Below, piece after piece: positions 1-64,000 of a stretch of DNA of 64,000 nt. Source of the DNA: Gemmatimonadaceae bacterium (GTDB taxonomy: Bacteria > Gemmatimonadota > Gemmatimonadetes > Gemmatimonadales > Gemmatimonadaceae); NCBI GenBank assembly GCA_051859245.1, contig JBHYGA010000001.1, forward strand, positions 1,213,722 through 1,277,721. Reading direction: 5' to 3'. The notes under the pieces are model-generated. The model saw only the letters and a list, made by a program, of their open reading frames with translations, made no database searches and was not told the DNA's origin. How positions within the stretch are numbered: position 1 is the first letter of the stretch; every line of letters begins with the position of its first letter. The translations under genes and the position numbers were made by a program.

Positions 1-273
1 GGCACCGCGGCGGCGCAACTGCGCACGCGTCACTGGCGCATTCACGATCCGGTGGGCGGCGACAGCGTTGTTGAAGGCGAAGGCGTGGTGGGCGAGCAGC
101 CGCATTTGCTGCCCGGTGAGGTGCATGAGTACCGCAGTTTTTGCGTGCTCAAAGCACCGCACGGATGGATGGAAGGCAACTACCGGTTTGTGCGTGAAGA
201 TGGTGAAGCGTTTCGCGCACAGATTCCACGTTTCGATCTAGACGCCGAGCCGCGCCCCGACACCGTGAGCTGA
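1..273 (+). CDS. apaG: ApaG protein (5'-partial)
   Basis: Frame open from base 1: QLRTRHWRIHD...VEGEGVVGEQP...EYRSFCVL...GWMEGNY, the ApaG/DUF525 signature. Confidence 0.9.
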   Translation, partial: GTAAAQLRTRHWRIHDPVGGDSVVEGEGVVGEQPHLLPGEVHEYRSFCVLKAPHGWMEGNYRFVREDGEAFRAQIPRFDLDAEPRPDTVS

Positions 274-1587
274 GACCGGCACTTCGGTCGCAACCGCGCG
301 CGTCAGTTCGTCGAACACGTCGCTGGGTAGCACGTCGCGCACCACCAGTGCCATCAAACCCGCCAGCGCGGGTTCGGCGATTGGATCCAGATCCGGCGAC
401 GCGTTGTTCTTTGCGTCACCCGTGTCCAGTGCGTTCTCGCTGCGCATCATTTGCAGCAGCGGACCGGCGGCCGCATCACGTTCGGCTTCGCGATTGGCAC
501 GTACCATGGCTTCACCAAGCGCACGATCGGCACGTGCGAATGCCGTGGAGGCGCTGTGCTCTCGCCACGTTTGCACGACACGCGCGTGCGCGTCCGGTGT
601 GAGCGCCGCGAGTGCGCGCAGATAGTCACGAACAGCCGCCGTTTGCGGGCCGTACGGTTGCGCGTCGGGGGCCAGCCGCTCGTAGCCGAGCTTTCGCAGA
701 CCGAGGCGCAGATGTGGCACGTCCGGGCTCCACCCCATGCCGCGCAGCGCCTCGATCCGAATGCGCTGGTTGGAGCGCACCGGCGGGCTCACCACGTCCG
801 AATCGGCTGGCGGGACAAATGCGCGTCCATCGGCTTGTGCCACCAGACGCGCCGCTTCGGCCACCGTGAGCGGGGTGCCATCCGCTACGTTGAGCACGTT
901 CGGCACCGGTTCGTTTCGCAGCGCGGCGTGGGTCCAGAACTGGATGGCGCTGATGACGTCATCGCGCCAGGCGAGATTGAGCCACTGCGCGGACCGTCCG
1001 GCGAGTGACTGCGCATCGCGGTACCGGGCGGCAGGATCGCGGCCGGGGCCGTACAGCCCGGTCACACGAAACACGCCAACGGTCATCACGTCACTCGGCG
1101 CGGCGAGCGCCGTGTCTTCGGCCTGACAGAGTGCGTCGTGCGCCGCACCCTCGCCCGTGCGCGGCGAGTGTTCAAACACCTCGCGGCCGTCCGTGTAGCC
1201 GTAGACGCCCGTGCTGGAGACCCAGGCGAGTACGCGGGCCCCAGACGCGCGGGCGAGGGCCACCGAAGCGCTCGCAGCCGCAGGGTATGTGCTGGTATGG
1301 TCATCGCCCTGCGCGCGGTCAGGCGCGACGGCAGCCACCACCACATCGAACGTGAGAGGTACGATGGTGGCTGGCCACGCGGCTCGCACAGCCTCTTCGT
1401 GTGCGCCGGCTACGGCGGCCAGATCAAACGCGACGGCGTGGCCGCCAGCAACCGGCGCGTGATCGCGGCGACGCACGGTGGTGACCACGGCGCCTTGCGC
1501 TGCCCAGGACTCGCCGAGCGGCCGACCCAGCCATCCGGCACCCAGAATGAGAACGCGGAGCGGCGACGATGGCGTAGAGGGGTTCAT
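238..1587 (-). CDS. NAD-dependent epimerase/atypical SDR with an extra ~140-aa C-terminal helical domain
   Basis: N-terminal ILGAGWLG Rossmann motif, SSTGVYG, GLYGPGR. Confidence 0.8.
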
Positions 1588-1676
1588 ACCGCGTAGATTA
1601 CAAGGTTGCCCGGGAGTCGTGCACTCCCACCGGGCCCATTGGCGGGCCGCACGTTTCAGGACTACCCAGGAATTTC

Positions 1677-1898
1677 ATGAGTAAGCAGGACGCGATCGAA
1701 CTTGAAGGAACAGTCACCGAATTGCTGCCCAACGCGACGTTTCGCGTCACGGTGCAGAGCGGACACGAAGTGCTGACGACACTCGCGGGCAATATGCGCC
1801 GCAATCGTATTCGTGTGCTCGCCGGAGACCGTGTGACGGTTGAAGTGTCGCCGTACGATCTCACGCGCGGCCGCATCACCTTCCGCCACAAGAACTGA
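1677..1898 (+). CDS. infA: Translation initiation factor IF-1
   Basis: [24 protein letters not shown]...[26 protein letters not shown]. Confidence 0.98.
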
Positions 1899-1900
1899 CG

Positions 1901-2803
1901 TCAGTCGCGTTCGCGCTCGCTGACGTCAAGCGGCGAGCTGCTTTCCAGCAACAGTTCCTGCGGGATGCCGTACTGCACCTCGAATCCCAGCGGATTGGTG
2001 CGTGCCGGTGCGGATGGCGTGGAATGAAGCCCCGGCTCGACCAGTCCTTCCATGCGAATGGCGTAGGCACTCGGTGATCGCATCGGCTCATGCGGCGCAT
2101 CATCGATCAGATCGAACGCGTCGTCGTCGAGAATCGCCGGGAATACATCGGCTGTGCTGTCAGCGTTGTTCGTCTCGACGTACTCTGTGTTGACGTAGTC
2201 CGTGTGCTCCGATTGCACTCGCGACGCGCTCACCATGGCGAACAGCGGATCCAGACGCGTCGGATCTTCACCAGCGTCCACGAGCAGCGCGTGAAGACGC
2301 AGCAGCGCCGGTTCGGCAGCGGATGGACGTCCGGAGGCCAGGGCAATGCGCGCCTGATTCTCGAGCACCGTAATCAGGCGCATGTCTTCGTCGCCGTAGC
2401 GCCACTCCAGTGACGCCCGCGCGACGCTCAGCGTGGCCTCGGCCTCCTCGTGGGCACCGCTGGCCGCGAGATACACGGCCAGATCCGAACGAATGCGTGC
2501 CATGGGCGCGTCGCCTTCATCGTCGCACGAAAGCATGCGAGCCGCGAGGGCTCGACGTGCCGACTGAATCGCGGCCTCCGTGTCACCAAGCCGGAACTGC
2601 GACTGTGCGAGATTGCCAAGCAGTACCGCGTGCACCAAGGGCGCTTCCGTGTATCCCGGTGCGAGCTCGAGCGCCTCACGAAAACGCGCGTGTGCGTGCT
2701 CCCACGACGCTTGCGCGCCGAATGAGATACCGTCTTCATTCGCGTGTTCCCAGTTGCGGGCGAGCAGCGGATCGGACGCGTGGGAAATTTCGTGGTTCAT
2801 CAT
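1901..2803 (-). CDS. Tetratricopeptide-repeat protein with acidic C-terminal tail
   Basis: TPR-like helices (LGNLAQSQFRLGDTEAAIQSARRAL; SDLAVYLAASGAHEEAE); start uncertain. Confidence 0.7.
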   Translation of the reverse strand: MMNHEISHASDPLLARNWEHANEDGISFGAQASWEHAHARFREALELAPGYTEAPLVHAVLLGNLAQSQFRLGDTEAAIQSARRALAARMLSCDDEGDAPMARIRSDLAVYLAASGAHEEAEATLSVARASLEWRYGDEDMRLITVLENQARIALASGRPSAAEPALLRLHALLVDAGEDPTRLDPLFAMVSASRVQSEHTDYVNTEYVETNNADSTADVFPAILDDDAFDLIDDAPHEPMRSPSAYAIRMEGLVEPGLHSTPSAPARTNPLGFEVQYGIPQELLLESSSPLDVSERERD

Positions 2804-2936
2804 GGCACCGGGATGACGCCTGCGTGTGTCTGGCGTCACCCAGCGTCACACTCCCGGCATTGTGCGCCCGTCGTAACGGTCCTGACCATTCTGCCCCTAC
2901 TGGCGCGAGCACCGGCACTCCATGCATGATGGTGGT

Positions 2937-3764
2937 ATGTCAGTCGCTGCCGATCTCCGTACGTTGCAACGCACGCTCCTCGCTGGCGCGCTGATTGCGC
3001 TGTGTAGCGCGTGCAGTGGAGAGTCCGGGGAAGAGGGCGTTGGTTTGCCCAAGAATCCGGAGGATCGCGCAGCGGCGGCTGAGCGCGGCGACTCCATCGC
3101 CCGGCTGATTCTCGCGGAACAGGCGATCGCCGATACGCTGGCTCGTGTTGCGGCCGGTGAGCTTGATCCGTCGGCGCTCGCGCGCGTTGGCTCGGCGGCG
3201 CTGAATGAGCCCGTGGCCATGGATACCAGTCTGCTGGCGGCGCCAACCGCACCGCGCGGTACGGGCGACGCGATGACGATGCGTGCAACAGCGCGCGGAG
3301 ATTCCCTCGCGCGTGCTGCGGCAATGCGTCAAGCCGAACGCGACGCGGCGAATGCAGGACGCGCGACCGCTGACTCACTGCGCGGTATTGTGATGGGACC
3401 GGATGTCGCCGGTGGCGCGCCGCTCTCGCTGAGCACACCGATGTCGTCGAATCCCGTGACGTTGAGCGGTATGGCGACCGCCGAGTTGGCGCGACTCGAA
3501 GGCATGGAAGTCGTGGTGCGCGGTGTGCGGACAAACGCGCGCGATCTCGTGGTGAGCACCTTTGCGGTGCGCAGCTACAACGGCGCACCGGTTGCGGATG
3601 GCATACTGCAGAACGACAACGGTGCGTGGTCCTTGCAGTTGACCGGCGGCGGACGATTGCCGCTGGCGCGCGTCCCGTTTGATTTGCAGCCGTACACCGG
3701 ATCGCGCGTGTGGTTAACCACGAGCGGTCCGGCGAAACACGGTGTGATTACGCGTCGGCGATAG
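2937..3764 (+). CDS. Hypothetical lipoprotein
   Basis: Hydrophobic signal ending ALCSAC; long ORF with host-like codons. Confidence 0.6.
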   Translation: MSVAADLRTLQRTLLAGALIALCSACSGESGEEGVGLPKNPEDRAAAAERGDSIARLILAEQAIADTLARVAAGELDPSALARVGSAALNEPVAMDTSLLAAPTAPRGTGDAMTMRATARGDSLARAAAMRQAERDAANAGRATADSLRGIVMGPDVAGGAPLSLSTPMSSNPVTLSGMATAELARLEGMEVVVRGVRTNARDLVVSTFAVRSYNGAPVADGILQNDNGAWSLQLTGGGRLPLARVPFDLQPYTGSRVWLTTSGPAKHGVITRRR

Positions 3765-3835
3765 CGCTACGCGACTGAGCGAGGTTTTCGCGCGGCATTC
3801 GACGTTCGCCGCGCGAGTCGCTGTCTACGCGAACA

Positions 3836-6562
3836 TCAGGCGTCGCGCAGCACCGCCATTGGTGTTTCGCGGTGCACATCTCGGCTGGTGAGCAAACCGA
3901 TGCCCACGGTGAGTGTGACCATCGCACCAATGATCGCGGCGGCCGCGCCCCAGGCCGGCACGAACGTGCCGTCAAACACCCAACGCATCAGTGCCCACGC
4001 ACCACCAAAGGCGAGCAGCATGCCGGTGAATGCGCCGAGTACGCCAAGGGCCGCGTACTCGGTAAACAACACGCGCTGAACCAGTGCACGTGACGCGCCG
4101 AGCGTGCGCAATAGGACACCTTCACGAAGTCGCGCGCGACGCGTTGCTGCAACCGCGCTGAAGAGCACCGGCACGCCGATCGCCAGACAGAACACACCAA
4201 GGAATCGAATCGCAACCGTCACGCGATCCACGATGCTGCCGATCGTGTTGCGAATGACGGACAAATCGAGACTCAACACATTGGGAAAGCGACGCACGGC
4301 ATCGCGCTGAATGCGCGCCAATGTGGTTTGATCGGCGACGTCGGCAATCACCACGAACTGCTGGGGAGCGGCGCGCAGCGCTTCTGGCGCGAACACTGCA
4401 AAGAAGTTGGTCTCGAAGCGTGCCCAGTTCACTTCGCGAATGCTGGTGACCACGCTACGCACGCGCACACCTTGTACGTCCCACACGAGGGTGTCGCCAA
4501 TGCCGGCTTGCAGGTCGTCCGCCAACCCCTGTTCCAGGGAGACTTCGTAAGGACCATCTGCGCCGCGACGTCGTTCGCGCTCCACTGGATCCGCCGTCCA
4601 CGTTCCCTTGAGCAGCTTCTCAGACGGGGACAGTGAGTCGCGATAGGACGAGCGATATTCTCGGCGCAGCGTCCAGTTCGCGCGATCCACGGTGGTGTCA
4701 CGGAGCAATGATTGTGCGCTTTGCGAGTTCAAGCCGGCCAGTCGCATGGTCACAATCGGTGTGCGCTCAACAATCGGCGCTCCGCCAGCGGTAATCAGCG
4801 TGTCGAGCGCGTTGATCTGATCATCCTGCACATCAAAGAAAAGTAGATTACCGGCCGCCGCTGAGTCGGCGATTTCAAAGCGACGCAGCAGGTTACTCTG
4901 CACGAGGTACACGGTCGACAGCAGGAACGCACCGAACCCGAGGGCGAGTGTCACGGCGCGCGTCTGATTCGCGGGGCGATACAGATTCGCGATGCCCTGT
5001 CGCAGCGCGAACGGCCAGCTCGGACGCACACTCTTGCGCGCGACACGAATGAGGACCGTTGCCGCAGCCCAGAGTACGAGCACCGCGAGTGTAATGCCGA
5101 GCGACACGAAGAGTCCTTCGGTCACGGCGCCGGTGCGCGCAATGGCGATGCCAACAATGCTCGCTACTAACAGAATATCCACCGTGAGGCGCGCCGGATC
5201 CTTCCACTCGCGAGGCAGGGCGTTTTCGTCTGTTGCGCGGCGCAGCGCCTGCAATGGCGAAACACGTCGCAGTGCGAGCAACGGACGCAGTGCGAACACC
5301 AGTGCCACCCAGATTCCAATGGCCAGTCCGAGTGCGATCGCACGCCACTCCAGCGTTGGTGCAACATCGAGCGGCAGGAACTCACTGACGGCGCCAGGCA
5401 GTGCAAACTGAATGGCGATGCCAAGCGCGGTACCAGCGGCTGCACCGGCCAGTCCCATGACGAACGCTTGCAGCACGTAGAGCGTGAGCACCTGTTTACT
5501 GCTCGCGCCGAGACATCGCAGCACGGCCACCGTGTCAATCTTGGATACCACGAACGCGTGAATGCCGCTGGCCACACCAATGCCGCCGAGTAGCAGCGCG
5601 ATCAGTCCGATCACGGAGAGAAAATCGGCCAGTCGCGCGACGGCTTCAGTAAAATCTTCTTCGGTGTCGGCAACGGTTCGCACACGTACGCGCGCCGGAA
5701 CCGCGGCCGGTAAACCGGTGGCCGTATCAACGCCGACGGAATCATCAAGGCGTTCGCCACCGCCGAGTGCGCCGGCGGCGCGCTCCTGCGACGATTCTTC
5801 GGCCACACGATCAGCATTGCGCGGATCAATGCGGCGTCGAAGTGCACGCGCAAGATCATTGCCAGCGCGTGTGCCGTTGGCGCCGTCGGGCAATCGCAGC
5901 ACGACTTCATATTCGGCGCGGCTACCCACTTGCAGCAGTCCCATTGCTTCAAGCCAGCGCGCCGACACGAACACACGTGGTCCGATTACCGACGTGATAC
6001 CGGCGTCACCTGGCACATTGCCAAGTGCAGCGGCAATGACAAACATCTGCTGCCCGAGGCGCATGGAATCGCCCACCTGCGCGTCGAGCGACACGAGCAG
6101 CGCCGGATCCACAAACACCACGGGCCGATCGCCGTGTGCGGTGGCCCAAAGATTGGCGGGCTGCGTTTCAATGGTGCCGTAGAATGGATACCCATCACTC
6201 ACGGCGCGCACTTGCACGAGTCGCGTGTTGCCGCTGGAGGCGAGCGCCATCGATGCGAACGACGTCACACTGGCGTTGCGTGTGCCGGCGTTCACCAGTG
6301 AGTCGAGCACGGTATCCGCCACCGGCGGCAGCGACGCGCGCGATGACAGCTGCAGATCGCCGCCGAGCAACGCGCGGGATTGTTCGCGAATGGAACGTGT
6401 AACGTTGCCCGCGAATGAATCGATCGCCACGAGCGCGGCCACACCGAGTGCAATCGACGACATGTAGAGCGCCAGTCGGCGCCTTGCGGTGCGACTCTCG
6501 CGCCAGGCGAGCCGCAGGAGCGTGGTGAGTCGAAGCCCTTGTGGTGCGCTTCCTGTACTCAT
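3836..6562 (-). CDS. ybbP: ABC transporter permease, YbbP/FtsX-like
   Basis: LAWRESR...ALGVAALVAI, YPFYG, NFFAVF; follows the ATPase gene with 4-nt overlap. Confidence 0.88.
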   Translation of the reverse strand: MSTGSAPQGLRLTTLLRLAWRESRTARRRLALYMSSIALGVAALVAIDSFAGNVTRSIREQSRALLGGDLQLSSRASLPPVADTVLDSLVNAGTRNASVTSFASMALASSGNTRLVQVRAVSDGYPFYGTIETQPANLWATAHGDRPVVFVDPALLVSLDAQVGDSMRLGQQMFVIAAALGNVPGDAGITSVIGPRVFVSARWLEAMGLLQVGSRAEYEVVLRLPDGANGTRAGNDLARALRRRIDPRNADRVAEESSQERAAGALGGGERLDDSVGVDTATGLPAAVPARVRVRTVADTEEDFTEAVARLADFLSVIGLIALLLGGIGVASGIHAFVVSKIDTVAVLRCLGASSKQVLTLYVLQAFVMGLAGAAAGTALGIAIQFALPGAVSEFLPLDVAPTLEWRAIALGLAIGIWVALVFALRPLLALRRVSPLQALRRATDENALPREWKDPARLTVDILLVASIVGIAIARTGAVTEGLFVSLGITLAVLVLWAAATVLIRVARKSVRPSWPFALRQGIANLYRPANQTRAVTLALGFGAFLLSTVYLVQSNLLRRFEIADSAAAGNLLFFDVQDDQINALDTLITAGGAPIVERTPIVTMRLAGLNSQSAQSLLRDTTVDRANWTLRREYRSSYRDSLSPSEKLLKGTWTADPVERERRRGADGPYEVSLEQGLADDLQAGIGDTLVWDVQGVRVRSVVTSIREVNWARFETNFFAVFAPEALRAAPQQFVVIADVADQTTLARIQRDAVRRFPNVLSLDLSVIRNTIGSIVDRVTVAIRFLGVFCLAIGVPVLFSAVAATRRARLREGVLLRTLGASRALVQRVLFTEYAALGVLGAFTGMLLAFGGAWALMRWVFDGTFVPAWGAAAAIIGAMVTLTVGIGLLTSRDVHRETPMAVLRDA

Positions 6563-7254
6563 GCCGCGACCGTGGCGCGTGTGATGTCCTGCACCACATG
6601 TCCGTCGGCCAGGCGAATCGTGCGCTGCGTCCGTTCTGCGAGCGATGCGTCGTGTGTCACAAGCACCACGGTGGTGCCGCGTTCGCGATTGAGTTCTTCA
6701 ATGAGCTCGACGATTTTTGAGCCGGTGGTGCCGTCAAGATTGCCGGTGGGTTCGTCGGCGAAGAGAATGGCCGGCGCGTTGACGAATGCCCGGGCGAGTG
6801 CGACGCGCTGCTGCTCACCACCGGACAGCTGCGTGGGGAAGTGATGGCTGCGGCCGTGCAGTCCCACACGGTCAAGCAGTGTGCGCGCTCGTGCAGCGGC
6901 TTCGGAGGTGCTCACCTCACCGCGCAATTCGAGCGGCACCTGCACATTTTCCAGTGCGGTGAGCGTTGGGATCAGCTGGAAGCTCTGAAAGACAAAGCCC
7001 ACCTTTTCGCCGCGCAGTGCGGCGCGTGCATCTTCCCCTAACGCGCCCATATCGGCACCATCAAGCAACACGGTACCCCGTGATGGGGTATCGAGTCCGG
7101 CGAGCAGGCCGAGCAGTGTTGTCTTGCCGCTACCCGAAGGTCCCACGATTGATACGTAGGCGCCGCGCGGAATCTCGAAGGAGACTTCGTGCAGCACGGT
7201 GAGCGGTTTGTCACCGCTTGAATAATCCTTGGATAATCCGCGAGCTACGAGCAT
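6559..7254 (-). CDS. ybbA: ABC transporter ATP-binding protein, YbbA/LolD-like
   Basis: GPSGSGKT, LSGGEQQRV, FADEPTGNLD; probable start ATG at 7254 (MLVARGLSK). Confidence 0.9.
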   Translation of the reverse strand: MLVARGLSKDYSSGDKPLTVLHEVSFEIPRGAYVSIVGPSGSGKTTLLGLLAGLDTPSRGTVLLDGADMGALGEDARAALRGEKVGFVFQSFQLIPTLTALENVQVPLELRGEVSTSEAAARARTLLDRVGLHGRSHHFPTQLSGGEQQRVALARAFVNAPAILFADEPTGNLDGTTGSKIVELIEELNRERGTTVVLVTHDASLAERTQRTIRLADGHVVQDITRATVAA

Positions 7255-7999
7255 GCGTCTGGAGTCAAAGAAGCGAACGAAATGGATTGGGCCTGCGGTG
7301 CTGCTGTGGGCACTGACGGCGTGCGGCGGGAGTGCGCCACGAGATGCAGCGGAATCAACTGAGGGGGCACCGGTTGCGGCAACCGCTGAGGCAAATGCTT
7401 CCGCGAACACTGATCGTACGGCGGGACCCCGCGTGGTGATTCTGGGAACGAGTTTGACGGCGGGCCTGGGACTTGATCCCGACAGTGCGTGGCCTGCGCT
7501 GGTGCAACGCCTGGCGGACAGTGCAGGTGTCCGCGTGCGCATCGCGGCGGCCGGCTTGAGCGGTGAAACGTCGGCCGGGGCGCTGCGTCGCGCGGATTGG
7601 GTGTTGACGGAGCCGGCCGATGTGGTGGTGCTCGAAGTGGGGGCCAACGACGGGCTGCGCGGTGTGGATCCGGACACCACGCACGCCACGCTCGTGGCGC
7701 TGATTGGTCGCGTGCGTGAGAAACAGCCGGCGGCGAGCATCGCGCTGGTACAAATGGAGGCGCCGCCAAACCTCGGCGCGGACTATACGCAGCGGTTTCA
7801 CAACGCCTATGTGGAGGCGGCCGCGGCCACGGGCATTCCGCTATTGCCGTTTCTGCTCGACGGCGTGGCGGGCGACCCGCAGCTGAATCAGGGAGACGGC
7901 ATTCACCCGAACGAGCGTGGCTCGCTGCGCGTGGCGGACAATATGTGGAAGGTGCTGAGACCGCTCATTGAGGTTGCCCCCACGGCGCAGCTCCGGTAA
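7253..7999 (+). CDS. tesA: Arylesterase/acyl-CoA thioesterase, SGNH family (lipoprotein)
   Basis: GTSLTAG (GDSL-like), GANDGLRG, DGIHPN; lipobox LTAC; divergent from ybbAP as in the known tesA-ybbAP layout. Confidence 0.88.
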   Translation: MRLESKKRTKWIGPAVLLWALTACGGSAPRDAAESTEGAPVAATAEANASANTDRTAGPRVVILGTSLTAGLGLDPDSAWPALVQRLADSAGVRVRIAAAGLSGETSAGALRRADWVLTEPADVVVLEVGANDGLRGVDPDTTHATLVALIGRVREKQPAASIALVQMEAPPNLGADYTQRFHNAYVEAAAATGIPLLPFLLDGVAGDPQLNQGDGIHPNERGSLRVADNMWKVLRPLIEVAPTAQLR

Positions 8000-8053
8000 T
8001 CTTCAGGGCTACTGGTTTCTACCCCGATTTTTCATTCGTAACTGACGGTTATT

Positions 8054-8620
8054 ATGGCGCTTACGGCAACCCAGATTCGCCGCGGCATGGTGCTCGTGTT
8101 CGAGGGCGACCCGTGTCGCATTATCGAGTTCCGGCATCACACGCCCGGCAACCTGCGCGCAATGGTGCAGGCCAAGCTCAAGAACCTGCGCACAGGCAGC
8201 TCGTTCGATCATCGCTTCCGCGCCGCGGACACGATCGAAAAGGCGTCCATGGAAACGCGCGAGCTTGAGTTCCTGTACCAGGGCGGCGACTCGTATCATT
8301 TCATGAACTCGGCCGACTACGATCAGTTCGAACTCGATGAAGAAGCGCTCGGTGATTCGGCGCCGTGGATGCAGCCGGGCATGAAGATTCTGGCGGAATA
8401 CTACGACGGCAAGCCGATCGGTATTCAGCTGCCGAACTCGCTGACGCTGACGATTGTCGAGACCGCGCCGGTGGTGCGTGGCGCCACGAAAACGGCGTCG
8501 TCGAAGCCGGCGAAGCTTGAGAACGGCGTCACGGTGAACGTGCCAGAGTTCGTGGCCGAGGGCACACGCGTGCGTGTGAATCCGGCCACGGGTGAGTATC
8601 TCGATCGCGCCAAGGACTGA
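8054..8620 (+). CDS. efp: Elongation factor P
   Basis: YHFMN..YDQ, KPAKLENG.TV.VP.F..G..V.VNP..GEY; loop reads HHTPGNLRA. Confidence 0.95.
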   Translation: MALTATQIRRGMVLVFEGDPCRIIEFRHHTPGNLRAMVQAKLKNLRTGSSFDHRFRAADTIEKASMETRELEFLYQGGDSYHFMNSADYDQFELDEEALGDSAPWMQPGMKILAEYYDGKPIGIQLPNSLTLTIVETAPVVRGATKTASSKPAKLENGVTVNVPEFVAEGTRVRVNPATGEYLDRAKD

Positions 8621-8784
8621 CGCATCGGTTGTGGAGAGCCGGTGTATCGCAGAGCGGCGTGTAAACGTCATGCGTTACACGCCTTGAATCAGACGCACCG
8701 GGATGTTACACTTTTGGGCTCTGGTGCACGTGCAGCGAAAGTGCTGAGGCGTGAAACGGTGAGGACCTCGCGCAAGCGAGCATG

Positions 8785-8858
8785 GTGGCCGTAGCTCAAT
8801 CGGTTAGAGCACCGGATTGTGGTTCCGGGGGTTGCGGGTTCAATTCCCGTCGGTCACC
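8785..8858 (+). tRNA. tRNA-His(GTG)
   Basis: Acceptor GTGGCCG/CGGTCAC; anticodon arm CCGGA-TTGTGGT-TCCGG; G at -1. Confidence 0.95.
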
Positions 8859-8888
8859 CTGGCAGTTCGCGGCCTGTGTGTCGCGTCT

Positions 8889-8961
8889 AGGTCCGTAGCT
8901 CAATTGGTAGAGCACCGGTCTCCAAAACCGGCGGTTGGGGGTTCGATTCCCTCCGGGCCTG
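8889..8961 (+). tRNA. tRNA-Trp(CCA)
   Basis: Acceptor AGGTCCG/CGGGCCT; loop CTCCAAA; GTTCGATTC. Confidence 0.95.
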
Positions 8962-9006
8962 TACCGGTGTATATTGGTAGGCTTGGCAGTTTTGCGGGTG
9001 CTGTTT

Positions 9007-9079
9007 GGCGGTATCGTCTAGGGGACTAGGACACGGCCCTCTCAAGGCTGGAACACGGGTTCGAATCCCGTTACCGCTA
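9007..9079 (+). tRNA. tRNA-Glu(CTC)
   Basis: Acceptor GGCGGTA/TACCGCT; loop CTCTCAA. Confidence 0.93.
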
Positions 9080-9135
9080 TGCTAGAAGGCTATGCAGGAA
9101 GGTGGGTCGGACAGATTGGCGACACCGCCGCGATT

Positions 9136-9207
9136 GGCCTCATCGTCTATCGGTTAGGACGCTACCCTTTCAAGGTGGAGAGACGGGTTCGATTCCCGTT
9201 GAGGCTA
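9136..9207 (+). tRNA. tRNA-Glu(TTC)
   Basis: Acceptor GGCCTCA/TGAGGCT; loop CTTTCAA. Confidence 0.95.
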
Positions 9208-9236
9208 CTGGTGCAGGTGCAGGTGCAGGAAATGTT

Positions 9237-9311
9237 GGGGGCGTAGCTCAGTTTGGTTAGAGCACTCGACTGTCACTCGAGAGGTCGCGGGTTCGAGCCC
9301 CGTCGCTCCCG
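9237..9311 (+). tRNA. tRNA-Asp(GTC)
   Basis: Acceptor GGGGGCG/CGCTCCC; CTCGA-CTGTCAC-TCGAG. Confidence 0.95.
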
Positions 9312-9334
9312 TAGGTTAGAGTCTGCAGGTGATT

Positions 9335-9416
9335 GCCCTGGTGGTGAAATTGGTAGACACGCCATCTTGAGGGGGTGGTGCCGAAAGGCTTCGCGGTTCG
9401 AGTCCGCGCCAGGGCA
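9335..9416 (+). tRNA. tRNA-Leu(GAG)
   Basis: Acceptor GCCCTGG/CCAGGGC; loop TTGAGGG; variable arm GCC-GAAA-GGC. Confidence 0.95.
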
Positions 9417-9511
9417 TACCATCGTGTTTTGTTGTGGCGAGATTCTTCGCACTGTACCTGTGTTCGCACCTTAGGCAGCACCTTGTTGGTGATCGGGTTC
9501 GCCCGATCCTC

Positions 9512-9583
9512 GCCACAGTAGCTCAGTGGTAGAGCACCCGATTCGTAATCGGGCGGTCATCGGTTCAATCCCGATCTGTGGCT
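9512..9583 (+). tRNA. tRNA-Thr(CGT)
   Basis: Acceptor GCCACAG/CTGTGGC; CCCGA-TTCGTAA-TCGGG. Confidence 0.95.
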
Positions 9584-9609
9584 CTTCGTGAAATCATAGC
9601 GGTCTCCAG

Positions 9610-9642
9610 AACGGCATCCTTTGCGGGTGCCGTTTTTGTTTT
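9610..9642 (+). terminator. Intrinsic terminator of the tRNA cluster
   Basis: AACGGCATCC-tttgc-GGGTGCCGTT followed by a T-rich tail. Confidence 0.8.
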
Positions 9643-9739
9643 GCGGTGTACTGTTGGAAAGTTTGTCATACGCGAGACGGCCTGGCAGGCCGTTCACATT
9701 CATCCGGCGCCGGTCGCGCCAATCTACTGAGAGGCGTAC

Positions 9740-10171
9740 ATGCGTCGATTGATGTCACGGGCAGCAGTGCTGATGCTTGGAATGGTGCTGGCCACTGCCT
9801 GCACGGGCGAGACGGGGCCAACGGGTCCGCAAGGCGCGCCAGGGCCTGCTGGTCCACAGGGACCTGTGGGACCACAGGGCCCGCCAGGCACCGGCACAAC
9901 GCGCAGCACGTACTTCGTGACGATCGCGGCCGACGGATACGCCGAGCAGGCGTTGCCGCTGGCGTTCGGCACCAATCCCGCGCAACCGCCGCTGCTCAAC
10001 TGCTTTATCAGCGACGCGCCAAGTGAAGGCATCTGGCAGCCGATCAGTGATGGCATTGGTGGTGAGGATCCCACGGTGTGCGCACTCGTGTTCGACGAAG
10101 GGCGCTGGTATGCGGTGTTGATCAACGCGCCGCCCACGTGGACGGTGGCGTTCATGGTGATTGGCGGGTAG
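9740..10171 (+). CDS. Lipoprotein with short collagen-like (G-X-Y) repeat
   Basis: Lipobox ATAC, then GETGPTGPQGAPGPAGPQGPVGPQGPPG; RBS GAGG. Confidence 0.8.
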   Translation: MRRLMSRAAVLMLGMVLATACTGETGPTGPQGAPGPAGPQGPVGPQGPPGTGTTRSTYFVTIAADGYAEQALPLAFGTNPAQPPLLNCFISDAPSEGIWQPISDGIGGEDPTVCALVFDEGRWYAVLINAPPTWTVAFMVIGG

Positions 10172-10268
10172 CGGTGCGCATGGTGAGGCGTGGGCTGCGC
10201 GAAAGGCGCAGCGCGCGACCATTCAGCGTGCGAAAAGTGCGCGGTCGTGAACGCTGCAGGGGTAGTCA

Positions 10269-10341
<73 letters not shown>

Positions 10342-10482
10342 CTGACAGAAGTGTAAGGAAATCAAGGACTTGCTACGTAACGGGCGGCCAGACGGTCGCC
10401 CGTTGTGTATTGAAGGACGCAATCTTGCACACTATCGCCATGTTGGACGAGACAAGTTCATAGTGCTTGCAGCCGGGGCACC

Positions 10483-10794
10483 GTGGAGCTCTTGACACCG
10501 GCGCAACCCATGCGGAAGATGTCTCAGCAAATCGAACCTGCAAAACCACGCGATGGGCAGGCGAGCGACACCTTATTAGGCGCCGACGTGATGGTGGACG
10601 AAAAGGAGATATCCTATCGGCTGATGGAGCAATCACTTGCCGAGGCTGAGGGAAACCCCATGATCTTTGGCGAGCGTCTTCTCGCGCTTATTTGTGTAGC
10701 CGCGCGAGAATGTGATCGGACAGTGGTGTCGCGGTTCTACACGGAGCCTGCGGTCACGCGAATCCGTGAAGCCACGGCACGTCTCACGTTGTAG
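10483..10794 (+). CDS. Hypothetical protein
   Basis: ORF only; start uncertain. Confidence 0.35.
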   Translation: MELLTPAQPMRKMSQQIEPAKPRDGQASDTLLGADVMVDEKEISYRLMEQSLAEAEGNPMIFGERLLALICVAARECDRTVVSRFYTEPAVTRIREATARLTL

Positions 10795-10804
10795 GCACTG
10801 CCCC

Positions 10805-11992
10805 TTGCAACTACGACTGCGGTCAGCAACAAGGGATGCCTCAGCGCCAAGCCCCCGACTTCGCCGCGCTCTGCATCGGTTTGCTCGTGCCTGCGGCTGC
10901 GCTTTGCTGTGGCCTGCGGTCGCGTTTGGCCAGACGCAACCTTCGGTTCCAGCGGCGCAACCACTCGTGCAGTGGACCCCCGGGAGTGGCGTGCCGGAGT
11001 GGACGGCTATTGGTCAAATCCTTGTCCACTCCGGCTTGTTGTACGTCACGCAACCGCAGGATCACGTGATTCTGGTCCTTGATGCTAAAGGGAAGCTGTT
11101 GCGGCGCATCGGCCGAAAAGGCGCTGGTCCGGGGGAATTCCGGAGCATCGGTGCACTGGGGATGAAGGGTGATACACTCTGGGCGCACGACTATATGCTG
11201 CGCCGCGTGACGTTCTTCTCGCTCACGGGAGTCGTACATCGGACCACTGTCCTCGAAGTGCCTCCGATTGAAGGACTGTCGCCGCCGACGGTCGCGGGGA
11301 TGAGTGAGAGCGGGGACGTGGTACTCCTCTTCGCGACGACCCCGGGTGCCCCGTCGTCTGAGCGCATGCCAGTCAAGGTGTTCCGTCGTGATGGTTCGTT
11401 GCGCGAGATCACGTCAGTCCGCGCCCCGAACGGAGCCACACGAGTCCCGCCGAGTGGCATGTACGTCAATGCAGAGTATCAGGGCTTCTTCGGCGGCGGC
11501 GGCGTGGTGATGGTCGATAACCGCACCATCTCGTCGTTTGATGCTGCACCCAATGGTCGAGTCACGCAGCAGGACTTTGCGTATGACGGCGCTCGCGGGG
11601 CTTCGCGACAGTTCTCGCTGCCTGTAGTCCGCGTGCCTGCGGCGCTTGCGGCCCGCCTCCAGGGAGAGATCCTGCAGCGTCTCACGAAGGTCGCGCGTTC
11701 CGCCGACGTAGCACGTTCGCTCATGCCTGTGGCATTCCCAATGCCCTCCACGTTTCCCGTACTGCTTGGAGCAGCGCGCCTTCCCAGTGGCGACTTGCTG
11801 GTGCAAACGCCGAGTAGCAACGAGACATTGGTCGTATGGCAGGTGCTCAATCGAGCGGGTGCCATGCGTCCCGTTTTCACCACGGAGCGTGCGTTCCGCC
11901 CGATGGGTATGGGTGGTGGACGGCTCTGGGGCACTGTCCAAGACGCGGACGGCCTCGACGTCATCGTTGCGTACGCACTACCGTTCAGCTGA
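10805..11992 (+). CDS. Secreted 6-bladed beta-propeller (NHL/DUF5128-like) protein
   Basis: LYVTQPQDHVILVLDAKGKLLRRIGRKGAGPGEF motif; signal ending AVAFG-Q; start uncertain. Confidence 0.75.
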   Translation: MQLRLRSATRDASAPSPRLRRALHRFARACGCALLWPAVAFGQTQPSVPAAQPLVQWTPGSGVPEWTAIGQILVHSGLLYVTQPQDHVILVLDAKGKLLRRIGRKGAGPGEFRSIGALGMKGDTLWAHDYMLRRVTFFSLTGVVHRTTVLEVPPIEGLSPPTVAGMSESGDVVLLFATTPGAPSSERMPVKVFRRDGSLREITSVRAPNGATRVPPSGMYVNAEYQGFFGGGGVVMVDNRTISSFDAAPNGRVTQQDFAYDGARGASRQFSLPVVRVPAALAARLQGEILQRLTKVARSADVARSLMPVAFPMPSTFPVLLGAARLPSGDLLVQTPSSNETLVVWQVLNRAGAMRPVFTTERAFRPMGMGGGRLWGTVQDADGLDVIVAYALPFS

Positions 11993-11994
11993 CA

Positions 11995-12280
11995 GTGGTG
12001 CGATTGGTTCGCCGCATCACGGTCATTGCCGCCGGAAGTGCGCTTCTAGTCGGGTGTGTCGAGCGGCCGCACGCCCCACCTCCGATTCGACTGGATGGAG
12101 TTCGGCAGCACAGCATTCCTGGCGGCACAGCGGTCGGAGGGATGTCACTCGGCGATGACGGAAGTCCAGTGGCATGGGCCGATTCGACCCTCCTGCTCAC
12201 AAGGAGCGTAGAGGATACGGCGATGTTCGCCATCCAATTGCCGGACACCATGAATTGCGGTTATGGCAGTGAGTTGCATG
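11995..12280 (+). pseudogene. Truncated lipoprotein
   Basis: GTG 2 nt after the upstream stop; signal MVRLVRRITVIAAGSALLVGC; frame then runs into a hairpin and the antisense strand of the PEP-CTERM gene. Confidence 0.45.
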
Positions 12281-12312
12281 ACGGCCGCCTCCTTCGGGAA
12301 GGCGGCCGTTTT
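12281..12312. terminator. Hairpin terminator at the end of the PEP-CTERM gene
   Basis: ACGGCCGCCT...AGGCGGCCGT-TTT. Confidence 0.65.
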
Positions 12313-12330
12313 CGCAACGCACCCGATGCG

Positions 12331-13110
12331 TTAGCCGACCCAACGCCGACGCGCGACGCCGCCGAGTGCCGCCAGGCCGGTGGCGAGCAGCGCCCAGGAG
12401 CCGGGCTCCGGGACGGTGGCCGCGAACGCGCTCGCCGGTGCGCTCCTGGTTTTCTTCCCCGACGTGAAGGTCGCCACGTGATCCCAGTCCGGGTCGAACA
12501 CGAGCTCCACGCCCGGCGCGACCCCGGCCGCGCCGAAGGTGACGTCCATCGTCTCGAAGATGTCGCCGACGGCCTCCTGCCCGGGGCGGCGGACGACGTT
12601 CGTGTACAGCACGGTCGTGTTGCCGGCCAACATCCCGGTCCACCGCCGGAAGTCGAAGTCGCGCCCAAGGCCCGAGCCCGTGGTGCCCTGATTCCAGCCG
12701 AAGGTGCGATCGAAGACGATGTTGCCTGTGCTCCCCGCGAACACGACTCGCTGCAGCGCTGTGGGCGCTGTGTTCGTCAGCAGCCAGTAGTTGGTCTTGG
12801 GTTCGAGGCTGAGGGTGAGGAACGGATCCGCGATGCCCCAACTGCCGGCGCCGGTCGAGCCCCAGTACGAGGTGGACGAGGCGCCGCCAGTCCAGTAGGC
12901 GGTGACTGCCAGGCCGGCCATCAGGGCGTCGTCGCGCGAGGTGGAGACGAACCGACCGGCGATGCGCGCGGCACCGTCGGATTGGAGGATGGTCAGCCCG
13001 TCGTCGTTGACCAGATCGCCGAAGGGCTGGGCAGCGACGGGGCGGGCGGCGAGCGTGGCAGCGAGCAATGCGCTGGAGAGCGCGAGCGAGAGGCAGTGTG
13101 TTGGACGCAT
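12331..13110 (-). CDS. PEP-CTERM sorting-domain protein
   Basis: Signal peptide ending PVAA-Q; C-terminus VPEPGSWALLATGLAALGGVARRRWVG (PEP + TM + basic tail). Confidence 0.88.
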   Translation of the reverse strand: MRPTHCLSLALSSALLAATLAARPVAAQPFGDLVNDDGLTILQSDGAARIAGRFVSTSRDDALMAGLAVTAYWTGGASSTSYWGSTGAGSWGIADPFLTLSLEPKTNYWLLTNTAPTALQRVVFAGSTGNIVFDRTFGWNQGTTGSGLGRDFDFRRWTGMLAGNTTVLYTNVVRRPGQEAVGDIFETMDVTFGAAGVAPGVELVFDPDWDHVATFTSGKKTRSAPASAFAATVPEPGSWALLATGLAALGGVARRRWVG

Positions 13111-13204
13111 GGTATGGTCAGAGAAAAGGGACGTGAGGTCGATCGCTCTGACGTACGAAATCCACGCCCCGCGTCGGACATGCGTGACCCGTGCCGCCTT
13201 AAGT

Positions 13205-14101
13205 TCACTCCGTTGCCTGCGTGCCGCCCATCCCCACGCTTTTTTCACCAAAGCTCCGGCCAAGTTGCGCCATGTCACGTTCCGTCTCGAGTACAAGCGG
13301 AATCATCGCGGTTTTGGTGAACCGCTGTGCAAACGCGCTGCTGAGCAGTTGGCGAATCGCTGAGAGTCGTGCCAAGGAACCCGGCACAAACACGGTGCGT
13401 GCGCGCGATTCAATTGCGCGCACAAATGCGGTGGTGCACTGCTCCAGCGATGTGACACGACCAAATGGACCCGGCAGCTTGGCCAGCGTGCGATTGAACG
13501 CCGAAACGTCCGTCTGCACATCGCGCACAAGATCCGTGTTGATCCAGGTCATATACGCCGTGCCAACAGCAACGCCGTGTGGTAGCAGCTCAAGGCGCAT
13601 CACATTCGCGAGTTGCTCCACGCCGGCTTTGGATGCCGCGTACGCGGAAAGACCGGGCATGGCGCTAAACGCCGCCGCGCTCGCCACGAGCAACAGATAG
13701 CCGCGCGTTTCAAGTAGCTGAGGCAGTGCCGCTTTCGCGGTGCGCAACACGCCCACCAGATTCACGTTGAGTACGCGCACCAGTGCTTCGACATCCGCCA
13801 CCCGCACGGTGCCATTGCTGGCGATGCCCGCATTCGCCACGACCACATCGATGCGGCCGAGTGCATGCACCGTGCCTTCGACCGCACGATCGAGCGCTGT
13901 CTGATCGGTGACGTCACATTCAAACCACACGTGCGACGGCCCAAGCTCGGCCGCAAGTGCCTTGAGCAGCGCCGGCTCCATCCCAACCAGTGACAGTGTT
14001 GCACCGCGCTGCGCCAGTGCGCGTGCGGTTGCTGCACCAATGCCTCGTGCAGGACCGGTGATCAGCACGACTTTTCCGCGAACGCTGCGCTCGCCGTTCA
14101 T
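13205..14101 (-). CDS. Short-chain dehydrogenase/reductase
   Basis: TGPARGIG, ANAGI, YAASK. Confidence 0.9.
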   Translation of the reverse strand: MNGERSVRGKVVLITGPARGIGAATARALAQRGATLSLVGMEPALLKALAAELGPSHVWFECDVTDQTALDRAVEGTVHALGRIDVVVANAGIASNGTVRVADVEALVRVLNVNLVGVLRTAKAALPQLLETRGYLLLVASAAAFSAMPGLSAYAASKAGVEQLANVMRLELLPHGVAVGTAYMTWINTDLVRDVQTDVSAFNRTLAKLPGPFGRVTSLEQCTTAFVRAIESRARTVFVPGSLARLSAIRQLLSSAFAQRFTKTAMIPLVLETERDMAQLGRSFGEKSVGMGGTQATE

Positions 14102-15561
14102 TTCGTCTTGGGCTTTCCGCCAAAACGCATTTCGCGATCCACACTCAGCGCCAACGAACCCGCAGCCTCCGCGCGCACGATCAACGCCGATGGCATGGCG
14201 ACCACGTCGATCAAACGACCGGCCGTGAGCGTCGCCGAGAGTTGCACACCGTCCGTCAGCTGCCGGTTAATTGCCCCTTCCACTTTGGCACGCAACGTGG
14301 CCAGCCGGTCCGCCAGCGGAAGCACCGCCGCTTCGCGCAACTGCAGCACCGCCGCTTCTTCTGTCAGAAACGCGAGTCCTTGCACCAGTGCGTTGCTGGT
14401 GGCCACGTCGAAGTTGAGATCAGGTACGGTGAGTTCTTCGCGTGCGATATCAAGTTGTGGTGTGCCAACCAACCAGCCTTCGCCGCGCACGGCACCGTCA
14501 AACTTTACACCCAGTGCCACACGTCCATCACCAACAGGCACAAGACGCACGTCGACTACACGAACCCGGCGACGCCAACGTGTGAATGATTTGCCAACCA
14601 AACGCTCACGCAACAGCGCGGACGCAACATCGTACTGCACGCTCGCTTCCAGCAACACACGAGCACTGTCACCAACGTCGGAGCGCGGCGGCAAGAGTGG
14701 TGGCAGTGGTGTTGTGGTGCGCGCCGGTTCTTCGCCAGACACAATGATCGGCTGGGCAAAGAGACGCACGTCAAACACGAGCGCTGAGTCTTTTACATTG
14801 ATGCTGCCGAGTCGCACTTCGCCCGGACGCAGCAGCAGCCACAAACTGTCGGCTACTTTGAATGGGCGATTCATTTCGTTGTACCACTTCTCGAGCCGGT
14901 CACGAACGTTCCAGCCGGCAAGCCGACGATCAATTTTCGGCAGTTCGCGTCGCAGAATATTCTGCACGGCGCCGGAGACACGATCGGTCACGTCAATGCT
15001 GAACGCGGTGACTCGGCACGCGTCACGATCGGTATCCGTGAGCGGACGCAACGACGCGATGCGCGTTTTGGCTCGCACGCGCCACTCCGGAGAAATGCCG
15101 AGTTCACTCTGCAAACGTGCACGGAGTCGCGGACGCGCGTTGTCCACGCCGCACGATGCACCAACCTCCGGCAGGAGCGGCGGGTTGTACCATCCCTTGC
15201 CCGCGTAACTCACTGTGGTGCCGAGCGTAAGCAGGCCGTTGTCGAGCGTCACATCAAACGGATCGCGCGCGGCTTCGTAAGCGAACTTCTGCCGACCGTT
15301 TGATGGATGCTGGATACGGCGGTCGAGGTTGCCGAAGCGACGTGGAACGGCCGCCTCCAGCGCGTTGAGCGTAGGTTCAAGATTGATGCTGATTGGCGCG
15401 TCAATGATGGACGGTTCAACGGGTGCCAATGACGGGGGCAGAAACTGCCCCGTGGCTCCCGGCGGCGGTGCGTTGATGTCGACCGGGCGCGCGCATCCGG
15501 CCAGCAGCAGCGCGGTGACTACGTAGACCAGCCCGAAGCCGGAACGCCAATGTGATTGCAT
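14098..15561 (-). CDS. DUF4403-like exported lipoprotein
   Basis: Lipobox LAGC; long beta-rich ORF; family call from memory. Confidence 0.6.
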   Translation of the reverse strand: MQSHWRSGFGLVYVVTALLLAGCARPVDINAPPPGATGQFLPPSLAPVEPSIIDAPISINLEPTLNALEAAVPRRFGNLDRRIQHPSNGRQKFAYEAARDPFDVTLDNGLLTLGTTVSYAGKGWYNPPLLPEVGASCGVDNARPRLRARLQSELGISPEWRVRAKTRIASLRPLTDTDRDACRVTAFSIDVTDRVSGAVQNILRRELPKIDRRLAGWNVRDRLEKWYNEMNRPFKVADSLWLLLRPGEVRLGSINVKDSALVFDVRLFAQPIIVSGEEPARTTTPLPPLLPPRSDVGDSARVLLEASVQYDVASALLRERLVGKSFTRWRRRVRVVDVRLVPVGDGRVALGVKFDGAVRGEGWLVGTPQLDIAREELTVPDLNFDVATSNALVQGLAFLTEEAAVLQLREAAVLPLADRLATLRAKVEGAINRQLTDGVQLSATLTAGRLIDVVAMPSALIVRAEAAGSLALSVDREMRFGGKPKTK

Positions 15562-15675
15562 CGCGGAACGATACGCTTGGGATGTACACCTCCGGAAGCA
15601 TGCGCAAGAGAGAGGCGGCCACATGGTCGGGCTCGCCTGTGGTGCCGGCTGCACTCACCGCGTAGCTTGCGGCCC

Positions 15676-16455
15676 ATGCACATCAACCTGAACTCACGCG
15701 TGGCCGTGGTCACGGGCGGCGCCAACGGTATTGGTCTGGCCACGGTGGTGCGGCTGGCGCGCAGCGGTGCGTCGGTGGCAATCTGGGACCGGAATGTTGA
15801 ACCCGCTCACGAAACGGTTCGTGGACTGCGCGCCGAAGGATGTGTAGTTGATGTGTTCGCCACGGACGTGACAGATCGCGAGAGTGTGCGCGCCGCGGCC
15901 GATGCGACGGTGTCCGCCTTTGGCGGCATTGATATTCTGATCAACAACGCCGGCATCATTCGCGACTCGCAGCTGGTGCGCGTAAAAGACGGCGCGGTGA
16001 CGGGCGGTATGTCCGAAGCAGATTTTGATGCCGTGATTGACGTGAACCTGAAGGGCGTGTTCAACTGCGCGCAGGTGGTGGTGCCGTTTCTGATCGCACG
16101 AGGCGGCGGATCGATTGTGAATGCCACATCAGTCGTTGCACGCACCGGCAACTTCGGGCAGAGCAACTACGTGGCTGCGAAAGCCGGCGTGGTGGGGCTG
16201 ACGCAGGTGTGGGCGCGCGAACTCGGCAAGCGCAACATTCGCGTGAATGCGATCGCGCCGGGTTTCATCGCCACCGACATGACGGCCTCAATGCCGGCCG
16301 CCGTGCTCGAGCAGATGGCCGCACATACACCAATGGCGCGACTCGGCACGCCTGACGACGTGGCTGCGGCGTACTGTTTTCTCGTGTCGAATGCGGCCGC
16401 GTTCATTAACGGCGCGGTGCTGCCTGTAGACGGCGGACTGGTAATCGGCACGTAA
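15676..16455 (+). CDS. fabG: 3-oxoacyl-ACP reductase (FabG-like SDR)
   Basis: TGGANGIG, NNAGIIRD, GNFGQSNYVAAKAG, VNAIAPGFI. Confidence 0.8.
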   Translation: MHINLNSRVAVVTGGANGIGLATVVRLARSGASVAIWDRNVEPAHETVRGLRAEGCVVDVFATDVTDRESVRAAADATVSAFGGIDILINNAGIIRDSQLVRVKDGAVTGGMSEADFDAVIDVNLKGVFNCAQVVVPFLIARGGGSIVNATSVVARTGNFGQSNYVAAKAGVVGLTQVWARELGKRNIRVNAIAPGFIATDMTASMPAAVLEQMAAHTPMARLGTPDDVAAAYCFLVSNAAAFINGAVLPVDGGLVIGT

Positions 16456-16513
16456 CATCAGCCCGCGCCGGTTGCACGGGCAATGCGATGCAACGGCGCC
16501 GCGATCCGCTTGG

Positions 16514-17722
16514 CTATTGGCCCGCCACGCGCGTGGGTTCGGCCCGGCTCCGCACCGTACCATCGCCGAGCGCACCACCACCGCGCGCGTCGGTATTCTC
16601 TCCCCAACACCACGCCACGCCCTCGGTGTCAATCGCGCAGGTGTGATAGTCACCCGATGCAATGGTGACAAACGTGTGCGACCCGCTCACGCGCACAGGC
16701 GCCGCTTCGGATACACCGCTGCCGTTGCCAAGTCCACCGTTGTAGTTCGATCCCCAGCACCATGCGCTACCCGCTGAGTCGAGGCCGCACACACGCTGTC
16801 GACCAGCAGACAGTTGCTGAAACCGAATGTTGCCGACGATTGGCGTTGGCACGAACGAGTTCGGTCGCGGAGGTGAGCCTTGTCCAAGCTGCCCTTCAAA
16901 CGCGATGCCCCAGCACCAGCCGAGCGAATCGGCGGCAATGCCGCAGGTAACACTCTCGCCCGCCGTGAGCTGCGTGAACTTTGTACTGCCGCTCACTGAC
17001 ACGGGCGCATCGCGATCGGCCAGGCTTCCGTCGCCAAGCGCACCGCCGTCACCCCAGCACCAGGCGGCACCCGCAGCCGTTAACGCACACATGTGCATGC
17101 GTCCCGCGGCGAGTGATACAAACGGCTCACTGCTGTTCACTGGTGTGGCGGTTGCGGACGACGGCGACGGTCCATTGCCGTCACCACGCTCACCATGACG
17201 ATCCGCGCCCCAGCACGCGGTGCTGCTTCGCGTGTCAATCACGCAAGAAAAATGTGCGCCGAGCGCCACCACTTTCACCGACCGCACCTGCGCGGTACCT
17301 GGTCGTGCCTGCACGCGTACTGTGGTATCGCCGAGCGCGAACTCCTGATTGTCTCCCCAGCAGTGCACAGCCGCCAACGAATCCACAGCGCACACGTGCG
17401 ACTCGCCGGCCACGAGTTGCGCGAATGGCACCGACTGCTGGAGCCTCGTTGGCACAAACCGATCAAGCGTGTCGCCGAGTCCGAGTTGCCCATAGCGATT
17501 CGATCCCCAACACCACGCGTCGCCCTGCGCATCAAGCGCGCACGTGAACTGCCGTCCTGCGGTAATCGACGCAAAGCGCAGCGGTGTGGAGTCCGTTGCC
17601 GCACTGGCAGCGGACGGCGTCGCGCGATCTGCGCCACCGCACGCCGTGAGCGCAAGGCAGAGACCCACAATCAAGGCGCTCGCATTTCGGCGCGACACAG
17701 GAAACAGATGAGGTAACGTCAT
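16514..17722 (-). CDS. RCC1-repeat lipoprotein
   Basis: Seven repeats of AG..H(T/V)C.L...G.AWCWG.N..G.LG; lipobox LTAC. Confidence 0.88.
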   Translation of the reverse strand: MTLPHLFPVSRRNASALIVGLCLALTACGGADRATPSAASAATDSTPLRFASITAGRQFTCALDAQGDAWCWGSNRYGQLGLGDTLDRFVPTRLQQSVPFAQLVAGESHVCAVDSLAAVHCWGDNQEFALGDTTVRVQARPGTAQVRSVKVVALGAHFSCVIDTRSSTACWGADRHGERGDGNGPSPSSATATPVNSSEPFVSLAAGRMHMCALTAAGAAWCWGDGGALGDGSLADRDAPVSVSGSTKFTQLTAGESVTCGIAADSLGWCWGIAFEGQLGQGSPPRPNSFVPTPIVGNIRFQQLSAGRQRVCGLDSAGSAWCWGSNYNGGLGNGSGVSEAAPVRVSGSHTFVTIASGDYHTCAIDTEGVAWCWGENTDARGGGALGDGTVRSRAEPTRVAGQ

Positions 17723-17780
17723 ACTGCAAGTAACACCCGTGGCGCGGGAAAAGAGCCCACCAACTGCGTAACGCCCGTGC

Positions 17781-18518
17781 TTATTTCCTGGCCGGGCGCG
17801 ATTTATTCGCGGTTTCTGGTCTTGGGGCGGCGTACTGCATGCGCACCTGAATCGCCGGCGCGCGCGAGCTCGCCACGCTTCCCTTGGGTGACCAGCGTCG
17901 CGGTGCCGGGAGCACCGCCGCGAGTCTCGCCGATTCGTTGCGGGTGAGTTGTTTGGCCGATTTGCCAAAGTGGTGTTTCGCGGCGGCTTCAATGCCGAAG
18001 ATGCCGTTGCCCCACTCCGCGAGATTCACGTACAGATCAAGAATGCGATCCTTGGGCACAATCACTTCGAGCCAGAGCGTGAAGTACGCTTCCAGCCCTT
18101 TGCGAATCCACGAGCGTCCTTCCCACAAGAAGATATTCTTGACCACCTGCTGCGAGATGGTGGAGGCGCCGCGCATCGGTCGACCTGTGCGACGAATCTC
18201 GATGGCCTTTTCAATCTCGGTGAAATCAAAGCCGTCGTGCAGATAAAAGCGGTCGTCTTCGGCGGCGAGCACCGCGCGGTACAGCGACGGTGCGACCTCG
18301 TCGCGCGCGACCACGGTGCGTTTGGGATATGCGGGTGATTCGTCGGCGCGCCAGCGCTGCCACGTGCGCGTGAGCATCATGGCCGTGGTGGGTGGTTGCA
18401 CCACCAACAACAGCAGGCACGCGGGCAGGGGGAGCAAGAGGCCGATTGCGGCCACCACAAAAATGCGTCGTATCCAACGTCCAATGCGTCCGCGAACGCT
18501 GCGACTTGATGACGCCAT
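17781..18518 (-). CDS. mtgA: Monofunctional peptidoglycan transglycosylase
   Basis: AEDDRFYLHDGFD, RGASTISQQVVKN, RKGLE, LYVNLAEWG. Confidence 0.93.
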   Translation of the reverse strand: MASSSRSVRGRIGRWIRRIFVVAAIGLLLPLPACLLLLVVQPPTTAMMLTRTWQRWRADESPAYPKRTVVARDEVAPSLYRAVLAAEDDRFYLHDGFDFTEIEKAIEIRRTGRPMRGASTISQQVVKNIFLWEGRSWIRKGLEAYFTLWLEVIVPKDRILDLYVNLAEWGNGIFGIEAAAKHHFGKSAKQLTRNESARLAAVLPAPRRWSPKGSVASSRAPAIQVRMQYAAPRPETANKSRPARK

Positions 18519-18520
18519 GC

Positions 18521-19519
18521 TTACGGCTCTCGCAGGTGTGCAGGAGTATTGGGCGGCTGCCGCTTCCAGCGCCGATGATGCCAGAAGTACTGTTCAGCGT
18601 GCCGTCGCACGTCGCGCTCAAGTTGCATGGTAAACGCGGCCACAATCGTGTCCACATCGTGCTCGCGATCGCCGGTGTCGACGACTGGTACTGTTTCAAA
18701 CGCGATGCGATAATGACCGTCGGGCAGTCGCACGCACGCGGCGTAGATCACCGGCGTGCCGAGGCGCAACGCAAATACGCCGGGACCTCGCGGCGTGCGC
18801 GCCGGTCGGCCAAAAAACGGAACAAACGTTGACGCCAAACCCAGCCCATCCTGATCGCAGAGAAATGCGACCATCTTGCCTTCGGACAGCGCGCGAGGAA
18901 CACGCCGAACGGCTTTGGCATCGTGAATCACTTCCACGCCGAGCGATGCGCGTGTGCCGCGCACGTAGCGATCGAAGAGCGGGTTCTGAATGGCGCGCGT
19001 GATCGCCGCCACGGGAACACCGCGCGCCGCGAAGTACGCGCCACCGAGCTCCCAATTGCCAAGATGACCGGTCACGAGGATGACACCGCGTCCCTGCGCG
19101 AGCGCGCTTTCGAACAAGTCCCAGCCTTCGACCTGTGTCACCAGCGACAAGATGCGTTCGCGCGATGCACCGGGCAGGACTGCGGTTTCCATGGTTGTGC
19201 GTCCCAGGCTTTCGTATGCCTTGATCGCAATCCGGCGCCGCTCCCGCTCTGAGCGTTCAGGAAGCGCAGCGGCGATATGCCGATGCACGAGCTTTCGCCG
19301 GATGCCGACCGGCCAATAGCCAAATCGTCCCAACATGGCGCCAAAGAAACTGGCCGCTCGCCAACCGAGCAGTCGTAGCACGGCGACAAACGATCGGAAC
19401 GCGATGTACTGCAACCAGTGCGATACCGTTTGCGGCGCCTCCGCGTGCGTCGCGGTATCGGGCGTTTGGGGCGTCGCGGTGGACGGCGGCGCGTGATCGG
19501 CGTTACGAACGTTTGTCAT
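18521..19519 (-). CDS. Lipid A biosynthesis acyltransferase, LpxL/HtrB family
   Basis: TGHLGNWE, LCDQD, VPFFG, QYFWHHRRWK. Confidence 0.88.
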   Translation of the reverse strand: MTNVRNADHAPPSTATPQTPDTATHAEAPQTVSHWLQYIAFRSFVAVLRLLGWRAASFFGAMLGRFGYWPVGIRRKLVHRHIAAALPERSERERRRIAIKAYESLGRTTMETAVLPGASRERILSLVTQVEGWDLFESALAQGRGVILVTGHLGNWELGGAYFAARGVPVAAITRAIQNPLFDRYVRGTRASLGVEVIHDAKAVRRVPRALSEGKMVAFLCDQDGLGLASTFVPFFGRPARTPRGPGVFALRLGTPVIYAACVRLPDGHYRIAFETVPVVDTGDREHDVDTIVAAFTMQLERDVRRHAEQYFWHHRRWKRQPPNTPAHLREP

Positions 19520-19527
19520 GGACCTAT

Positions 19528-19569
19528 AAAATGCATGCGGCGCCGCTCCCGAGGGAACGGCGCCGCATG
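19528..19569 (-). terminator. Intrinsic terminator after the OmpA-family gene
   Basis: CATGCGGCGCCG...CGGCGCCGCATG then TTTT on the minus strand. Confidence 0.75.
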
Positions 19570-19609
19570 ATGAATCTAACGCGCGGCGTGAAATCACGCC
19601 GCGAGAAGA

Positions 19610-20632
19610 TCAGTTGGAGAGCATGATGAGCACGCGACGGTTGGTGGCGCGACCGTTGTCCGTGTTGTTCGGAGCGAGCGGCGTGCCTTCACCGGCCGTC
19701 TTGGCGGCGATACGCGACGCAGCAACACCCTTTGACACGAGGTAGTCACGCACCTGGTCAGCGCGCTGCTGGCCGAGCGTGGTGTTGTACGACTCGCTGC
19801 CGATGGCGTCGGTGTTACCCGTGACATCGATCGTGCGGGTCATGTTGACCTGCTCAAGCAGCGACGCGGCAATCTGGTCGAGCACCTTCGCCGCTTCCGG
19901 CGTGATGGCGTCCTGATTGAACGCGAACTGGACAGCGCCGATGACAATCGGACGGCCCGGCACGTTCACGCGGACGGTGTCCATACGCGTGGTGAACACG
20001 GTGTCGCGCTGCATGATGCGGACCGTGTCGTACTGAATGACCGGCTTGCGATCGCTGGTGAAGAGCGAAACGCTCACGCCAGCCTGCGCACCGAGGTTGA
20101 AGTGGCTCTCGCGCGGCGTCGGCTTGGTTTCGTCGTCAGCCGTGACGTAGTTACCAATACCTTCGAGCCGGAACGAGAACATGTCGTTAAGCGCGAAGCG
20201 CAAACCGACGAGGCCCGAGGGGCCACCGCCACGCGGCGCAACCTGACGCTGACGGCCGTACGCGTCATACGCGTAGCCGCCACCGATGAGGAACTTGACC
20301 TTCTCGCTGAAGTGGCCGTTGTACAGCAAACGGTAGTTCCACAGCGCATGCGACACCTTGTTGAGCGAGTCGTACACCGCGATGCCCGTGGGCTCGCGAT
20401 CGACGTCTGCGTCGGCGTACGACAAGTCCATTTCGAGCAGCAGGTTACGAAGCACATAGATGCCGGCGCGGCCACCGCCACCAAAGGCGGCGTCGAGCTG
20501 CTGCGACTCAGCAAACTTTGTGAAACGACCGAAGCCGCCGATTTCCACCGCGCCCTGCCGCTGCGCCTGAAGCGAAGCTGGCAGACCGAGGGCAATCACA
20601 GTGCCCAGCGCGAACATTGCAGTAGTACGCAT
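19610..20632 (-). CDS. OmpA-family outer-membrane protein (beta-barrel + OmpA_C)
   Basis: GNTDAIGSESYN..LGQQRA..V..YL; GRATNRRV; RBS GGAGG. Confidence 0.9.
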   Translation of the reverse strand: MRTTAMFALGTVIALGLPASLQAQRQGAVEIGGFGRFTKFAESQQLDAAFGGGGRAGIYVLRNLLLEMDLSYADADVDREPTGIAVYDSLNKVSHALWNYRLLYNGHFSEKVKFLIGGGYAYDAYGRQRQVAPRGGGPSGLVGLRFALNDMFSFRLEGIGNYVTADDETKPTPRESHFNLGAQAGVSVSLFTSDRKPVIQYDTVRIMQRDTVFTTRMDTVRVNVPGRPIVIGAVQFAFNQDAITPEAAKVLDQIAASLLEQVNMTRTIDVTGNTDAIGSESYNTTLGQQRADQVRDYLVSKGVAASRIAAKTAGEGTPLAPNNTDNGRATNRRVLIMLSN

Positions 20633-20998
20633 ATTCCTCCCGTGAGATGACAAAACCGACGGACTAAACCGCCATGAGCCTGCGTGACATGACAACACGG
20701 CCAAGTCCTGCTTAAATCCCGGCGCGAAGGCATTCGCGGGCCGGCGTTACCAGAATCCCGAATGAATCCCGGAATAAAACGCCCGCGCGGTTGCCACGCA
20801 TCAAGTTACGCATCATTTGCCAGAGGGCAACCGTCAATCAGTCACGAACTTGGCCGAAATCACAAAATCTGCCAATCTCGGAACGTTCTGCCGGATCGAT
20901 CACTCTCTGGCCACTGTCCAGGCCGGACATGTTGACCGAAAGGGAGACGATCGACATGCCGACTCTGAAACAACACGGATATCTCTGGACCAGGGACG

Positions 20999-21898
20999 AT
21001 GGGACGAACTGAAGTGACGGGACTCCCCGTCCCAGGGTGGCGTGGGGCACAAATGGGGCTGCTGAGCAACGCCGCCCTGGCTGTGGTCAAGCTGATCGCG
21101 GGCGTGGCGGGCAACTCCTACGCCCTGGTCGCCGACGCGATCGAGAGCGGCGCCGATGTGCTCGCCTCGCTCGTCGTGCTCGGCGGCCTGCGACTAGCCG
21201 CGCGTGACGCCGACGACGATTATCCCTTCGGGTACGGGCGAGCTGAGCCATTGGCCGCGGCTACCGTCTCGCTGATGTTGCTGGGCGCGGCGTTCGGCAT
21301 TGGCTGGGAGGCGATCTCGGAAATCCGTCGTCCGCATCTGGCGCCGGCGCCGTTTACGCTTGCGGTGCTGGTCGGGGTTGTGCTGTTGAAGCAATGGCTG
21401 TTTCGCACGCAACACGCAGCGGGGCAGGCAAGTGGTTCGCCCGCGGTGCAGGCCGATGCGTGGCATCACCTCAGCGATGCGGTGACCTCGGGCGCGGCGT
21501 TCGTGGGAATTCTGGTGGCCCTGATCGGCGGGCCGGGTTGGGAAGCGGCCGATGACTGGGCGGCGCTTGTGGCCGCGCTGGTGATTCTGGCCAACGGTGT
21601 GGCGCTGCTTCGCCCCGCCGTGCACGATTTGATGGATCGGGCGCCTGAAGCAAATGTGCGCGATCGAATTCTCGACGCGGCGCGCACCGTAAGCGATGTG
21701 CAGCACCTCGAAAAACTGAAGGTTCGACGCGTCGGCACGGCGCTCTTTGTTGACCTGCACGTGCAGGCCGACCCCGAACTGTCGTTGCACGACGCGCACA
21801 TCGTGAGTGGTCGTGTGAAAACCGCAATACGCCAGGCAGTCCCAGCGGCGGCTGGTGTGCTGATCCACATGGAACCGTTCGAACCAGAGAGTGCATGA
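20999..21898 (+). CDS. Cation diffusion facilitator (FieF-like)
   Basis: SYALVADAIES, YPFGYGRAE, ADAWHHLSD, VLIHMEP; start may be GTG 21014. Confidence 0.9.
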   Translation: MGRTEVTGLPVPGWRGAQMGLLSNAALAVVKLIAGVAGNSYALVADAIESGADVLASLVVLGGLRLAARDADDDYPFGYGRAEPLAAATVSLMLLGAAFGIGWEAISEIRRPHLAPAPFTLAVLVGVVLLKQWLFRTQHAAGQASGSPAVQADAWHHLSDAVTSGAAFVGILVALIGGPGWEAADDWAALVAALVILANGVALLRPAVHDLMDRAPEANVRDRILDAARTVSDVQHLEKLKVRRVGTALFVDLHVQADPELSLHDAHIVSGRVKTAIRQAVPAAAGVLIHMEPFEPESA

Positions 21899-22740
21899 CC
21901 CCATCAAAAAAGCGCGCCAACATCTCGTTCGCGGATGCACTCGATCCGGTTCGGCCCGGACAGCGTCTCACACTCGGAGACCGCGCGGCGGCGGCGCCTG
22001 GTTCTATTCCCGACAAGAAAGAGCTCGAAGCGCGCACGGACGCGTTACTCAAGCGACTTGAGACATTGCAGGCGGCATTCCATGCGGATGGTTCGCGCGC
22101 ACTCTTGCTGGTGCTGCAAGGACGTGACGCCGCGGGCAAGGACAGCACGATTCGAACGGTCGTTGGCGCCTGCAATCCAATGGGCGTTCGAATTGCGTCC
22201 TTTGGTCCGCCGAGTACGCTTGAGCTCCGCCATGACTATTTGTGGCGTGTGCATCAGGCGATGCCCGCACGTGGTGTGATCGCCGTATTCAATCGCTCGC
22301 ACTATGAAGACGTGCTGGTGGTGCGCGTCCGCAAACTCGCGCCCGAGTCGGTGTGGAAGCCGCGCTATCGACAGATTGTGGAGTTCGAGCGCATGCTGGC
22401 CGAGAATGGTACGGTCATCGTGAAATGTTTTTTGCACATCAGTCACGCCGAGCAGCGCCAGCGCTTGCAGGAGCGACTCGACGATCCAGAAAAGAACTGG
22501 AAGTTCCGGCTGGGCGATCTCGAGGATCGAGCACACTGGACGCAGTACACGCATGCGTACCGCGACATGCTCGCGCGCACGAGCACGGCGCACGCGCCGT
22601 GGTACGTTGTGCCGTCCGACGAAAAACGCGTTCGCAACTACTACATCGCGCAGCTCCTGGTGAAGACGCTGGAGTCGCTGGACTCGAAATACCCGCGCAT
22701 GGATCCGGCTGTTGCGCGAGCTGCACGCGGATTCTCCTAG
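21895..22740 (+). CDS. ppk2: Polyphosphate kinase 2 family protein
   Basis: QGRDAAGKD, HDYLWR, FNRSHYEDVL, KNWKF. Confidence 0.92.
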   Translation: MTPSKKRANISFADALDPVRPGQRLTLGDRAAAAPGSIPDKKELEARTDALLKRLETLQAAFHADGSRALLLVLQGRDAAGKDSTIRTVVGACNPMGVRIASFGPPSTLELRHDYLWRVHQAMPARGVIAVFNRSHYEDVLVVRVRKLAPESVWKPRYRQIVEFERMLAENGTVIVKCFLHISHAEQRQRLQERLDDPEKNWKFRLGDLEDRAHWTQYTHAYRDMLARTSTAHAPWYVVPSDEKRVRNYYIAQLLVKTLESLDSKYPRMDPAVARAARGFS

Positions 22741-22761
22741 TCGCTGCCGATACTCCCTCAG

Positions 22762-25700
22762 ATGGTCCCGCCTTCACTCCCCCCGCTGTCCATCGCCCAT
22801 CCGCCGCGTCACCGCCAGCGCGGGTGGCGTGCTCGCGTGCGCGCCAGCACGTCTCAGCACGTGCGGTCCTCTTTACGGGTCGGAGCCGCGTTGTGCGTGG
22901 TGAGTATGGCCGCGATCGCCCCGATCGTGCAGGCGCAGGTCCGTCCCGACGGCTCACCTGCGTCGGCCAGTGTCCCTGTGTCGGTGCGCGATTATTCGGA
23001 GCGTCGATTCGGTAGCCCCGATGGGTTGCAGTCGCTGGCCGTGTATGCGGTGGAGACGCTCGGCGATGGATCGCTGTGGATCGGCACTGAGGCGGGACCG
23101 CATCGATTCAACGGCTCGCGATTTGAACTCGTGCCGGTGCCAGTGGCTCCGCCGCACGTGCGCGCGATTGTGCAGACGGCGGATGATGTTATCTGGTTCG
23201 CGACGCGCGTTGGAGTGGTGCAGATGCTGCCCGATGGCACAATGCGCGTGTTCAACGAACAGCAGGGGCTACCCACCGGCACGGTGTACTCGCTGATCGT
23301 GTCCGATGCACTTGACGGCCAGCCGCGAGTGATCGCGGCCACCGGCGGTGGGCTCGCGGTCTTCGAGGGTGAGCGATGGCGCATCGTTTCGCTCCCCGTG
23401 GGAGTAACCAACGTTGGCTTGGTCGCGCGCGCCCGCCCGCGTCGCGGTGCTTCGGACGAGCTGTGGGTGGCATCGTCGTCCGGCGGAGTCGCGCGGTGGC
23501 GCGACGGGACGTGGACCGATGTGTACGGCGCTGCGGACGGATTGATTGCACGCAGTGTTGAACAGCTGGTCGTTTCGGAAGATGCGACGCGACGATTGTT
23601 TGCGGCCACGAGTGAAGGCGTGTTCGCGTTTTCGGATGATGTCTCAGGCGGGCGGTGGCAGCATCTCGCCGGTTCGCCGGCGTTTGCGTATCGCATTGCG
23701 ATCGTGCCGCGCGGCGAGGACGAAGAAGAACTGTGGGTTGGCACTCTTGATGGCTTGTTGTTGCGTCGTCGAGGTGCAGCGTGGGATAGTGTGGTGCTGC
23801 GCAGTACGGAGCCGCGGACTCCGATACATTCGCTTGCCGGCGTACGAGGTCATGCAGGTGGATTCGCCGTGTACGTCGGGACGTTTGGTGACGGCCTCGT
23901 ACGTTTGAGTGTTGGTCGCGGTGCAACGCTTGTTTCGGCACAATCCGGATTACGCTTTACGATCAACGCGTTGCTGGAAGAACCACTCGGAAAAGTCGGG
24001 TTCGTGTGGGTGGCCACAAGTAATTTTGGCGTGGTGGAAACTGACGGTCGTATTGCGCGATCCGTGGTGAGTGTACGCGACATCGAAGACGGTCGCGCAA
24101 CAGCGTTGTACACAGCCACGCTCCCCAATGGTACGCGTGAAGCGTGGGTTGGCGCGGCGCTCGGCGCATGGCGACTTGAAGGGGGACAGTGGGTTGCGCG
24201 GCGTGAGGGACTGGGTCGCACGCAGGTTGTTCAGTTCGGTCGGGAGCGCGTCAACGATTCCACATCCGCGCTGCTCGCGTCCACGATGAATGGTCTGTTT
24301 CAGTGGAACGGCGCCGTATGGGATCGCGTCTCGGGCTCGCCGGAAGAAATGGTGCTCGGCTTCCTGGGCGCGTCACCGCGCGATTCCACGCTGATCGTGA
24401 CTGGATCGTTCGGAATTATGACACGCCGGGGTCGCGTGTGGACGCACGATTCGACGCCAGCCGTTGACGGTGTGCGACTTCCGCAGCGCTCCGTGTGTCG
24501 ATTGCCGGAATCCGAGAATGGCCGACTGATTGTATCGGGAACGCGCGGTGTGCACGTTCGTGAACGCAACGAGCGCGCCTGGCGTTCGCTGCCGCAGCGA
24601 CTGCGGGGGTTTTTCCGGTCCGAGAATGTGTATCGCATGCGCTGTGATGATCCCGCCAATGTGTTGCTGGCAACGACCGACGGTGTGGTTGTGCTCGACC
24701 TGCGTGGGCGTGACACGGCGGAGTGGAATGTTGTGACGGTGTTTGGACCGGCGGACGGATTGCCCAGTCCGTTCATGACGGCCATTGGTGAAGGCGGAAG
24801 CAGTCAGAGTGCGCGATGGATTGGCACGGCGCACGGCGTTGGTCGGATCGATGTTCGCAACTTGCCGGCACCTGATCCAACGCTCTTCAGCATGTCGCTG
24901 CACAGTGGCGCCGACTCGAGCACACTGTCTGAAGGGGCTCGCGTCCCGTACGACGCGAACCGAATTGCCATCAGTCTCTCGTTACCGGTCTATCATCGCG
25001 AAGAAGACTTTCGGTATCGCATTGTGCTCGATGGTCCGTTCACCACGGCGCCTGAGCGTTGGAGCTCGAACAATTCGGCCTCGTATCCGGCGCTGCCGGC
25101 CGGACGTTATACAGTGACGGCGTGGGCGCGTGACTACGCGGGACGCGACTACGGACCGATCACCCGCACGTTCACGATTGACTATCCACCGTGGCGTTCG
25201 CCGCGCGCGCTGTTTGCGTATACCATCCTTGCCGTAGTCTTGATGGTGAGCGCGCATCGCTGGCGTCTGCGCACGCTTCGTGCGCGTGCCGACGAGTTGG
25301 CGGCCAGTGAGTTGCGCGCGCGCACGAGTGAAGCACAGTTCCGCGCGTTGTTCGATCGTGCGTACGACGCCAATCTGTTGGTGCGCGAGGGGCGGGTGAT
25401 TGCCGCCAATGCGGCTGCGTGCGTGCTGCTCGGCGAAGATCAAGGCAGTGTGGTGGGCACGTCAATTGCCGAGCTCAATCTGTCGGCCGCGCTGGCGATG
25501 GCCGGACCTACGATTGATTCCATGGAGATGGAATTGCGGCCGCGCCAGGGTGAACGCGTTCCGGTGGCGGTGACGGTCACCGAGATTACGCGTGATGACG
25601 GACCGTTACAGCAGTGGGTGTTGCGAGATCTGTCGGCAACGCGCGCGGCGGAGGCAGAGCGTCGCATGCTGGAGTCGCAGGTGCGAGAAGCGCAAAAGCT

Positions 25701-26937
25701 TGAGTCACTCGGCACGCTGGCCGGTGGAGTCGCGCATGACTTCAACAACTTGCTCGGTGTGATTCGCGGGAACGCCGAGCTGGCGCGTGATTCCATCGAC
25801 GATCGCGATGAAGTGGCGGACCATCTGGCAGCAGTACTCGATGCGAGCGAGCGCGCGCGCGATCTCGTGCGTCAGATTCTGACATTCAGCCGTCGTGCTA
25901 CGCCGCACGAGCGTGTGATTGACCTGGGGGCGGTAGTGCGCACGCTGGTACCCATGCTTCGTTCACTGATTCCGCGCACGGTTGATCTCACCGTGCTCGG
26001 CGGCGACGGCGTGTACGCGATTCGCGGCGACGTGACGCAGTTGCAACAGCTCCTGTTCAATCTCTGTTCGAACGCCGAGTATGCGATGCGTCCAACAAAT
26101 GGCGGCACATTGGAGATCCGCCTGGATGTGTTGCCCGCGCCCGACGACATGCGTGTGGAAACAGGGCGTGTGGTGCGCGTGCGTGTGCGCGACACCGGTG
26201 TTGGCATGAGCGCCGAAGTTCGTGATCGCGTGTTCGAACCGTTCTATACCACGAAGCCCACTGGTGAAGGCACGGGTCTTGGTCTTTCGGTGCTGCACGG
26301 CATCGTGGCGTCGCACGGTGGGCGCGTGCGCGTTGAGAGTACGCTCGGTGTTGGTACTACGTTCGAGGTGGATTTGCCGCTGATTGCACAGAGTGTGCAG
26401 GCGCTCACGCCACCTGATATGCGAAACACTCCAATTGGCATGCCGGCGGTGATTGTGAATACTTCAGGTTCAAGTTCGTCCGATGTTGCAGGTCCATCTG
26501 CGAGTGCACTCACGAGCGGGAATGCGGATGATATCCTCACCGGCGCGCGTGTGATGCTGGTGGATGACGAGCCGGCCGTGGCTCGCGTGGTGGAGCGATT
26601 ACTGAAACGCCTTGGCTGCCGAGTGCAGGTGTTCAGTGATCCGCGGGAGGCGCTCGAGTCGTTCACTGCGGCACCCGGGGAAACGGATTTGTTGCTCACG
26701 GATCAGACCATGCCTGGTATGTCGGGCGATGTGTTGACGCAGGAGGTGCACAAGGTGCGCGCGAGCCTGCCGGTGGTGATTGTCACGGGCTACAGCTATC
26801 GCCTCACGCCCGAGCGGCTGGCCGAGATTGGCGCGGCGGCGGTGCTGCAGAAGCCGGTCCCTTTGGCGCAGATGGCGGCCACGGTGTCGGCGGCGCTCCG
26901 GGGCGGCCCGTTTGAAGTGGGTGCGTCTGGGAGTTGA
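22762..26937 (+). CDS. Hybrid sensor histidine kinase (propeller/Y_Y_Y-PAS-HisKA-HATPase-REC)
   Basis: LWIGT repeats, YPALPAGRY, AHDFNNLL, FEPFYTTK..GEGTGLGL, LVDDE..TDQTMP. Confidence 0.9.
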   Translation: MVPPSLPPLSIAHPPRHRQRGWRARVRASTSQHVRSSLRVGAALCVVSMAAIAPIVQAQVRPDGSPASASVPVSVRDYSERRFGSPDGLQSLAVYAVETLGDGSLWIGTEAGPHRFNGSRFELVPVPVAPPHVRAIVQTADDVIWFATRVGVVQMLPDGTMRVFNEQQGLPTGTVYSLIVSDALDGQPRVIAATGGGLAVFEGERWRIVSLPVGVTNVGLVARARPRRGASDELWVASSSGGVARWRDGTWTDVYGAADGLIARSVEQLVVSEDATRRLFAATSEGVFAFSDDVSGGRWQHLAGSPAFAYRIAIVPRGEDEEELWVGTLDGLLLRRRGAAWDSVVLRSTEPRTPIHSLAGVRGHAGGFAVYVGTFGDGLVRLSVGRGATLVSAQSGLRFTINALLEEPLGKVGFVWVATSNFGVVETDGRIARSVVSVRDIEDGRATALYTATLPNGTREAWVGAALGAWRLEGGQWVARREGLGRTQVVQFGRERVNDSTSALLASTMNGLFQWNGAVWDRVSGSPEEMVLGFLGASPRDSTLIVTGSFGIMTRRGRVWTHDSTPAVDGVRLPQRSVCRLPESENGRLIVSGTRGVHVRERNERAWRSLPQRLRGFFRSENVYRMRCDDPANVLLATTDGVVVLDLRGRDTAEWNVVTVFGPADGLPSPFMTAIGEGGSSQSARWIGTAHGVGRIDVRNLPAPDPTLFSMSLHSGADSSTLSEGARVPYDANRIAISLSLPVYHREEDFRYRIVLDGPFTTAPERWSSNNSASYPALPAGRYTVTAWARDYAGRDYGPITRTFTIDYPPWRSPRALFAYTILAVVLMVSAHRWRLRTLRARADELAASELRARTSEAQFRALFDRAYDANLLVREGRVIAANAAACVLLGEDQGSVVGTSIAELNLSAALAMAGPTIDSMEMELRPRQGERVPVAVTVTEITRDDGPLQQWVLRDLSATRAAEAERRMLESQVREAQKLESLGTLAGGVAHDFNNLLGVIRGNAELARDSIDDRDEVADHLAAVLDASERARDLVRQILTFSRRATPHERVIDLGAVVRTLVPMLRSLIPRTVDLTVLGGDGVYAIRGDVTQLQQLLFNLCSNAEYAMRPTNGGTLEIRLDVLPAPDDMRVETGRVVRVRVRDTGVGMSAEVRDRVFEPFYTTKPTGEGTGLGLSVLHGIVASHGGRVRVESTLGVGTTFEVDLPLIAQSVQALTPPDMRNTPIGMPAVIVNTSGSSSSDVAGPSASALTSGNADDILTGARVMLVDDEPAVARVVERLLKRLGCRVQVFSDPREALESFTAAPGETDLLLTDQTMPGMSGDVLTQEVHKVRASLPVVIVTGYSYRLTPERLAEIGAAAVLQKPVPLAQMAATVSAALRGGPFEVGASGS

Positions 26938-27005
26938 ACCGCGAGGAGAGGTAGGGTAGGTTGCAGGTCTGTGGTGGAACGCCTGGCTTTCAGGTGGTTC
27001 ACGCA

Positions 27006-27079
27006 CGGGACGTAGCGCAGCCCGGTAGCGCACCTGAATGGGGTTCAGGGGGTCGCGGGTTCGAATCCCGCCGTCCCGA
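27006..27079 (+). tRNA. tRNA-Pro(GGG), integration target
   Basis: Acceptor CGGGACG/CGTCCCG; CCTGA-ATGGGGT-TCAGG. Confidence 0.96.
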
Positions 27080-27080
27080 T
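27038..27080 (+). repeat. att core copy 1 (43 bp, tRNA-Pro 3' half)
   Basis: ATGGGGTTCAGGGGGTCGCGGGTTCGAATCCCGCCGTCCCGAT; identical at 39931 and 46593. Confidence 0.95.
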
Positions 27081-27243
27081 TGTGTAGGTGATTGATTGAT
27101 AACCACTTAGCCTCGGCGCATCGCCGGGGCTTTGTGCTGCTCGGGGGCGCCGGAAGAACACCGGAATATCGCGTGCCACTTTCGAAAGTCGTCTCTTGCG
27201 TCATCGTCTGACGTCGGGCCTCTTGCCGTTCCTGTTCGGAGCT

Positions 27244-27444
27244 TTAGAAGAGCAAGAAGAGCAGTGCGCCCCCGATCATGACCTGAGCCCCCTCCTTCAT
27301 CATTCCCGAATAGTGCCGACGGTCATGGTCGCTGCTTTCAGCGGTAATGCCGAAGGCATTCCCCGCCACCATCACAAAGCCGAATCCGAATACTAGAGCC
27401 CCGAGCGCTTTCATTAGTTCATCTCGCTGTTGTTGTGAGAGCAT
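27244..27444 (-). CDS. Small two-TM membrane protein
   Basis: ALGALVFGFGFVMVAGNAFGI and VMIGGALLFLLF. Confidence 0.5.
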   Translation of the reverse strand: MLSQQQRDELMKALGALVFGFGFVMVAGNAFGITAESSDHDRRHYSGMMKEGAQVMIGGALLFLLF

Positions 27445-27499
27445 GCCGGTTGGAAAAACTACGCCCAACCCTAGCGCGCCGCTAAGTGGGCGCGAGAGG

Positions 27500-27670
27500 T
27501 TGCGGGAAGTGCAGGGAGCGCGATAGTGTTCGGTGCGACGACTACTCTGCTAGGATCGAGCTCGACGCAAACAGACAATCAGGCGAGCGGCTTAAGTGCC
27601 AGGACTCGTACAACACAACCAGACTGAGGGGATTCCTCGGGGTTGTCGTTGTTCGGGTCCTTTTGCTTTT
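27500..27670 (+). promoter_or_regulatory. Promoter plus leader with terminator hairpin before the xis-like gene
   Basis: TTGCGG-N18-TAGTGT; long hairpin AGGACTCG...CGGGTCCT (27601-27661) followed by TTT. Confidence 0.5.
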
Positions 27671-27685
27671 GCTCCCGGAGTTGCA

Positions 27686-27955
27686 ATGACCTCGCTCCCC
27701 GCAAGTGTGACAAGCGTGCCGAACGTGACAAGCGTGTCGGACCCGCGCCCGATTTCTACGGCGCTGCTTACCACTGCACAAGCCGCCAAATACCTTGCGC
27801 TCGGACAGCGCACGCTTGAGAACTGGCGCTGTCGCGGTGTCGGTCCCGCGTTCGTTCGACTGGGACGCGTCGTGCGCTACCGCGTGTCGGATCTCAATGC
27901 GTGGTTGTCGGTGCGTACGTTTGCCAGCACCTCGCAGGCGGATCACGCGGCATGA
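27686..27955 (+). CDS. Excisionase/AlpA-like HTH_17 protein
   Basis: LLTTAQAAKYLALGQRTLENWRCRGVGPAFVRLGRVVRYRVSDLNAWL; RBS GGAG. Confidence 0.88.
   Translation: MTSLPASVTSVPNVTSVSDPRPISTALLTTAQAAKYLALGQRTLENWRCRGVGPAFVRLGRVVRYRVSDLNAWLSVRTFASTSQADHAA
27704..27739. repeat. Four 9-bp iteron-like repeats
   Basis: AGTGTGACA AGCGTGCCG AACGTGACA AGCGTGTCG. Confidence 0.65.
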
Positions 27956-28644
27956 CACACGACGCAACGACTACGCCGGACGATGACGGCGCTGAGCATG
28001 AGACAGACCCGTTGTGGTGTTTTGCGCTTCCTCGCATCGGCCGGCGCACAACGCGTTGGTTCGCACTACGACTCCGCGCGCAGCTGGCGTTCGCGGTCTT
28101 GACCCCCTGCCGCTCGTCGACGATCGACCAACTGCGCGCGGGGCTCGCTGAGCATCTTGGCGCCAACTGGCGATCGCTCAGCCCCGAAGCGGTGACGTTG
28201 CTTGCGAGGTGGTACGCTGTATGTGCTGAACGCTACCTGTCCTTTCGTCCCGCCAAGCAGTATTTAGGCCGCGGCGCTGCGATCGGCGCCTACCGGGTGT
28301 TTTGGGAGAGGGTGGTTGGTGACCTGCCGGTGGCGCTGCTGCAGCTTGGCGTGCCACTGGCGCCAACAGCAACGGCGCCGCCAACGACCACGCTTGAGCG
28401 CGAAGGGGCGGCACTACCACTGCCGGACGACTCGCGCGAAGTGAGCGGCTCGACGCTGCTACCGTCCGCCGTCCGTGACTCGCTCCGCAACGCCGCAGCC
28501 CAACGTCGCGCACGATGGCCGCGTGCGTGTCGTGTGTGTGGCACGAGTTTCACGCCAGAACGTGCGAATAGTCGTCGTTGTATTGCGTGTCGTCGGGCGA
28601 GGGGCGCTGGTAGAGCACGGGGCGCCGACGAACGGGAACAGTGA
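27952..28644 (+). CDS. Hypothetical protein with C-terminal Zn-ribbon
   Basis: ATGA overlap with xis; CRVCGTSFTPERANSRRCIAC. Confidence 0.6.
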   Translation: MTHDATTTPDDDGAEHETDPLWCFALPRIGRRTTRWFALRLRAQLAFAVLTPCRSSTIDQLRAGLAEHLGANWRSLSPEAVTLLARWYAVCAERYLSFRPAKQYLGRGAAIGAYRVFWERVVGDLPVALLQLGVPLAPTATAPPTTTLEREGAALPLPDDSREVSGSTLLPSAVRDSLRNAAAQRRARWPRACRVCGTSFTPERANSRRCIACRRARGAGRARGADEREQ

Positions 28645-28703
28645 TGCGCATTGACGTCGTCGATTGCGCTGCGAGGGCTCGCGGTGTGCGTGTAGATTGT
28701 CTC

Positions 28704-28952
28704 ATGCCGCCGCGTCGCGTTCTTCGTCTCCGATTGCGCGAGCTCCGTGAGAACGCGGGGTTCAGTCAAGAGGCTGTGGCGCTGGCGCTCGGAACGCGAC
28801 GCGCCCGCATCAGTGACCTAGAGACGGGCGCCGTGCAGCGTGTAGATGGCGTTCTGCTCGCCGGGCTCTGCGAGTTGTTCGATGTCGAGCCCGGCGCATT
28901 GTTCGTCTGGGAGCGCGTCACCACGCGAGGCGAAAAGCCTACGCGGCGGTAA
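28704..28952 (+). CDS. XRE/Cro-family HTH regulator
   Basis: LRLRELRENAGFSQEAVA..LGTRRARISDLETG...LCELFDVEPGALF. Confidence 0.85.
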   Translation: MPPRRVLRLRLRELRENAGFSQEAVALALGTRRARISDLETGAVQRVDGVLLAGLCELFDVEPGALFVWERVTTRGEKPTRR

Positions 28953-29439
28953 GCGGCGCTGCGCTCTCTGTTTCGTCATCATCGTCAAACCCTTTGATGG
29001 GTTGCGGAATGGCGAACGGATCGAGCGTCACCAATCGATCGTCACCGTGTTCGTTGAACGCAGCGTCATTAGCGCCCTGCGCCTGCACTTCGCGCACAAG
29101 TGACAGGAGACACTCAGCGAAAAGCGCGAGCTCCGAAAGGCCCGTTTTCTTCGTCTTCAGCTTCAGCTCTACGTGCTCTTCTCGGCTCCCGTCGCGTTTG
29201 TAGAAGAGGCTCTTAAGGGTGAGTGACACCGCAGCAAAATCCTGCTTGTCGTAGCGGAGCCTGCCACTCACGGAGCTCATCGCCACCGTCCTGCCGTCGC
29301 GCACTTCACGTTCGTGCAATGCGTAGACCCGCGCTGCGCAGGAACGGTCCGTGGCAATGTTTGCGTGCGTCGTTGTATCCCACGGCTCGTACTGCGTGTG
29401 CGTCGAGGCGGCGTTCGCGGCCTTGGTCGTGCGTGGCAT
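28939..29439 (-). CDS. Hypothetical protein
   Basis: RBS AAGGAG and its own sigma70-like promoter. Confidence 0.65.
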   Translation of the reverse strand: MPRTTKAANAASTHTQYEPWDTTTHANIATDRSCAARVYALHEREVRDGRTVAMSSVSGRLRYDKQDFAAVSLTLKSLFYKRDGSREEHVELKLKTKKTGLSELALFAECLLSLVREVQAQGANDAAFNEHGDDRLVTLDPFAIPQPIKGFDDDDETESAAPLTAA

Positions 29440-29492
29440 GGTGGCTCCTTGCAGTTGGTGAGCGGTGCGGCGCCGTGCGCGTCGCGGTCTCC

Positions 29493-29521
29493 AGTGTACG
29501 TTTATGCGTACAAGCGCACAA
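29493..29521 (-). promoter_or_regulatory. Sigma70-like promoter with overlapping palindromic operator
   Basis: TTGTGC-N17-TACACT on the minus strand; TGTACG-N6-CGTACA at 29495-29512. Confidence 0.6.
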
Positions 29522-29817
29522 GGTCGCGCGCCACACGTTCTTCAAGCAAAAGGCGTCTTGGGCAAGCAGTGGGGTACTGCGTTGGTGTAGGTTGCGGGTG
29601 CGCGCGTTGCGCGCGAAAAGAGCCCGGCCGCACAGTATAAGTCTCGGCTGTGACTTCCCCAGCCGTCGCGCGTCGACTGGGGAGCGGATCTTGTGCCCGT
29701 ATTTCCGGGTAGGTACCTTCAGGACAAAATGACCTCGGATCGGAGCCTATCGGCGAGTCTCCCCTGCGCTTAGGCACCGATTCTTTGGAAAACTTATGAA
29801 GCTGAGGATGTTTCTGT

Positions 29818-30114
29818 CTGTCTGAATCCGAGCAGGACTTCGAGGCGCCGGATTACGTCAACTTTGCCGTTCTCACGCGGCGCGGGTTGGACGTAGCCCT
29901 ATCATTAGGGTACGTGGATCCGGGTAACGTGGCGCAAGTAGCAAAAATAGATGGCGAGGAACAGTCCTTGACGCCGATTGCGCTGCAAGGCCGCTTCGTT
30001 ATGTCATTAGGCGGCTTCGCCGCACTACATCGCGAAGTGGTTCGCCTTGCAAGCCAGCTGGAAGCAGAGGGCTTCGACATCGCTAGCCTTCATTTCGAGG
30101 AGACAGATTCTTGA
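29818..30114 (+). CDS. DUF3467-like small protein
   Basis: Frame open from CTG 29818 (GAGGA upstream): DYVNFAVLT..DVALSLGYVDP...RFVMS; stop overlaps next start. Confidence 0.5.
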   Translation: MSESEQDFEAPDYVNFAVLTRRGLDVALSLGYVDPGNVAQVAKIDGEEQSLTPIALQGRFVMSLGGFAALHREVVRLASQLEAEGFDIASLHFEETDS

Positions 30115-30578
30115 CAACCGGGTTAGCAAAAATTGCGTCGCAGAGCATCGGCGCGCCGAAGGCTTCGTACGAATACCAGGTGGCCAAGACTAGTCGCGTG
30201 CCTGACGGTAACATTCGGAAGCACGTTGACATGTTGCTTTATGAGGAGAGCCTGAGGCAGCGCCTCGCTGACACCGTGACGCAGCTGCGCGAAATATTGC
30301 GCGCGGTTGCGAGCACCACGGTCACCTCTCTGTTGGCCCTCGCTCAGCCGCATTTCCCTAATGCCGAAGCGCGAGTCATCGAGAACGAGCAGTGGGCTCC
30401 GAGCAGTGGTATGGAGTTTGCGCGAATCGTGCTCTATTACGGGCTCCCGGATGAAGAGCACATCTCTGAGCAGATTGCTGAGCACCACGCCGCTGTCCGC
30501 GATGCATTCGTAGACTCTCTCCCGTCTCCGTTCGGACACCTTTTTGTGCTCGATAGACGCCTCAACAGCCCGCTGTGA
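30111..30578 (+). CDS. Putative antitoxin partner of the HEPN gene
   Basis: Middle gene of a coupled operon directly before HEPN; no clear motif. Confidence 0.5.
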   Translation: MTTGLAKIASQSIGAPKASYEYQVAKTSRVPDGNIRKHVDMLLYEESLRQRLADTVTQLREILRAVASTTVTSLLALAQPHFPNAEARVIENEQWAPSSGMEFARIVLYYGLPDEEHISEQIAEHHAAVRDAFVDSLPSPFGHLFVLDRRLNSPL

Positions 30579-31007
30579 ATGGGAACGTCGGCTGACGAGC
30601 TGAAGGCTGCGGCGGATTGGTTATGCTTTCAATGGAAGGAAACGAGCTTAGCGGATGAGGCTAAGACACGTACCGCCGCGTCGCGCGCCTACTATGCTGC
30701 TCGGGCTCTTGCGCTGCAGTGCTTTGAAGAGGGAAGGGGACGCGATATTAGCGCCGCGAAACACCGTCCGTTTTGCACATGGCTTCGCGACAGCCAAGTT
30801 AAGACTTTGAATCAGCTTGGGGTGGATCTTCGCGAGCTGCTAGACCAACGGGCGACAGCGGATTATGACTGCAAGACCGCTCTCAAGTTCGGTGACGTTA
30901 GTCTGAAGTATACACCCTTCAGCTCGTGGTTTCGAAAGCGCGCGGAGCTCGTAGCGGCATTCTCGCAAGACAAGCGCGCCCTAGATCCAGAACTCAGCGC
31001 ACCGTAG
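30579..31007 (+). CDS. HEPN-domain protein (putative RNase toxin)
   Basis: RTAASRAYYAA...H...LRELLDQRATADYD. Confidence 0.75.
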   Translation: MGTSADELKAAADWLCFQWKETSLADEAKTRTAASRAYYAARALALQCFEEGRGRDISAAKHRPFCTWLRDSQVKTLNQLGVDLRELLDQRATADYDCKTALKFGDVSLKYTPFSSWFRKRAELVAAFSQDKRALDPELSAP

Positions 31008-31042
31008 CTACAGGACGACTGAAACACGCCGGTTTCGAGAAT

Positions 31043-31082
31043 CCCCCCCGTTCCCTCACGGAACGAGGGGTTCCGTTTTTTC
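31043..31082 (+). terminator. Terminator after the HEPN operon
   Basis: CCCC-CGTTCC-ctcac-GGAACG-AGGGG followed by a T-tract. Confidence 0.6.
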
Positions 31083-31295
31083 TGCGTATGAAAGAGTGCC
31101 TGGAAGGTGACAATGACTCGTTTGGCTCGCCGCAGACGTATTAAGCACGCGGCGGAGGTGCGTGCTCGCATCGATGCACAGCGGGCGCCACCACACGACT
31201 CCGTCGTCACGCGCTGTACGGTTGATGGCCTCGATGAGCGCCGCGCGATCCGCGCAGAGCATAACAGCGGTGGACGATAGGAAGAGGTAGCGCAT
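31056..31295 (-). CDS. Small hypothetical protein
   Basis: TATCAT 6 nt before ATG (leaderless-type start). Confidence 0.35.
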   Translation of the reverse strand: MRYLFLSSTAVMLCADRAALIEAINRTARDDGVVWWRPLCIDASTHLRRVLNTSAASQTSHCHLPGTLSYAEKTEPLVP

Positions 31296-31374
31296 GCCGA
31301 CATGATACGGCGAGGCGTCACGGCGGTGTCACTGCTCGCTTGCGTGGCGACCGCCGACTGGGCGGCGGCACAAC

Positions 31375-31546
31375 TTGCGCACCCCTCACTCTCTCTCTAT
31401 TTTAGTCTAAGCTAAGTTCGATCACCGCTTCGGCGGCCCGGTCTTGGCGCCGTGCAAACGGAAACGTCGGGCCAGAAGCGGTTCCTTCTGCTGCACCCGG
31501 TCATACAACGCTCTCCCGCGAGAGCGTCTGTGTGCCCGGGTTTTTT
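31375..31546 (+). promoter_or_regulatory. Promoter plus structured leader RNA plus terminator before the replication operon
   Basis: TTGCGC-N17-TATTTT; stems ACCGCTTC/GAAGCGGT, GGCCCG/CGGGCC, CCGT-GCAA-ACGG; hairpin 31495-31541 then TTTTT. Confidence 0.6.
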
Positions 31547-31573
31547 GCGTTCATTCCCATCTCTGGAGGTCCC

Positions 31574-31786
31574 ATGCCGGTTCTTGCTGCACCTCGCGTC
31601 CCGCTGATGCAGGCCGCGCTCAAACTCGGTTGGAACTACAACCGCACACGCGACGGCATTCTGTGCGGTCATCTTCGCGGCGAACAGGATGACCGGGGAC
31701 GGTGGTACGTCGACGCGGAGTCTCTAGCGTCCGCAATCGCTGCGCGCTCAACTACGGTCGGCACTGCATCCGCCACACACCCTTAA
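31574..31786 (+). CDS. Small excisionase/MerR-like DNA-binding protein
   Basis: RBS GGAGG; LMQAALKLG...GHLRGEQDDRGRWYVDAESL. Confidence 0.65.
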   Translation: MPVLAAPRVPLMQAALKLGWNYNRTRDGILCGHLRGEQDDRGRWYVDAESLASAIAARSTTVGTASATHP

Positions 31787-31849
31787 CGCACGAACGCGCG
31801 ACGGGGGCTGTGGGGCCCGTATCCGCCGCGCGTTCATGGAGACTGACAG

Positions 31850-32191
31850 ATGAAAAGTAGCAACTTCCGTCGACAGTTGAAAGCGACTCTGCGCGTATCT
31901 CCGGACAACAGTCTGCCGGCGCCACCGAGGATACTGCCGTTCCGGCCGCGCGAACCCCGGGGTACGCTCCGCGGCGACACGCACTCGACGCACTGGGACA
32001 TCCCGACAAGAACACGCGACTTGGCCTGCTTCGCACAGTTTCTCGAGGAACGCTGCGTCGCGCGGCTCGGCGATTTGCGGCTCGCGCTGGTTGACCATCT
32101 CGTTCAGCAAAATGGTGCCTCTCGTCGCAGCGTGACACGGGATGTGTACGCGCTTTTGCCGCCAGCCCGCGACACGGGAGACGGTCGATGA
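31850..32191 (+). CDS. Hypothetical protein
   Basis: RBS GGAG; ATGA overlap with next gene. Confidence 0.5.
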   Translation: MKSSNFRRQLKATLRVSPDNSLPAPPRILPFRPREPRGTLRGDTHSTHWDIPTRTRDLACFAQFLEERCVARLGDLRLALVDHLVQQNGASRRSVTRDVYALLPPARDTGDGR

Positions 32192-32562
32192 ACGCCGGTA
32201 CTCGACGCCCGCCACGCCGCCAACTGCGTTCGGTGTCGCGCGGGAATGACGCGCTGGCGTTTCCAGTTGGTCACGAAGCGGCGGTGCGGCTCGCCGATCT
32301 ACAGCGGGACGAGTCACTCGCCCATTCGATTTCGAACATTCTCGCCCCGACCAATAGCACGCTGCACGGAGAACGTGGTCGGACGGTACGATTGCTCGCT
32401 ACCCTCGCCCACGAACGCAAGCTTTCTTGGCGGACGGCACGTCGCGTGCTCGTTGCGCACAGCACCTTCGAATGGGATCGGGGCGATCCCAACGCGATCG
32501 CCGACGCGCTCGAAGCTTTAGCATACGAGCGCGTGCGTCTGCGTGACACGGAGGCCGCATGA
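32188..32562 (+). CDS. Hypothetical protein
   Basis: ATGA overlaps on both sides. Confidence 0.55.
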   Translation: MNAGTRRPPRRQLRSVSRGNDALAFPVGHEAAVRLADLQRDESLAHSISNILAPTNSTLHGERGRTVRLLATLAHERKLSWRTARRVLVAHSTFEWDRGDPNAIADALEALAYERVRLRDTEAA

Positions 32563-33641
32563 GCGCGTGCCTTTGGTTGGCGCCGTTGCCGACGACCCGC
32601 GCACTTGACGACGAGGCAACGGGGTACAGTGCACTCGCGCACGCTCTCGCTACGTTCGCTGATCAGCGCTTGGTCAACCGACGCGACGTGTGGGGCGGCT
32701 ACTGGCCCAACGGTATGCGCGAAACGCTCGGCAAGGTCTACACGGCGCCGCGCGTGAAGGACCGGGGACGCGTGTTGTTGGCGCCATCGGTACTGCGCCA
32801 ACACTTCGCGTCACGCGATGCCGGTGACGTGATCGGTCTGCATTCCACGAGTGAATCCGATTCGTCGCGCTGGCTCGCGTTTGACATCGACGCGCACGAC
32901 GAAACGGTGACGCCAGAGACCACGCGATTGAGTGCGTGCTATCTTGCGGAACGCCTCGCGGAGCGCGGTGCTGCGGTGCTGCTCGAAGACTCGGACGGCG
33001 CCGGTGGGTATCACGTTTGGATCCATTTTGAGGCGCCAGTTGCAACCGCTGCCGCCTACGAATGGGCGCGGCGGCTCGCGGATGATTGTGCGTCGGCGAC
33101 TGGACTGCGGCCCGAAACATTCCCCAAGCAAGCGAGCGCCGCGGGTGCGTTCGGCAACTGGCTGCGTTTACCGGGGCGCCATCATACGCGTTCGCATTGG
33201 TCGCGGGTGTGTCGTCCTGGCGAAGCGTGGGCGAGCGGTGCCGACGCCGCGACGTGCGTGCTCTCGTGGCCTGCAACGCCTGCGGACGTCGTACCGCCGG
33301 TCGATGCATGGCCGCAACCGCAGCGCGTACACACACCGCTGGTGGTGGCAACGAACGATGCGCCGACCGATCGTGCGCGCATCATTGCCGCGTACGTGCG
33401 CCGCCTTCCGCACGGCAAGGCGGGCAGTGCACGCTCCGACCGTCTCTTCAGTCTCGCGCGGTTTCTTCGCCATGGCATGCAGTGCAGCGACGCCGAAGCG
33501 TTGCCGGTGCTGCACGCGTGGAATAGTGGCAACGCCCCGCCACTGCCTGAAGCCAAGGTGCTGATCACATGGCAAAACGCGGCAACCTATGCGAGCCGCC
33601 CCGTCGCTGTCCGTGTAAGCGGGAGGCGTCATGCAGCGTGA
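32559..33641 (+). CDS. AEP-superfamily primase with PriCT-like C-terminus
   Basis: WLAFDIDAH, EDSDGAGGYHVWIHF, ETFPKQ, GNWLRLP; C-terminal RSDRLFSLA...WN...PPLPE. Confidence 0.82.
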   Translation: MSACLWLAPLPTTRALDDEATGYSALAHALATFADQRLVNRRDVWGGYWPNGMRETLGKVYTAPRVKDRGRVLLAPSVLRQHFASRDAGDVIGLHSTSESDSSRWLAFDIDAHDETVTPETTRLSACYLAERLAERGAAVLLEDSDGAGGYHVWIHFEAPVATAAAYEWARRLADDCASATGLRPETFPKQASAAGAFGNWLRLPGRHHTRSHWSRVCRPGEAWASGADAATCVLSWPATPADVVPPVDAWPQPQRVHTPLVVATNDAPTDRARIIAAYVRRLPHGKAGSARSDRLFSLARFLRHGMQCSDAEALPVLHAWNSGNAPPLPEAKVLITWQNAATYASRPVAVRVSGRRHAA

Positions 33642-35304
33642 CGATCCCGCGCTGAGCGCCATTCGCGAGCAGGATCGCGCGCGCGGTCACGACTCGCCCT
33701 CCCCCACGGTCTCTGCACTCGAAGCACGCGTCGACCTGGCATCGGGCGCGGGATACATCACGGTGCGTTGGGATCGCGGCGAGAAACGCCCCGCCGTCAC
33801 ACTGGTCATCGATGGTGCGCCGGTTGGTGTTGAGCGGTTCGATCTGCTGAACGTGCGCGCCCGCACCCGGTTCGCCGAGATGGCGCCGGACGCGCTACGC
33901 GCAGAGACGGAGCGCGCGCTGGTTGATCTGGCCCTGCGGCCACCGCCCACCACACGCGTCGATGAACCGTCGAGCCGTGCGGTGCTGGTCGCGGATGACG
34001 AGCCGAGCGACGAGCCGGTTGTGCTCGGCGACGTGCTGCACGCGGCGCGCACGGCGTTCACACGCTACGCCGTGTTGCCTGCGCATGGCGATATCGTGCT
34101 AACGCTGTGGGTGGTCGCGACACACTTTGTGCAGCACTTGCACTACTTCGGCATTTTGCATGTGCAAAGCGCGGTGCGAGAGTCCGGCAAAACGCGCGTC
34201 CTTGAGCTCGTGCATTTGATGTCGGCGCGGTCGTGGTCGCTCGTGCAGCCGACGATGTCGACACTGTTTCGCGTGATTGAAGCGAAAGCGCCAACGGTGT
34301 TGATCGACGAAGCCGACACGTTGTCCCGAGAGCAGATCTCCGACTTTACCGCGCTACTGAACGATGGTGTTAAGCGCGGCGGGTGCATCCCGCGCACGGC
34401 CGAACGCTCGGATGGCTCCTTCGAAGTGGAAGGCTTTGCGATCTACTGTCCGAAGGCGATCGGCTCTATCGGCGTGCCATTTACTGACGCGACGGTGAGT
34501 CGGACGATTCGCCTCGTGATGGATCGCGCGGATCCGTCGGCTCTTGCGCGGCTGACACCGTTTCGCATGGATCGCGCGGAACAACGGTGGGCCCGATCGC
34601 TTCGGCGCCAGCTGGTTCGCGCGGGCAACGATTATGGCGAGCGGTTGGCCGCGCTGCTCGATGTGGGCGACGACGACGAAACAAACGTGCCGCTTCCGGC
34701 CGGTGTCGATGGACGGCAAGCGCAGATTTGGGAACCGTTGTTGGCGCTCGCGGATCTCGCGGGCGGCGAGTGGCCGGTGCTCGCCCGGACTGCGTGTCTG
34801 CACTTTGTGTCCGCGCTGAAAGCGGCAGAGCCAGCGGACCCGAAGGTTCGGCTGCTGAGCGATTTGCGCGAGTTCTTCCATGAGAAGCCGAGCATCGCGT
34901 ACGCGACGTCTGAACAGATTATCGAGTTCCTGATTGCCGACGAGGCGCGGGGCTGGTCAGAGTATCGGCGCGGTCATCCGATCACGCCGCATCAGCTCGC
35001 CCGGTTGCTGAAGCCATTCCGCGTGCGCCCCGCGATTCAGCGCGCGAGCGAACTACCGCAAGGGCGAGCACGAGCATGGGCACGCGCCGAGCTGGAGCCC
35101 GTGTGGGAGCGACTCGCACCACAAAGCGAGACGATTGACGACGCCGCAAACCCGACAGCGCACAGCGCCTCCGGTGTCACGGATGTCACGCTTGTCACGG
35201 ATGTCACACTTGCCAGTGACACAAACGATGTCGGTCCCGGCCTCGAAGTGCTGCCTTCGAGCTACTGGGATGCGTACGATCTCCTCCACGAGGACGCCGC
35301 CTAA
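33631..35304 (+). CDS. DUF3631-domain P-loop ATPase (replication helicase-like)
   Basis: Walker A SAVRESGKT, Walker B VLIDEAD, RQAQIWEPLLALADLAGGEWP, ITPHQLARLLKPF. Confidence 0.82.
   Translation: MQRDDPALSAIREQDRARGHDSPSPTVSALEARVDLASGAGYITVRWDRGEKRPAVTLVIDGAPVGVERFDLLNVRARTRFAEMAPDALRAETERALVDLALRPPPTTRVDEPSSRAVLVADDEPSDEPVVLGDVLHAARTAFTRYAVLPAHGDIVLTLWVVATHFVQHLHYFGILHVQSAVRESGKTRVLELVHLMSARSWSLVQPTMSTLFRVIEAKAPTVLIDEADTLSREQISDFTALLNDGVKRGGCIPRTAERSDGSFEVEGFAIYCPKAIGSIGVPFTDATVSRTIRLVMDRADPSALARLTPFRMDRAEQRWARSLRRQLVRAGNDYGERLAALLDVGDDDETNVPLPAGVDGRQAQIWEPLLALADLAGGEWPVLARTACLHFVSALKAAEPADPKVRLLSDLREFFHEKPSIAYATSEQIIEFLIADEARGWSEYRRGHPITPHQLARLLKPFRVRPAIQRASELPQGRARAWARAELEPVWERLAPQSETIDDAANPTAHSASGVTDVTLVTDVTLASDTNDVGPGLEVLPSSYWDAYDLLHEDAA
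35175..35221. repeat. Four 9-bp iterons (putative ori) at the 3' end of the DUF3631 gene
   Basis: TGTCACGGA TGTCACGCT TGTCACGGA TGTCACACT, plus inverted GTGACA. Confidence 0.7.
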
Positions 35305-35753
35305 TGGCGCGCCGTGCAAAGGATGATGCGAACCTCGGCCCGAAAAAAGCCGAAGAGAAAGCCGTGAAAAGGGCACCAAACACGCCGTCCGACGACGCGC
35401 CGCCGTCCGAGCCATCGGCCGAACCGATGCAACTCGAAACGCCGAAGCACGGCAAAGGACTGCTCCGCCGCAGTGGTGTGTCGCCCGGTTCGGGACGGCG
35501 CCCCTCCGCGCTCAGAGCGATCGCGATGAACGGTGTTGATCGCGCGTTGCCGCAGATCCAAGCGCTTGCCGAAGCAGGCGGGCCGGACGCGATCCCAGCC
35601 TTCAATGCGCTGGTGAAGGTCGCGGGATTGGACGGCCGGATTTCGCCGGCCGACGTGCGCGAACGCTTACGGGCGCAAGTCGAAATGATTCGCTCCCGCT
35701 CACAGTGGACACCACAAGAGCTGCTCGATCAGCTCGGGGAGATTTGGAGATGA
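35304..35753 (+). CDS. Putative small-terminase-like protein
   Basis: G/P/R-rich motif PKHGKGLLRRSGVSPGSGRRPS then helices; lies directly after the rep genes; homology unverified. Confidence 0.45.
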   Translation: MARRAKDDANLGPKKAEEKAVKRAPNTPSDDAPPSEPSAEPMQLETPKHGKGLLRRSGVSPGSGRRPSALRAIAMNGVDRALPQIQALAEAGGPDAIPAFNALVKVAGLDGRISPADVRERLRAQVEMIRSRSQWTPQELLDQLGEIWR

Positions 35754-38206
35754 CAATGCCGGCTATGACGCCGCCACCGGCGCCCCCTCGCGCTCGCCCA
35801 CTCTCGTTCGAAGAATGGAAGGCTGCGGGGAAGCCGACGGGCGCACCCGATCAGCGGGAGCGCAGGTCGCTAGAAGAGATTTTTGGGGACGAGAGACCCG
35901 CGGCGCCGAAGGAGACGCCAGGACACCTCTCGGGCATCGCGGGTCAGCTTGCACAAGGCGTGACGTTCGGTGCCATGGCGCCGATTGCCGGCGCCGCTGG
36001 AACGGTTGTGCGCAAGATCCAAGGGGATGGCCGACCGATCGGTGACATCTACACGCAACTGCGCGACGATTATCGCGGGCATGATGACACCTACCGCGAC
36101 GCGTACCCGAAAACAGCGTTTGCCGCGAACATCGTCGGCGGTGTCGCCTCGCCTGCATCATCGGCGTTGAATGCGGTGAGGGTGTCATCGAAAGCGGGAA
36201 TGCTCGCCAAGGCCGCCAACGCCGGCACGCAAGGGGCCCTCGCTGGCGCCGTAGGTGGCGCCGCAAATGCTGACGACGGCAAGGTGTTGGGCGGGGCGGT
36301 TGGTGGCGCCGCACTAGGCGGGATGCTCGGTGGTGGCTTCAGTGTCTTTACTGACGCGATGCGGCAGGGAATGCGCGTCGTTGGTGCCGGTCCGCGCGCC
36401 GCGGGTGATCCGTCGGTGATCGGACGTATGCGGAGCGCGGTTGGCGCCGAGACGGCGGAAGAAAGCGCGGCGCGGCGTGTGCTGCGATTGGGTGAGCAGA
36501 CCGGGCGCACCGTCGACGACTTGCGCAATGCGAGTGCACAGGCGGACGATCCGACCATTCTCGCCGAGTTGTACGGTCCGAAGGGAGCACAGCGTTTGCG
36601 TACGGTGCGCTCGCTTGGCAATACCGCGCGCGAACAAGTCGACGAAACACTCAACGATCGCGCCAGTAATGAGACCGCGCGTTTGCGTGCACGATTCGGC
36701 GAGCTGACTGGTGTCGAGCAGCGCGACGCGGGGGACGTTGCCAAGGGTGCCATGGCGAAGACTGAGCCCGACTACTCGATGCGGTACAAGCTGGCGAACG
36801 AGATCGCGCTCCCGGAGGACGCGGCCCGCGCGGTGGCGGACATCATTTCGCCCCTCGACGTGGACGGACTGAACATTTCCGGCATGGCGCGCAAGCTGGG
36901 CAACATGCCCCAGACGCTGACGGCCAAGCCGAAGGATCCGGCTGGCCCGGGTGCCGTGGCAGAATCCGCCGTGGAAGGCGTGCGCCGCGCGTACCAAGAG
37001 GCGAGCGAGCGCGCGGCCATGCTCGAATCGATGGAAGGGCTGGTCAATCAGGTGGATGCCGACGGACTCCGGACGCGCAGCACGAACATGACGCCTGCTA
37101 TGCGCCGAAAGAACACGATGGCGAAGAAACGGCCGACGGACGAAGTGCTGTCGCGTGGCGAAAAGCGCGAGCTGGGGATGGATCTGACCGAAGATGCGCG
37201 GGCGCGGATTGAAGAGGCCGGCATGTCGGTTGAGGAATACCGCGCGCTGGTCCGTGAAGGGCGCGACGCGCAGCGCCGACTGCCGGCGCTCGAACAGCGA
37301 TTGCAGCAGGCGCAGGGGGCCGCGGATCGCGTGGCGCCGAATGACGCGCCACCGCTGCCGTCCACACTCGGCCAGGTACTCAACTATCGCAACGTGCTGG
37401 ATGCGCTGATTGAAGACAATCAGGCGACATCGTACGGGCGCAAGCTGAACGTGCGCCTAGTGCAGGCGCGCAACGCCCTCGATGCAATTGCGAAGTCCGG
37501 TGGTGGCGACCGCGAAGGCGCGCAACTTGTGCAAGAGGCCGACGAACTGTTTGCGAGTGCAAAGGCTGTCGGCGAGTCTTTCGCTGGCGGCATTCGTGCT
37601 GCGCAGAGCGGCGCCGGTCCAACGGCGGCTCGCATTGTGCGCGAACAACCCAATCAGGAAATGGCACGACAAGGCGTCGCGTCTGACTTTCTGCGTCGCC
37701 TCGGCAACGTCAACGATGAAGGGCGGATTTCAAACCCCGTTCCGACCATGGTTGGCGGACAGAACCGGCGTGACGTGGCGCGGATGGCATTCCCCGATGA
37801 CGACAGCTTCGGGCAGTTTCGCGAGTCGGCGCGCGATGTGGTCAAACGACTGGGCACACTGCGCACGGCAACCGGCGGCTCCCAAACGTCTGACAACGCG
37901 ATTGATGCGCTGTCGGAGTTTATTGATCCGTCCACCGTCTCCGCTGCGATGGGCGGAAGCCCGCTCGGCTTCCTGAGTCGCATTGCACAGAACGGCGCCG
38001 TTCGCAAAGTGTTTGACGCCAATGCGCGTGAAGCCGATGCCATGGCGCCGCTCCTGCTTGCGGGCGGTCCTGAGCAACTCCCGCGAAAGGACGCACTCGA
38101 AATGTTGGCGAAAATGGAGCCCTTCATTCGCGCACGGCTTGCGGCACAAGCCAACCGCGCGGGCGTCGTGGGCGGCACCACATCCAGCTACCTCAACCGG
38201 CGTTAG
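35750..38206 (+). CDS. 818-aa podophage internal-virion/DNA-ejection-like protein
   Basis: AQGVTFG..., Y..LRD.YR....Y....P, Gly/Ala zipper GALAGAVGG...GAVGGAALGGMLGG, long helical body, TGGSQT near C-terminus. Confidence 0.6.
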   Translation: MTMPAMTPPPAPPRARPLSFEEWKAAGKPTGAPDQRERRSLEEIFGDERPAAPKETPGHLSGIAGQLAQGVTFGAMAPIAGAAGTVVRKIQGDGRPIGDIYTQLRDDYRGHDDTYRDAYPKTAFAANIVGGVASPASSALNAVRVSSKAGMLAKAANAGTQGALAGAVGGAANADDGKVLGGAVGGAALGGMLGGGFSVFTDAMRQGMRVVGAGPRAAGDPSVIGRMRSAVGAETAEESAARRVLRLGEQTGRTVDDLRNASAQADDPTILAELYGPKGAQRLRTVRSLGNTAREQVDETLNDRASNETARLRARFGELTGVEQRDAGDVAKGAMAKTEPDYSMRYKLANEIALPEDAARAVADIISPLDVDGLNISGMARKLGNMPQTLTAKPKDPAGPGAVAESAVEGVRRAYQEASERAAMLESMEGLVNQVDADGLRTRSTNMTPAMRRKNTMAKKRPTDEVLSRGEKRELGMDLTEDARARIEEAGMSVEEYRALVREGRDAQRRLPALEQRLQQAQGAADRVAPNDAPPLPSTLGQVLNYRNVLDALIEDNQATSYGRKLNVRLVQARNALDAIAKSGGGDREGAQLVQEADELFASAKAVGESFAGGIRAAQSGAGPTAARIVREQPNQEMARQGVASDFLRRLGNVNDEGRISNPVPTMVGGQNRRDVARMAFPDDDSFGQFRESARDVVKRLGTLRTATGGSQTSDNAIDALSEFIDPSTVSAAMGGSPLGFLSRIAQNGAVRKVFDANAREADAMAPLLLAGGPEQLPRKDALEMLAKMEPFIRARLAAQANRAGVVGGTTSSYLNRR

Positions 38207-38379
38207 TTCAAATCGCGGTAGGAGAGACGACTACCGATGAGCCAACACAGGCCGATGAACGCCACGCACGCCGCTTCAAGGGGTTCGCCGTCAAGGGCGA
38301 GCCCCGCGATGGCGATGCACAGCAGTAGAAATCCGATAAAGACACAGACTCGTTGAAACGTGCTCAGCGTCGGCGGCAT
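38203..38379 (-). CDS. 58-aa two-TM membrane protein (not in ORF track)
   Basis: MPPTLSTFQRVCVFIGFLLLCIAIAGLALDGEPLEAACVAFIGLCWLIGSRLSYRDLN; stop overlaps the facing stop (TTAG). Confidence 0.65.
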   Translation of the reverse strand: MPPTLSTFQRVCVFIGFLLLCIAIAGLALDGEPLEAACVAFIGLCWLIGSRLSYRDLN

Positions 38380-38408
38380 AGCGAATGCGAAAAGGTGAGT
38401 GTGTGAGT

Positions 38409-39776
38409 TCAGCGCGCGGCGCGTGTGAATGCGAGCACTCTGGTGCTACTCGTTCCCGTCAGATACTGGTCGATCGTCTGCGCGATCGCGTCCGCGGCGT
38501 GGCGTACGGTGGCGTCTCTCACTTCACCGTATCGCGACGTCATGCCAGGCAGGGTGTGTCCCACGAGGCGCGCAATCACATGATCGCCGAAGCCGAGTTC
38601 ATCACGCGCCACTGTGGTGAACGAATGCCGCAGATCGTGCAGTCGGAGCGGCGCCGACTCCTCAAGTGCGGCCGCGTGCTTGACGTTCTGCCAGAGTCGT
38701 TTTGGGTCGACGACGTGCGTTCCCTGCGACGTGCCGGGAAACACATAAGGATTGTCCAGCTGTGGCGACTGCGCTCGAATGATCGCGAGCGCGGCACTCC
38801 CAAGCGGACGTTCGCTTCGGCCGCTCTTGGTATCGGTGAGCACCGCAACGCCACGCGCGAGATTGACCGCATCCCATCGCAGCGTCAGGACTTCTTGCTC
38901 TCGCCATCCGGTGACCACGAGAAAACGCAGTGCGGCAACGAGGACCGGATTCGCCGGTGTGAGCACGGGGCTCGCGGGCAATAAGAACGGCGCGCGCGAC
39001 GCGTACGGACCGCGCACGCGACCACTGTGCTTGGCCCGCCGCTGCGAGGAGACACCGCGTGTCTGTGCTTGCAACGTCGGCGTTGCCGGAAGCCCGACGA
39101 GCGCCGCGGCGCTGAGTGCTGAGCCAAGGCGCCCGTACTCGTCCGCCGTCAGGCTGCGACTCTTGCGCCGCTCCTCGAAGCGTTCGACATCAACGCACGG
39201 GTTGGTGTGTTTAGCGCGGTAACCGCGTCGCTCCGCCCACACAAAGAACGTCGACAACAGATCAACCGCGCGATTGGCGAGTATCGGGGTAGCGCGTCGC
39301 TCGCTATGCCAGCGCGCAACCGTCGCCTCGTCGACGGCCGCGAAACGCATACCGCCGAACGTGGGCGCGAGCGTCATGCGCCAGACCCGCTCGTATTCCG
39401 CGTGCGTGCGCGGCGCCAACTTGCCTTCGCGTTCTTTCAAGTAGTCGGGGAAGACATCGGCGAGCACCTGGCGCCCGCGTCCGTCGGCGTCGTCGCCTTT
39501 CGGATCGCGCCCTTCCGCAACATCGGTTGCAGCGCGACGTGCCAGTGTGCGCGCGGTGTCGACGGTAATGCTCGGGAACGTGCCCAGCGCGAGACGCCGC
39601 GTCGCGCTCGTGTTCGGCGCCTGATACTGAAACACGAACACGCGCCGGCCGCTCGCGTACACGCGCAATCCGAAGCCGCGTTGCTCCGCATCCCAGACGA
39701 ACACTTCACCGCGTGCGGGCGCCTTGGTGGCATCCACGGCGCGTTTGGTGAGCTTGATGTGCGAGAGCTTGGGCAC
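38409..39776 (-). CDS. int: Tyrosine integrase with N-terminal arm-binding domain (DUF4102/P4-like)
   Basis: FVWD....GFGLRV..SG...FVFQY; catalytic TGWR, TKSG, HDLRH, LVGH, SRY. Confidence 0.93.
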   Translation of the reverse strand: MPKLSHIKLTKRAVDATKAPARGEVFVWDAEQRGFGLRVYASGRRVFVFQYQAPNTSATRRLALGTFPSITVDTARTLARRAATDVAEGRDPKGDDADGRGRQVLADVFPDYLKEREGKLAPRTHAEYERVWRMTLAPTFGGMRFAAVDEATVARWHSERRATPILANRAVDLLSTFFVWAERRGYRAKHTNPCVDVERFEERRKSRSLTADEYGRLGSALSAAALVGLPATPTLQAQTRGVSSQRRAKHSGRVRGPYASRAPFLLPASPVLTPANPVLVAALRFLVVTGWREQEVLTLRWDAVNLARGVAVLTDTKSGRSERPLGSAALAIIRAQSPQLDNPYVFPGTSQGTHVVDPKRLWQNVKHAAALEESAPLRLHDLRHSFTTVARDELGFGDHVIARLVGHTLPGMTSRYGEVRDATVRHAADAIAQTIDQYLTGTSSTRVLAFTRAAR

Positions 39777-39930
39777 GGCGGAACCCCTGCGGTTAATCTT
39801 CCGGAATGACTCCGGAAGATACGGAGCGGGAATGTGGGAGCGGGTTCCGGGAAGATACGGGAACGTCTCCCCTCTGTAAATGCGATGGGGAGAGTATGTG
39901 CGGGAACTGGCGGGAACGCAAGTCCGCTGG

Positions 39931-39973
39931 ATGGGGTTCAGGGGGTCGCGGGTTCGAATCCCGCCGTCCCGAT
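39931..39973 (+). repeat. att core copy 2
   Basis: Exact 43-bp copy of 27038-27080. Confidence 0.95.
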
Positions 39974-40182
39974 GTTTGGAAAGTGCTGATTTTGTTGACG
40001 TTACAGTCCCTCGCTCGGCTTTCGCTGAGCGGGGGATTGTGCGTTTATGGTGGTTGACTGTGCGAGTAGTGTGCGAAATCGAAAAGCTGTGCGAGAAGGC
40101 CGGTTAGCGAGGGCTCGCGAGCCGCTGCGCGGGAGGATACCGTAAGCCGTCCTTCACCTTCCTTTCACCAACAAGCGAACGC

Positions 40183-40776
40183 ATGTCGTTAGCCCCCACG
40201 CTTCAAGCTCCCGAGCCGGAAAAGGCTGGTCTGTGGCCCGTCTTTCTTGGAGCGTTGTTCACTTTCACTGGCTGCAGGCTCATGGCCGCGACGGATGACG
40301 GCTTCGGAACGACTCTGATCGGTGTGGCGCTGCTGTCTTGGGGCTCCTATCGGCGGTGGATCGGCCCAAAGCGTCGTCGTCAGGCGATGGAGCAGGAGCG
40401 CGAGACCGTTTTGAACGATCCCGCTCGACTGCAGCGCCTCGAAGCCTACGAGAATGGCTCGTGGTTTGAGTCAGTGAAGCATCAGGACTCGTTTCTCACG
40501 GCACCATGCACGTGGTACACGCCCACTCCCTCGGGGCAGATCAAAGAGCGGGACGCGGGCACCCTGAACGTCAACGCGAAGGGTCTACGACTTTCTGGAA
40601 GCGCGCGGTCGCTCGACCTTCCATTCACGCGAATCGTTGGTATCACTGCGAAGCGCGACGGGCTGGTCGTGGAGAAAACCACGGGGCCTCACCTAATCAT
40701 CGCCGTCGAGGATCCCATTGAGGTTGCGCTCGCGTGCCAAGCCGTGAGCAGAGCGCGAGTCGTTGGCAAAGTGTAG
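40183..40776 (+). CDS. Membrane protein with PH-like C-terminal domain
   Basis: Two TM segments; DAGTLNVNAKGLRLSG...LDLPFTRI. Confidence 0.55.
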   Translation: MSLAPTLQAPEPEKAGLWPVFLGALFTFTGCRLMAATDDGFGTTLIGVALLSWGSYRRWIGPKRRRQAMEQERETVLNDPARLQRLEAYENGSWFESVKHQDSFLTAPCTWYTPTPSGQIKERDAGTLNVNAKGLRLSGSARSLDLPFTRIVGITAKRDGLVVEKTTGPHLIIAVEDPIEVALACQAVSRARVVGKV

Positions 40777-40831
40777 CGCTCCGCGGGAGAGGTGATGCTA
40801 GCCCTTAGTCCCTCAAGTCGATGCGCGTACC

Positions 40832-41131
40832 CTACTCTGACAGCTCTGCCGCAGTACGCGCGTCCATCTCTCTCAGGAATGTTTTGTACGCCTCGGGGCC
40901 GGCGAGCGAAAGTGCCATTTCTCGCGTCATACCGTCTCTCGTGTGCGCTTCAAAAGTGATTCCGTTGTCCTCCCCTGTCGTGCTGAGGTGCGCGGCGAAT
41001 CCGGTGCTGAAGTCCCACGGAATCCCGTTTGGGTAGGCCGCGCACGTGCTGGTGAACGTGATCTTGTGTACGCAATAGACGCAGAGGCCGACTGGTCCGC
41101 CGCCCTCGTGAGGGTTTCGCTTTCGTTTCAT
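40832..41131 (-). CDS. Small Cys/His-motif phage-type protein
   Basis: CVYCVH......CAAYPNGIP........H......DNGITFE. Confidence 0.55.
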   Translation of the reverse strand: MKRKRNPHEGGGPVGLCVYCVHKITFTSTCAAYPNGIPWDFSTGFAAHLSTTGEDNGITFEAHTRDGMTREMALSLAGPEAYKTFLREMDARTAAELSE

Positions 41132-41232
41132 TTCGATCCTGTTGAAGTAGCAAGCCAGTTCCAAGTTGCGGCGCGTTCGCAAACTTTCTTCTTTTTTGAG
41201 TTCATTTCACACCTAGTCGGGCCGGAGAAGAA

Positions 41233-41934
41233 ATGCGCGAATACGTAGGTCGAATGACGGTCGATTGGATGCGTGAAATAGTTTTCGACGATCACGCCGA
41301 CTCAAGGAACGATTTCGCTTCAGCTCTCCCAGATGAAGTCACGGCCGCGGTGCAAGCGTTAAGCGACGTGTACGGGGCGTTCCAAGACGTCGTGGCTCGT
41401 TTCCCTTCCGGCGAACGCTCCGCTACTGTTTTCGGCTTTTTGCATGTCGCTAACAACAGCCTCGTTGGCGCGCTCAACTTGCTGATGTCCGGCTACCTCG
41501 TTCCGGCCGGCAACCTAATGAGGCATTTCGCGGAGGCCTCAGCCATGGCGCTGTTGTGTTCGGAACAGACGAACGGGACGCTCGAATCGTATAGAACGCA
41601 TGGAATGAAATATCCATTTCATCATTCCATCGATCGTGTCTCGAAGAAAAAAGTTATGCAGGCGCTGGGTATTGAGCGCGACGAGTGGGAATCATTCAAG
41701 AAGTCTGCGAAGTTCTATGATCTGCACAGTCACGCTTCTGATATGGCCGTTGCTGCGAATATCATCTTCGACAATCCAGGCATGGTGGTGATGGGTGGCC
41801 AGTTTGATCCCGGGAAAGTTGAGCATTACAGACTCGAAAGCGCACAGATCACCTTCGCATCCGTGACACTGCTCGGATTGATGTCAATCGTGGAACGCCA
41901 CCTTATGGCAGCGCAGGGGAATCCTGATTCTTGA
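41233..41934 (+). CDS. DUF5677-like (HEPN-related) protein
   Basis: LLMSGY..PA.NLMRHFAE ... FYDLHSHAS. Confidence 0.5.
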   Translation: MREYVGRMTVDWMREIVFDDHADSRNDFASALPDEVTAAVQALSDVYGAFQDVVARFPSGERSATVFGFLHVANNSLVGALNLLMSGYLVPAGNLMRHFAEASAMALLCSEQTNGTLESYRTHGMKYPFHHSIDRVSKKKVMQALGIERDEWESFKKSAKFYDLHSHASDMAVAANIIFDNPGMVVMGGQFDPGKVEHYRLESAQITFASVTLLGLMSIVERHLMAAQGNPDS

Positions 41935-41970
41935 GTCGCAAATAAGCACTCCCTAAGCGGGTCCACTCAT

Positions 41971-42840
41971 CTACGTCGGATCGGCGCCGTCGGCAGCTCT
42001 CACGCGCCATCTTCGCGTGTGCAACGCCGCCTTCGCTCCCGATATCTCTGCTCGCCACGCCGCAAGAACAGTCGTGACGGGGTCTTGAGACGCGGTGCGC
42101 ATGTCGCTCGCGGAGTATCCGGTGTAGCAGCGCAGCATGCGGTGCAGGTTGGACGGGGCCGACGCGCCAACGTGGGATGCGATGCGTTCAAACGATTCTC
42201 CATGCGCGCCAAGATACCAGGCGGTGTGAAGCAGGCACGCCCAGTTCGGCAGTCGGTGCGGGGCGAGGGTGGGACACAGGGAGTCCAACTGCCGTCGCAG
42301 CGTACGCTCGGACATGTGCAGGACTCGGGCGAGTGTTGGCACATCGCGAGCAGCGGGATTTAGTCGAACCGCCGCGACGAGCGCTCGAGTGGGCAGATCA
42401 TTGCATGAGCTGCCAATTCGTCCCACAAGAACCTCGGCTACCTTATTGTGTCGGACGGCTCGGAGCGCGTCGTGCAGCGCGAGCGGTGTGCCTTGGAGTT
42501 TGGTGACGACCAAGAGCGCATTTGGCGCGATTCGAGCGCCCCATTGATGTCTCTCGCCGGATGCGTCGGCCGGTAGAAGCAAAACAAACCGAGCCGCCGA
42601 CAGCACGCCCGATCCAGTCCGGTCGGCGTACTGCGCTTCGGCCCATGCAAGCGATGCAACAACGATCGCGCCGTGGGGCGGCGCATCGTTAGGAGCAATA
42701 AACTGCGAAGTGTTGACCACCACCTCGTAGTCCCAACCAGCCGCCGTTCGCACTCCGGCCAACTCCTCGTCGGAGAGGCCAAGCGTTTCAATGCGTTCGC
42801 GAACGTGGTTCGACGGACGGTCTCTACTCGACGAGCGCAT
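41971..42840 (-). CDS. AraC-type HTH regulator
   Basis: VPTLARVLHMSERTLRRQL...SFERIASHVG...SNLHRMLRCYTG. Confidence 0.75.
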   Translation of the reverse strand: MRSSSRDRPSNHVRERIETLGLSDEELAGVRTAAGWDYEVVVNTSQFIAPNDAPPHGAIVVASLAWAEAQYADRTGSGVLSAARFVLLLPADASGERHQWGARIAPNALLVVTKLQGTPLALHDALRAVRHNKVAEVLVGRIGSSCNDLPTRALVAAVRLNPAARDVPTLARVLHMSERTLRRQLDSLCPTLAPHRLPNWACLLHTAWYLGAHGESFERIASHVGASAPSNLHRMLRCYTGYSASDMRTASQDPVTTVLAAWRAEISGAKAALHTRRWRVRAADGADPT

Positions 42841-44107
42841 TCACCGTTTGGGTCGGAATCCCGATCACTGGCTCAAGGCAAGCGAGCCGAGCGAGCGCAA
42901 CGGAGACCGCCGTGCTCGCTGATGCATCAGATCGCACCATGGCACCAGCAGCGAGAGAGTCGCGCAGCTGATCGACGCGCTGCACATCAAGCAACCTGTT
43001 GGCTGCCCAACCCACCGATTCGTTGCGCGACTGAAGAACGTCGACATCGATTCTGAGTTCGCCAATTAACCGATTCGCCTGATGGTGCTCGCCGAGAAAA
43101 AAGTACGCCTCGAGCGCGTCAAAGCGCGCGTGCAAACGCTCCCACTGTTCGTTCGCGTTCTGCGCCTCTACCAAGAGTGCCTCGACGTGGTGGAGCACGT
43201 CGTTCCGCGTCTCGCTGCGAGTGTCGGCTAGGTGCCACGCATCCAAGGCTGCGCGCAACAAACCTGATAGCGCCGGACGCCGGACGCGCATGGTGCGCGC
43301 GAAGGAGAGTACGACGTTAAATCCTCGCTGCGCTGCACCCAGCTGCCCGCGCAAAAGCGCGAGGTGACTGAGTTCGACGAGCGCCATTCCGCGTCGCTCG
43401 TCTCGCTCGTCAACGAGATCATGTGCATGCCAAGCGTATCGCAGCGCCGCCTCAGTCCGGCCCCGTTTTCGATTCATCACCGCGAGCGTGAGCAGTGCGG
43501 CGACGAGGGCATAAGTCGGCACGACCGCGTGATTCATTGCAACGAGTCGGGAGAAGCGCTCGGCCGTCACGCTGTCATCACGAAACTGCGCGCAAGCGGC
43601 GAGTCCCTGGATGCACGCGCCCCATGCATCGCGGTGACGCGCGCCATTGGCGCGAGCGAGACCACGCTGATACCAGTCCACGGCTGCGTCGATCTCGCCG
43701 CGCTGGCGCGCCAACCGTCCGCGTCGCGCACACACAAGCGCAAGAAACTCCGCTGCGTCCGGCGCGGGAAGTTGCGGTGGCACTTTGGACTCAAGACGAT
43801 CGAGTACGTCGCGCGCGCCGTCGACGTCGCCGACGAAGTCGAGGGCAGAAGCGATACGAAGCCAACGATAGGGAGCTCGTGGCGCCATCTCCTGAGAAAC
43901 GTCCGGCGGCATTGCGGGCACGTGGGCAAACAGCGCTTCCTCGAGCCACGCGGGCGGCGGCGCGCCAGGTCCGACGCCGTCAAACCATGCGAGGGCGAGG
44001 CGAAGTAGTTCACGCACGCCGCCGGAGTCGGACGGCGCGGTGTAGCGGTCTTTCGTGCGAATGCGAGTCACAAAGTAGACGTTGACGCAGCGACTGCATA
44101 TGCGCAA
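42824..44107 (-). CDS. TPR-repeat protein
   Basis: RGRLARQRGEIDAAVDWYQRG; LAVMNRKRGRTEAALRYAW; LSHLALLRGQLGAAQRGF; start uncertain. Confidence 0.7.
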   Translation of the reverse strand: MRICSRCVNVYFVTRIRTKDRYTAPSDSGGVRELLRLALAWFDGVGPGAPPPAWLEEALFAHVPAMPPDVSQEMAPRAPYRWLRIASALDFVGDVDGARDVLDRLESKVPPQLPAPDAAEFLALVCARRGRLARQRGEIDAAVDWYQRGLARANGARHRDAWGACIQGLAACAQFRDDSVTAERFSRLVAMNHAVVPTYALVAALLTLAVMNRKRGRTEAALRYAWHAHDLVDERDERRGMALVELSHLALLRGQLGAAQRGFNVVLSFARTMRVRRPALSGLLRAALDAWHLADTRSETRNDVLHHVEALLVEAQNANEQWERLHARFDALEAYFFLGEHHQANRLIGELRIDVDVLQSRNESVGWAANRLLDVQRVDQLRDSLAAGAMVRSDASASTAVSVALARLACLEPVIGIPTQTVNALVE

Positions 44108-44576
44108 GTAGGCTCAACAAAGTGCAGTGGACGGAGGAAAACTTGTCCGATTCTGATATTGCTGGACGGAGGTTCGCAGAAGACCTTGTCGTCTACTTCG
44201 CCGGGAAGCGCTATGGACTATCGCATTTCTGGAGGTACGAGTGACGATCAATGATAGACCTGTCGCACAACTCGGACTGGTTCTTGCCGCAGTGCCGGCG
44301 AACATAGTTCTGCGGACGCCGGATCAGAAGCGTCGAGGCCGCCAACCCGCACCGGATGTCTGTTAGCAAAGCTACTTGGAACTGTCGCGTAGGCAGCCGC
44401 AGCCCTTCCTCGCAACGCAATGTCAAGCGTTGGTCTTCAATGACTTGTTCGCATTGATGCAAAAGATCGCATCTCAGTTTGCCGTTCCTTCCATTCGCGG
44501 CGGTGCTGTAGTGAACGCGTTGTGGCATGCGATTCGCTACCTGCCCGTCCTCACCCACACGCCAGCCAGAGCGCTC

Positions 44577-45704
44577 ATGACTACCATGTCTCATCACGCC
44601 GCAGCACGGACGCTACTCGGCATATCGCTCGTGCTAGCATTCCTATCAGGATGCGACACCGACAGCGCAGTTGCACCAGTGGAACCGCCACCACCATCCG
44701 TCGCACCAAGTCAGGCGCCGCCCGCGCTAATGGCCATGCAGCACTCGAACGCCAACAGCTGCACAGTGCACCTCAATCCCTCGCGAGCAACACGAACGGA
44801 AACGCGCTTGGCGCTGCCGGAGCGCTCGCGACGCGCAGCGCCCGGCAAGCCGCTGTCCCGAATGCAGTTTCTCCGGTGGGACGGTGTGTCCAAGCAGCCT
44901 AGCGCGCTCATTGACTGCGTCATCCCGAAAGACAGTCTCGCCGTTGAAGCGCTGAAGGACTACTTCCTCCGCGATGAAGGGGCTGCCATCGGACAGCGCT
45001 CCCGGACAAGTTCCGCCCTCAACTCCGATGCGAGCGCGCTTGCGAACACGTTCTACGATGGCATGACGTGCTGGTACGATCCGTGGCTTAACGACTTTGA
45101 CTGCGACGGTATAGACTGCACCGCGAATGGTAGCGCGATGGTGGCCGGCGTGAGCCAGATCAATTCGGCTGCTGCGTCGGGAGGGCAAACTAGCGCGACG
45201 CAAGAGCCGAGCGGTCAGTACATCTGTGAAAACGGTTGCACACTCTGGGCAGATGGAATGGGTGGCGTGGGATTCAATTGCCCTGAGGATGACGGTGACG
45301 GGGAGGGTGGTGGTGGGGGGGGAGGTGGCAATCCTGGCCCCGCGCCTGATGAACCCGATGTGGATCCCGCTGGTCTTTGCTCGGACCTGATTGATTCGGT
45401 CGTTGAAGGATCGATGATCGAGTGCGGAGTGGGTCCGGATCCGATCCTAGTGAAGGCGGCAGTTCTCAGGTTATGTCCGCCGACCGCGGTTGGAGTGGTG
45501 ATTCACCCGCAATCACTTCAGACAGTCAGCTTTAGCCTCACACGAGCACCGTCTGGTATCAGGTCGAAATCGTTCGGTGGCGTAGTGCGATATGACGTTG
45601 CCGAATACCGCGGTACCATCTCTCTGGGTGGCGTACCCTCAACTATGCGCGGATCAGTATGGTGCAGCGTTGGAGTTGGCATCTTTGAGCCGGTTCCGAC
45701 TTAG
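44577..45704 (+). CDS. Cys-rich lipoprotein with poly-Gly linker
   Basis: Lipobox LSGC; paired Cys clusters; DGEGGGGGGGGNPGP. Confidence 0.7.
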   Translation: MTTMSHHAAARTLLGISLVLAFLSGCDTDSAVAPVEPPPPSVAPSQAPPALMAMQHSNANSCTVHLNPSRATRTETRLALPERSRRAAPGKPLSRMQFLRWDGVSKQPSALIDCVIPKDSLAVEALKDYFLRDEGAAIGQRSRTSSALNSDASALANTFYDGMTCWYDPWLNDFDCDGIDCTANGSAMVAGVSQINSAAASGGQTSATQEPSGQYICENGCTLWADGMGGVGFNCPEDDGDGEGGGGGGGGNPGPAPDEPDVDPAGLCSDLIDSVVEGSMIECGVGPDPILVKAAVLRLCPPTAVGVVIHPQSLQTVSFSLTRAPSGIRSKSFGGVVRYDVAEYRGTISLGGVPSTMRGSVWCSVGVGIFEPVPT

Positions 45705-45785
45705 AACAGTTACGTTTACTGAACTGGCCGTTAAGTTGCCGCGCGCCCATACTATCTTTTTCGCAGCCATTCGGTCTGATGACAC

Positions 45786-46121
45786 ATGTATCCTTCAATC
45801 GACGTTAGCGCTATCCATGCGGGGGCGAGACTTCTACTCGAATTGCAAGATCGACTGCTAGAGCCCATCTCCGACCCCTCTGACCTTTTGTTTCGACGAG
45901 ATATCCAAGGTCTCGCAGGCAGACTATCCGACTCGGACGAGGAAGAGTGGTCGTCGGGTGCGATGCGCTCGGTGCTCTCACCGTTGGATGTTGGAGTAGT
46001 GGAGAAATGCGAGAGGATTCTTTCGTCGACTCACGGCGAAGGCCATCCATCATGGAGCATCGCAGCGGCCAGTGGGCTTGTCGATCTTCGGCTAGAGCTA
46101 ATACGCTACATGCAGTTGTGA
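45786..46121 (+). CDS. Small helical hypothetical protein
   Basis: ATG ORF 81 nt after the lipoprotein. Confidence 0.45.
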   Translation: MYPSIDVSAIHAGARLLLELQDRLLEPISDPSDLLFRRDIQGLAGRLSDSDEEEWSSGAMRSVLSPLDVGVVEKCERILSSTHGEGHPSWSIAAASGLVDLRLELIRYMQL

Positions 46122-46446
46122 CCAAGTGCATGAGAAATGCAAAATCGTGAGGAAATGCCTGCGCGGTGGTCTAGGAACAGGTTCTTGTCGGGCTCGCTCC
46201 GGAGGTTTCGACGTACCACAGCACGCGACGGTGTGCGCCGGCCCAACAGTGTGTCTGTTTACACCTAGGTCGCCGGAGCAGGTAGCCGCTCTAGACGTGC
46301 GGTGGCGCGTCTTGGCGAATCTCATGAGCGCTGGTGCGCGGCTGGTTCGGGATTGTAGATCGAGCGCGGCGCCTTCCTCAGGTACGACTTTCTCTTCGAC
46401 GACCACGACTCAGCGTGGCGTTTCCCGCGAAGATTTCCGGTGCGCT

Positions 46447-46727
46447 GGGGGACGATCGGGGGACGATCTTTAAGCTGGGGGACGATATTTCACCCCAAAA
46501 CCGCGAACCTTCTTTGCGAACTCAGCAGTGGAAGTCGTTGTTAATGAACACTTTCCACGTTCACGCAAAAACCAGTTTCGCGTCTGATTCGCATGGGGTT
46601 CAGGGGGTCGCGGGTTCGAATCCCGCCGTCCCGATGTTTGCAAAGTGAAGTGAAATAGAGATTTAAGTCAGACTCCCGGCCCCGAGGCGCACTGCGTTTT
46701 CGGGGCCGGGGTACGTTTGGGGGACGA
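46447..46727 (+). repeat. att core copy 3 (46593-46635) flanked by GGGGGACGA arm-type repeats
   Basis: GGGGGACGAT at 46447, 46458, 46477; GGGGTACGT 46708; GGGGGACGA 46719. Confidence 0.85.
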
Positions 46728-46848
46728 AGTTACAGCAGCGCCAGGCTTCTCGCGTTGCGATCAGAGAGGGCGCCGAGAAATCCGACACGGCGAGTTGGCT
46801 GACATTTTCAGCGCTCCGTCGACGCACAGTGGACGTTCGCTCGCGCCG

Positions 46849-47595
46849 CTAACCACCATAGCGCTCTGTCTTGATATTTGACGCGTCCAAGCCGGCCAGC
46901 AGCACGGCGTCGGTCGCGATGTTGACAAAGCGATTTGACCCGCAGACGAATACGTGGGCGGGCAGTTGAGGAAGCCGTGTTAGCATTTCCTGAACCATCA
47001 CGCCGTCAATCCGTCGTGCAAAGTCCGATGCGCAGGTTGGGCGCTCGCGCGTAATCGCGAGCGCCAGCACGAACGCCGGATCGCTGGTTGCGATGGAAAG
47101 CAACTCTTCTGCAAACAAAACGTCACTCGCCGTTCGCGCGGAGAGGAGCAACGCTGTCGGCACGGACTGGGCCGTATCGCGGCGTTGCCGGATCATTGCC
47201 ATCAACGGCACGAGGCCGGAGCCTGCACCGATCAACAGCACTGGGCCTCCAGCAGGATCAGGCCATAAGAAATGGCCGCCCAGCGGACCGCGAAGCTCGA
47301 TCTCGTCGCCGATCGCCGCGACATCGTGAAAGAACGGCGACACTTCGCCGTCCGCGAGGCGCTCGATGGCGAGCTCGATAATCGGGGACGAGCGTGTCGA
47401 CGACGCGATCGAATAACTGCGCATCGCACGGTAGCCATCAGGCGCGGTCAGTCGGACGTCGACGTGTTGCCCTGCGATATGCACGAACGGATTGCGCAGC
47501 CGAAGGAAGAAGCTCTTGATGCGTGGAGTTTGCTGGACGATGTCGTCGATGACACATGACTGCCACGATGCGATGTGTGCGCTGCGCTCAGTCAT
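46849..47595 (-). CDS. Ferredoxin-NAD(P) reductase-like oxidoreductase
   Basis: AGQHVDVRL, RSYSIAS, GEVS, LRGPLGG, GAGSGLVP, VCGS. Confidence 0.9.
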   Translation of the reverse strand: MTERSAHIASWQSCVIDDIVQQTPRIKSFFLRLRNPFVHIAGQHVDVRLTAPDGYRAMRSYSIASSTRSSPIIELAIERLADGEVSPFFHDVAAIGDEIELRGPLGGHFLWPDPAGGPVLLIGAGSGLVPLMAMIRQRRDTAQSVPTALLLSARTASDVLFAEELLSIATSDPAFVLALAITRERPTCASDFARRIDGVMVQEMLTRLPQLPAHVFVCGSNRFVNIATDAVLLAGLDASNIKTERYGG

Positions 47596-48193
47596 GGGTG
47601 TATCGTTGCTCACGCCACGGATCGCCGTACATGTGATATCCGCGTAGCTCCCAGAAGCCAGCCTCGTCGCGCGTTGTGAACTGCAACGCATTCACCCATT
47701 TGGCGGACTTCCAGAAGTAGAGGTGCGGCACCAGCAGACGCGCGGGCCCACCATGATCGCGTGAGAGCGGCTCGCCTGCATAGTTGAGGGCGACCATCGC
47801 TTTTGCGGAGAGCAGATCAGTCAGCGGCACGTTCGTCGAATAACCATCGTAGCAGAGCGCCAACACAAACTCGGTGGGCCGCTCGAGTCCTGCGTCAGCC
47901 AGGATGTCTTCGATGAGTACGCCCTCCCACTCGGTATTCAGCTTGGACCAAGCGGTGACGCAGTGAATGTCCTTGGTGACTTTCGTTTTCGGCAAGGTGT
48001 TGAACTCGTCCCAGCTCCACACCTTGACGGGCTTCGGGCCGATCTTGACGGTGAACTTCCAATCCGCAGTGTCCACGGTTGGCGCTGGCCCCGCGGACAG
48101 AACAGGGAAATCCTCCACGAGATGCTGACCTGGCGGAATACGATCGGGGTGCTCGCCGCTTCTCGCGCGGCCGGTGAAGCCTCTGGTTACCAC
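47588..48193 (-). CDS. Sulfite-oxidase-like molybdopterin oxidoreductase (YedY/YuiH type)
   Basis: RIPPGQ, DIHCVTAWSK, HGGPARLLVPHLYFWKSAKW, GFWE..GYH. Confidence 0.9.
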   Translation of the reverse strand: MVTRGFTGRARSGEHPDRIPPGQHLVEDFPVLSAGPAPTVDTADWKFTVKIGPKPVKVWSWDEFNTLPKTKVTKDIHCVTAWSKLNTEWEGVLIEDILADAGLERPTEFVLALCYDGYSTNVPLTDLLSAKAMVALNYAGEPLSRDHGGPARLLVPHLYFWKSAKWVNALQFTTRDEAGFWELRGYHMYGDPWREQRYTHD

Positions 48194-48347
48194 AGCGAAC
48201 CTCCTGGCTCGTCACGGCAGAACGTAGCCTGTCGTGTGCATATGATGGTGAATATCGGGTGGACGGTTGCAGCGCGCCGTCCGAGAGTATCGCATGCTGA
48301 ATCACACGATCCCCTACCGCGAACGCCTGGTTGTCAGCGACGGGTTC

Positions 48348-48542
48348 TCACCGCTTTCGCTCGTTCTGCGCTCGATCCGACGTTGGCAACGTTGCCCAGG
48401 TCGATGATCCGCTCAGGTTCCGGTTCGTGTCCGCGTCACCGAGATCGGCGTGCTCCTCAGACTCGCGACGCAGCTCCGCCTGCAGATCCGCTTCAGTATC
48501 CGCCAGCGGCTCCGCGTTGTTTCTCTTTGGATCGGGTTTCAT
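48348..48542 (-). CDS. Small hydrophilic protein
   Basis: Strong RBS GGAGGT. Confidence 0.5.
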   Translation of the reverse strand: MKPDPKRNNAEPLADTEADLQAELRRESEEHADLGDADTNRNLSGSSTWATLPTSDRAQNERKR

Positions 48543-48587
48543 TTCTACCTCCGGTAATGGGATTGGGGGTGGGACTGCAGCTGCAGT

Positions 48588-49574
48588 TCAGACTCCTTGG
48601 TAAATCAGTCGAGTAAAGAATGCTGGCCCGATGATGGGCCAGCTCCACGCAGCGTCGAAGTCCGCTGTCGGCCGAGCCGCGACCGCCTGTTCGATCGTTC
48701 GACCCTGCTGTTTCAGTGAGGCCACTTGCTCGCGCGTGGTCACCAACATGTCGCGATATCGCTGTAGCTCTGTGCGTCCTCCCACAGCGCCGTGTCCGGG
48801 CACGAATATGGTCTGGGTCGTCGCTCGCGCGAGATTCCTTTCGGCCGCGGCGATCATGCCGTCAATGCCGCCACCAGTGGAGTAGTCGATGAACGGGTAG
48901 ACGCCGTTCCACCAGGTGTCGCCGAGATGCACGACGTCGACGTCGGGAAGATCGACGAGCAAATCTGAGTCCGTGTGCGCGGGCGCGTACTGGCTAACAA
49001 CGATTTGTCGGCGCCCGAAGTTCAGAATCTCCTCACCGCTCAGCAGCTTCGTCGGTCTGGCCGCCAACGGCGCTGCAGGAAAGGTGAAGTCCCAGTCCTT
49101 CACCGTCGTCGCGATCGAGAGATGGTGCAAGGTGTTGACCTGGCCCGAAAGCTCGGCGCCTCGTTCGCGCATCCACGCGTTGGCGTCGGTGTGATCGAAA
49201 TGCCAATGGGTGTTCACAACCTGACGGATCGGCGCACGACTCACGGTGGCAACGGCCGCCGCAACTTTTGCGCCGACGATCCCCGAGTCGACAAGCAATA
49301 CTCCATCCGCCTCCGTCACGGCAAGCACGTTGCCGCCGGAGCCGGACAGCACGAAGAGCCCGTCGCGTAGCGCCTGCACCTTTATCGGATCTTGAGCGGC
49401 CGCGGCCCGGATCGCCTGCACCGGGCCGTCCTTCGTGGGAAGGCGGAGTGCTCTGTACTCTGCACCCGTCAGTTGCCGCGGCGCGAGCCACGCCGCCGCA
49501 GCGAAAGTGGCGGACACGCCGAGGAAGCGGCGGCGTGAGAGCGTGAGTCTATCGGTGGGCGTGGGATTCGTCAT
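48588..49574 (-). CDS. Tat-exported MBL-fold metallohydrolase (cyclase-like)
   Basis: SRRRFLG signal; NTHWHFDHT, AHTDSD, HLGD, PGHG. Confidence 0.88.
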   Translation of the reverse strand: MTNPTPTDRLTLSRRRFLGVSATFAAAAWLAPRQLTGAEYRALRLPTKDGPVQAIRAAAAQDPIKVQALRDGLFVLSGSGGNVLAVTEADGVLLVDSGIVGAKVAAAVATVSRAPIRQVVNTHWHFDHTDANAWMRERGAELSGQVNTLHHLSIATTVKDWDFTFPAAPLAARPTKLLSGEEILNFGRRQIVVSQYAPAHTDSDLLVDLPDVDVVHLGDTWWNGVYPFIDYSTGGGIDGMIAAAERNLARATTQTIFVPGHGAVGGRTELQRYRDMLVTTREQVASLKQQGRTIEQAVAARPTADFDAAWSWPIIGPAFFTRLIYQGV

Positions 49575-49695
49575 GGCTCGTCCGTGGGAAGGAGTAACGA
49601 TGCGATTCAGCGCCGGCGACCGGAGTGTCGTCTGCACGACCGTGGTAAATGGTCGCATTGCAGAACGGTGGGCGCGTCTGTCCTCTGGACGATCA

Positions 49696-50142
49696 CTACA
49701 TCCCCCGATCGAACGACTCGCGGCCTGTCCGATTGGGGTACCGCTCGACTAGCGGTTGTGCCGTCGCGTTTTTCACCAACGGCGCGACCTTGGTCCCGAG
49801 GAGTTCGATGGCCTTCATGAGTTTGTGATGAGGAAGCGACGCGACGTTCATCTGAAACGTGTAACGCGAGACACCGCCGAGCACTTCACTATGCCGCAGA
49901 ATCTTGTCGGCAATCTCCTCGGGCTCTCCAACAAGCAAGGCGCCGTGCGGCCCGTTCTGCGCGTCAAATCCTGCGCGCGAAACGGGGCCCCAGCCTCTTT
50001 CCTCGCCGACACTGTCAAAGGCGACCTTGTATCCCGGGAAGAAATCAGCCTCTTCCACCAAGTCGCGGAGCCGATTCGACGGCTCGATGGCTAGCGCAGC
50101 ATAGCTGTACGCGGCAGCGAAACTGTCGATCCCGATTTCCAT
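49696..50142 (-). pseudogene. LLM-class flavin monooxygenase with large internal in-frame deletion
   Basis: N-terminus MEIGIDSFA joined after ~31 aa to the C-terminal region (FFPGY...ERGW...GALLVG...IELLGTKVAP). Confidence 0.75.
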
Positions 50143-50407
50143 GTGAAGGTCGCGCCTCATCTCTGGTGTCGGCACAGCGGCGGAAGTGGTCTGCCTATCG
50201 ATTCCGTCGCGACGTGTGACGGGTGTATCGCCACGATACCGATTTACGTGACGCGCCGTATCGACCCAAACGGGAATCTTGCGCTAGACCGAAGGTGGTA
50301 GAGATCCGCACTTGATTCGAACGCGGACCGGATGATTGGCAGACTCGGCCGAATCACCTACGTCTGTCGACGTACGCGCTTGTGAATGCGCGATTATAGA
50401 TTCGGTG

Positions 50408-51040
50408 ATGCATCTGCCACCGAGCATTCGTGTCCTCACCGTAGATGACCATCCACTAATTCGAAGCGGTCTCGAAGTAGTGCTTGGTAACGAAGCCGAC
50501 ATGCAGTTGGTCGCCGAGGCGTCCAACGGCGAAGAGGCGCTGGAGATGCATCGAGAGCACCAGCCTGACGTCACGCTCATGGATCTTCGGATGCCGGTGA
50601 TGGATGGAGTGGCTGCCATCAAAGCCATCCGAGAGGAATTCCCGTCAGCGCGAATCGTGGCCCTTACCACGTACGAAGGCGACGAGGACGTGCACCGCGC
50701 GCTCGCCGCCGGCGCCGTCGGCTACCTGCTGAAGGACATGCTGCGCACGGATCTGGTCGAGATGATCCGTCGCGTACACAGAGGCTATCGTGCGATACCA
50801 CCCGCCGTCGCAGCGAAGCTTGCGGAGTTCACACCCCGCATCGAGCTCACGCCGAGGGAGCTCGAGGTGCTGCACTGGATGGCGAAGGGGCGCAGCAATC
50901 CGGAAATTGCAGCAACGCTCGGCCGCGCAGAGAGCACCATGAAAGTACACGTGCGAAATATTCTGCAGAAACTCGGAACAGACGATCGGACGGATGCGGT
51001 GATGATCGCGGTACTGCGCGGCATCCTGCATTTGGAGTAG
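50408..51040 (+). CDS. NarL/LuxR-family response regulator
   Basis: VDDHP, LMDLRMP, LTPRELEVL, SNPEIA, KVHVRNILQKL. Confidence 0.93.
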   Translation: MHLPPSIRVLTVDDHPLIRSGLEVVLGNEADMQLVAEASNGEEALEMHREHQPDVTLMDLRMPVMDGVAAIKAIREEFPSARIVALTTYEGDEDVHRALAAGAVGYLLKDMLRTDLVEMIRRVHRGYRAIPPAVAAKLAEFTPRIELTPRELEVLHWMAKGRSNPEIAATLGRAESTMKVHVRNILQKLGTDDRTDAVMIAVLRGILHLE

Positions 51041-51044
51041 CGGC

Positions 51045-54000
51045 TTGCGCAGCGCGGCGCTCAGCGGACTTGGCGGCTCACTGCTGATCGCAGTGGCGTC
51101 GCAGGCCGTGGCGCAGACCGCAGCCCCAATTGATCGGCCACTCGCGCGCTGGCAACACACCACATGGTCGGCCGAATCCGATTTACCGCGTTACGGCGCA
51201 CACTTACCGCTGATAAGTCCCGACGGCTACTTGTGGCTGAGCGCACGCCGGAGCCTGATCCGATTTGATGGCGTGCAGTTCATGGTCTTCGACAGCACGA
51301 CTTCGCCGGCCCTGCGCACCACCAGCGCCGGCGAGTTCTTGCCTTGGGCTGTCGATCGACGTGGCGTCATGTGGATTGTCGGACCCGACGGACAGCTCAT
51401 CGCGTACGAGAACGGAAACCTCCGGATCGTGCTCCCAGCGGGAAGTGCGGTGGCCAGTTCGGTCACGAGTGATAGCGCCGGACGTATCTGGATACGCACG
51501 TCCGAGATGCGCGCAATGCTTGACGGAAAGTTTGTGGAGTCCCCACTCCCGAAGAGCATCGACCCGCGACGGATCAACGTGGTGCGCGCCGATACTGGGC
51601 GTGGTCACTGGGTGGGGACTGATGACGGCCTCCTTCACGTGGTCGACGGAGTCGTCACACGCATCGGCTCGGGTCAGATCAGTCCGATGCTTCAGTCGCG
51701 TGACGGCCGGCTCTGGGCGGTTGGCTCCGGGCTCGGGGGCGGCACCTGGCACTATGATGGCAAGCGATGGACACCGCTCATCTTGCCCGGGGGCACGAAG
51801 CCCGTGTTCGCGCGCTCGGCGCGAGAAGGACCTGACGGTTCTGTATGGATCAGCTCGAACATCGACGGGCTGGTGCGATGGCGGGCCGGGCGCATCGAGC
51901 GCTTTACTGAGGCGGACGGGCTGTCGAGTGACAGGATGTCCGCCGTCGTCGCGTTCGACGAGGACGGCGCCGTCTGGGCGACGACGCAGGAGGGCATTGA
52001 TCGGCTCCGGCCCAGCTCGTTCATGCGAGTGGACTCGCTGATCGAAGGGGCGTCGACCTCGCTGGGCGAGATTGCGACGGATGCCAGCGGCGCGCTTTGG
52101 ATGATCAGTCGCTCGCGGCAGCTGCTTCGGCTCGACTCCGGGCTGGTTCGTCCACGCGGCCTGGCCTGGGAGGCGAGCAGAGTACCCACTCCTGACGTCT
52201 TCGGGGGGAGGTTCGTCGCCCCCTCGCGTGAGGGCGTCTGGCTGCTGACAAGGCCGAATCGGTTGATGCACCGGACGCGCACGGCTATGCGCGTCTACGG
52301 GGCGGCGGGACTGCCGGAGGCCCAGCCCCTCGCCGCTCTTGAAGGTCGCGACGGGGCGCTGTGGTTGGCGTACGGGCCCGAATTCGGTCGGCTTCGAGAC
52401 GGGCGGTACCGAACGGTGGACCGCCCGGACTGCAACTTCCCGGTGGGCGCTCTTCTCAGCTTTGCCGAGGATGCACGCGGTGACATCTGGGCTGCGTGCG
52501 GGAAGCACGGCCCGCTCATGATCATCCGCGGGGATTCGGTGATTGATACCGTCTCTGTCCCCGGTCTCGGCGTTGGCGTGATCAACCGCATTGTTCATGA
52601 AGGTGGCGACACGCTCTGGTTCACCTCGTCGTCCCGTGTGCACCGCATCATTGGTCGACGTGTTGACGCGGTCGACGTCAAGGGAATCAGCTCCGTGCTT
52701 GAGGCGCAGACGCTTGCAGTGCTGGCGCAAGGACAGCTGTGGCTTGCGAGTGTGAATGGCATCGTGCGACTGCCGTTGAAGGCGTTGCACGGCGCGGCCG
52801 ACGGGACTGGTGTGCCCGTACGCGCGGAGTTCCTCGATGCACTGGATGGACTCCCTCGCCCGCGCCTCAATCGGCTCAATCCTCGTGCATTGCACGCCGG
52901 TGCGGATGGTCGAGTCTGGGTTGTCGCCCGCTCCGGGCTCGCGGTGAGTGACGGCTTTGTGCCACCGGGCGTTGCGCGTGCACCCGAAGCGCGTGTGGAT
53001 GAGGTGCGAGTGAACGGTCGCGTCTTTGCGCTCGACGCGCAGGACAACCGCTCTGTCATCGGCCAAACGCTCTCCTCCCGCGATGATCGCCTCGAGATCC
53101 GATTCTCCGCGCCGCACCTCTCGCTCGCGCGTCGAGTGCTCGTGGAGTATCGCCTCGAGGGCGTCGATGCGGACTGGCGCAGCGACTCGCTCACGCGCGT
53201 CGCGCAGTACTCACGCCTAGACCCCGGTGATTACCGCTTTCGCGTGCGCGCTTGGTCGCCGGATGGCAGTCGGTTTGGACAAGAAGCGTTGGTTGATTTT
53301 TCGGTGAAGGCCGTGTGGCATGAGAGTGCGTGGTTCCGTGCCGTGATTCTCTTCGCCGCCACCGCGATTGCCTTCGCGGTAGCGGTCACCTTGCAGCGCC
53401 GCCGCGCCCGCTTCGAGGCCGCCCGCATGCGGCGCGAGTTCGACGCCGTGCTCACGGAGCGCACGCGCATCGCGGGAGAACTTCACGATACGCTTCTCCA
53501 GGGCATCGCTGGCATCACACTCCATCTCGAGGGAGTTCGAGGCAAGCTTCCGCGCGACAGCGCGGTCACTGCTGCGCTCGCGGACATCGTGGGTCGCGCC
53601 GAGCACACGCTACGCGAGGCGCGCGCGATGGTCTGGGATATTCGGTCGGCGCCGGCAACGCCGCGTCCGGTCCACGAGTTGCTGCGCTCGCTGGCGTCTG
53701 AGGTGATTGGTTCGGAGTCGATCATTGTCACGTGCGAACACACCGGCGAGCCGCGATTGCTTGGCAACGAACTCGAGCACGCGATTCTGCGTGTAGCGCG
53801 CGAGGCACTACTGAATGCAGTGAAGCACGCCGAGCCGCGCAGCATCAGCATTGTGCTGCACTACGAACGAGAGCGCGTCACCCTCGAGGTCCGCGACGAC
53901 GGGAAGGGCACCGACGGCGCGCGCTTCAGCGACGCTCGAGCTGAGGGGCACTTTGGTGTGGCGGGGATGCATGAGCGGGCGCGTCGCGCTGGCGGAACAC

Positions 54001-54083
54001 TCACGTTGCATTCGGCGCCCGGACGCGGAACGCAGCTTCGACTCACGCTCCCGTCTCGCCCGTTGAATACGCAACAAGACTAG
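51045..54083 (+). CDS. Sensor histidine kinase (beta-propeller + Y_Y_Y + HisKA_3)
   Basis: DG.LW repeats, YSRLDPGDYRFRVRA, ERTRIAGELHDTLLQ, NAVKHA, DDGKG. Confidence 0.9.
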   Translation: MRSAALSGLGGSLLIAVASQAVAQTAAPIDRPLARWQHTTWSAESDLPRYGAHLPLISPDGYLWLSARRSLIRFDGVQFMVFDSTTSPALRTTSAGEFLPWAVDRRGVMWIVGPDGQLIAYENGNLRIVLPAGSAVASSVTSDSAGRIWIRTSEMRAMLDGKFVESPLPKSIDPRRINVVRADTGRGHWVGTDDGLLHVVDGVVTRIGSGQISPMLQSRDGRLWAVGSGLGGGTWHYDGKRWTPLILPGGTKPVFARSAREGPDGSVWISSNIDGLVRWRAGRIERFTEADGLSSDRMSAVVAFDEDGAVWATTQEGIDRLRPSSFMRVDSLIEGASTSLGEIATDASGALWMISRSRQLLRLDSGLVRPRGLAWEASRVPTPDVFGGRFVAPSREGVWLLTRPNRLMHRTRTAMRVYGAAGLPEAQPLAALEGRDGALWLAYGPEFGRLRDGRYRTVDRPDCNFPVGALLSFAEDARGDIWAACGKHGPLMIIRGDSVIDTVSVPGLGVGVINRIVHEGGDTLWFTSSSRVHRIIGRRVDAVDVKGISSVLEAQTLAVLAQGQLWLASVNGIVRLPLKALHGAADGTGVPVRAEFLDALDGLPRPRLNRLNPRALHAGADGRVWVVARSGLAVSDGFVPPGVARAPEARVDEVRVNGRVFALDAQDNRSVIGQTLSSRDDRLEIRFSAPHLSLARRVLVEYRLEGVDADWRSDSLTRVAQYSRLDPGDYRFRVRAWSPDGSRFGQEALVDFSVKAVWHESAWFRAVILFAATAIAFAVAVTLQRRRARFEAARMRREFDAVLTERTRIAGELHDTLLQGIAGITLHLEGVRGKLPRDSAVTAALADIVGRAEHTLREARAMVWDIRSAPATPRPVHELLRSLASEVIGSESIIVTCEHTGEPRLLGNELEHAILRVAREALLNAVKHAEPRSISIVLHYERERVTLEVRDDGKGTDGARFSDARAEGHFGVAGMHERARRAGGTLTLHSAPGRGTQLRLTLPSRPLNTQQD

Positions 54084-54219
54084 TGCGACGGAAGTAGAGA
54101 AAAACACTTCTAGCGGTCGATTCGGGCGAGCACCGCGAGCCGTAACGGACGCGCACCTGAAGAATGAAGGTTCCGGAGGGTAAACCTTCCCGGGTTTGGT
54201 GGACACGGGGCGCTCGCTC

Positions 54220-54254
54220 GCCGTGATGCCGCGTTGTCGGCGCGGCATCACGGC
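54220..54254. terminator. 14-bp perfect inverted repeat between convergent genes
   Basis: GCCGTGATGCCGCG-N7-CGCGGCATCACGGC. Confidence 0.7.
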
Positions 54255-54263
54255 TAGTGAACA

Positions 54264-55280
54264 TCAGCTCCTCACGAACGCGAGCAGGTCCTCGTTCAGC
54301 CGCGCTTTATGTGTGTCGGTGAGCCCATGCGGCGCGCCCTCGTACACCTTGAGCGTCGCGTTACGCACGAGTTTCGCAGAAGCGTGTGCCGCTGCGCCGA
54401 TTGGTACCACCTGATCATCATCACCGTGCACGATGAGTGTCGGCACATCGAACTTGGCGAGGTCTTCGGTAAAGTCCGTTTCTGAGAACGCCTTGATGCA
54501 GTCGTACGCACTCTTGTGGCCACAGAGCATGCCCTGCATCCAGAACCATTCGGCGGCGCCCGCGGAGACTTTCGCTCCAGGTCGGTTGAAGCCGAAGAAC
54601 GGTCCATTCGCGAGGTCGCGGTAGAGTTGGGCGCGGTCGGCGATTGATGCGGCACGCAGACCGTCGAACACTTCGATCGGCAGGCCACCGGGATTCTTTG
54701 CGGTCTTGAGCATCAGCGGTGGGATCGCAGAGACAAGGACGATTTGGCGCACACGACTCGTGCCGTGGCGTCCGATGTAGCGTGCGACTTCGCCGCCGCC
54801 GGTAGAAAAACCGATGACGGTGATATCGCGGAGGTCGAGTGCTTCGATCAGTTCTGCAAGATCGTCGGCGTAGGTGTCCATCTCATTGCCGTCCCACGGC
54901 TGGCTCGATCGACCATGTCCGCGTCGATCGTGCGCAATGCAGCGGTAGCCGTTCGTCGCCAGGTGCATCATTTGCGCTTCCCAGCTGTCGGAGTTCAACG
55001 GCCATCCGTGACTGAACACTACGGGACGACCTTTGCCCCAGTCCTTGTAGTACATGGTGTTGCCATCGCGAAGCGTCAACGTGTTGCCCGTCAGCAGAGC
55101 CGTGGTGCTCATCGGTGGATTTCCTGTGGTGAGAGAGGGTGTTGGGTGGCGCGGCGAGAGCGTGGTGGAAGCGCTGGCGAGTGCGCCCGGAATTGCGGAC
55201 ACAGCAACTGTGGCCGCGCTCGCCGCGAGGAAGCGGCGGCGCGAGGGCAGCGCACTCGATCGTGCGGAGTCGTGATCCAT
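54264..55280 (-). CDS. Non-heme chloroperoxidase/perhydrolase (alpha/beta hydrolase) with Tat signal
   Basis: [41 protein letters not shown] leader. Confidence 0.92.
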
Positions 55281-55515
55281 CGAGTTCTCTCCATCGAGAA
55301 AGTGGTCAGCGATCTATCGTGCATCGGTGACGGTACGTTAGACGGCCTGGCCCGCGCTCGAATCGACCTGACGATGTGTTTTTCCGTTCTCCTTTCGACG
55401 TAGAAAAAGAGCATGCGAATGGGTGCTGCGCGGTCACGAGCGGCGACGGCATTGTGTGTGCACGCTCGGGCTCACCTTCTGCGGCCCACGCACCACACCG
55501 ACAGGAGTCATCACG

Positions 55516-56220
55516 ATGTCAGAATTCAACGGCGTTCAAGCGCTCAGCGAAAAGGGGCTGCTTACACCATCGAACTCGGTGGTCGCCATCATTGATTTGC
55601 AGCCGCAAATGGTCTTTGGTGTGTCGGGGGCAGACCGCCAGGCGATTATTGACGCCAATCTTGTCCTGGCAAAAGCCGCACGCGTGTTTGATGTGCCCAC
55701 GGTGCTCTCCGCCGTTGAGACGACTACGTATAGCGGTCACATCCTCCCGCAGCTGCAAGCGGTGTTTCCCGCGGAGCCTGTGATTGAGCGCACCAGCATG
55801 AACGCGTGGGATGACGAAGCATTCCGTCGTGCAATCTCACAGACTGGTCGTCGCAAAATCGTACTTGCGGGTCTCTGGACTGAGACGTGCGTCGCGTTGC
55901 CAACGATTCAGGCGATTCACGATGATTTCGAGGTCTACGTCGTGGAAGACGCGTGTGGCGATGTGAGCGAGCTGGCGCATCGCAATGCGATGCAGCGCGT
56001 GATTCAGGCGGGCGCCAAGCCGGTCACCGCACTGTCCGTGATGCTGGAGTGGCAGCGTGATTGGGCGTACAAGCGCACGTACGACGCGGTCATGGGAATT
56101 GTTCGTACGCACTGCGGAGCGTACGGCGTTGGGGTGGAATACGCGTACACCATGGTGCATGGGGCGCCGCGTGCCACGTGGCCTGCGTACGAGCCCGGCG
56201 TACACGCCGCCAACGCATAG
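55516..56220 (+). CDS. YcaC-like isochorismatase/cysteine hydrolase
   Basis: IDLQPQM, ERTSMNAWDD, GLWTETC, EWQRDW; RBS AGGAG. Confidence 0.88.
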   Translation: MSEFNGVQALSEKGLLTPSNSVVAIIDLQPQMVFGVSGADRQAIIDANLVLAKAARVFDVPTVLSAVETTTYSGHILPQLQAVFPAEPVIERTSMNAWDDEAFRRAISQTGRRKIVLAGLWTETCVALPTIQAIHDDFEVYVVEDACGDVSELAHRNAMQRVIQAGAKPVTALSVMLEWQRDWAYKRTYDAVMGIVRTHCGAYGVGVEYAYTMVHGAPRATWPAYEPGVHAANA

Positions 56221-56229
56221 GACCGCATC

Positions 56230-58053
56230 ATGACCGCCATCGCCGACCTCGTGCTCACGAACGCGCGCATTCACACGATGCACCCTACGCGCGCGACGGC
56301 AAGCGCGCTTGCTGTTGCCAACGGGCGCATTCTCGCCGCTGGTTCCGCCGCCGACGTGGCGCGGTTTGAGGGTCCCGACACACAGCGCATTGATGCGGGT
56401 GGCCGCACCGTGATCCCGGGCCTGAATGATTCGCACATTCACAGTATTCGCGGCGGCCTCAACTTCAATCTTGAGCTGCGTTGGGACGGTGTGCCGTCGC
56501 TGGCGGACGCGCTTCGGCTGTTGAGAGCGCAGGCGGCACGGACACCTGCAGGGCAGTGGGTGCGTGTGATCGGCGGCTGGAACGAGTTTCAGTTCGCGGA
56601 GCAACGCCCGCCCACACTCGATGAACTCAATCACGCCGCGCCGGAGACGCCTGTCTTCGTGCTGTATCTGTACGGCTACGCGCTGCTGAATCGTGCTGCA
56701 CTGGCTGCGGTGGGCTACACTCGCGACACACCGAATCCGATCGGCGGCGAAATCCAGCGTGACAAAGCCGGGCACCCCACGGGGTTACTCATTGCCAAGC
56801 CCAACGCATCGATCCTGTACGCGACGCTCGCCAAGGCTCCGCGACTTTCATTCGACGACCAGTTGAACTCGTCGCGACATTTCAATCGTGAGCTGAATCG
56901 ACTCGGCGTGACGAGCGTGATCGACGCCGGTGGCGGTTTTCAGAACTATCCCGACGATTACCGTGTCGTTGAGTCGTTGCACCGGTCTGGCGAGCTCACG
57001 GTGCGCGTGGCCTACAATCTCTTCACGCAACGTCCAGCAGACGAACTGGCGGACTTTCAACGCTGGTCCGAGCTGGTGCGACCGGGCGATGGCGACGCGT
57101 TCTACCGGATGAACGGTGCTGGCGAAATGCTGGTGTTCTCTGCCGCAGACTTTGAAGATTTTCTCGAGCCTCGCCCAACCCTTGCACCCATCATGGAACG
57201 TGAGCTGGAACAGGTGGTGCGTCATCTGGCACAGCAGCGATGGCCGTTTCGCCTGCACGCAACGTATGATGAGTCAATCACACGTTTCCTCGACGTGCTT
57301 GAACGCGTGAACCGTGATGTGCCATTCAGCGGACTCCGTTGGTGGTTCGACCACGCCGAGACGATTTCGGTACGCAATCTCGAACGCACGGCGGCCCTCG
57401 GGGGCGGCGTCGCCATTCAACATCGCATGGCGTTCCAGGGCGAGCACTTCATCGCACGTTATGGTGAGCGTGCTGCAGCGGAAGCGCCACCGGTGCGTCG
57501 CATGCTCGAGATGGGATTACCCGTTGGCGCGGGCACTGATGCAACGCGCGTTGCCAGTCACAATCCGTGGGTCGCGTTGTACTGGTTGGTGAGCGGCCGC
57601 ACGGTTGGTGGAACACTGATCCACCCGCTGGCGAAGCGACTGGATCGTGTCGAGGCGCTGCGACTGATGACGCATGGCAGTGCGTGGTTCTCCGGCGAAG
57701 AACACAGCAAGGGAGTACTCGACAGTGGAATGCTCGCGGATTTTGCGGTGCTGTCAGACGATTACTTCAGCGTCCCTGAAGACGAGATCAAGCGCATCGA
57801 GTCGGTGCTCACGGTGCTTGACGGTCGCGTGGTCCATGCGAGTGGACCTTTCGGCCCACTCGCTCCCGATGTCCCCGCGGTGAGTCCGGACTGGTCGCCC
57901 GTTGCGCATCGCGACGCTGAGCATCACCACCACCACCACGATCACCACTTGCAGGACTCGCATCAGCGCCACGCGCACCGCCGGCACGCGCATTCGCACG
58001 GGTTTTCACCAGGCGATCCGTTCGCGTCCGGGTGCAACTGTTTCGTATTCTGA
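56230..58053 (+). CDS. Amidohydrolase_3 (YtcJ/AepA-like) with His-rich tail
   Basis: PGLNDSHIH, RLHATY, DHAE, GTDA, ADFAVL. Confidence 0.9.
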   Translation: MTAIADLVLTNARIHTMHPTRATASALAVANGRILAAGSAADVARFEGPDTQRIDAGGRTVIPGLNDSHIHSIRGGLNFNLELRWDGVPSLADALRLLRAQAARTPAGQWVRVIGGWNEFQFAEQRPPTLDELNHAAPETPVFVLYLYGYALLNRAALAAVGYTRDTPNPIGGEIQRDKAGHPTGLLIAKPNASILYATLAKAPRLSFDDQLNSSRHFNRELNRLGVTSVIDAGGGFQNYPDDYRVVESLHRSGELTVRVAYNLFTQRPADELADFQRWSELVRPGDGDAFYRMNGAGEMLVFSAADFEDFLEPRPTLAPIMERELEQVVRHLAQQRWPFRLHATYDESITRFLDVLERVNRDVPFSGLRWWFDHAETISVRNLERTAALGGGVAIQHRMAFQGEHFIARYGERAAAEAPPVRRMLEMGLPVGAGTDATRVASHNPWVALYWLVSGRTVGGTLIHPLAKRLDRVEALRLMTHGSAWFSGEEHSKGVLDSGMLADFAVLSDDYFSVPEDEIKRIESVLTVLDGRVVHASGPFGPLAPDVPAVSPDWSPVAHRDAEHHHHHHDHHLQDSHQRHAHRRHAHSHGFSPGDPFASGCNCFVF

Positions 58054-58074
58054 CCTCTGCCAGGGATCGCCACC

Positions 58075-58554
58075 ATGCGCCGTACCAAGCACGATCTGCC
58101 CGAAGCAATCCGAAGCGCGAACGTCGAGTTGCTCAATGCGCGACTCGCAGACGCCGTCGACCTGATGATGCAAGCCAAGCAAGCACACTGGACGGTGCGC
58201 GGCCCCGCGTTCATCGCGCAGCACGAATTATTTGACAAGGTGCACGAGTCTGCGCGCGCGCACGCGGACCTGTTGGCCGAACGTGTGTCCCAACTCGGAG
58301 GACTGGCGGAGGGAACAGTGCGCCACGCCGCGAAAAGATCAACACTGCCGCACTATCCGGAGTCGATCTCGGCGTCGCAGGAACACGTTGACGCACTTTC
58401 GTCGGCACTGGCAGCGTTCGCCGCGACGGTTCGCACTGCAATCGATACCACGGCCGAACGCGGAGACGCTGGAACCGCAGACGTCTTCACGGAGATCTCT
58501 CGAGACACGGACCTGATGCTCTGGTTCGTGGAAGCACATCTTGATGCGGACTGA
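58075..58554 (+). CDS. dps: DNA starvation/stationary-phase protection protein
   Basis: KQAHWTVRGPAFIAQHELFD, DLLAER..QLGG, LWFVEAH. Confidence 0.93.
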   Translation: MRRTKHDLPEAIRSANVELLNARLADAVDLMMQAKQAHWTVRGPAFIAQHELFDKVHESARAHADLLAERVSQLGGLAEGTVRHAAKRSTLPHYPESISASQEHVDALSSALAAFAATVRTAIDTTAERGDAGTADVFTEISRDTDLMLWFVEAHLDAD

Positions 58555-60172
58555 TCCAGACCTTCGTGGGGCCGCGAACCCGCGCGTTGCCGAGAGCAGC
58601 GGTTCGGCGCTCCGGCCGTTGCACAGCACTGCGTTTCGCGTGCTTTGGACGGCGACGATCGTCAGTAACGTGGGGGCCTGGATTCACGATGTCGGCGCCG
58701 CGTGGTTGATGACCGAACTCACGTCCTCTCCGCTCATGGTATCACTCGTGCAGACGGCCACCACCTTGCCAGTACTGCTCTTCGCGCTACCGGCAGGCGC
58801 GCTGGCCGACGTATTTGATCGACGACGCGTTCTGATCGCGGCGCAGGTCTGGATGACAGCGGCGGCGGGATCGCTGGCACTGTTGACGTACGCTGGTGGC
58901 ATCACAGCAACCAGCTTGCTGCTGCTCACGGTGGCGATGGGTGTGGGAACCGCGTTGAGCGCGCCGGCGTGGCAATCAATCGTGCCAGAACTTGTGCCAC
59001 CCGGGGAGTTGCCAGCCGCAGTTACGCTTAACAGCGCCGGAATCAATGTCGCGCGCGCCGTCGGCCCCGCGATCGGCGGTGTGCTGATTGCCGCATTCGG
59101 CCCGGCCATTGCATTCCTCGCGAATGCGCTCTCGTTTTTCGGTGTCACCGGTGGGCTACTCTGGTGGCGCCGACCGACGCCTGCAACGTCTCTGCCACGA
59201 GAACAATTGGGTGAGGCGGTTGGGCTCGGCGTTCGCTACGTGCGCAACAATCCGCAGTTGCTTGTCGTGCTCTGGCGAACGATGTCGTTCATCGTGTTCG
59301 GGAGTGCGCTGTGGGCGTTGCTCCCAATCGTGGCGCGCACACAGCTGGGCGCTACCGCTTCCGGGTACGGCGTCCTCCTTGGCGCCATCGGCGTTGGCGC
59401 GCTGCTCGCAACGCCGATTCTTCCGATGCTTCGTGAACGTCTGTCGGCAGACACGCTAGTCGTTCTGGCCACGCTCAGCTACGCCGGAGTGATGATGGTC
59501 GCGGCGCTTGTTGGCGAGTTTGCGATCGTCCTCGGAGCACTCGTGATTGCCGGCGGCGCGTGGCTCGTGCTTCTCGCCACTTTTCAAACTGGTGCGCAAC
59601 TGACTGTGCCGTCGTGGGTGCGCGGGCGTGCACTTGCTTTGTACCTGATGGTGTTCTTCGGCGGTCAGGCGTTCGGCAGTGTCGCCTGGGGATTCTGTGC
59701 GGAACATGCTGGCGTCCCGCTCGCGCTCAGCTTGGCAGCCGTCGGGGCCGCGCTCGCGCTGGTCGTGCAGCGTTGGTTTCCACTCAACGCGCTCAAGCGT
59801 GTCGATCATTCATCGTCGCGGTATTGGCCTGCGCACGACGCGGTACCACTCGATGCGAATGCACGAACAGAACGTCGGGTGTTGGTGACGACGGAATACA
59901 TTGTGCGCGAACAAGAACAGGTCGACTTCACGCGTGCGATGATGCCGTTGCGCCGCGCGCGTCTTCGCAGTGGGGCGCACAGTTGGGAGCTCGCGCAGGA
60001 CATGGCCAACCCTGAACGCTGGCTGGAACTGTTCACCCTATCATCATGGGAAGCGCATCTGCGTCAACATGAGCGTGCGTCTGCCGACGACTGGGACGTG
60101 CGCGTCGCCGCGAGGCGGTTTCATGTCGCAGAGCAGGATCCGGTAGTTACACATCTCCTCATTGCCCGCTAG
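58544..60172 (+). CDS. MFS transporter (MFS_3/DUF894) with soluble C-terminal domain
   Basis: VSNVGAW...AAWLM, GALADVFDRRR, RAVGPAIGG; tail W..HLRQHER. Confidence 0.88.
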   Translation: MRTDPDLRGAANPRVAESSGSALRPLHSTAFRVLWTATIVSNVGAWIHDVGAAWLMTELTSSPLMVSLVQTATTLPVLLFALPAGALADVFDRRRVLIAAQVWMTAAAGSLALLTYAGGITATSLLLLTVAMGVGTALSAPAWQSIVPELVPPGELPAAVTLNSAGINVARAVGPAIGGVLIAAFGPAIAFLANALSFFGVTGGLLWWRRPTPATSLPREQLGEAVGLGVRYVRNNPQLLVVLWRTMSFIVFGSALWALLPIVARTQLGATASGYGVLLGAIGVGALLATPILPMLRERLSADTLVVLATLSYAGVMMVAALVGEFAIVLGALVIAGGAWLVLLATFQTGAQLTVPSWVRGRALALYLMVFFGGQAFGSVAWGFCAEHAGVPLALSLAAVGAALALVVQRWFPLNALKRVDHSSSRYWPAHDAVPLDANARTERRVLVTTEYIVREQEQVDFTRAMMPLRRARLRSGAHSWELAQDMANPERWLELFTLSSWEAHLRQHERASADDWDVRVAARRFHVAEQDPVVTHLLIAR

Positions 60173-60210
60173 TTCCGGTTCCTACGCCACCGATGTTCGA
60201 ATCGGACTCG

Positions 60211-60834
60211 CTAGTCGTCGAGGTGAATAATCCCGCGCTGCAACGCGATCGTCACCGCCTCGGTGCGATCCACCACGCCCAGTTTCGCCAGGATATGTCG
60301 CAAGTGAATCTTCACCGTTCCTTCGGTGCGTCCGATGACGCGAGCAATCTCCTTGTTGCGTAATCCTTTGGACGCGTAACGCAGCACCTCAACTTCGCGA
60401 GTCGTCAGTTCCATACGCGGGGTGAACTCGGCAAGCCGAGCCGCAACAGCAGGTGGAATAACGCGTCGACCGTCTGCCGCCGATCGAATCGCCGCCACCA
60501 CAGACGAGCCCAGCATCTCCTTCAGCAGATAGCCGACCGCCCCAGCCTCCAGCGCGCGATGAATATCCGCGTCGCCGTCGTATGTCGTTAAAGCAATGAT
60601 GCGAGCGCGTGGATGTTTATCTCTGATCGCGCGAATCGCTGCATGGCCGTCTGTTCGCGGCATGCGGAGGTCCATGAGGACCACATCCGGCTGGTGCTCC
60701 AGATAAAGCGCAATGGCTTCATCACCGTCTGACGCCTCGGCCACTACCTCGAGGTCCGGCTCAGTGCCGATGAGGGTTCGCAGTCCCAGGCGCACTACGG
60801 GATGGTCGTCGGCAAGGAGAACGCGGATGGTCAC
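60211..60834 (-). CDS. NarL/LuxR-family response regulator
   Basis: ADDHP, LMDLRMP, LTTREVEVL; paralog of the 50408 gene. Confidence 0.92.
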   Translation of the reverse strand: MTIRVLLADDHPVVRLGLRTLIGTEPDLEVVAEASDGDEAIALYLEHQPDVVLMDLRMPRTDGHAAIRAIRDKHPRARIIALTTYDGDADIHRALEAGAVGYLLKEMLGSSVVAAIRSAADGRRVIPPAVAARLAEFTPRMELTTREVEVLRYASKGLRNKEIARVIGRTEGTVKIHLRHILAKLGVVDRTEAVTIALQRGIIHLDD

Positions 60835-61084
60835 GGAGATGAAGAAACGCTTTCGTCGCGACTTGAACAATATCTCCTTCGGATAGTTCAGCGCGCGGGG
60901 GGTTGCTTTGACACCGACGGAGCGCACTCGCATGTTCTCCTCAGCTCGTTCCGTCGTTCCGTGCCGCGGTTGCAGAACCACGAAAGGAGACCACGCCATT
61001 CTTAACTTCAGGGCGAGAATCCGTAGTCGGCTGCGATCACTGCGCTGGCCCGGCACCCCGTTACAATGTCGACGTACGGACACC

Positions 61085-64000
61085 ATGGCGTTCGCCCTAT
61101 TGTGCACGGTGAGCTGTGTAAGTGCGCCGAGTGCGAACGCGCAGCTTGCCTCGCCGCCGCTCAAGCTCCGTCAGCTCGATCACACTCGCTGGTCGGCACG
61201 CGAGGGAGCACCAACCGATATCGTGGCGCTCGCGCAAACTGCCGACGGCTTCCTTTGGATTGGAGCGAGTTCCGGGCTCTATCGATTCGATGGCGTGCGC
61301 TTTGAGCGATTCGATTCGAATAGCGGCCGGGCGCTTCAGTCAGACAACGTGTCTGCGCTCCACGCGCTGTCTGACGGGTCGTTGTGGATCGGGTATCGGT
61401 TCGGCGGTGCGAGTCGCTTGGCGGAGGGTAGGGTGGCGCAGTTCGGTATCTCCGAGGGGCTACCCTCAGCCACAGTGTGGGATTTTGCGCAAGACTCGTC
61501 CGGTGTAATGTGGGCGGCCACGCGAGCTGGTCTTTTTCGGCTTGCTGCCGAGGGCTGGCGCGGTGTCGGGCGCGAGGACGGCCTTCAGGACTCGGACGCA
61601 CTCGCGCTGCTTGCCGACCGTCGGGGAACCCTTTGGGTGGCCACACGTGCGGGCACGTACGCCATGCCCAAGGGAAGTCGAACGTTTGAACGTCGAGCGA
61701 ATCCGCCGGGTGATGTCGTGGCGGGCAGTCTGCGTGAGGCATCGAACGGTGCCGTGTGGAGCGCCTCCATGACAAATGGGCTCGCCTTGCTCGCCGACAC
61801 TGTGGGTGCAACGCCGGAGAACGGTGGCGTGGCCCGCGTTGGTACGGCGAGGCCAGCGCGTACGATGTACGTTGATCGAGCGGGCGTCATTTGGCTCGCT
61901 TCGATCGATCGTCTGCGAAGGTATGTGATCACAACCGCGCAAGACGGGTCACCGCGCATCGCGGCCGAGACGATGGATGACGCGCGCTTGGCAGAGAACA
62001 CTGCGGCATTCGCGTTTCTCCAGGACCGCGAAGACAATGTGTGGGTCGGTACTGCGCAAGGACTCGAACGGTACCGGCCGACCAAACTCACGCGGCTGCT
62101 GATGCCCCAGGCGATACTCGGACCCGCGATTGTCGCTGCCGATTCGGGGGGTCTGTGGATGGGCACTGCCAACGGTGCGACCTACAGGATTGGTGACACG
62201 ATTGCCCGTGACGATGCCGCGCCGCGATTTGTGTCTGCGGCGCACCGTGATCAGCAAGGAACGTTCTGGCTCGGTGGGGATCCGGGGCTTTGGCAACATC
62301 GAAACGGTGTGTTCGATCGCATCACACTTCCCGTCGAGTGGGCGCGCAATCCGATTCAGGCTGTGGCCCACGACGTCGACGAGCGACTCTGGGTCTCCGC
62401 CGTCGGAGCTGGAGTGTTTTGTCGCGAGAAAAACAGGTGGACACTCTTTGGCAACGGGCTTGGAGTCGAACGCACTCCAGCCATCACGATTGTTTCCGAC
62501 AGTGCTGGTCGCGTGTGGCTGGGCTACACACAAAACCGTCTCGTGCTCGTGGGGCGCGATGGCCCCGCATCCCGCGTGTTTACTGAGCAACACGGATTGG
62601 ATGTCGGCAATGTGATGGCAGTGCACATTGCGGGCGATCACGTCTGGGTGGGCGGCGGTCGCGGACTCGCCTATCTTCGAGGCGAACAATTCCAGTCGCT
62701 TCGCGTTTCGGGTGCCGACGCTCCCCGTGGCATCTCTGGAATTGTTGAGGTGGCGGGCGGCGAGCTGTGGCTGAACGCAGCCAACGGTGTCACGCGTATA
62801 CCAGCCGGCGAGATTTCCCGCGCGCTAACAGATACGCTGCATCAGGTGTTGGCGGAACGGTTTGATTTTCGCGACGGAATTGACGGCACCGCGCCGCAAA
62901 TTCGGCCGCTGCCAAGTGCCGTTTTGGGAACGGATGGCCGCGCGTGGTTCGCAACCAGTTCACACGTATTCTGGATCGATCCGCACAACGTGAGAAGAAA
63001 TCGCGTTCCGCCTCCGGTGCACATTCGCGCACTGGAGGCCGGCGGGATTGCGTATGCTATGGCTGGTAGCATTGCGCTGCCTGCGCGAACAACCGCAGTG
63101 AACGTGCGCTACACGGCAGCGAGCCTCGCGATTCCCGACCGCGTGCGCTTTCGCTATCGACTTGAGGGCTCGGATACCACTTGGCAGGACGCCGGGAATC
63201 GACGCGAAGCGATCTATACGAACCTCGGCCCGGGCACATACCATTTTCGGGTCATCGCGGCAAACGAGGACGGCGTGTGGAATGAGGACGGGGCGGCCGT
63301 CGAATTTTCGATTGCGCCAACCTTCATGCAGACGCCACTGTTCGTCATGCTCTGCGGCGTCGCCGTAGGCGGAATCGTATGGCTGCTTGTGCAACTGCGA
63401 CATCGGCGCGCGACGGACGCAATTCGCGCACGCTTTGATGCAACGCTTGCCGAACGTACACGAATCGCCGGCGAGCTGCACGACACGCTGCTGCAGGATT
63501 TCAGCGGCGTCACGATGCAGCTGCACGCGGTTCAGCGATTGTTTGAGTCACGACCGGCCGACGCCGCTCGAACCCTTCGGGAAGCGATCGAAACGGCCGA
63601 TGGATCGCTGCGCGACGCACGGCACGCTGTATGGGAGTTGCGATCGCCGGAACTTGAGTCGCTCGACCTGCCTGATGCGCTTGTCGCAGCGGCGCGCACG
63701 GTGCTTGCGTCCACGCGGATCGAGCTGACTGTAGACGTGCGAGGGGCGCGGCGTCGCCTGTCGCCAGCGGCAGAGGGTGCGGCGTTCCGCATCGGAAAAG
63801 AGGCCATCGCCAACGCCGCAAAACACTCTGCGGCGCAGACAGTGACACTCTCGTTCCACTACGAGGCGACACGTTTCATGCTATGCATCAGCGATGATGG
63901 CAACGGCTTTTTGCCCGCGGAGAGCGAGCGCCACGTGCGCCGGGGACACTGGGGTCTGACGGTGATGCGCGAGCGCGCGCAACGAGTGGGAGGCTCGCTG
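61085..64000 (+). CDS. Sensor histidine kinase (beta-propeller + Y_Y_Y + HisKA_3), 3'-partial; absent from ORF track
   Basis: HTRWSAREGAP...QTADGFLWIG; YTNLGPGTYHFRVIAANEDG; ERTRIAGELHDTLLQ; runs off the window. Confidence 0.88.
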   Translation, partial: MAFALLCTVSCVSAPSANAQLASPPLKLRQLDHTRWSAREGAPTDIVALAQTADGFLWIGASSGLYRFDGVRFERFDSNSGRALQSDNVSALHALSDGSLWIGYRFGGASRLAEGRVAQFGISEGLPSATVWDFAQDSSGVMWAATRAGLFRLAAEGWRGVGREDGLQDSDALALLADRRGTLWVATRAGTYAMPKGSRTFERRANPPGDVVAGSLREASNGAVWSASMTNGLALLADTVGATPENGGVARVGTARPARTMYVDRAGVIWLASIDRLRRYVITTAQDGSPRIAAETMDDARLAENTAAFAFLQDREDNVWVGTAQGLERYRPTKLTRLLMPQAILGPAIVAADSGGLWMGTANGATYRIGDTIARDDAAPRFVSAAHRDQQGTFWLGGDPGLWQHRNGVFDRITLPVEWARNPIQAVAHDVDERLWVSAVGAGVFCREKNRWTLFGNGLGVERTPAITIVSDSAGRVWLGYTQNRLVLVGRDGPASRVFTEQHGLDVGNVMAVHIAGDHVWVGGGRGLAYLRGEQFQSLRVSGADAPRGISGIVEVAGGELWLNAANGVTRIPAGEISRALTDTLHQVLAERFDFRDGIDGTAPQIRPLPSAVLGTDGRAWFATSSHVFWIDPHNVRRNRVPPPVHIRALEAGGIAYAMAGSIALPARTTAVNVRYTAASLAIPDRVRFRYRLEGSDTTWQDAGNRREAIYTNLGPGTYHFRVIAANEDGVWNEDGAAVEFSIAPTFMQTPLFVMLCGVAVGGIVWLLVQLRHRRATDAIRARFDATLAERTRIAGELHDTLLQDFSGVTMQLHAVQRLFESRPADAARTLREAIETADGSLRDARHAVWELRSPELESLDLPDALVAAARTVLASTRIELTVDVRGARRRLSPAAEGAAFRIGKEAIANAAKHSAAQTVTLSFHYEATRFMLCISDDGNGFLPAESERHVRRGHWGLTVMRERAQRVGGSL

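Follow-up and report, generated by a model that had tools for sequence, protein, structure and literature searches.

In phage P22 the genes run in the order 4, 10, 26, 14, 7, 20, 16, sieA. The product of gene 16 is described as membrane-associated, with residues 476-609 dispensable for that association, and SieA is described as blocking P22 injection, with escape from the block mapping to the ejection proteins gp16 and gp20 (PMC10883804). Among phage satellites, an integrase, a regulator and a primase-replicase make up the 'Type C' set of the SatelliteFinder scheme, as set out in de Sousa et al. 2023 (PMC10085698).

Here we describe an integrated island in a 64,000-nt stretch of DNA (the window) from contig JBHYGA010000001.1 of a Gemmatimonadaceae bacterium (GCA_051859245.1); coordinates are positions in the window. 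We consider it a probable phage satellite with a DNA-delivery protein of its own.

Borders and gene content of the island

The island occupies 27080-39927 (12.9 kb) at a tRNA-Pro gene and is flanked by 47-nt repeats corresponding to the 3' end of that gene. The repeat search placed the two copies, 27034-27080 and 39927-39973, at a spacing of 12893 nt with 98% identity. The features are, from left to right:

27006..27079, + strand, tRNA-Pro(ggg), the integration target (ARAGORN; Rfam tRNA, 64.6 bits)
27034..27080, left 47-nt direct repeat (att), the 3' part of tRNA-Pro (repeat family D1)
27596..27955, + strand, HTH_17 (excisionase/AlpA-type) DNA-binding protein, 119 aa (PF12728, 4.2e-12)
27901..28644, + strand, 247-aa protein with no assigned function and a Cys-rich C-terminal end (ORF)
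28641..28952, + strand, XRE-type HTH regulator, 103 aa (HTH_31, 1.6e-11; HTH_3, 2.1e-9)
28939..32562, cargo region, ORFs of 166 aa (- strand), 155 aa, 142 aa, 113 aa and 124 aa
32559..33641, + strand, archaeo-eukaryotic primase (prim-pol) domain protein, 360 aa (PF22548 AEP-TOTE, 1.3e-14)
33631..35304, + strand, DUF3631 protein, 557 aa (PF12307, 1e-30)
35175..35221, iteron-like array of four tandem 9-bp TGTCACNNN units, then an inverted GTGACA (repeat family D3)
35304..35753, + strand, gene for a 149-aa protein
35750..38206, + strand, 818-aa phrog_5880 member, a candidate ejection-type virion protein
38409..39776, - strand, tyrosine integrase with an Arm-DNA-bind_3 domain, 455 aa (PF13356, 4e-17; PF00589, 2.6e-14)
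39927..39973, right 47-nt direct repeat (att), equal to G000:C1:1253648-1253694 in the genome

The HTH_17 family, of which we take AlpA to be a member, is represented by a protein 85% identical to one in G541, a genome of the same genus, and 36% identical to the HTH protein of an island in G553, considered below; the integrases of the window and G553 islands share 35% identity. The 247-aa protein had only weak PHROG matches, and its copy in G541 is 66% identical. No Pfam family was found for the cargo-region proteins, of which the 142-aa one belongs to phrog_5176 (unknown function; 4.3e-7). The prim-pol also matched phrog_21866 primase (3e-4) and NF040561 PrimPol (2.8e-8, under that model's cut-off), and the DUF3631 protein is its presumed replication partner. 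The iteron-like array sits within the 3' end of the DUF3631 gene, and the island holds 7 of the 11 matches to TGTCACRSW in the window.

No capsid, portal, tail or lysis gene was found in the island, nor any recognisable TerS, TerL or pac/cos site. None of the 10 island proteins scanned matched a head-category PHROG, and phrog_5880 was the only structural PHROG among them. When the island was compared with the five-part PICI core, an integrase (PF00589 and PF13356) and a regulator of the alpA, merR or stl type (HTH_17 at 4.2e-12, together with the XRE HTH) were found, and the AEP prim-pol and DUF3631 protein, recognised by their Pfam domains, were taken as a functional analogue of the primase-replicase; a capsid-morphogenesis gene and a small terminase were not found.

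In G541, copies of this att core enclose different contents, with the two island types in swapped order. Also between these att cores, that genome has a reduced relative of the island, 4.3 kb in length, which indicates that decay does occur at this att site. In the assembled contigs of a possible source run, the island had the depth of its flanks, and neither an excised circle nor an empty-site junction was seen. The window genome contained no second phrog_5880 copy and no match to the phrog_156 portal or the phrog_3287 hub, and its TerL-like matches were weak only, so that no helper is at hand.

The 818-aa protein

Judged from its relatives, the large gene is real: 3579 representative proteins match the profile of its product at E<=1e-3. 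The ORF extends over 35705/35750..38206 and encodes 833 aa from a GTG or 818 aa from an ATG. The sequence at 35746-35758, GGAGATGACAATG, places the ATG at 35750 across the TGA that terminates the 149-aa gene. The start is ambiguous, as this ATG forms the ATGA overlap, the ATG at 35756 has GGAG six bases upstream, and a third option at 35765 corresponds to residue M6, where three close homologs start.

Alanine and glycine make up 16.0% and 10.9% of the protein, respectively, and glycine-zipper runs of the form [GAS]xxx[GAS] occur at residues 126-198. The predicted model is all-helical with a mean pLDDT of 81.5, and values are low at 133-159 and 190-214. A glycine-zipper N-terminal module (~60-207) is followed by a helical domain to ~375, a coiled-coil insert at ~375-515 and a C-terminal helical domain at ~515-800. 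The 140-residue insert is found in the subfamily of the window protein and is lacking in typical phrog_5880 members. Hydrophobicity is modest, the best 19-residue Kyte-Doolittle mean of 1.38 being under classic transmembrane values. The earlier note had described an Ala/Gly-rich helical protein with glycine-zipper segments, whose gene, like its smaller neighbour, is coupled to the rep genes by TAATG and ATGA overlaps; the overlaps are read directly in the sequence, and composition, zipper runs and model all agree with this description.

Family membership and its home in phages

The 818-aa protein is a member of phrog_5880 (3.6e-20, residues 51-370 on profile positions 39-352 of 661; 1.1e-19 in the genome-wide search), a family labeled 'unknown function' in PHROGs, with 3579 representative relatives. 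Since many 650-700-aa proteins found in the profile search match both halves of the protein, its C-terminal domain is tied to phrog_5880 as well. All 17 of the profile-search relatives scanned were phrog_5880 members, 14 of them over most of the length of the family. A structure search of BFVD gave 19 matches at E<=1e-3 with probability 1.00 and TM scores of 0.18-0.45 over ~700-1020 columns, the low scores reflecting a long, multi-domain helical protein. These were unnamed or uncharacterised phage proteins, save one named only as N-acetyltransferase domain-containing. Searches by sequence and by fold gave no match to a solved structure.

We then considered the gene neighborhoods of the family. 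Both Rhizobium phage RHph_I1_23 and Microcystis phage MJing1 carry phrog_2941, phrog_3287, phrog_4287 'DNA ejection protein' and phrog_5880 in this order, with a cell-wall hydrolase adjoining phrog_5880. One prophage (L031) has Ad3, Hc3, phrog_598 'DNA ejection', an endolysin-domain protein and phrog_5880, and another (L036) has phrog_4287, an endolysin-domain protein and phrog_5880, and in a third (L045) phrog_2534 'released from the phage upon host infection' lies directly upstream. Together with L013 and L040, these are the loci at which a relative lies in a virion module among ejection-protein genes. Lysozyme-domain virion proteins adjoin phrog_5880 in 7 phage or prophage loci. Virion genes were present at 8 of 16 genome loci of the family, and blastp with chosen reference proteins detected a hub, portal, capsid, scaffold or TerL gene at 45 of 80 IMG/VR loci.

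Comparison by hhalign of the N-terminal module (60-207) with a prophage protein matching phrog_26400 'DNA ejection protein' gave a probability of 99.3%, and the same pairing was seen at L040. The family member of MJing1 weakly matched phrog_342 'internal virion protein with endolysin domain' (6e-6) over its glycine-zipper module. These neighborhoods and shared modules suggest that phrog_5880 is the large last member of the ejection protein set, in the gp16 slot, of short-tailed phages with a P22-like organisation. The description of the 818-aa protein as DNA-ejection-like in the earlier note is thus supported by synteny and shared modules: it belongs to phrog_5880, its homologs lie in podophage-type virion modules of cultured phages, prophages and viral contigs, beside DNA-ejection PHROGs, and its N-terminal module recurs in phrog_26400-matching proteins.

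The module also occurs alone in two Rhodobacterales genomes (L030 and L039), in proteins of 513 aa and 497 aa; neither has phage genes around it, and one lies near an FtsK/SpoIIIE-like gene. This would fit another membrane or DNA-transfer role of the 818-aa protein in the island, unrelated to particles. However, the window protein has both phage-family domains and not the module alone, and Pfam and PHROG scans found no conjugation genes in the island; we consider such a role very improbable.

Other islands carrying the family

Two further islands contain a family member. The first (G553:C76) spans 11.5 kb at a tRNA-Gly gene between perfect 49-nt repeats and encodes an integrase, an HTH_17 protein, an AAA_25 helicase, a 416-aa protein, phrog_5880 (1.9e-46) and TerS (PF03592, 1.9e-10). 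Stops overlap starts in this island, the TerS gene overlapping the end of the phrog_5880 gene, and in two other genomes (G067 and G298) a relative of the 416-aa protein is encoded upstream of phrog_5880. The second (L044), 12.9 kb at a tRNA-Asp gene in the Microbulbifer sp. chromosome NZ_CP185959, encodes an integrase, TerL (phrog_38, 6e-90), two unassigned proteins and phrog_5880 (4.3e-70), with TerL three genes upstream of phrog_5880. No portal or capsid match was found in either. Both resemble the window island in size (11.5-12.9 kb), tRNA integration, Arm-DNA-bind_3 integrase and a full-length phrog_5880 member. Unlike it, they have a real TerS (G553) or TerL (Microbulbifer), and their replication genes differ, being an AAA_25 helicase in G553 and none recognised in Microbulbifer.

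These islands bear on whether the 818-aa gene is a passenger that contributes nothing to spread, the locus being an integrative element or a decayed chimera of a prophage end and a replication module. In this explanation, the island would have retained or picked up the integrase-proximal end of a temperate podophage. Among IMG/VR viral contigs with both genes, the integrase lies 438-1220 nt after the phrog_5880 gene in 5 of 7, and in temperate relatives phrog_5880 is often the virion gene nearest to the integrase, so that it could have travelled with the int-att end unused. The window integrase likewise lies ~200 nt after the 818-aa gene, on the other strand, and both the reduced relative in G541 and the failure to find a helper-type prophage in the genome would fit a remnant. 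On the other hand, the ORF is uninterrupted and full length, the fold of its product is confidently predicted, and a codon overlap couples it to the replication operon. Four relatives at 47-62% identity retain 150+ columns invariant with it. Moreover, the G553 and Microbulbifer islands, which come from two different phyla and carry other replication genes, kept exactly phrog_5880 without portal, capsid or hub, and have their integrase at the other end of the integrated island. On balance we regard a passenger gene as unlikely.

The 149-aa protein

The sequence at 35299-35309, GCCTAATGGCG, shows a one-base overlap between the TAA that ends the 557-aa DUF3631 gene and the ATG that opens the 149-aa gene. 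The protein, 43% of which is A+R+P+G, contains the motif LRRSGVSPGSGRRPSA. Its N-terminus is disordered, basic and Pro/Gly-rich and includes a conserved SPGSGR(R/K)PSA, and a four-helix C-terminal part follows. Its relatives (n=3, 56-59% identical) come from metagenomes only, and LRR.G.SPGSGR.PSA is invariant among the four. The model has a pLDDT of 57.8, with 66 disordered N-terminal residues and four helices within 69-147, and the best match in a fold search with this poor model was at Z 5.3.

The protein was searched at family thresholds of E<=0.01 to 0.1, and then at E<=10 across its 4-member family. It matched no Pfam, PHROG or NCBIfam family even at E 10, TerS families (Terminase_2/4 and PHROG TerS) included; the lone match within the 4-member family at E<=10 was to HEAT_PBS (0.18). 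Alignment by hhalign with the TerS of RHph_I1_23, MJing1 and G553 gave probabilities of 0.1%, 0.2% and 0.9%. No longer fused forms were found, and an HMM of the family detected no relative among all ORFs of the loci compared. The nearest Atlas clusters, which serve as leads only, have scores of 0.86-0.88 and are viral without exception; in some of them AT_hook occurs in 15-22% of members, or DUF5681 in 43%.

The earlier note had placed a 149-aa protein with a G/P/R-rich motif directly after the rep genes, as the sequence bears out, and had called it TerS-like, a call that gained no support from the family searches, the alignments below 1% or a poor model with no fold match above Z 5.3. Of its proposal that a satellite carries two virion-related genes, the satellite-like element and the ejection-like 818-aa protein are supported and the TerS is not. 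The same results weigh against a two-gene hijack module in which a small terminase, the 149-aa protein, diverts packaging and the swapped ejection protein is the 818-aa one. A packaging gene near phrog_5880 does recur, in the TerS overlap of G553 and the upstream TerL of the Microbulbifer island, and the viral Atlas clusters point in the same direction, but with neither family matches, fused forms nor relatives at the compared loci such a module is rather unlikely. The 149-aa protein, whose translation is coupled to that of the 818-aa protein, may be a packaging or DNA-binding factor.

A candidate satellite with its own ejection protein

The explanation we favor, at about even confidence, is that the island is an integrative, self-replicating satellite-type element whose own ejection-type protein is loaded into helper particles. 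Upon growth of a helper podophage the island would excise, and its own origin (prim-pol, DUF3631 and iteron-like repeats) would drive its replication. Island DNA would be packaged into helper capsids, and the 818-aa protein would enter those particles, replacing the helper's version or beside it. In the next cell, it would exit the particle, its glycine-zipper N-terminal module would enter the inner membrane, and the DNA conduit would be completed.

A private version would allow delivery into cells that shut out the ejection proteins of the helper, as when a resident helper prophage imposes SieA-type exclusion, and a cell with such a prophage is the host most needed by a satellite. Escape from superinfection exclusion, altered host range or poisoning of the helper could each be the purpose; the first has a precedent in gp16 and gp20 of P22 (PMC10883804). 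We found no published satellite with an ejection protein in the literature.

The same conduit might instead be the point of attack, the ejection homolog acting as a dominant-negative decoy that sits in the host membrane and jams the conduit of an incoming podophage, protecting host and island. Anti-phage functions are frequent in satellites, according to de Sousa et al. 2023 (PMC10085698), the P22 ejection conduit is a proven exclusion target (PMC10883804), and the coiled-coil insert sets the subfamily apart from typical members. Yet the gene lies in an operon of replication/packaging type (TerS or TerL adjoins in the two other islands) and not in the cargo region, both conserved phage-family domains are fully kept, and none of the family matches obtained here was to a known defence family, which makes a decoy distinctly unlikely.

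Comparison with known systems

The island and its 818-aa protein can be compared with several described systems. The likeness to T7-type internal virion proteins (gp14-gp16; phrog_342) lies in the weak phrog_342 match of the MJing1 relative and in the lysozyme-domain neighbors; unlike these, the window protein lacks a lysozyme domain and does not match phrog_342 significantly. PICIs of the SaPI and EcCICFT073 types, as defined in de Sousa et al. 2023 (PMC10085698), resemble the island in size (~10-13 kb), integrase, AlpA/HTH-type regulator, primase-replicase and integration at a tRNA end, and in having no tail or holin genes; in that scheme the island would have a 'Type C' set. The island differs from PICIs in lacking a capsid-morphogenesis gene and a recognisable TerS and in its replication proteins, AEP prim-pol and DUF3631.

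By hhalign, a 105-sequence profile of the family showed no similarity to P22 gp16 (probability 0.9%), and profile comparison with gp20 gave 0.2%. Among Pfam-bearing Atlas clusters, Phage_P22_gp16 (PF26808) comes nearest to the 818-aa protein, sharing 167 features at a score of 0.95, and serves as a lead only. Unlike the P22 gene, the 818-aa gene stands in an island with no other virion gene. The likeness to gp16 is one of organisation: the relatives of the window protein are large helical proteins encoded last among the ejection genes, after the tail-hub genes, filling the gp16 slot behind hubs of the Ad3/Hc3 type or phrog_3287, and the N-terminal part of the 818-aa protein may be suited to membranes, with which gp16 associates.

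Structure of the island and of the tRNA-Pro site

The island is a discrete, mobile unit at tRNA-Pro(ggg). Its genes encode an HTH_17 protein, an XRE regulator, five small proteins of no known family, an AEP prim-pol, a DUF3631 protein, the 149 and 818 amino acid proteins (35304-35753 and 35750-38206) and, on the minus strand, a tyrosine integrase. A PHROGs scan of 10 island proteins gave no match to any head, tail, connector or lysis family, and the sole match to a phage module was that of the 818 amino acid protein to phrog_5880. In NCBIfam the DUF3631 protein weakly matched a podophage capsid model, at 17 bits where 80 are required, which was dismissed as noise, and no related loci of this protein were found in viral contigs. 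In the cargo region at 30111-31007, a 155 amino acid gene and a 142 amino acid gene abut (stop/start 30578/30579) and might constitute a two-gene cargo system; the 142 amino acid protein matches phrog_5176, of unknown function, at 4.3e-7. The assembled contigs of a possible source run included none that spans the island and showed no circle junction.

Features of the tRNA-Pro site (window positions, except the last line)
27006-27079, tRNA-Pro(ggg)
27707-27742, 18-bp pair related to the iteron-like repeats, near the HTH_17 gene
35175-35221, iteron-like repeats at the 3' end of the DUF3631 gene: four tandem TGTCACNNN units (9-bp) and an inverted copy (TGTCAC/GTGACA)
39927-39973, second copy, 98% identical, of the 47-nt repeat of the tRNA-Pro end, bounding the 12.9-kb island
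40183-40776, second-segment ORF
41233-41934, second-segment ORF
41971-42840, minus strand, second-segment ORF
42824-44107, minus strand, second-segment ORF
44376-45704, second-segment ORF
46593-46635, third exact att copy, 43 nt of the tRNA-Pro 3' end
2741, 11702 and 15972, att cores of the same-genus genome G541 (locus L141, G541:C1:47000-66000 read reverse-complemented)

The TGTCAC/GTGACA repeats are candidate iterons, which could mark an origin or a protein-binding site. The 9-mer has 11 matches in the 64-kb window, seven of them inside the island.

Since a third att core is present, we conclude that a second, integrase-less segment (39973-46593, 6.6 kb) of lower GC (0.57-0.58) lies in tandem after the island; blastp to reference proteins found no integrase in it. 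G541 has the same tRNA-Pro, likewise with three att cores, but with contents that differ from those of the window. The first G541 segment (9.0 kb) is like the second segment of the window, and the second (4.3 kb) retains of the island just its left-hand regulators (HTH_17, 85%; a 247 amino acid protein, 66%; XRE, 93%), with no cargo, replication genes, 149 and 818 amino acid ORFs or integrase. The swapped order of the two island types in G541 and the window points to separate integrations, and the reduced island copy in G541 indicates that decay also happens at this site. No relative of the 818 amino acid protein was found in any of 14 same-genus genomes.

The 149 and 818 amino acid proteins

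The gene overlaps described in the earlier note are present: the end of the DUF3631 gene and the start of the 149 amino acid gene share base 35304 (TAATG), and the ATG at 35750 opens the 818 amino acid frame before the upstream gene stops at 35753 (ATGA). Two alternative starts of the large gene are an ATG at 35756, with GGAG six bases upstream, and an ATG at 35765, the position at which three close homologs begin in the alignment.

The 149 amino acid protein had been called TerS-like and credited with a G/P/R-rich motif. The motif is there, as SPGSGRRPSA inside a basic, Pro/Gly-rich N terminus, and the TerS call is unsupported, though it may still be right: the protein had no family match, even at an E value of 10, and did not resemble any of the three TerS proteins, from phrog_5880 phages or islands, with which it was compared. 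Its three relatives (56-59% identical) come from metagenomes only, and no longer fused forms were found. An HMM of this family, run on the ORFs of every locus retrieved, recovered no relative, and the related-locus search found nothing in metagenome contigs. The structural model is poor, with a best fold match of Z<=5.3 (VIA wide). Atlas neighbours, which serve as leads only, are viral clusters (scores 0.86-0.88), and AT_hook or DUF5681 occurs in some of them.

The Ala/Gly-rich character reported for the 818 amino acid protein holds (16.0% Ala, 10.9% Gly), with small-xxx-small runs at residues 126-198. A word-based search returned seven relatives only, and a profile of the closest six reached 3579 representative proteins at E<=1e-3, mostly 600-750 amino acids long, that match the N-terminal part (about 50-370) and the C-terminal part (about 515-800). 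Between these parts lies, in the window subfamily, a 140-residue coiled-coil insert (residues 375-515; 36872-37294), absent from typical family members of 650-700 amino acids, which includes the near-invariant stretch RKNTMxKKRPTDEVLSRGEKRELGMDLTEDARARIEEAG. All 17 relatives scanned matched phrog_5880, and none of 22 had a Pfam family above cut-off.

The AlphaFold model of the 818 amino acid protein is all-helical (mean pLDDT 81.5), with low confidence in the glycine-zipper stretch only. Nineteen predicted phage proteins in BFVD match this model at E<=1e-3; 18 are unnamed or uncharacterised, and one is named only for an N-acetyltransferase domain. Foldseek against the PDB gave nothing at E<=1e-3, and a PDB search by sequence gave two chance matches (E 0.031 and 0.6). 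The VIA wide matches (Z<=7.5), confined to the insert (392-532), were rejected as coiled-coil look-alikes. Complex prediction for the 149 and 818 amino acid proteins scored 0.00, which speaks neither for nor against an interaction. Neither protein matched any of 50,697 phage records by tblastn, and the related-locus search with the window subfamily found none in viral, genome or metagenome contigs; the phage homes of phrog_5880 were reached via more typical family members.

phrog_5880 in phages and prophages

Two cultured phages, Rhizobium phage RHph_I1_23 and Microcystis phage MJing1, carry phrog_5880. In RHph_I1_23, portal, scaffold and capsid genes are followed by phrog_2941, phrog_3287, two small genes, phrog_4287 ('DNA ejection protein'), a 334 amino acid protein, the phrog_5880 member and a cell-wall hydrolase. 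The layout of MJing1 is the same, with a SleB-type hydrolase directly upstream. A prophage in G184, a genome of the same bacterial family as the window, encodes TerL, portal, scaffold, phrog_2941, phrog_3287 and an endolysin-domain protein, and then a 592 amino acid protein with matches to phrog_26400 ('DNA ejection protein', 1e-21) and also to the first part of phrog_5880.

Virion genes surround the family member in 8 of 16 species-genome loci, among them genes for Ad3/Hc3 connectors and for two families, phrog_598 and phrog_2534, labelled 'DNA ejection' and 'released from the phage upon host infection' respectively. The other eight comprise one small island, two loci with the N-terminal module only in non-phage surroundings, and five with too little sequence or no annotation. 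The glycine-zipper N-terminal module stands alone in two Rhodobacterales genomes (L030:9368-10909, 513 amino acids; L039:9353-10846, 497 amino acids) with no phage genes nearby, in one case near an FtsK/SpoIIIE-like gene. A relative is encoded in 278 IMG/VR stretches, and blastp against reference proteins identified a hub, portal, capsid, scaffold or TerL gene in 45 of the 80 loci kept. Where an IMG/VR contig has both genes, portal directly follows the phrog_5880 gene in 19 of 23. The earlier note had proposed looking for homologs in podophage internal-protein modules, and the contexts in RHph_I1_23, MJing1, the prophages and many of the viral contigs agree in showing relatives in virion modules of podophage type.

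Relation to the P22 ejection proteins

The P22 gene order is 4, 10, 26, 14, 7, 20, 16, and comparison of gene orders makes phrog_5880 the counterpart of gp16 by position. The IMG/VR order (hub ... phrog_5880, portal, scaffold, capsid) is unlike that of P22. By hhalign, the G184 'ejection protein' is homologous at its N terminus to residues 60-207 of the 818 amino acid protein (99.3%), so that the glycine-zipper module is common to otherwise different proteins of the ejection class; the same method found no similarity of the 818 amino acid family to P22 gp16 or gp20. The nearest annotated cluster in an Atlas feature search was that of gp16, a lead only. The description of the 818 amino acid protein as ejection-like is supported by the position of its relatives in phages and by the shared N-terminal module. 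From these sequence comparisons we infer that phrog_5880 is an ejection protein.

Other islands carrying phrog_5880

Another genome of the same bacterial family, G553, has an 11.5-kb island at tRNA-Gly with perfect 49-nt repeats. It encodes an integrase 35% identical to that of the window, HTH_17, an AAA_25 helicase, a 416 amino acid protein, a 716 amino acid phrog_5880 member (1.9e-46) and TerS (Terminase_2, 1.9e-10; phrog_51), and the stops and starts of the last three genes overlap. The 416 amino acid protein is related to the product encoded immediately upstream of the family member in the genomes G067 and G298. On a Microbulbifer chromosome, an island of 12.9 kb lies at tRNA-Asp; it encodes integrase, TerL (phrog_38, 6e-90), two unknown proteins and a 664 amino acid phrog_5880 member (4.3e-70), and gave no portal or capsid match. 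These three islands, from two phyla and with different replication genes, each keep this one virion gene. The gene beside it is a packaging gene in two islands and the 149 amino acid gene in the window.

A 7.2-kb contig of a second Microbulbifer species, Microbulbifer epialgicus (L034), has a phrog_5880 gene at 3103-5187 very close to that of the Microbulbifer island; its upstream genes differ, and a GmrSD_C nuclease-domain gene lies downstream.

A possible role in satellite transfer

As the earlier note proposed, a helper phage would package the island, and the 818 amino acid protein would take the place of the helper's ejection protein. Published work on P22 (PMC10883804) makes the purpose of a private ejection protein plausible: SieA, a prophage inner-membrane protein, blocks P22 injection, escape from it requires altered gp16 and gp20, and E-protein genes of foreign origin confer partial resistance. 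We tentatively propose, as an idea that is more apt to fail than to hold, that some satellites of short-tailed phages form a class of their own, with a hijack module made up of a packaging gene and a private ejection protein of the inner membrane. By exchanging the protein of the DNA conduit in particles built by the helper, such satellites would bring their DNA into cells from which SieA-type systems exclude the helper itself, and the class would have arisen repeatedly, in two islands of one bacterial family and one of Microbulbifer. Against a satellite reading, the genome has no helper-type prophage and the island has no recognisable packaging gene. Temperate relatives often have the gene next to an integrase, so passive carriage of the 818 amino acid gene is also possible.

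Should the islands really load an ejection protein of their own, cell entry would be a further stage of competition between satellite and helper. Such islands would then offer a natural experiment on the extent to which exclusion and host range depend on ejection proteins, in line with the work on SieA in P22. The proposal would also provide a starting point for the function of phrog_5880, which with 3579 representatives is a large phage family without annotation. The host genome of one of the three islands is recorded as a Microbulbifer strain, so bench work may be possible.

Comparison with known satellites

Known satellites alter capsid size, packaging specificity, helper gene expression or tails. 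Full-text literature searches found no satellite with an ejection or internal virion protein, and nothing relevant linking DUF3631 to satellites. Compared with PICIs under the SatelliteFinder scheme, the island shares three of the five core functions and lacks a capsid-morphogenesis gene and a recognisable TerS. According to PMC10085698, PICIs typically have no other structural genes.
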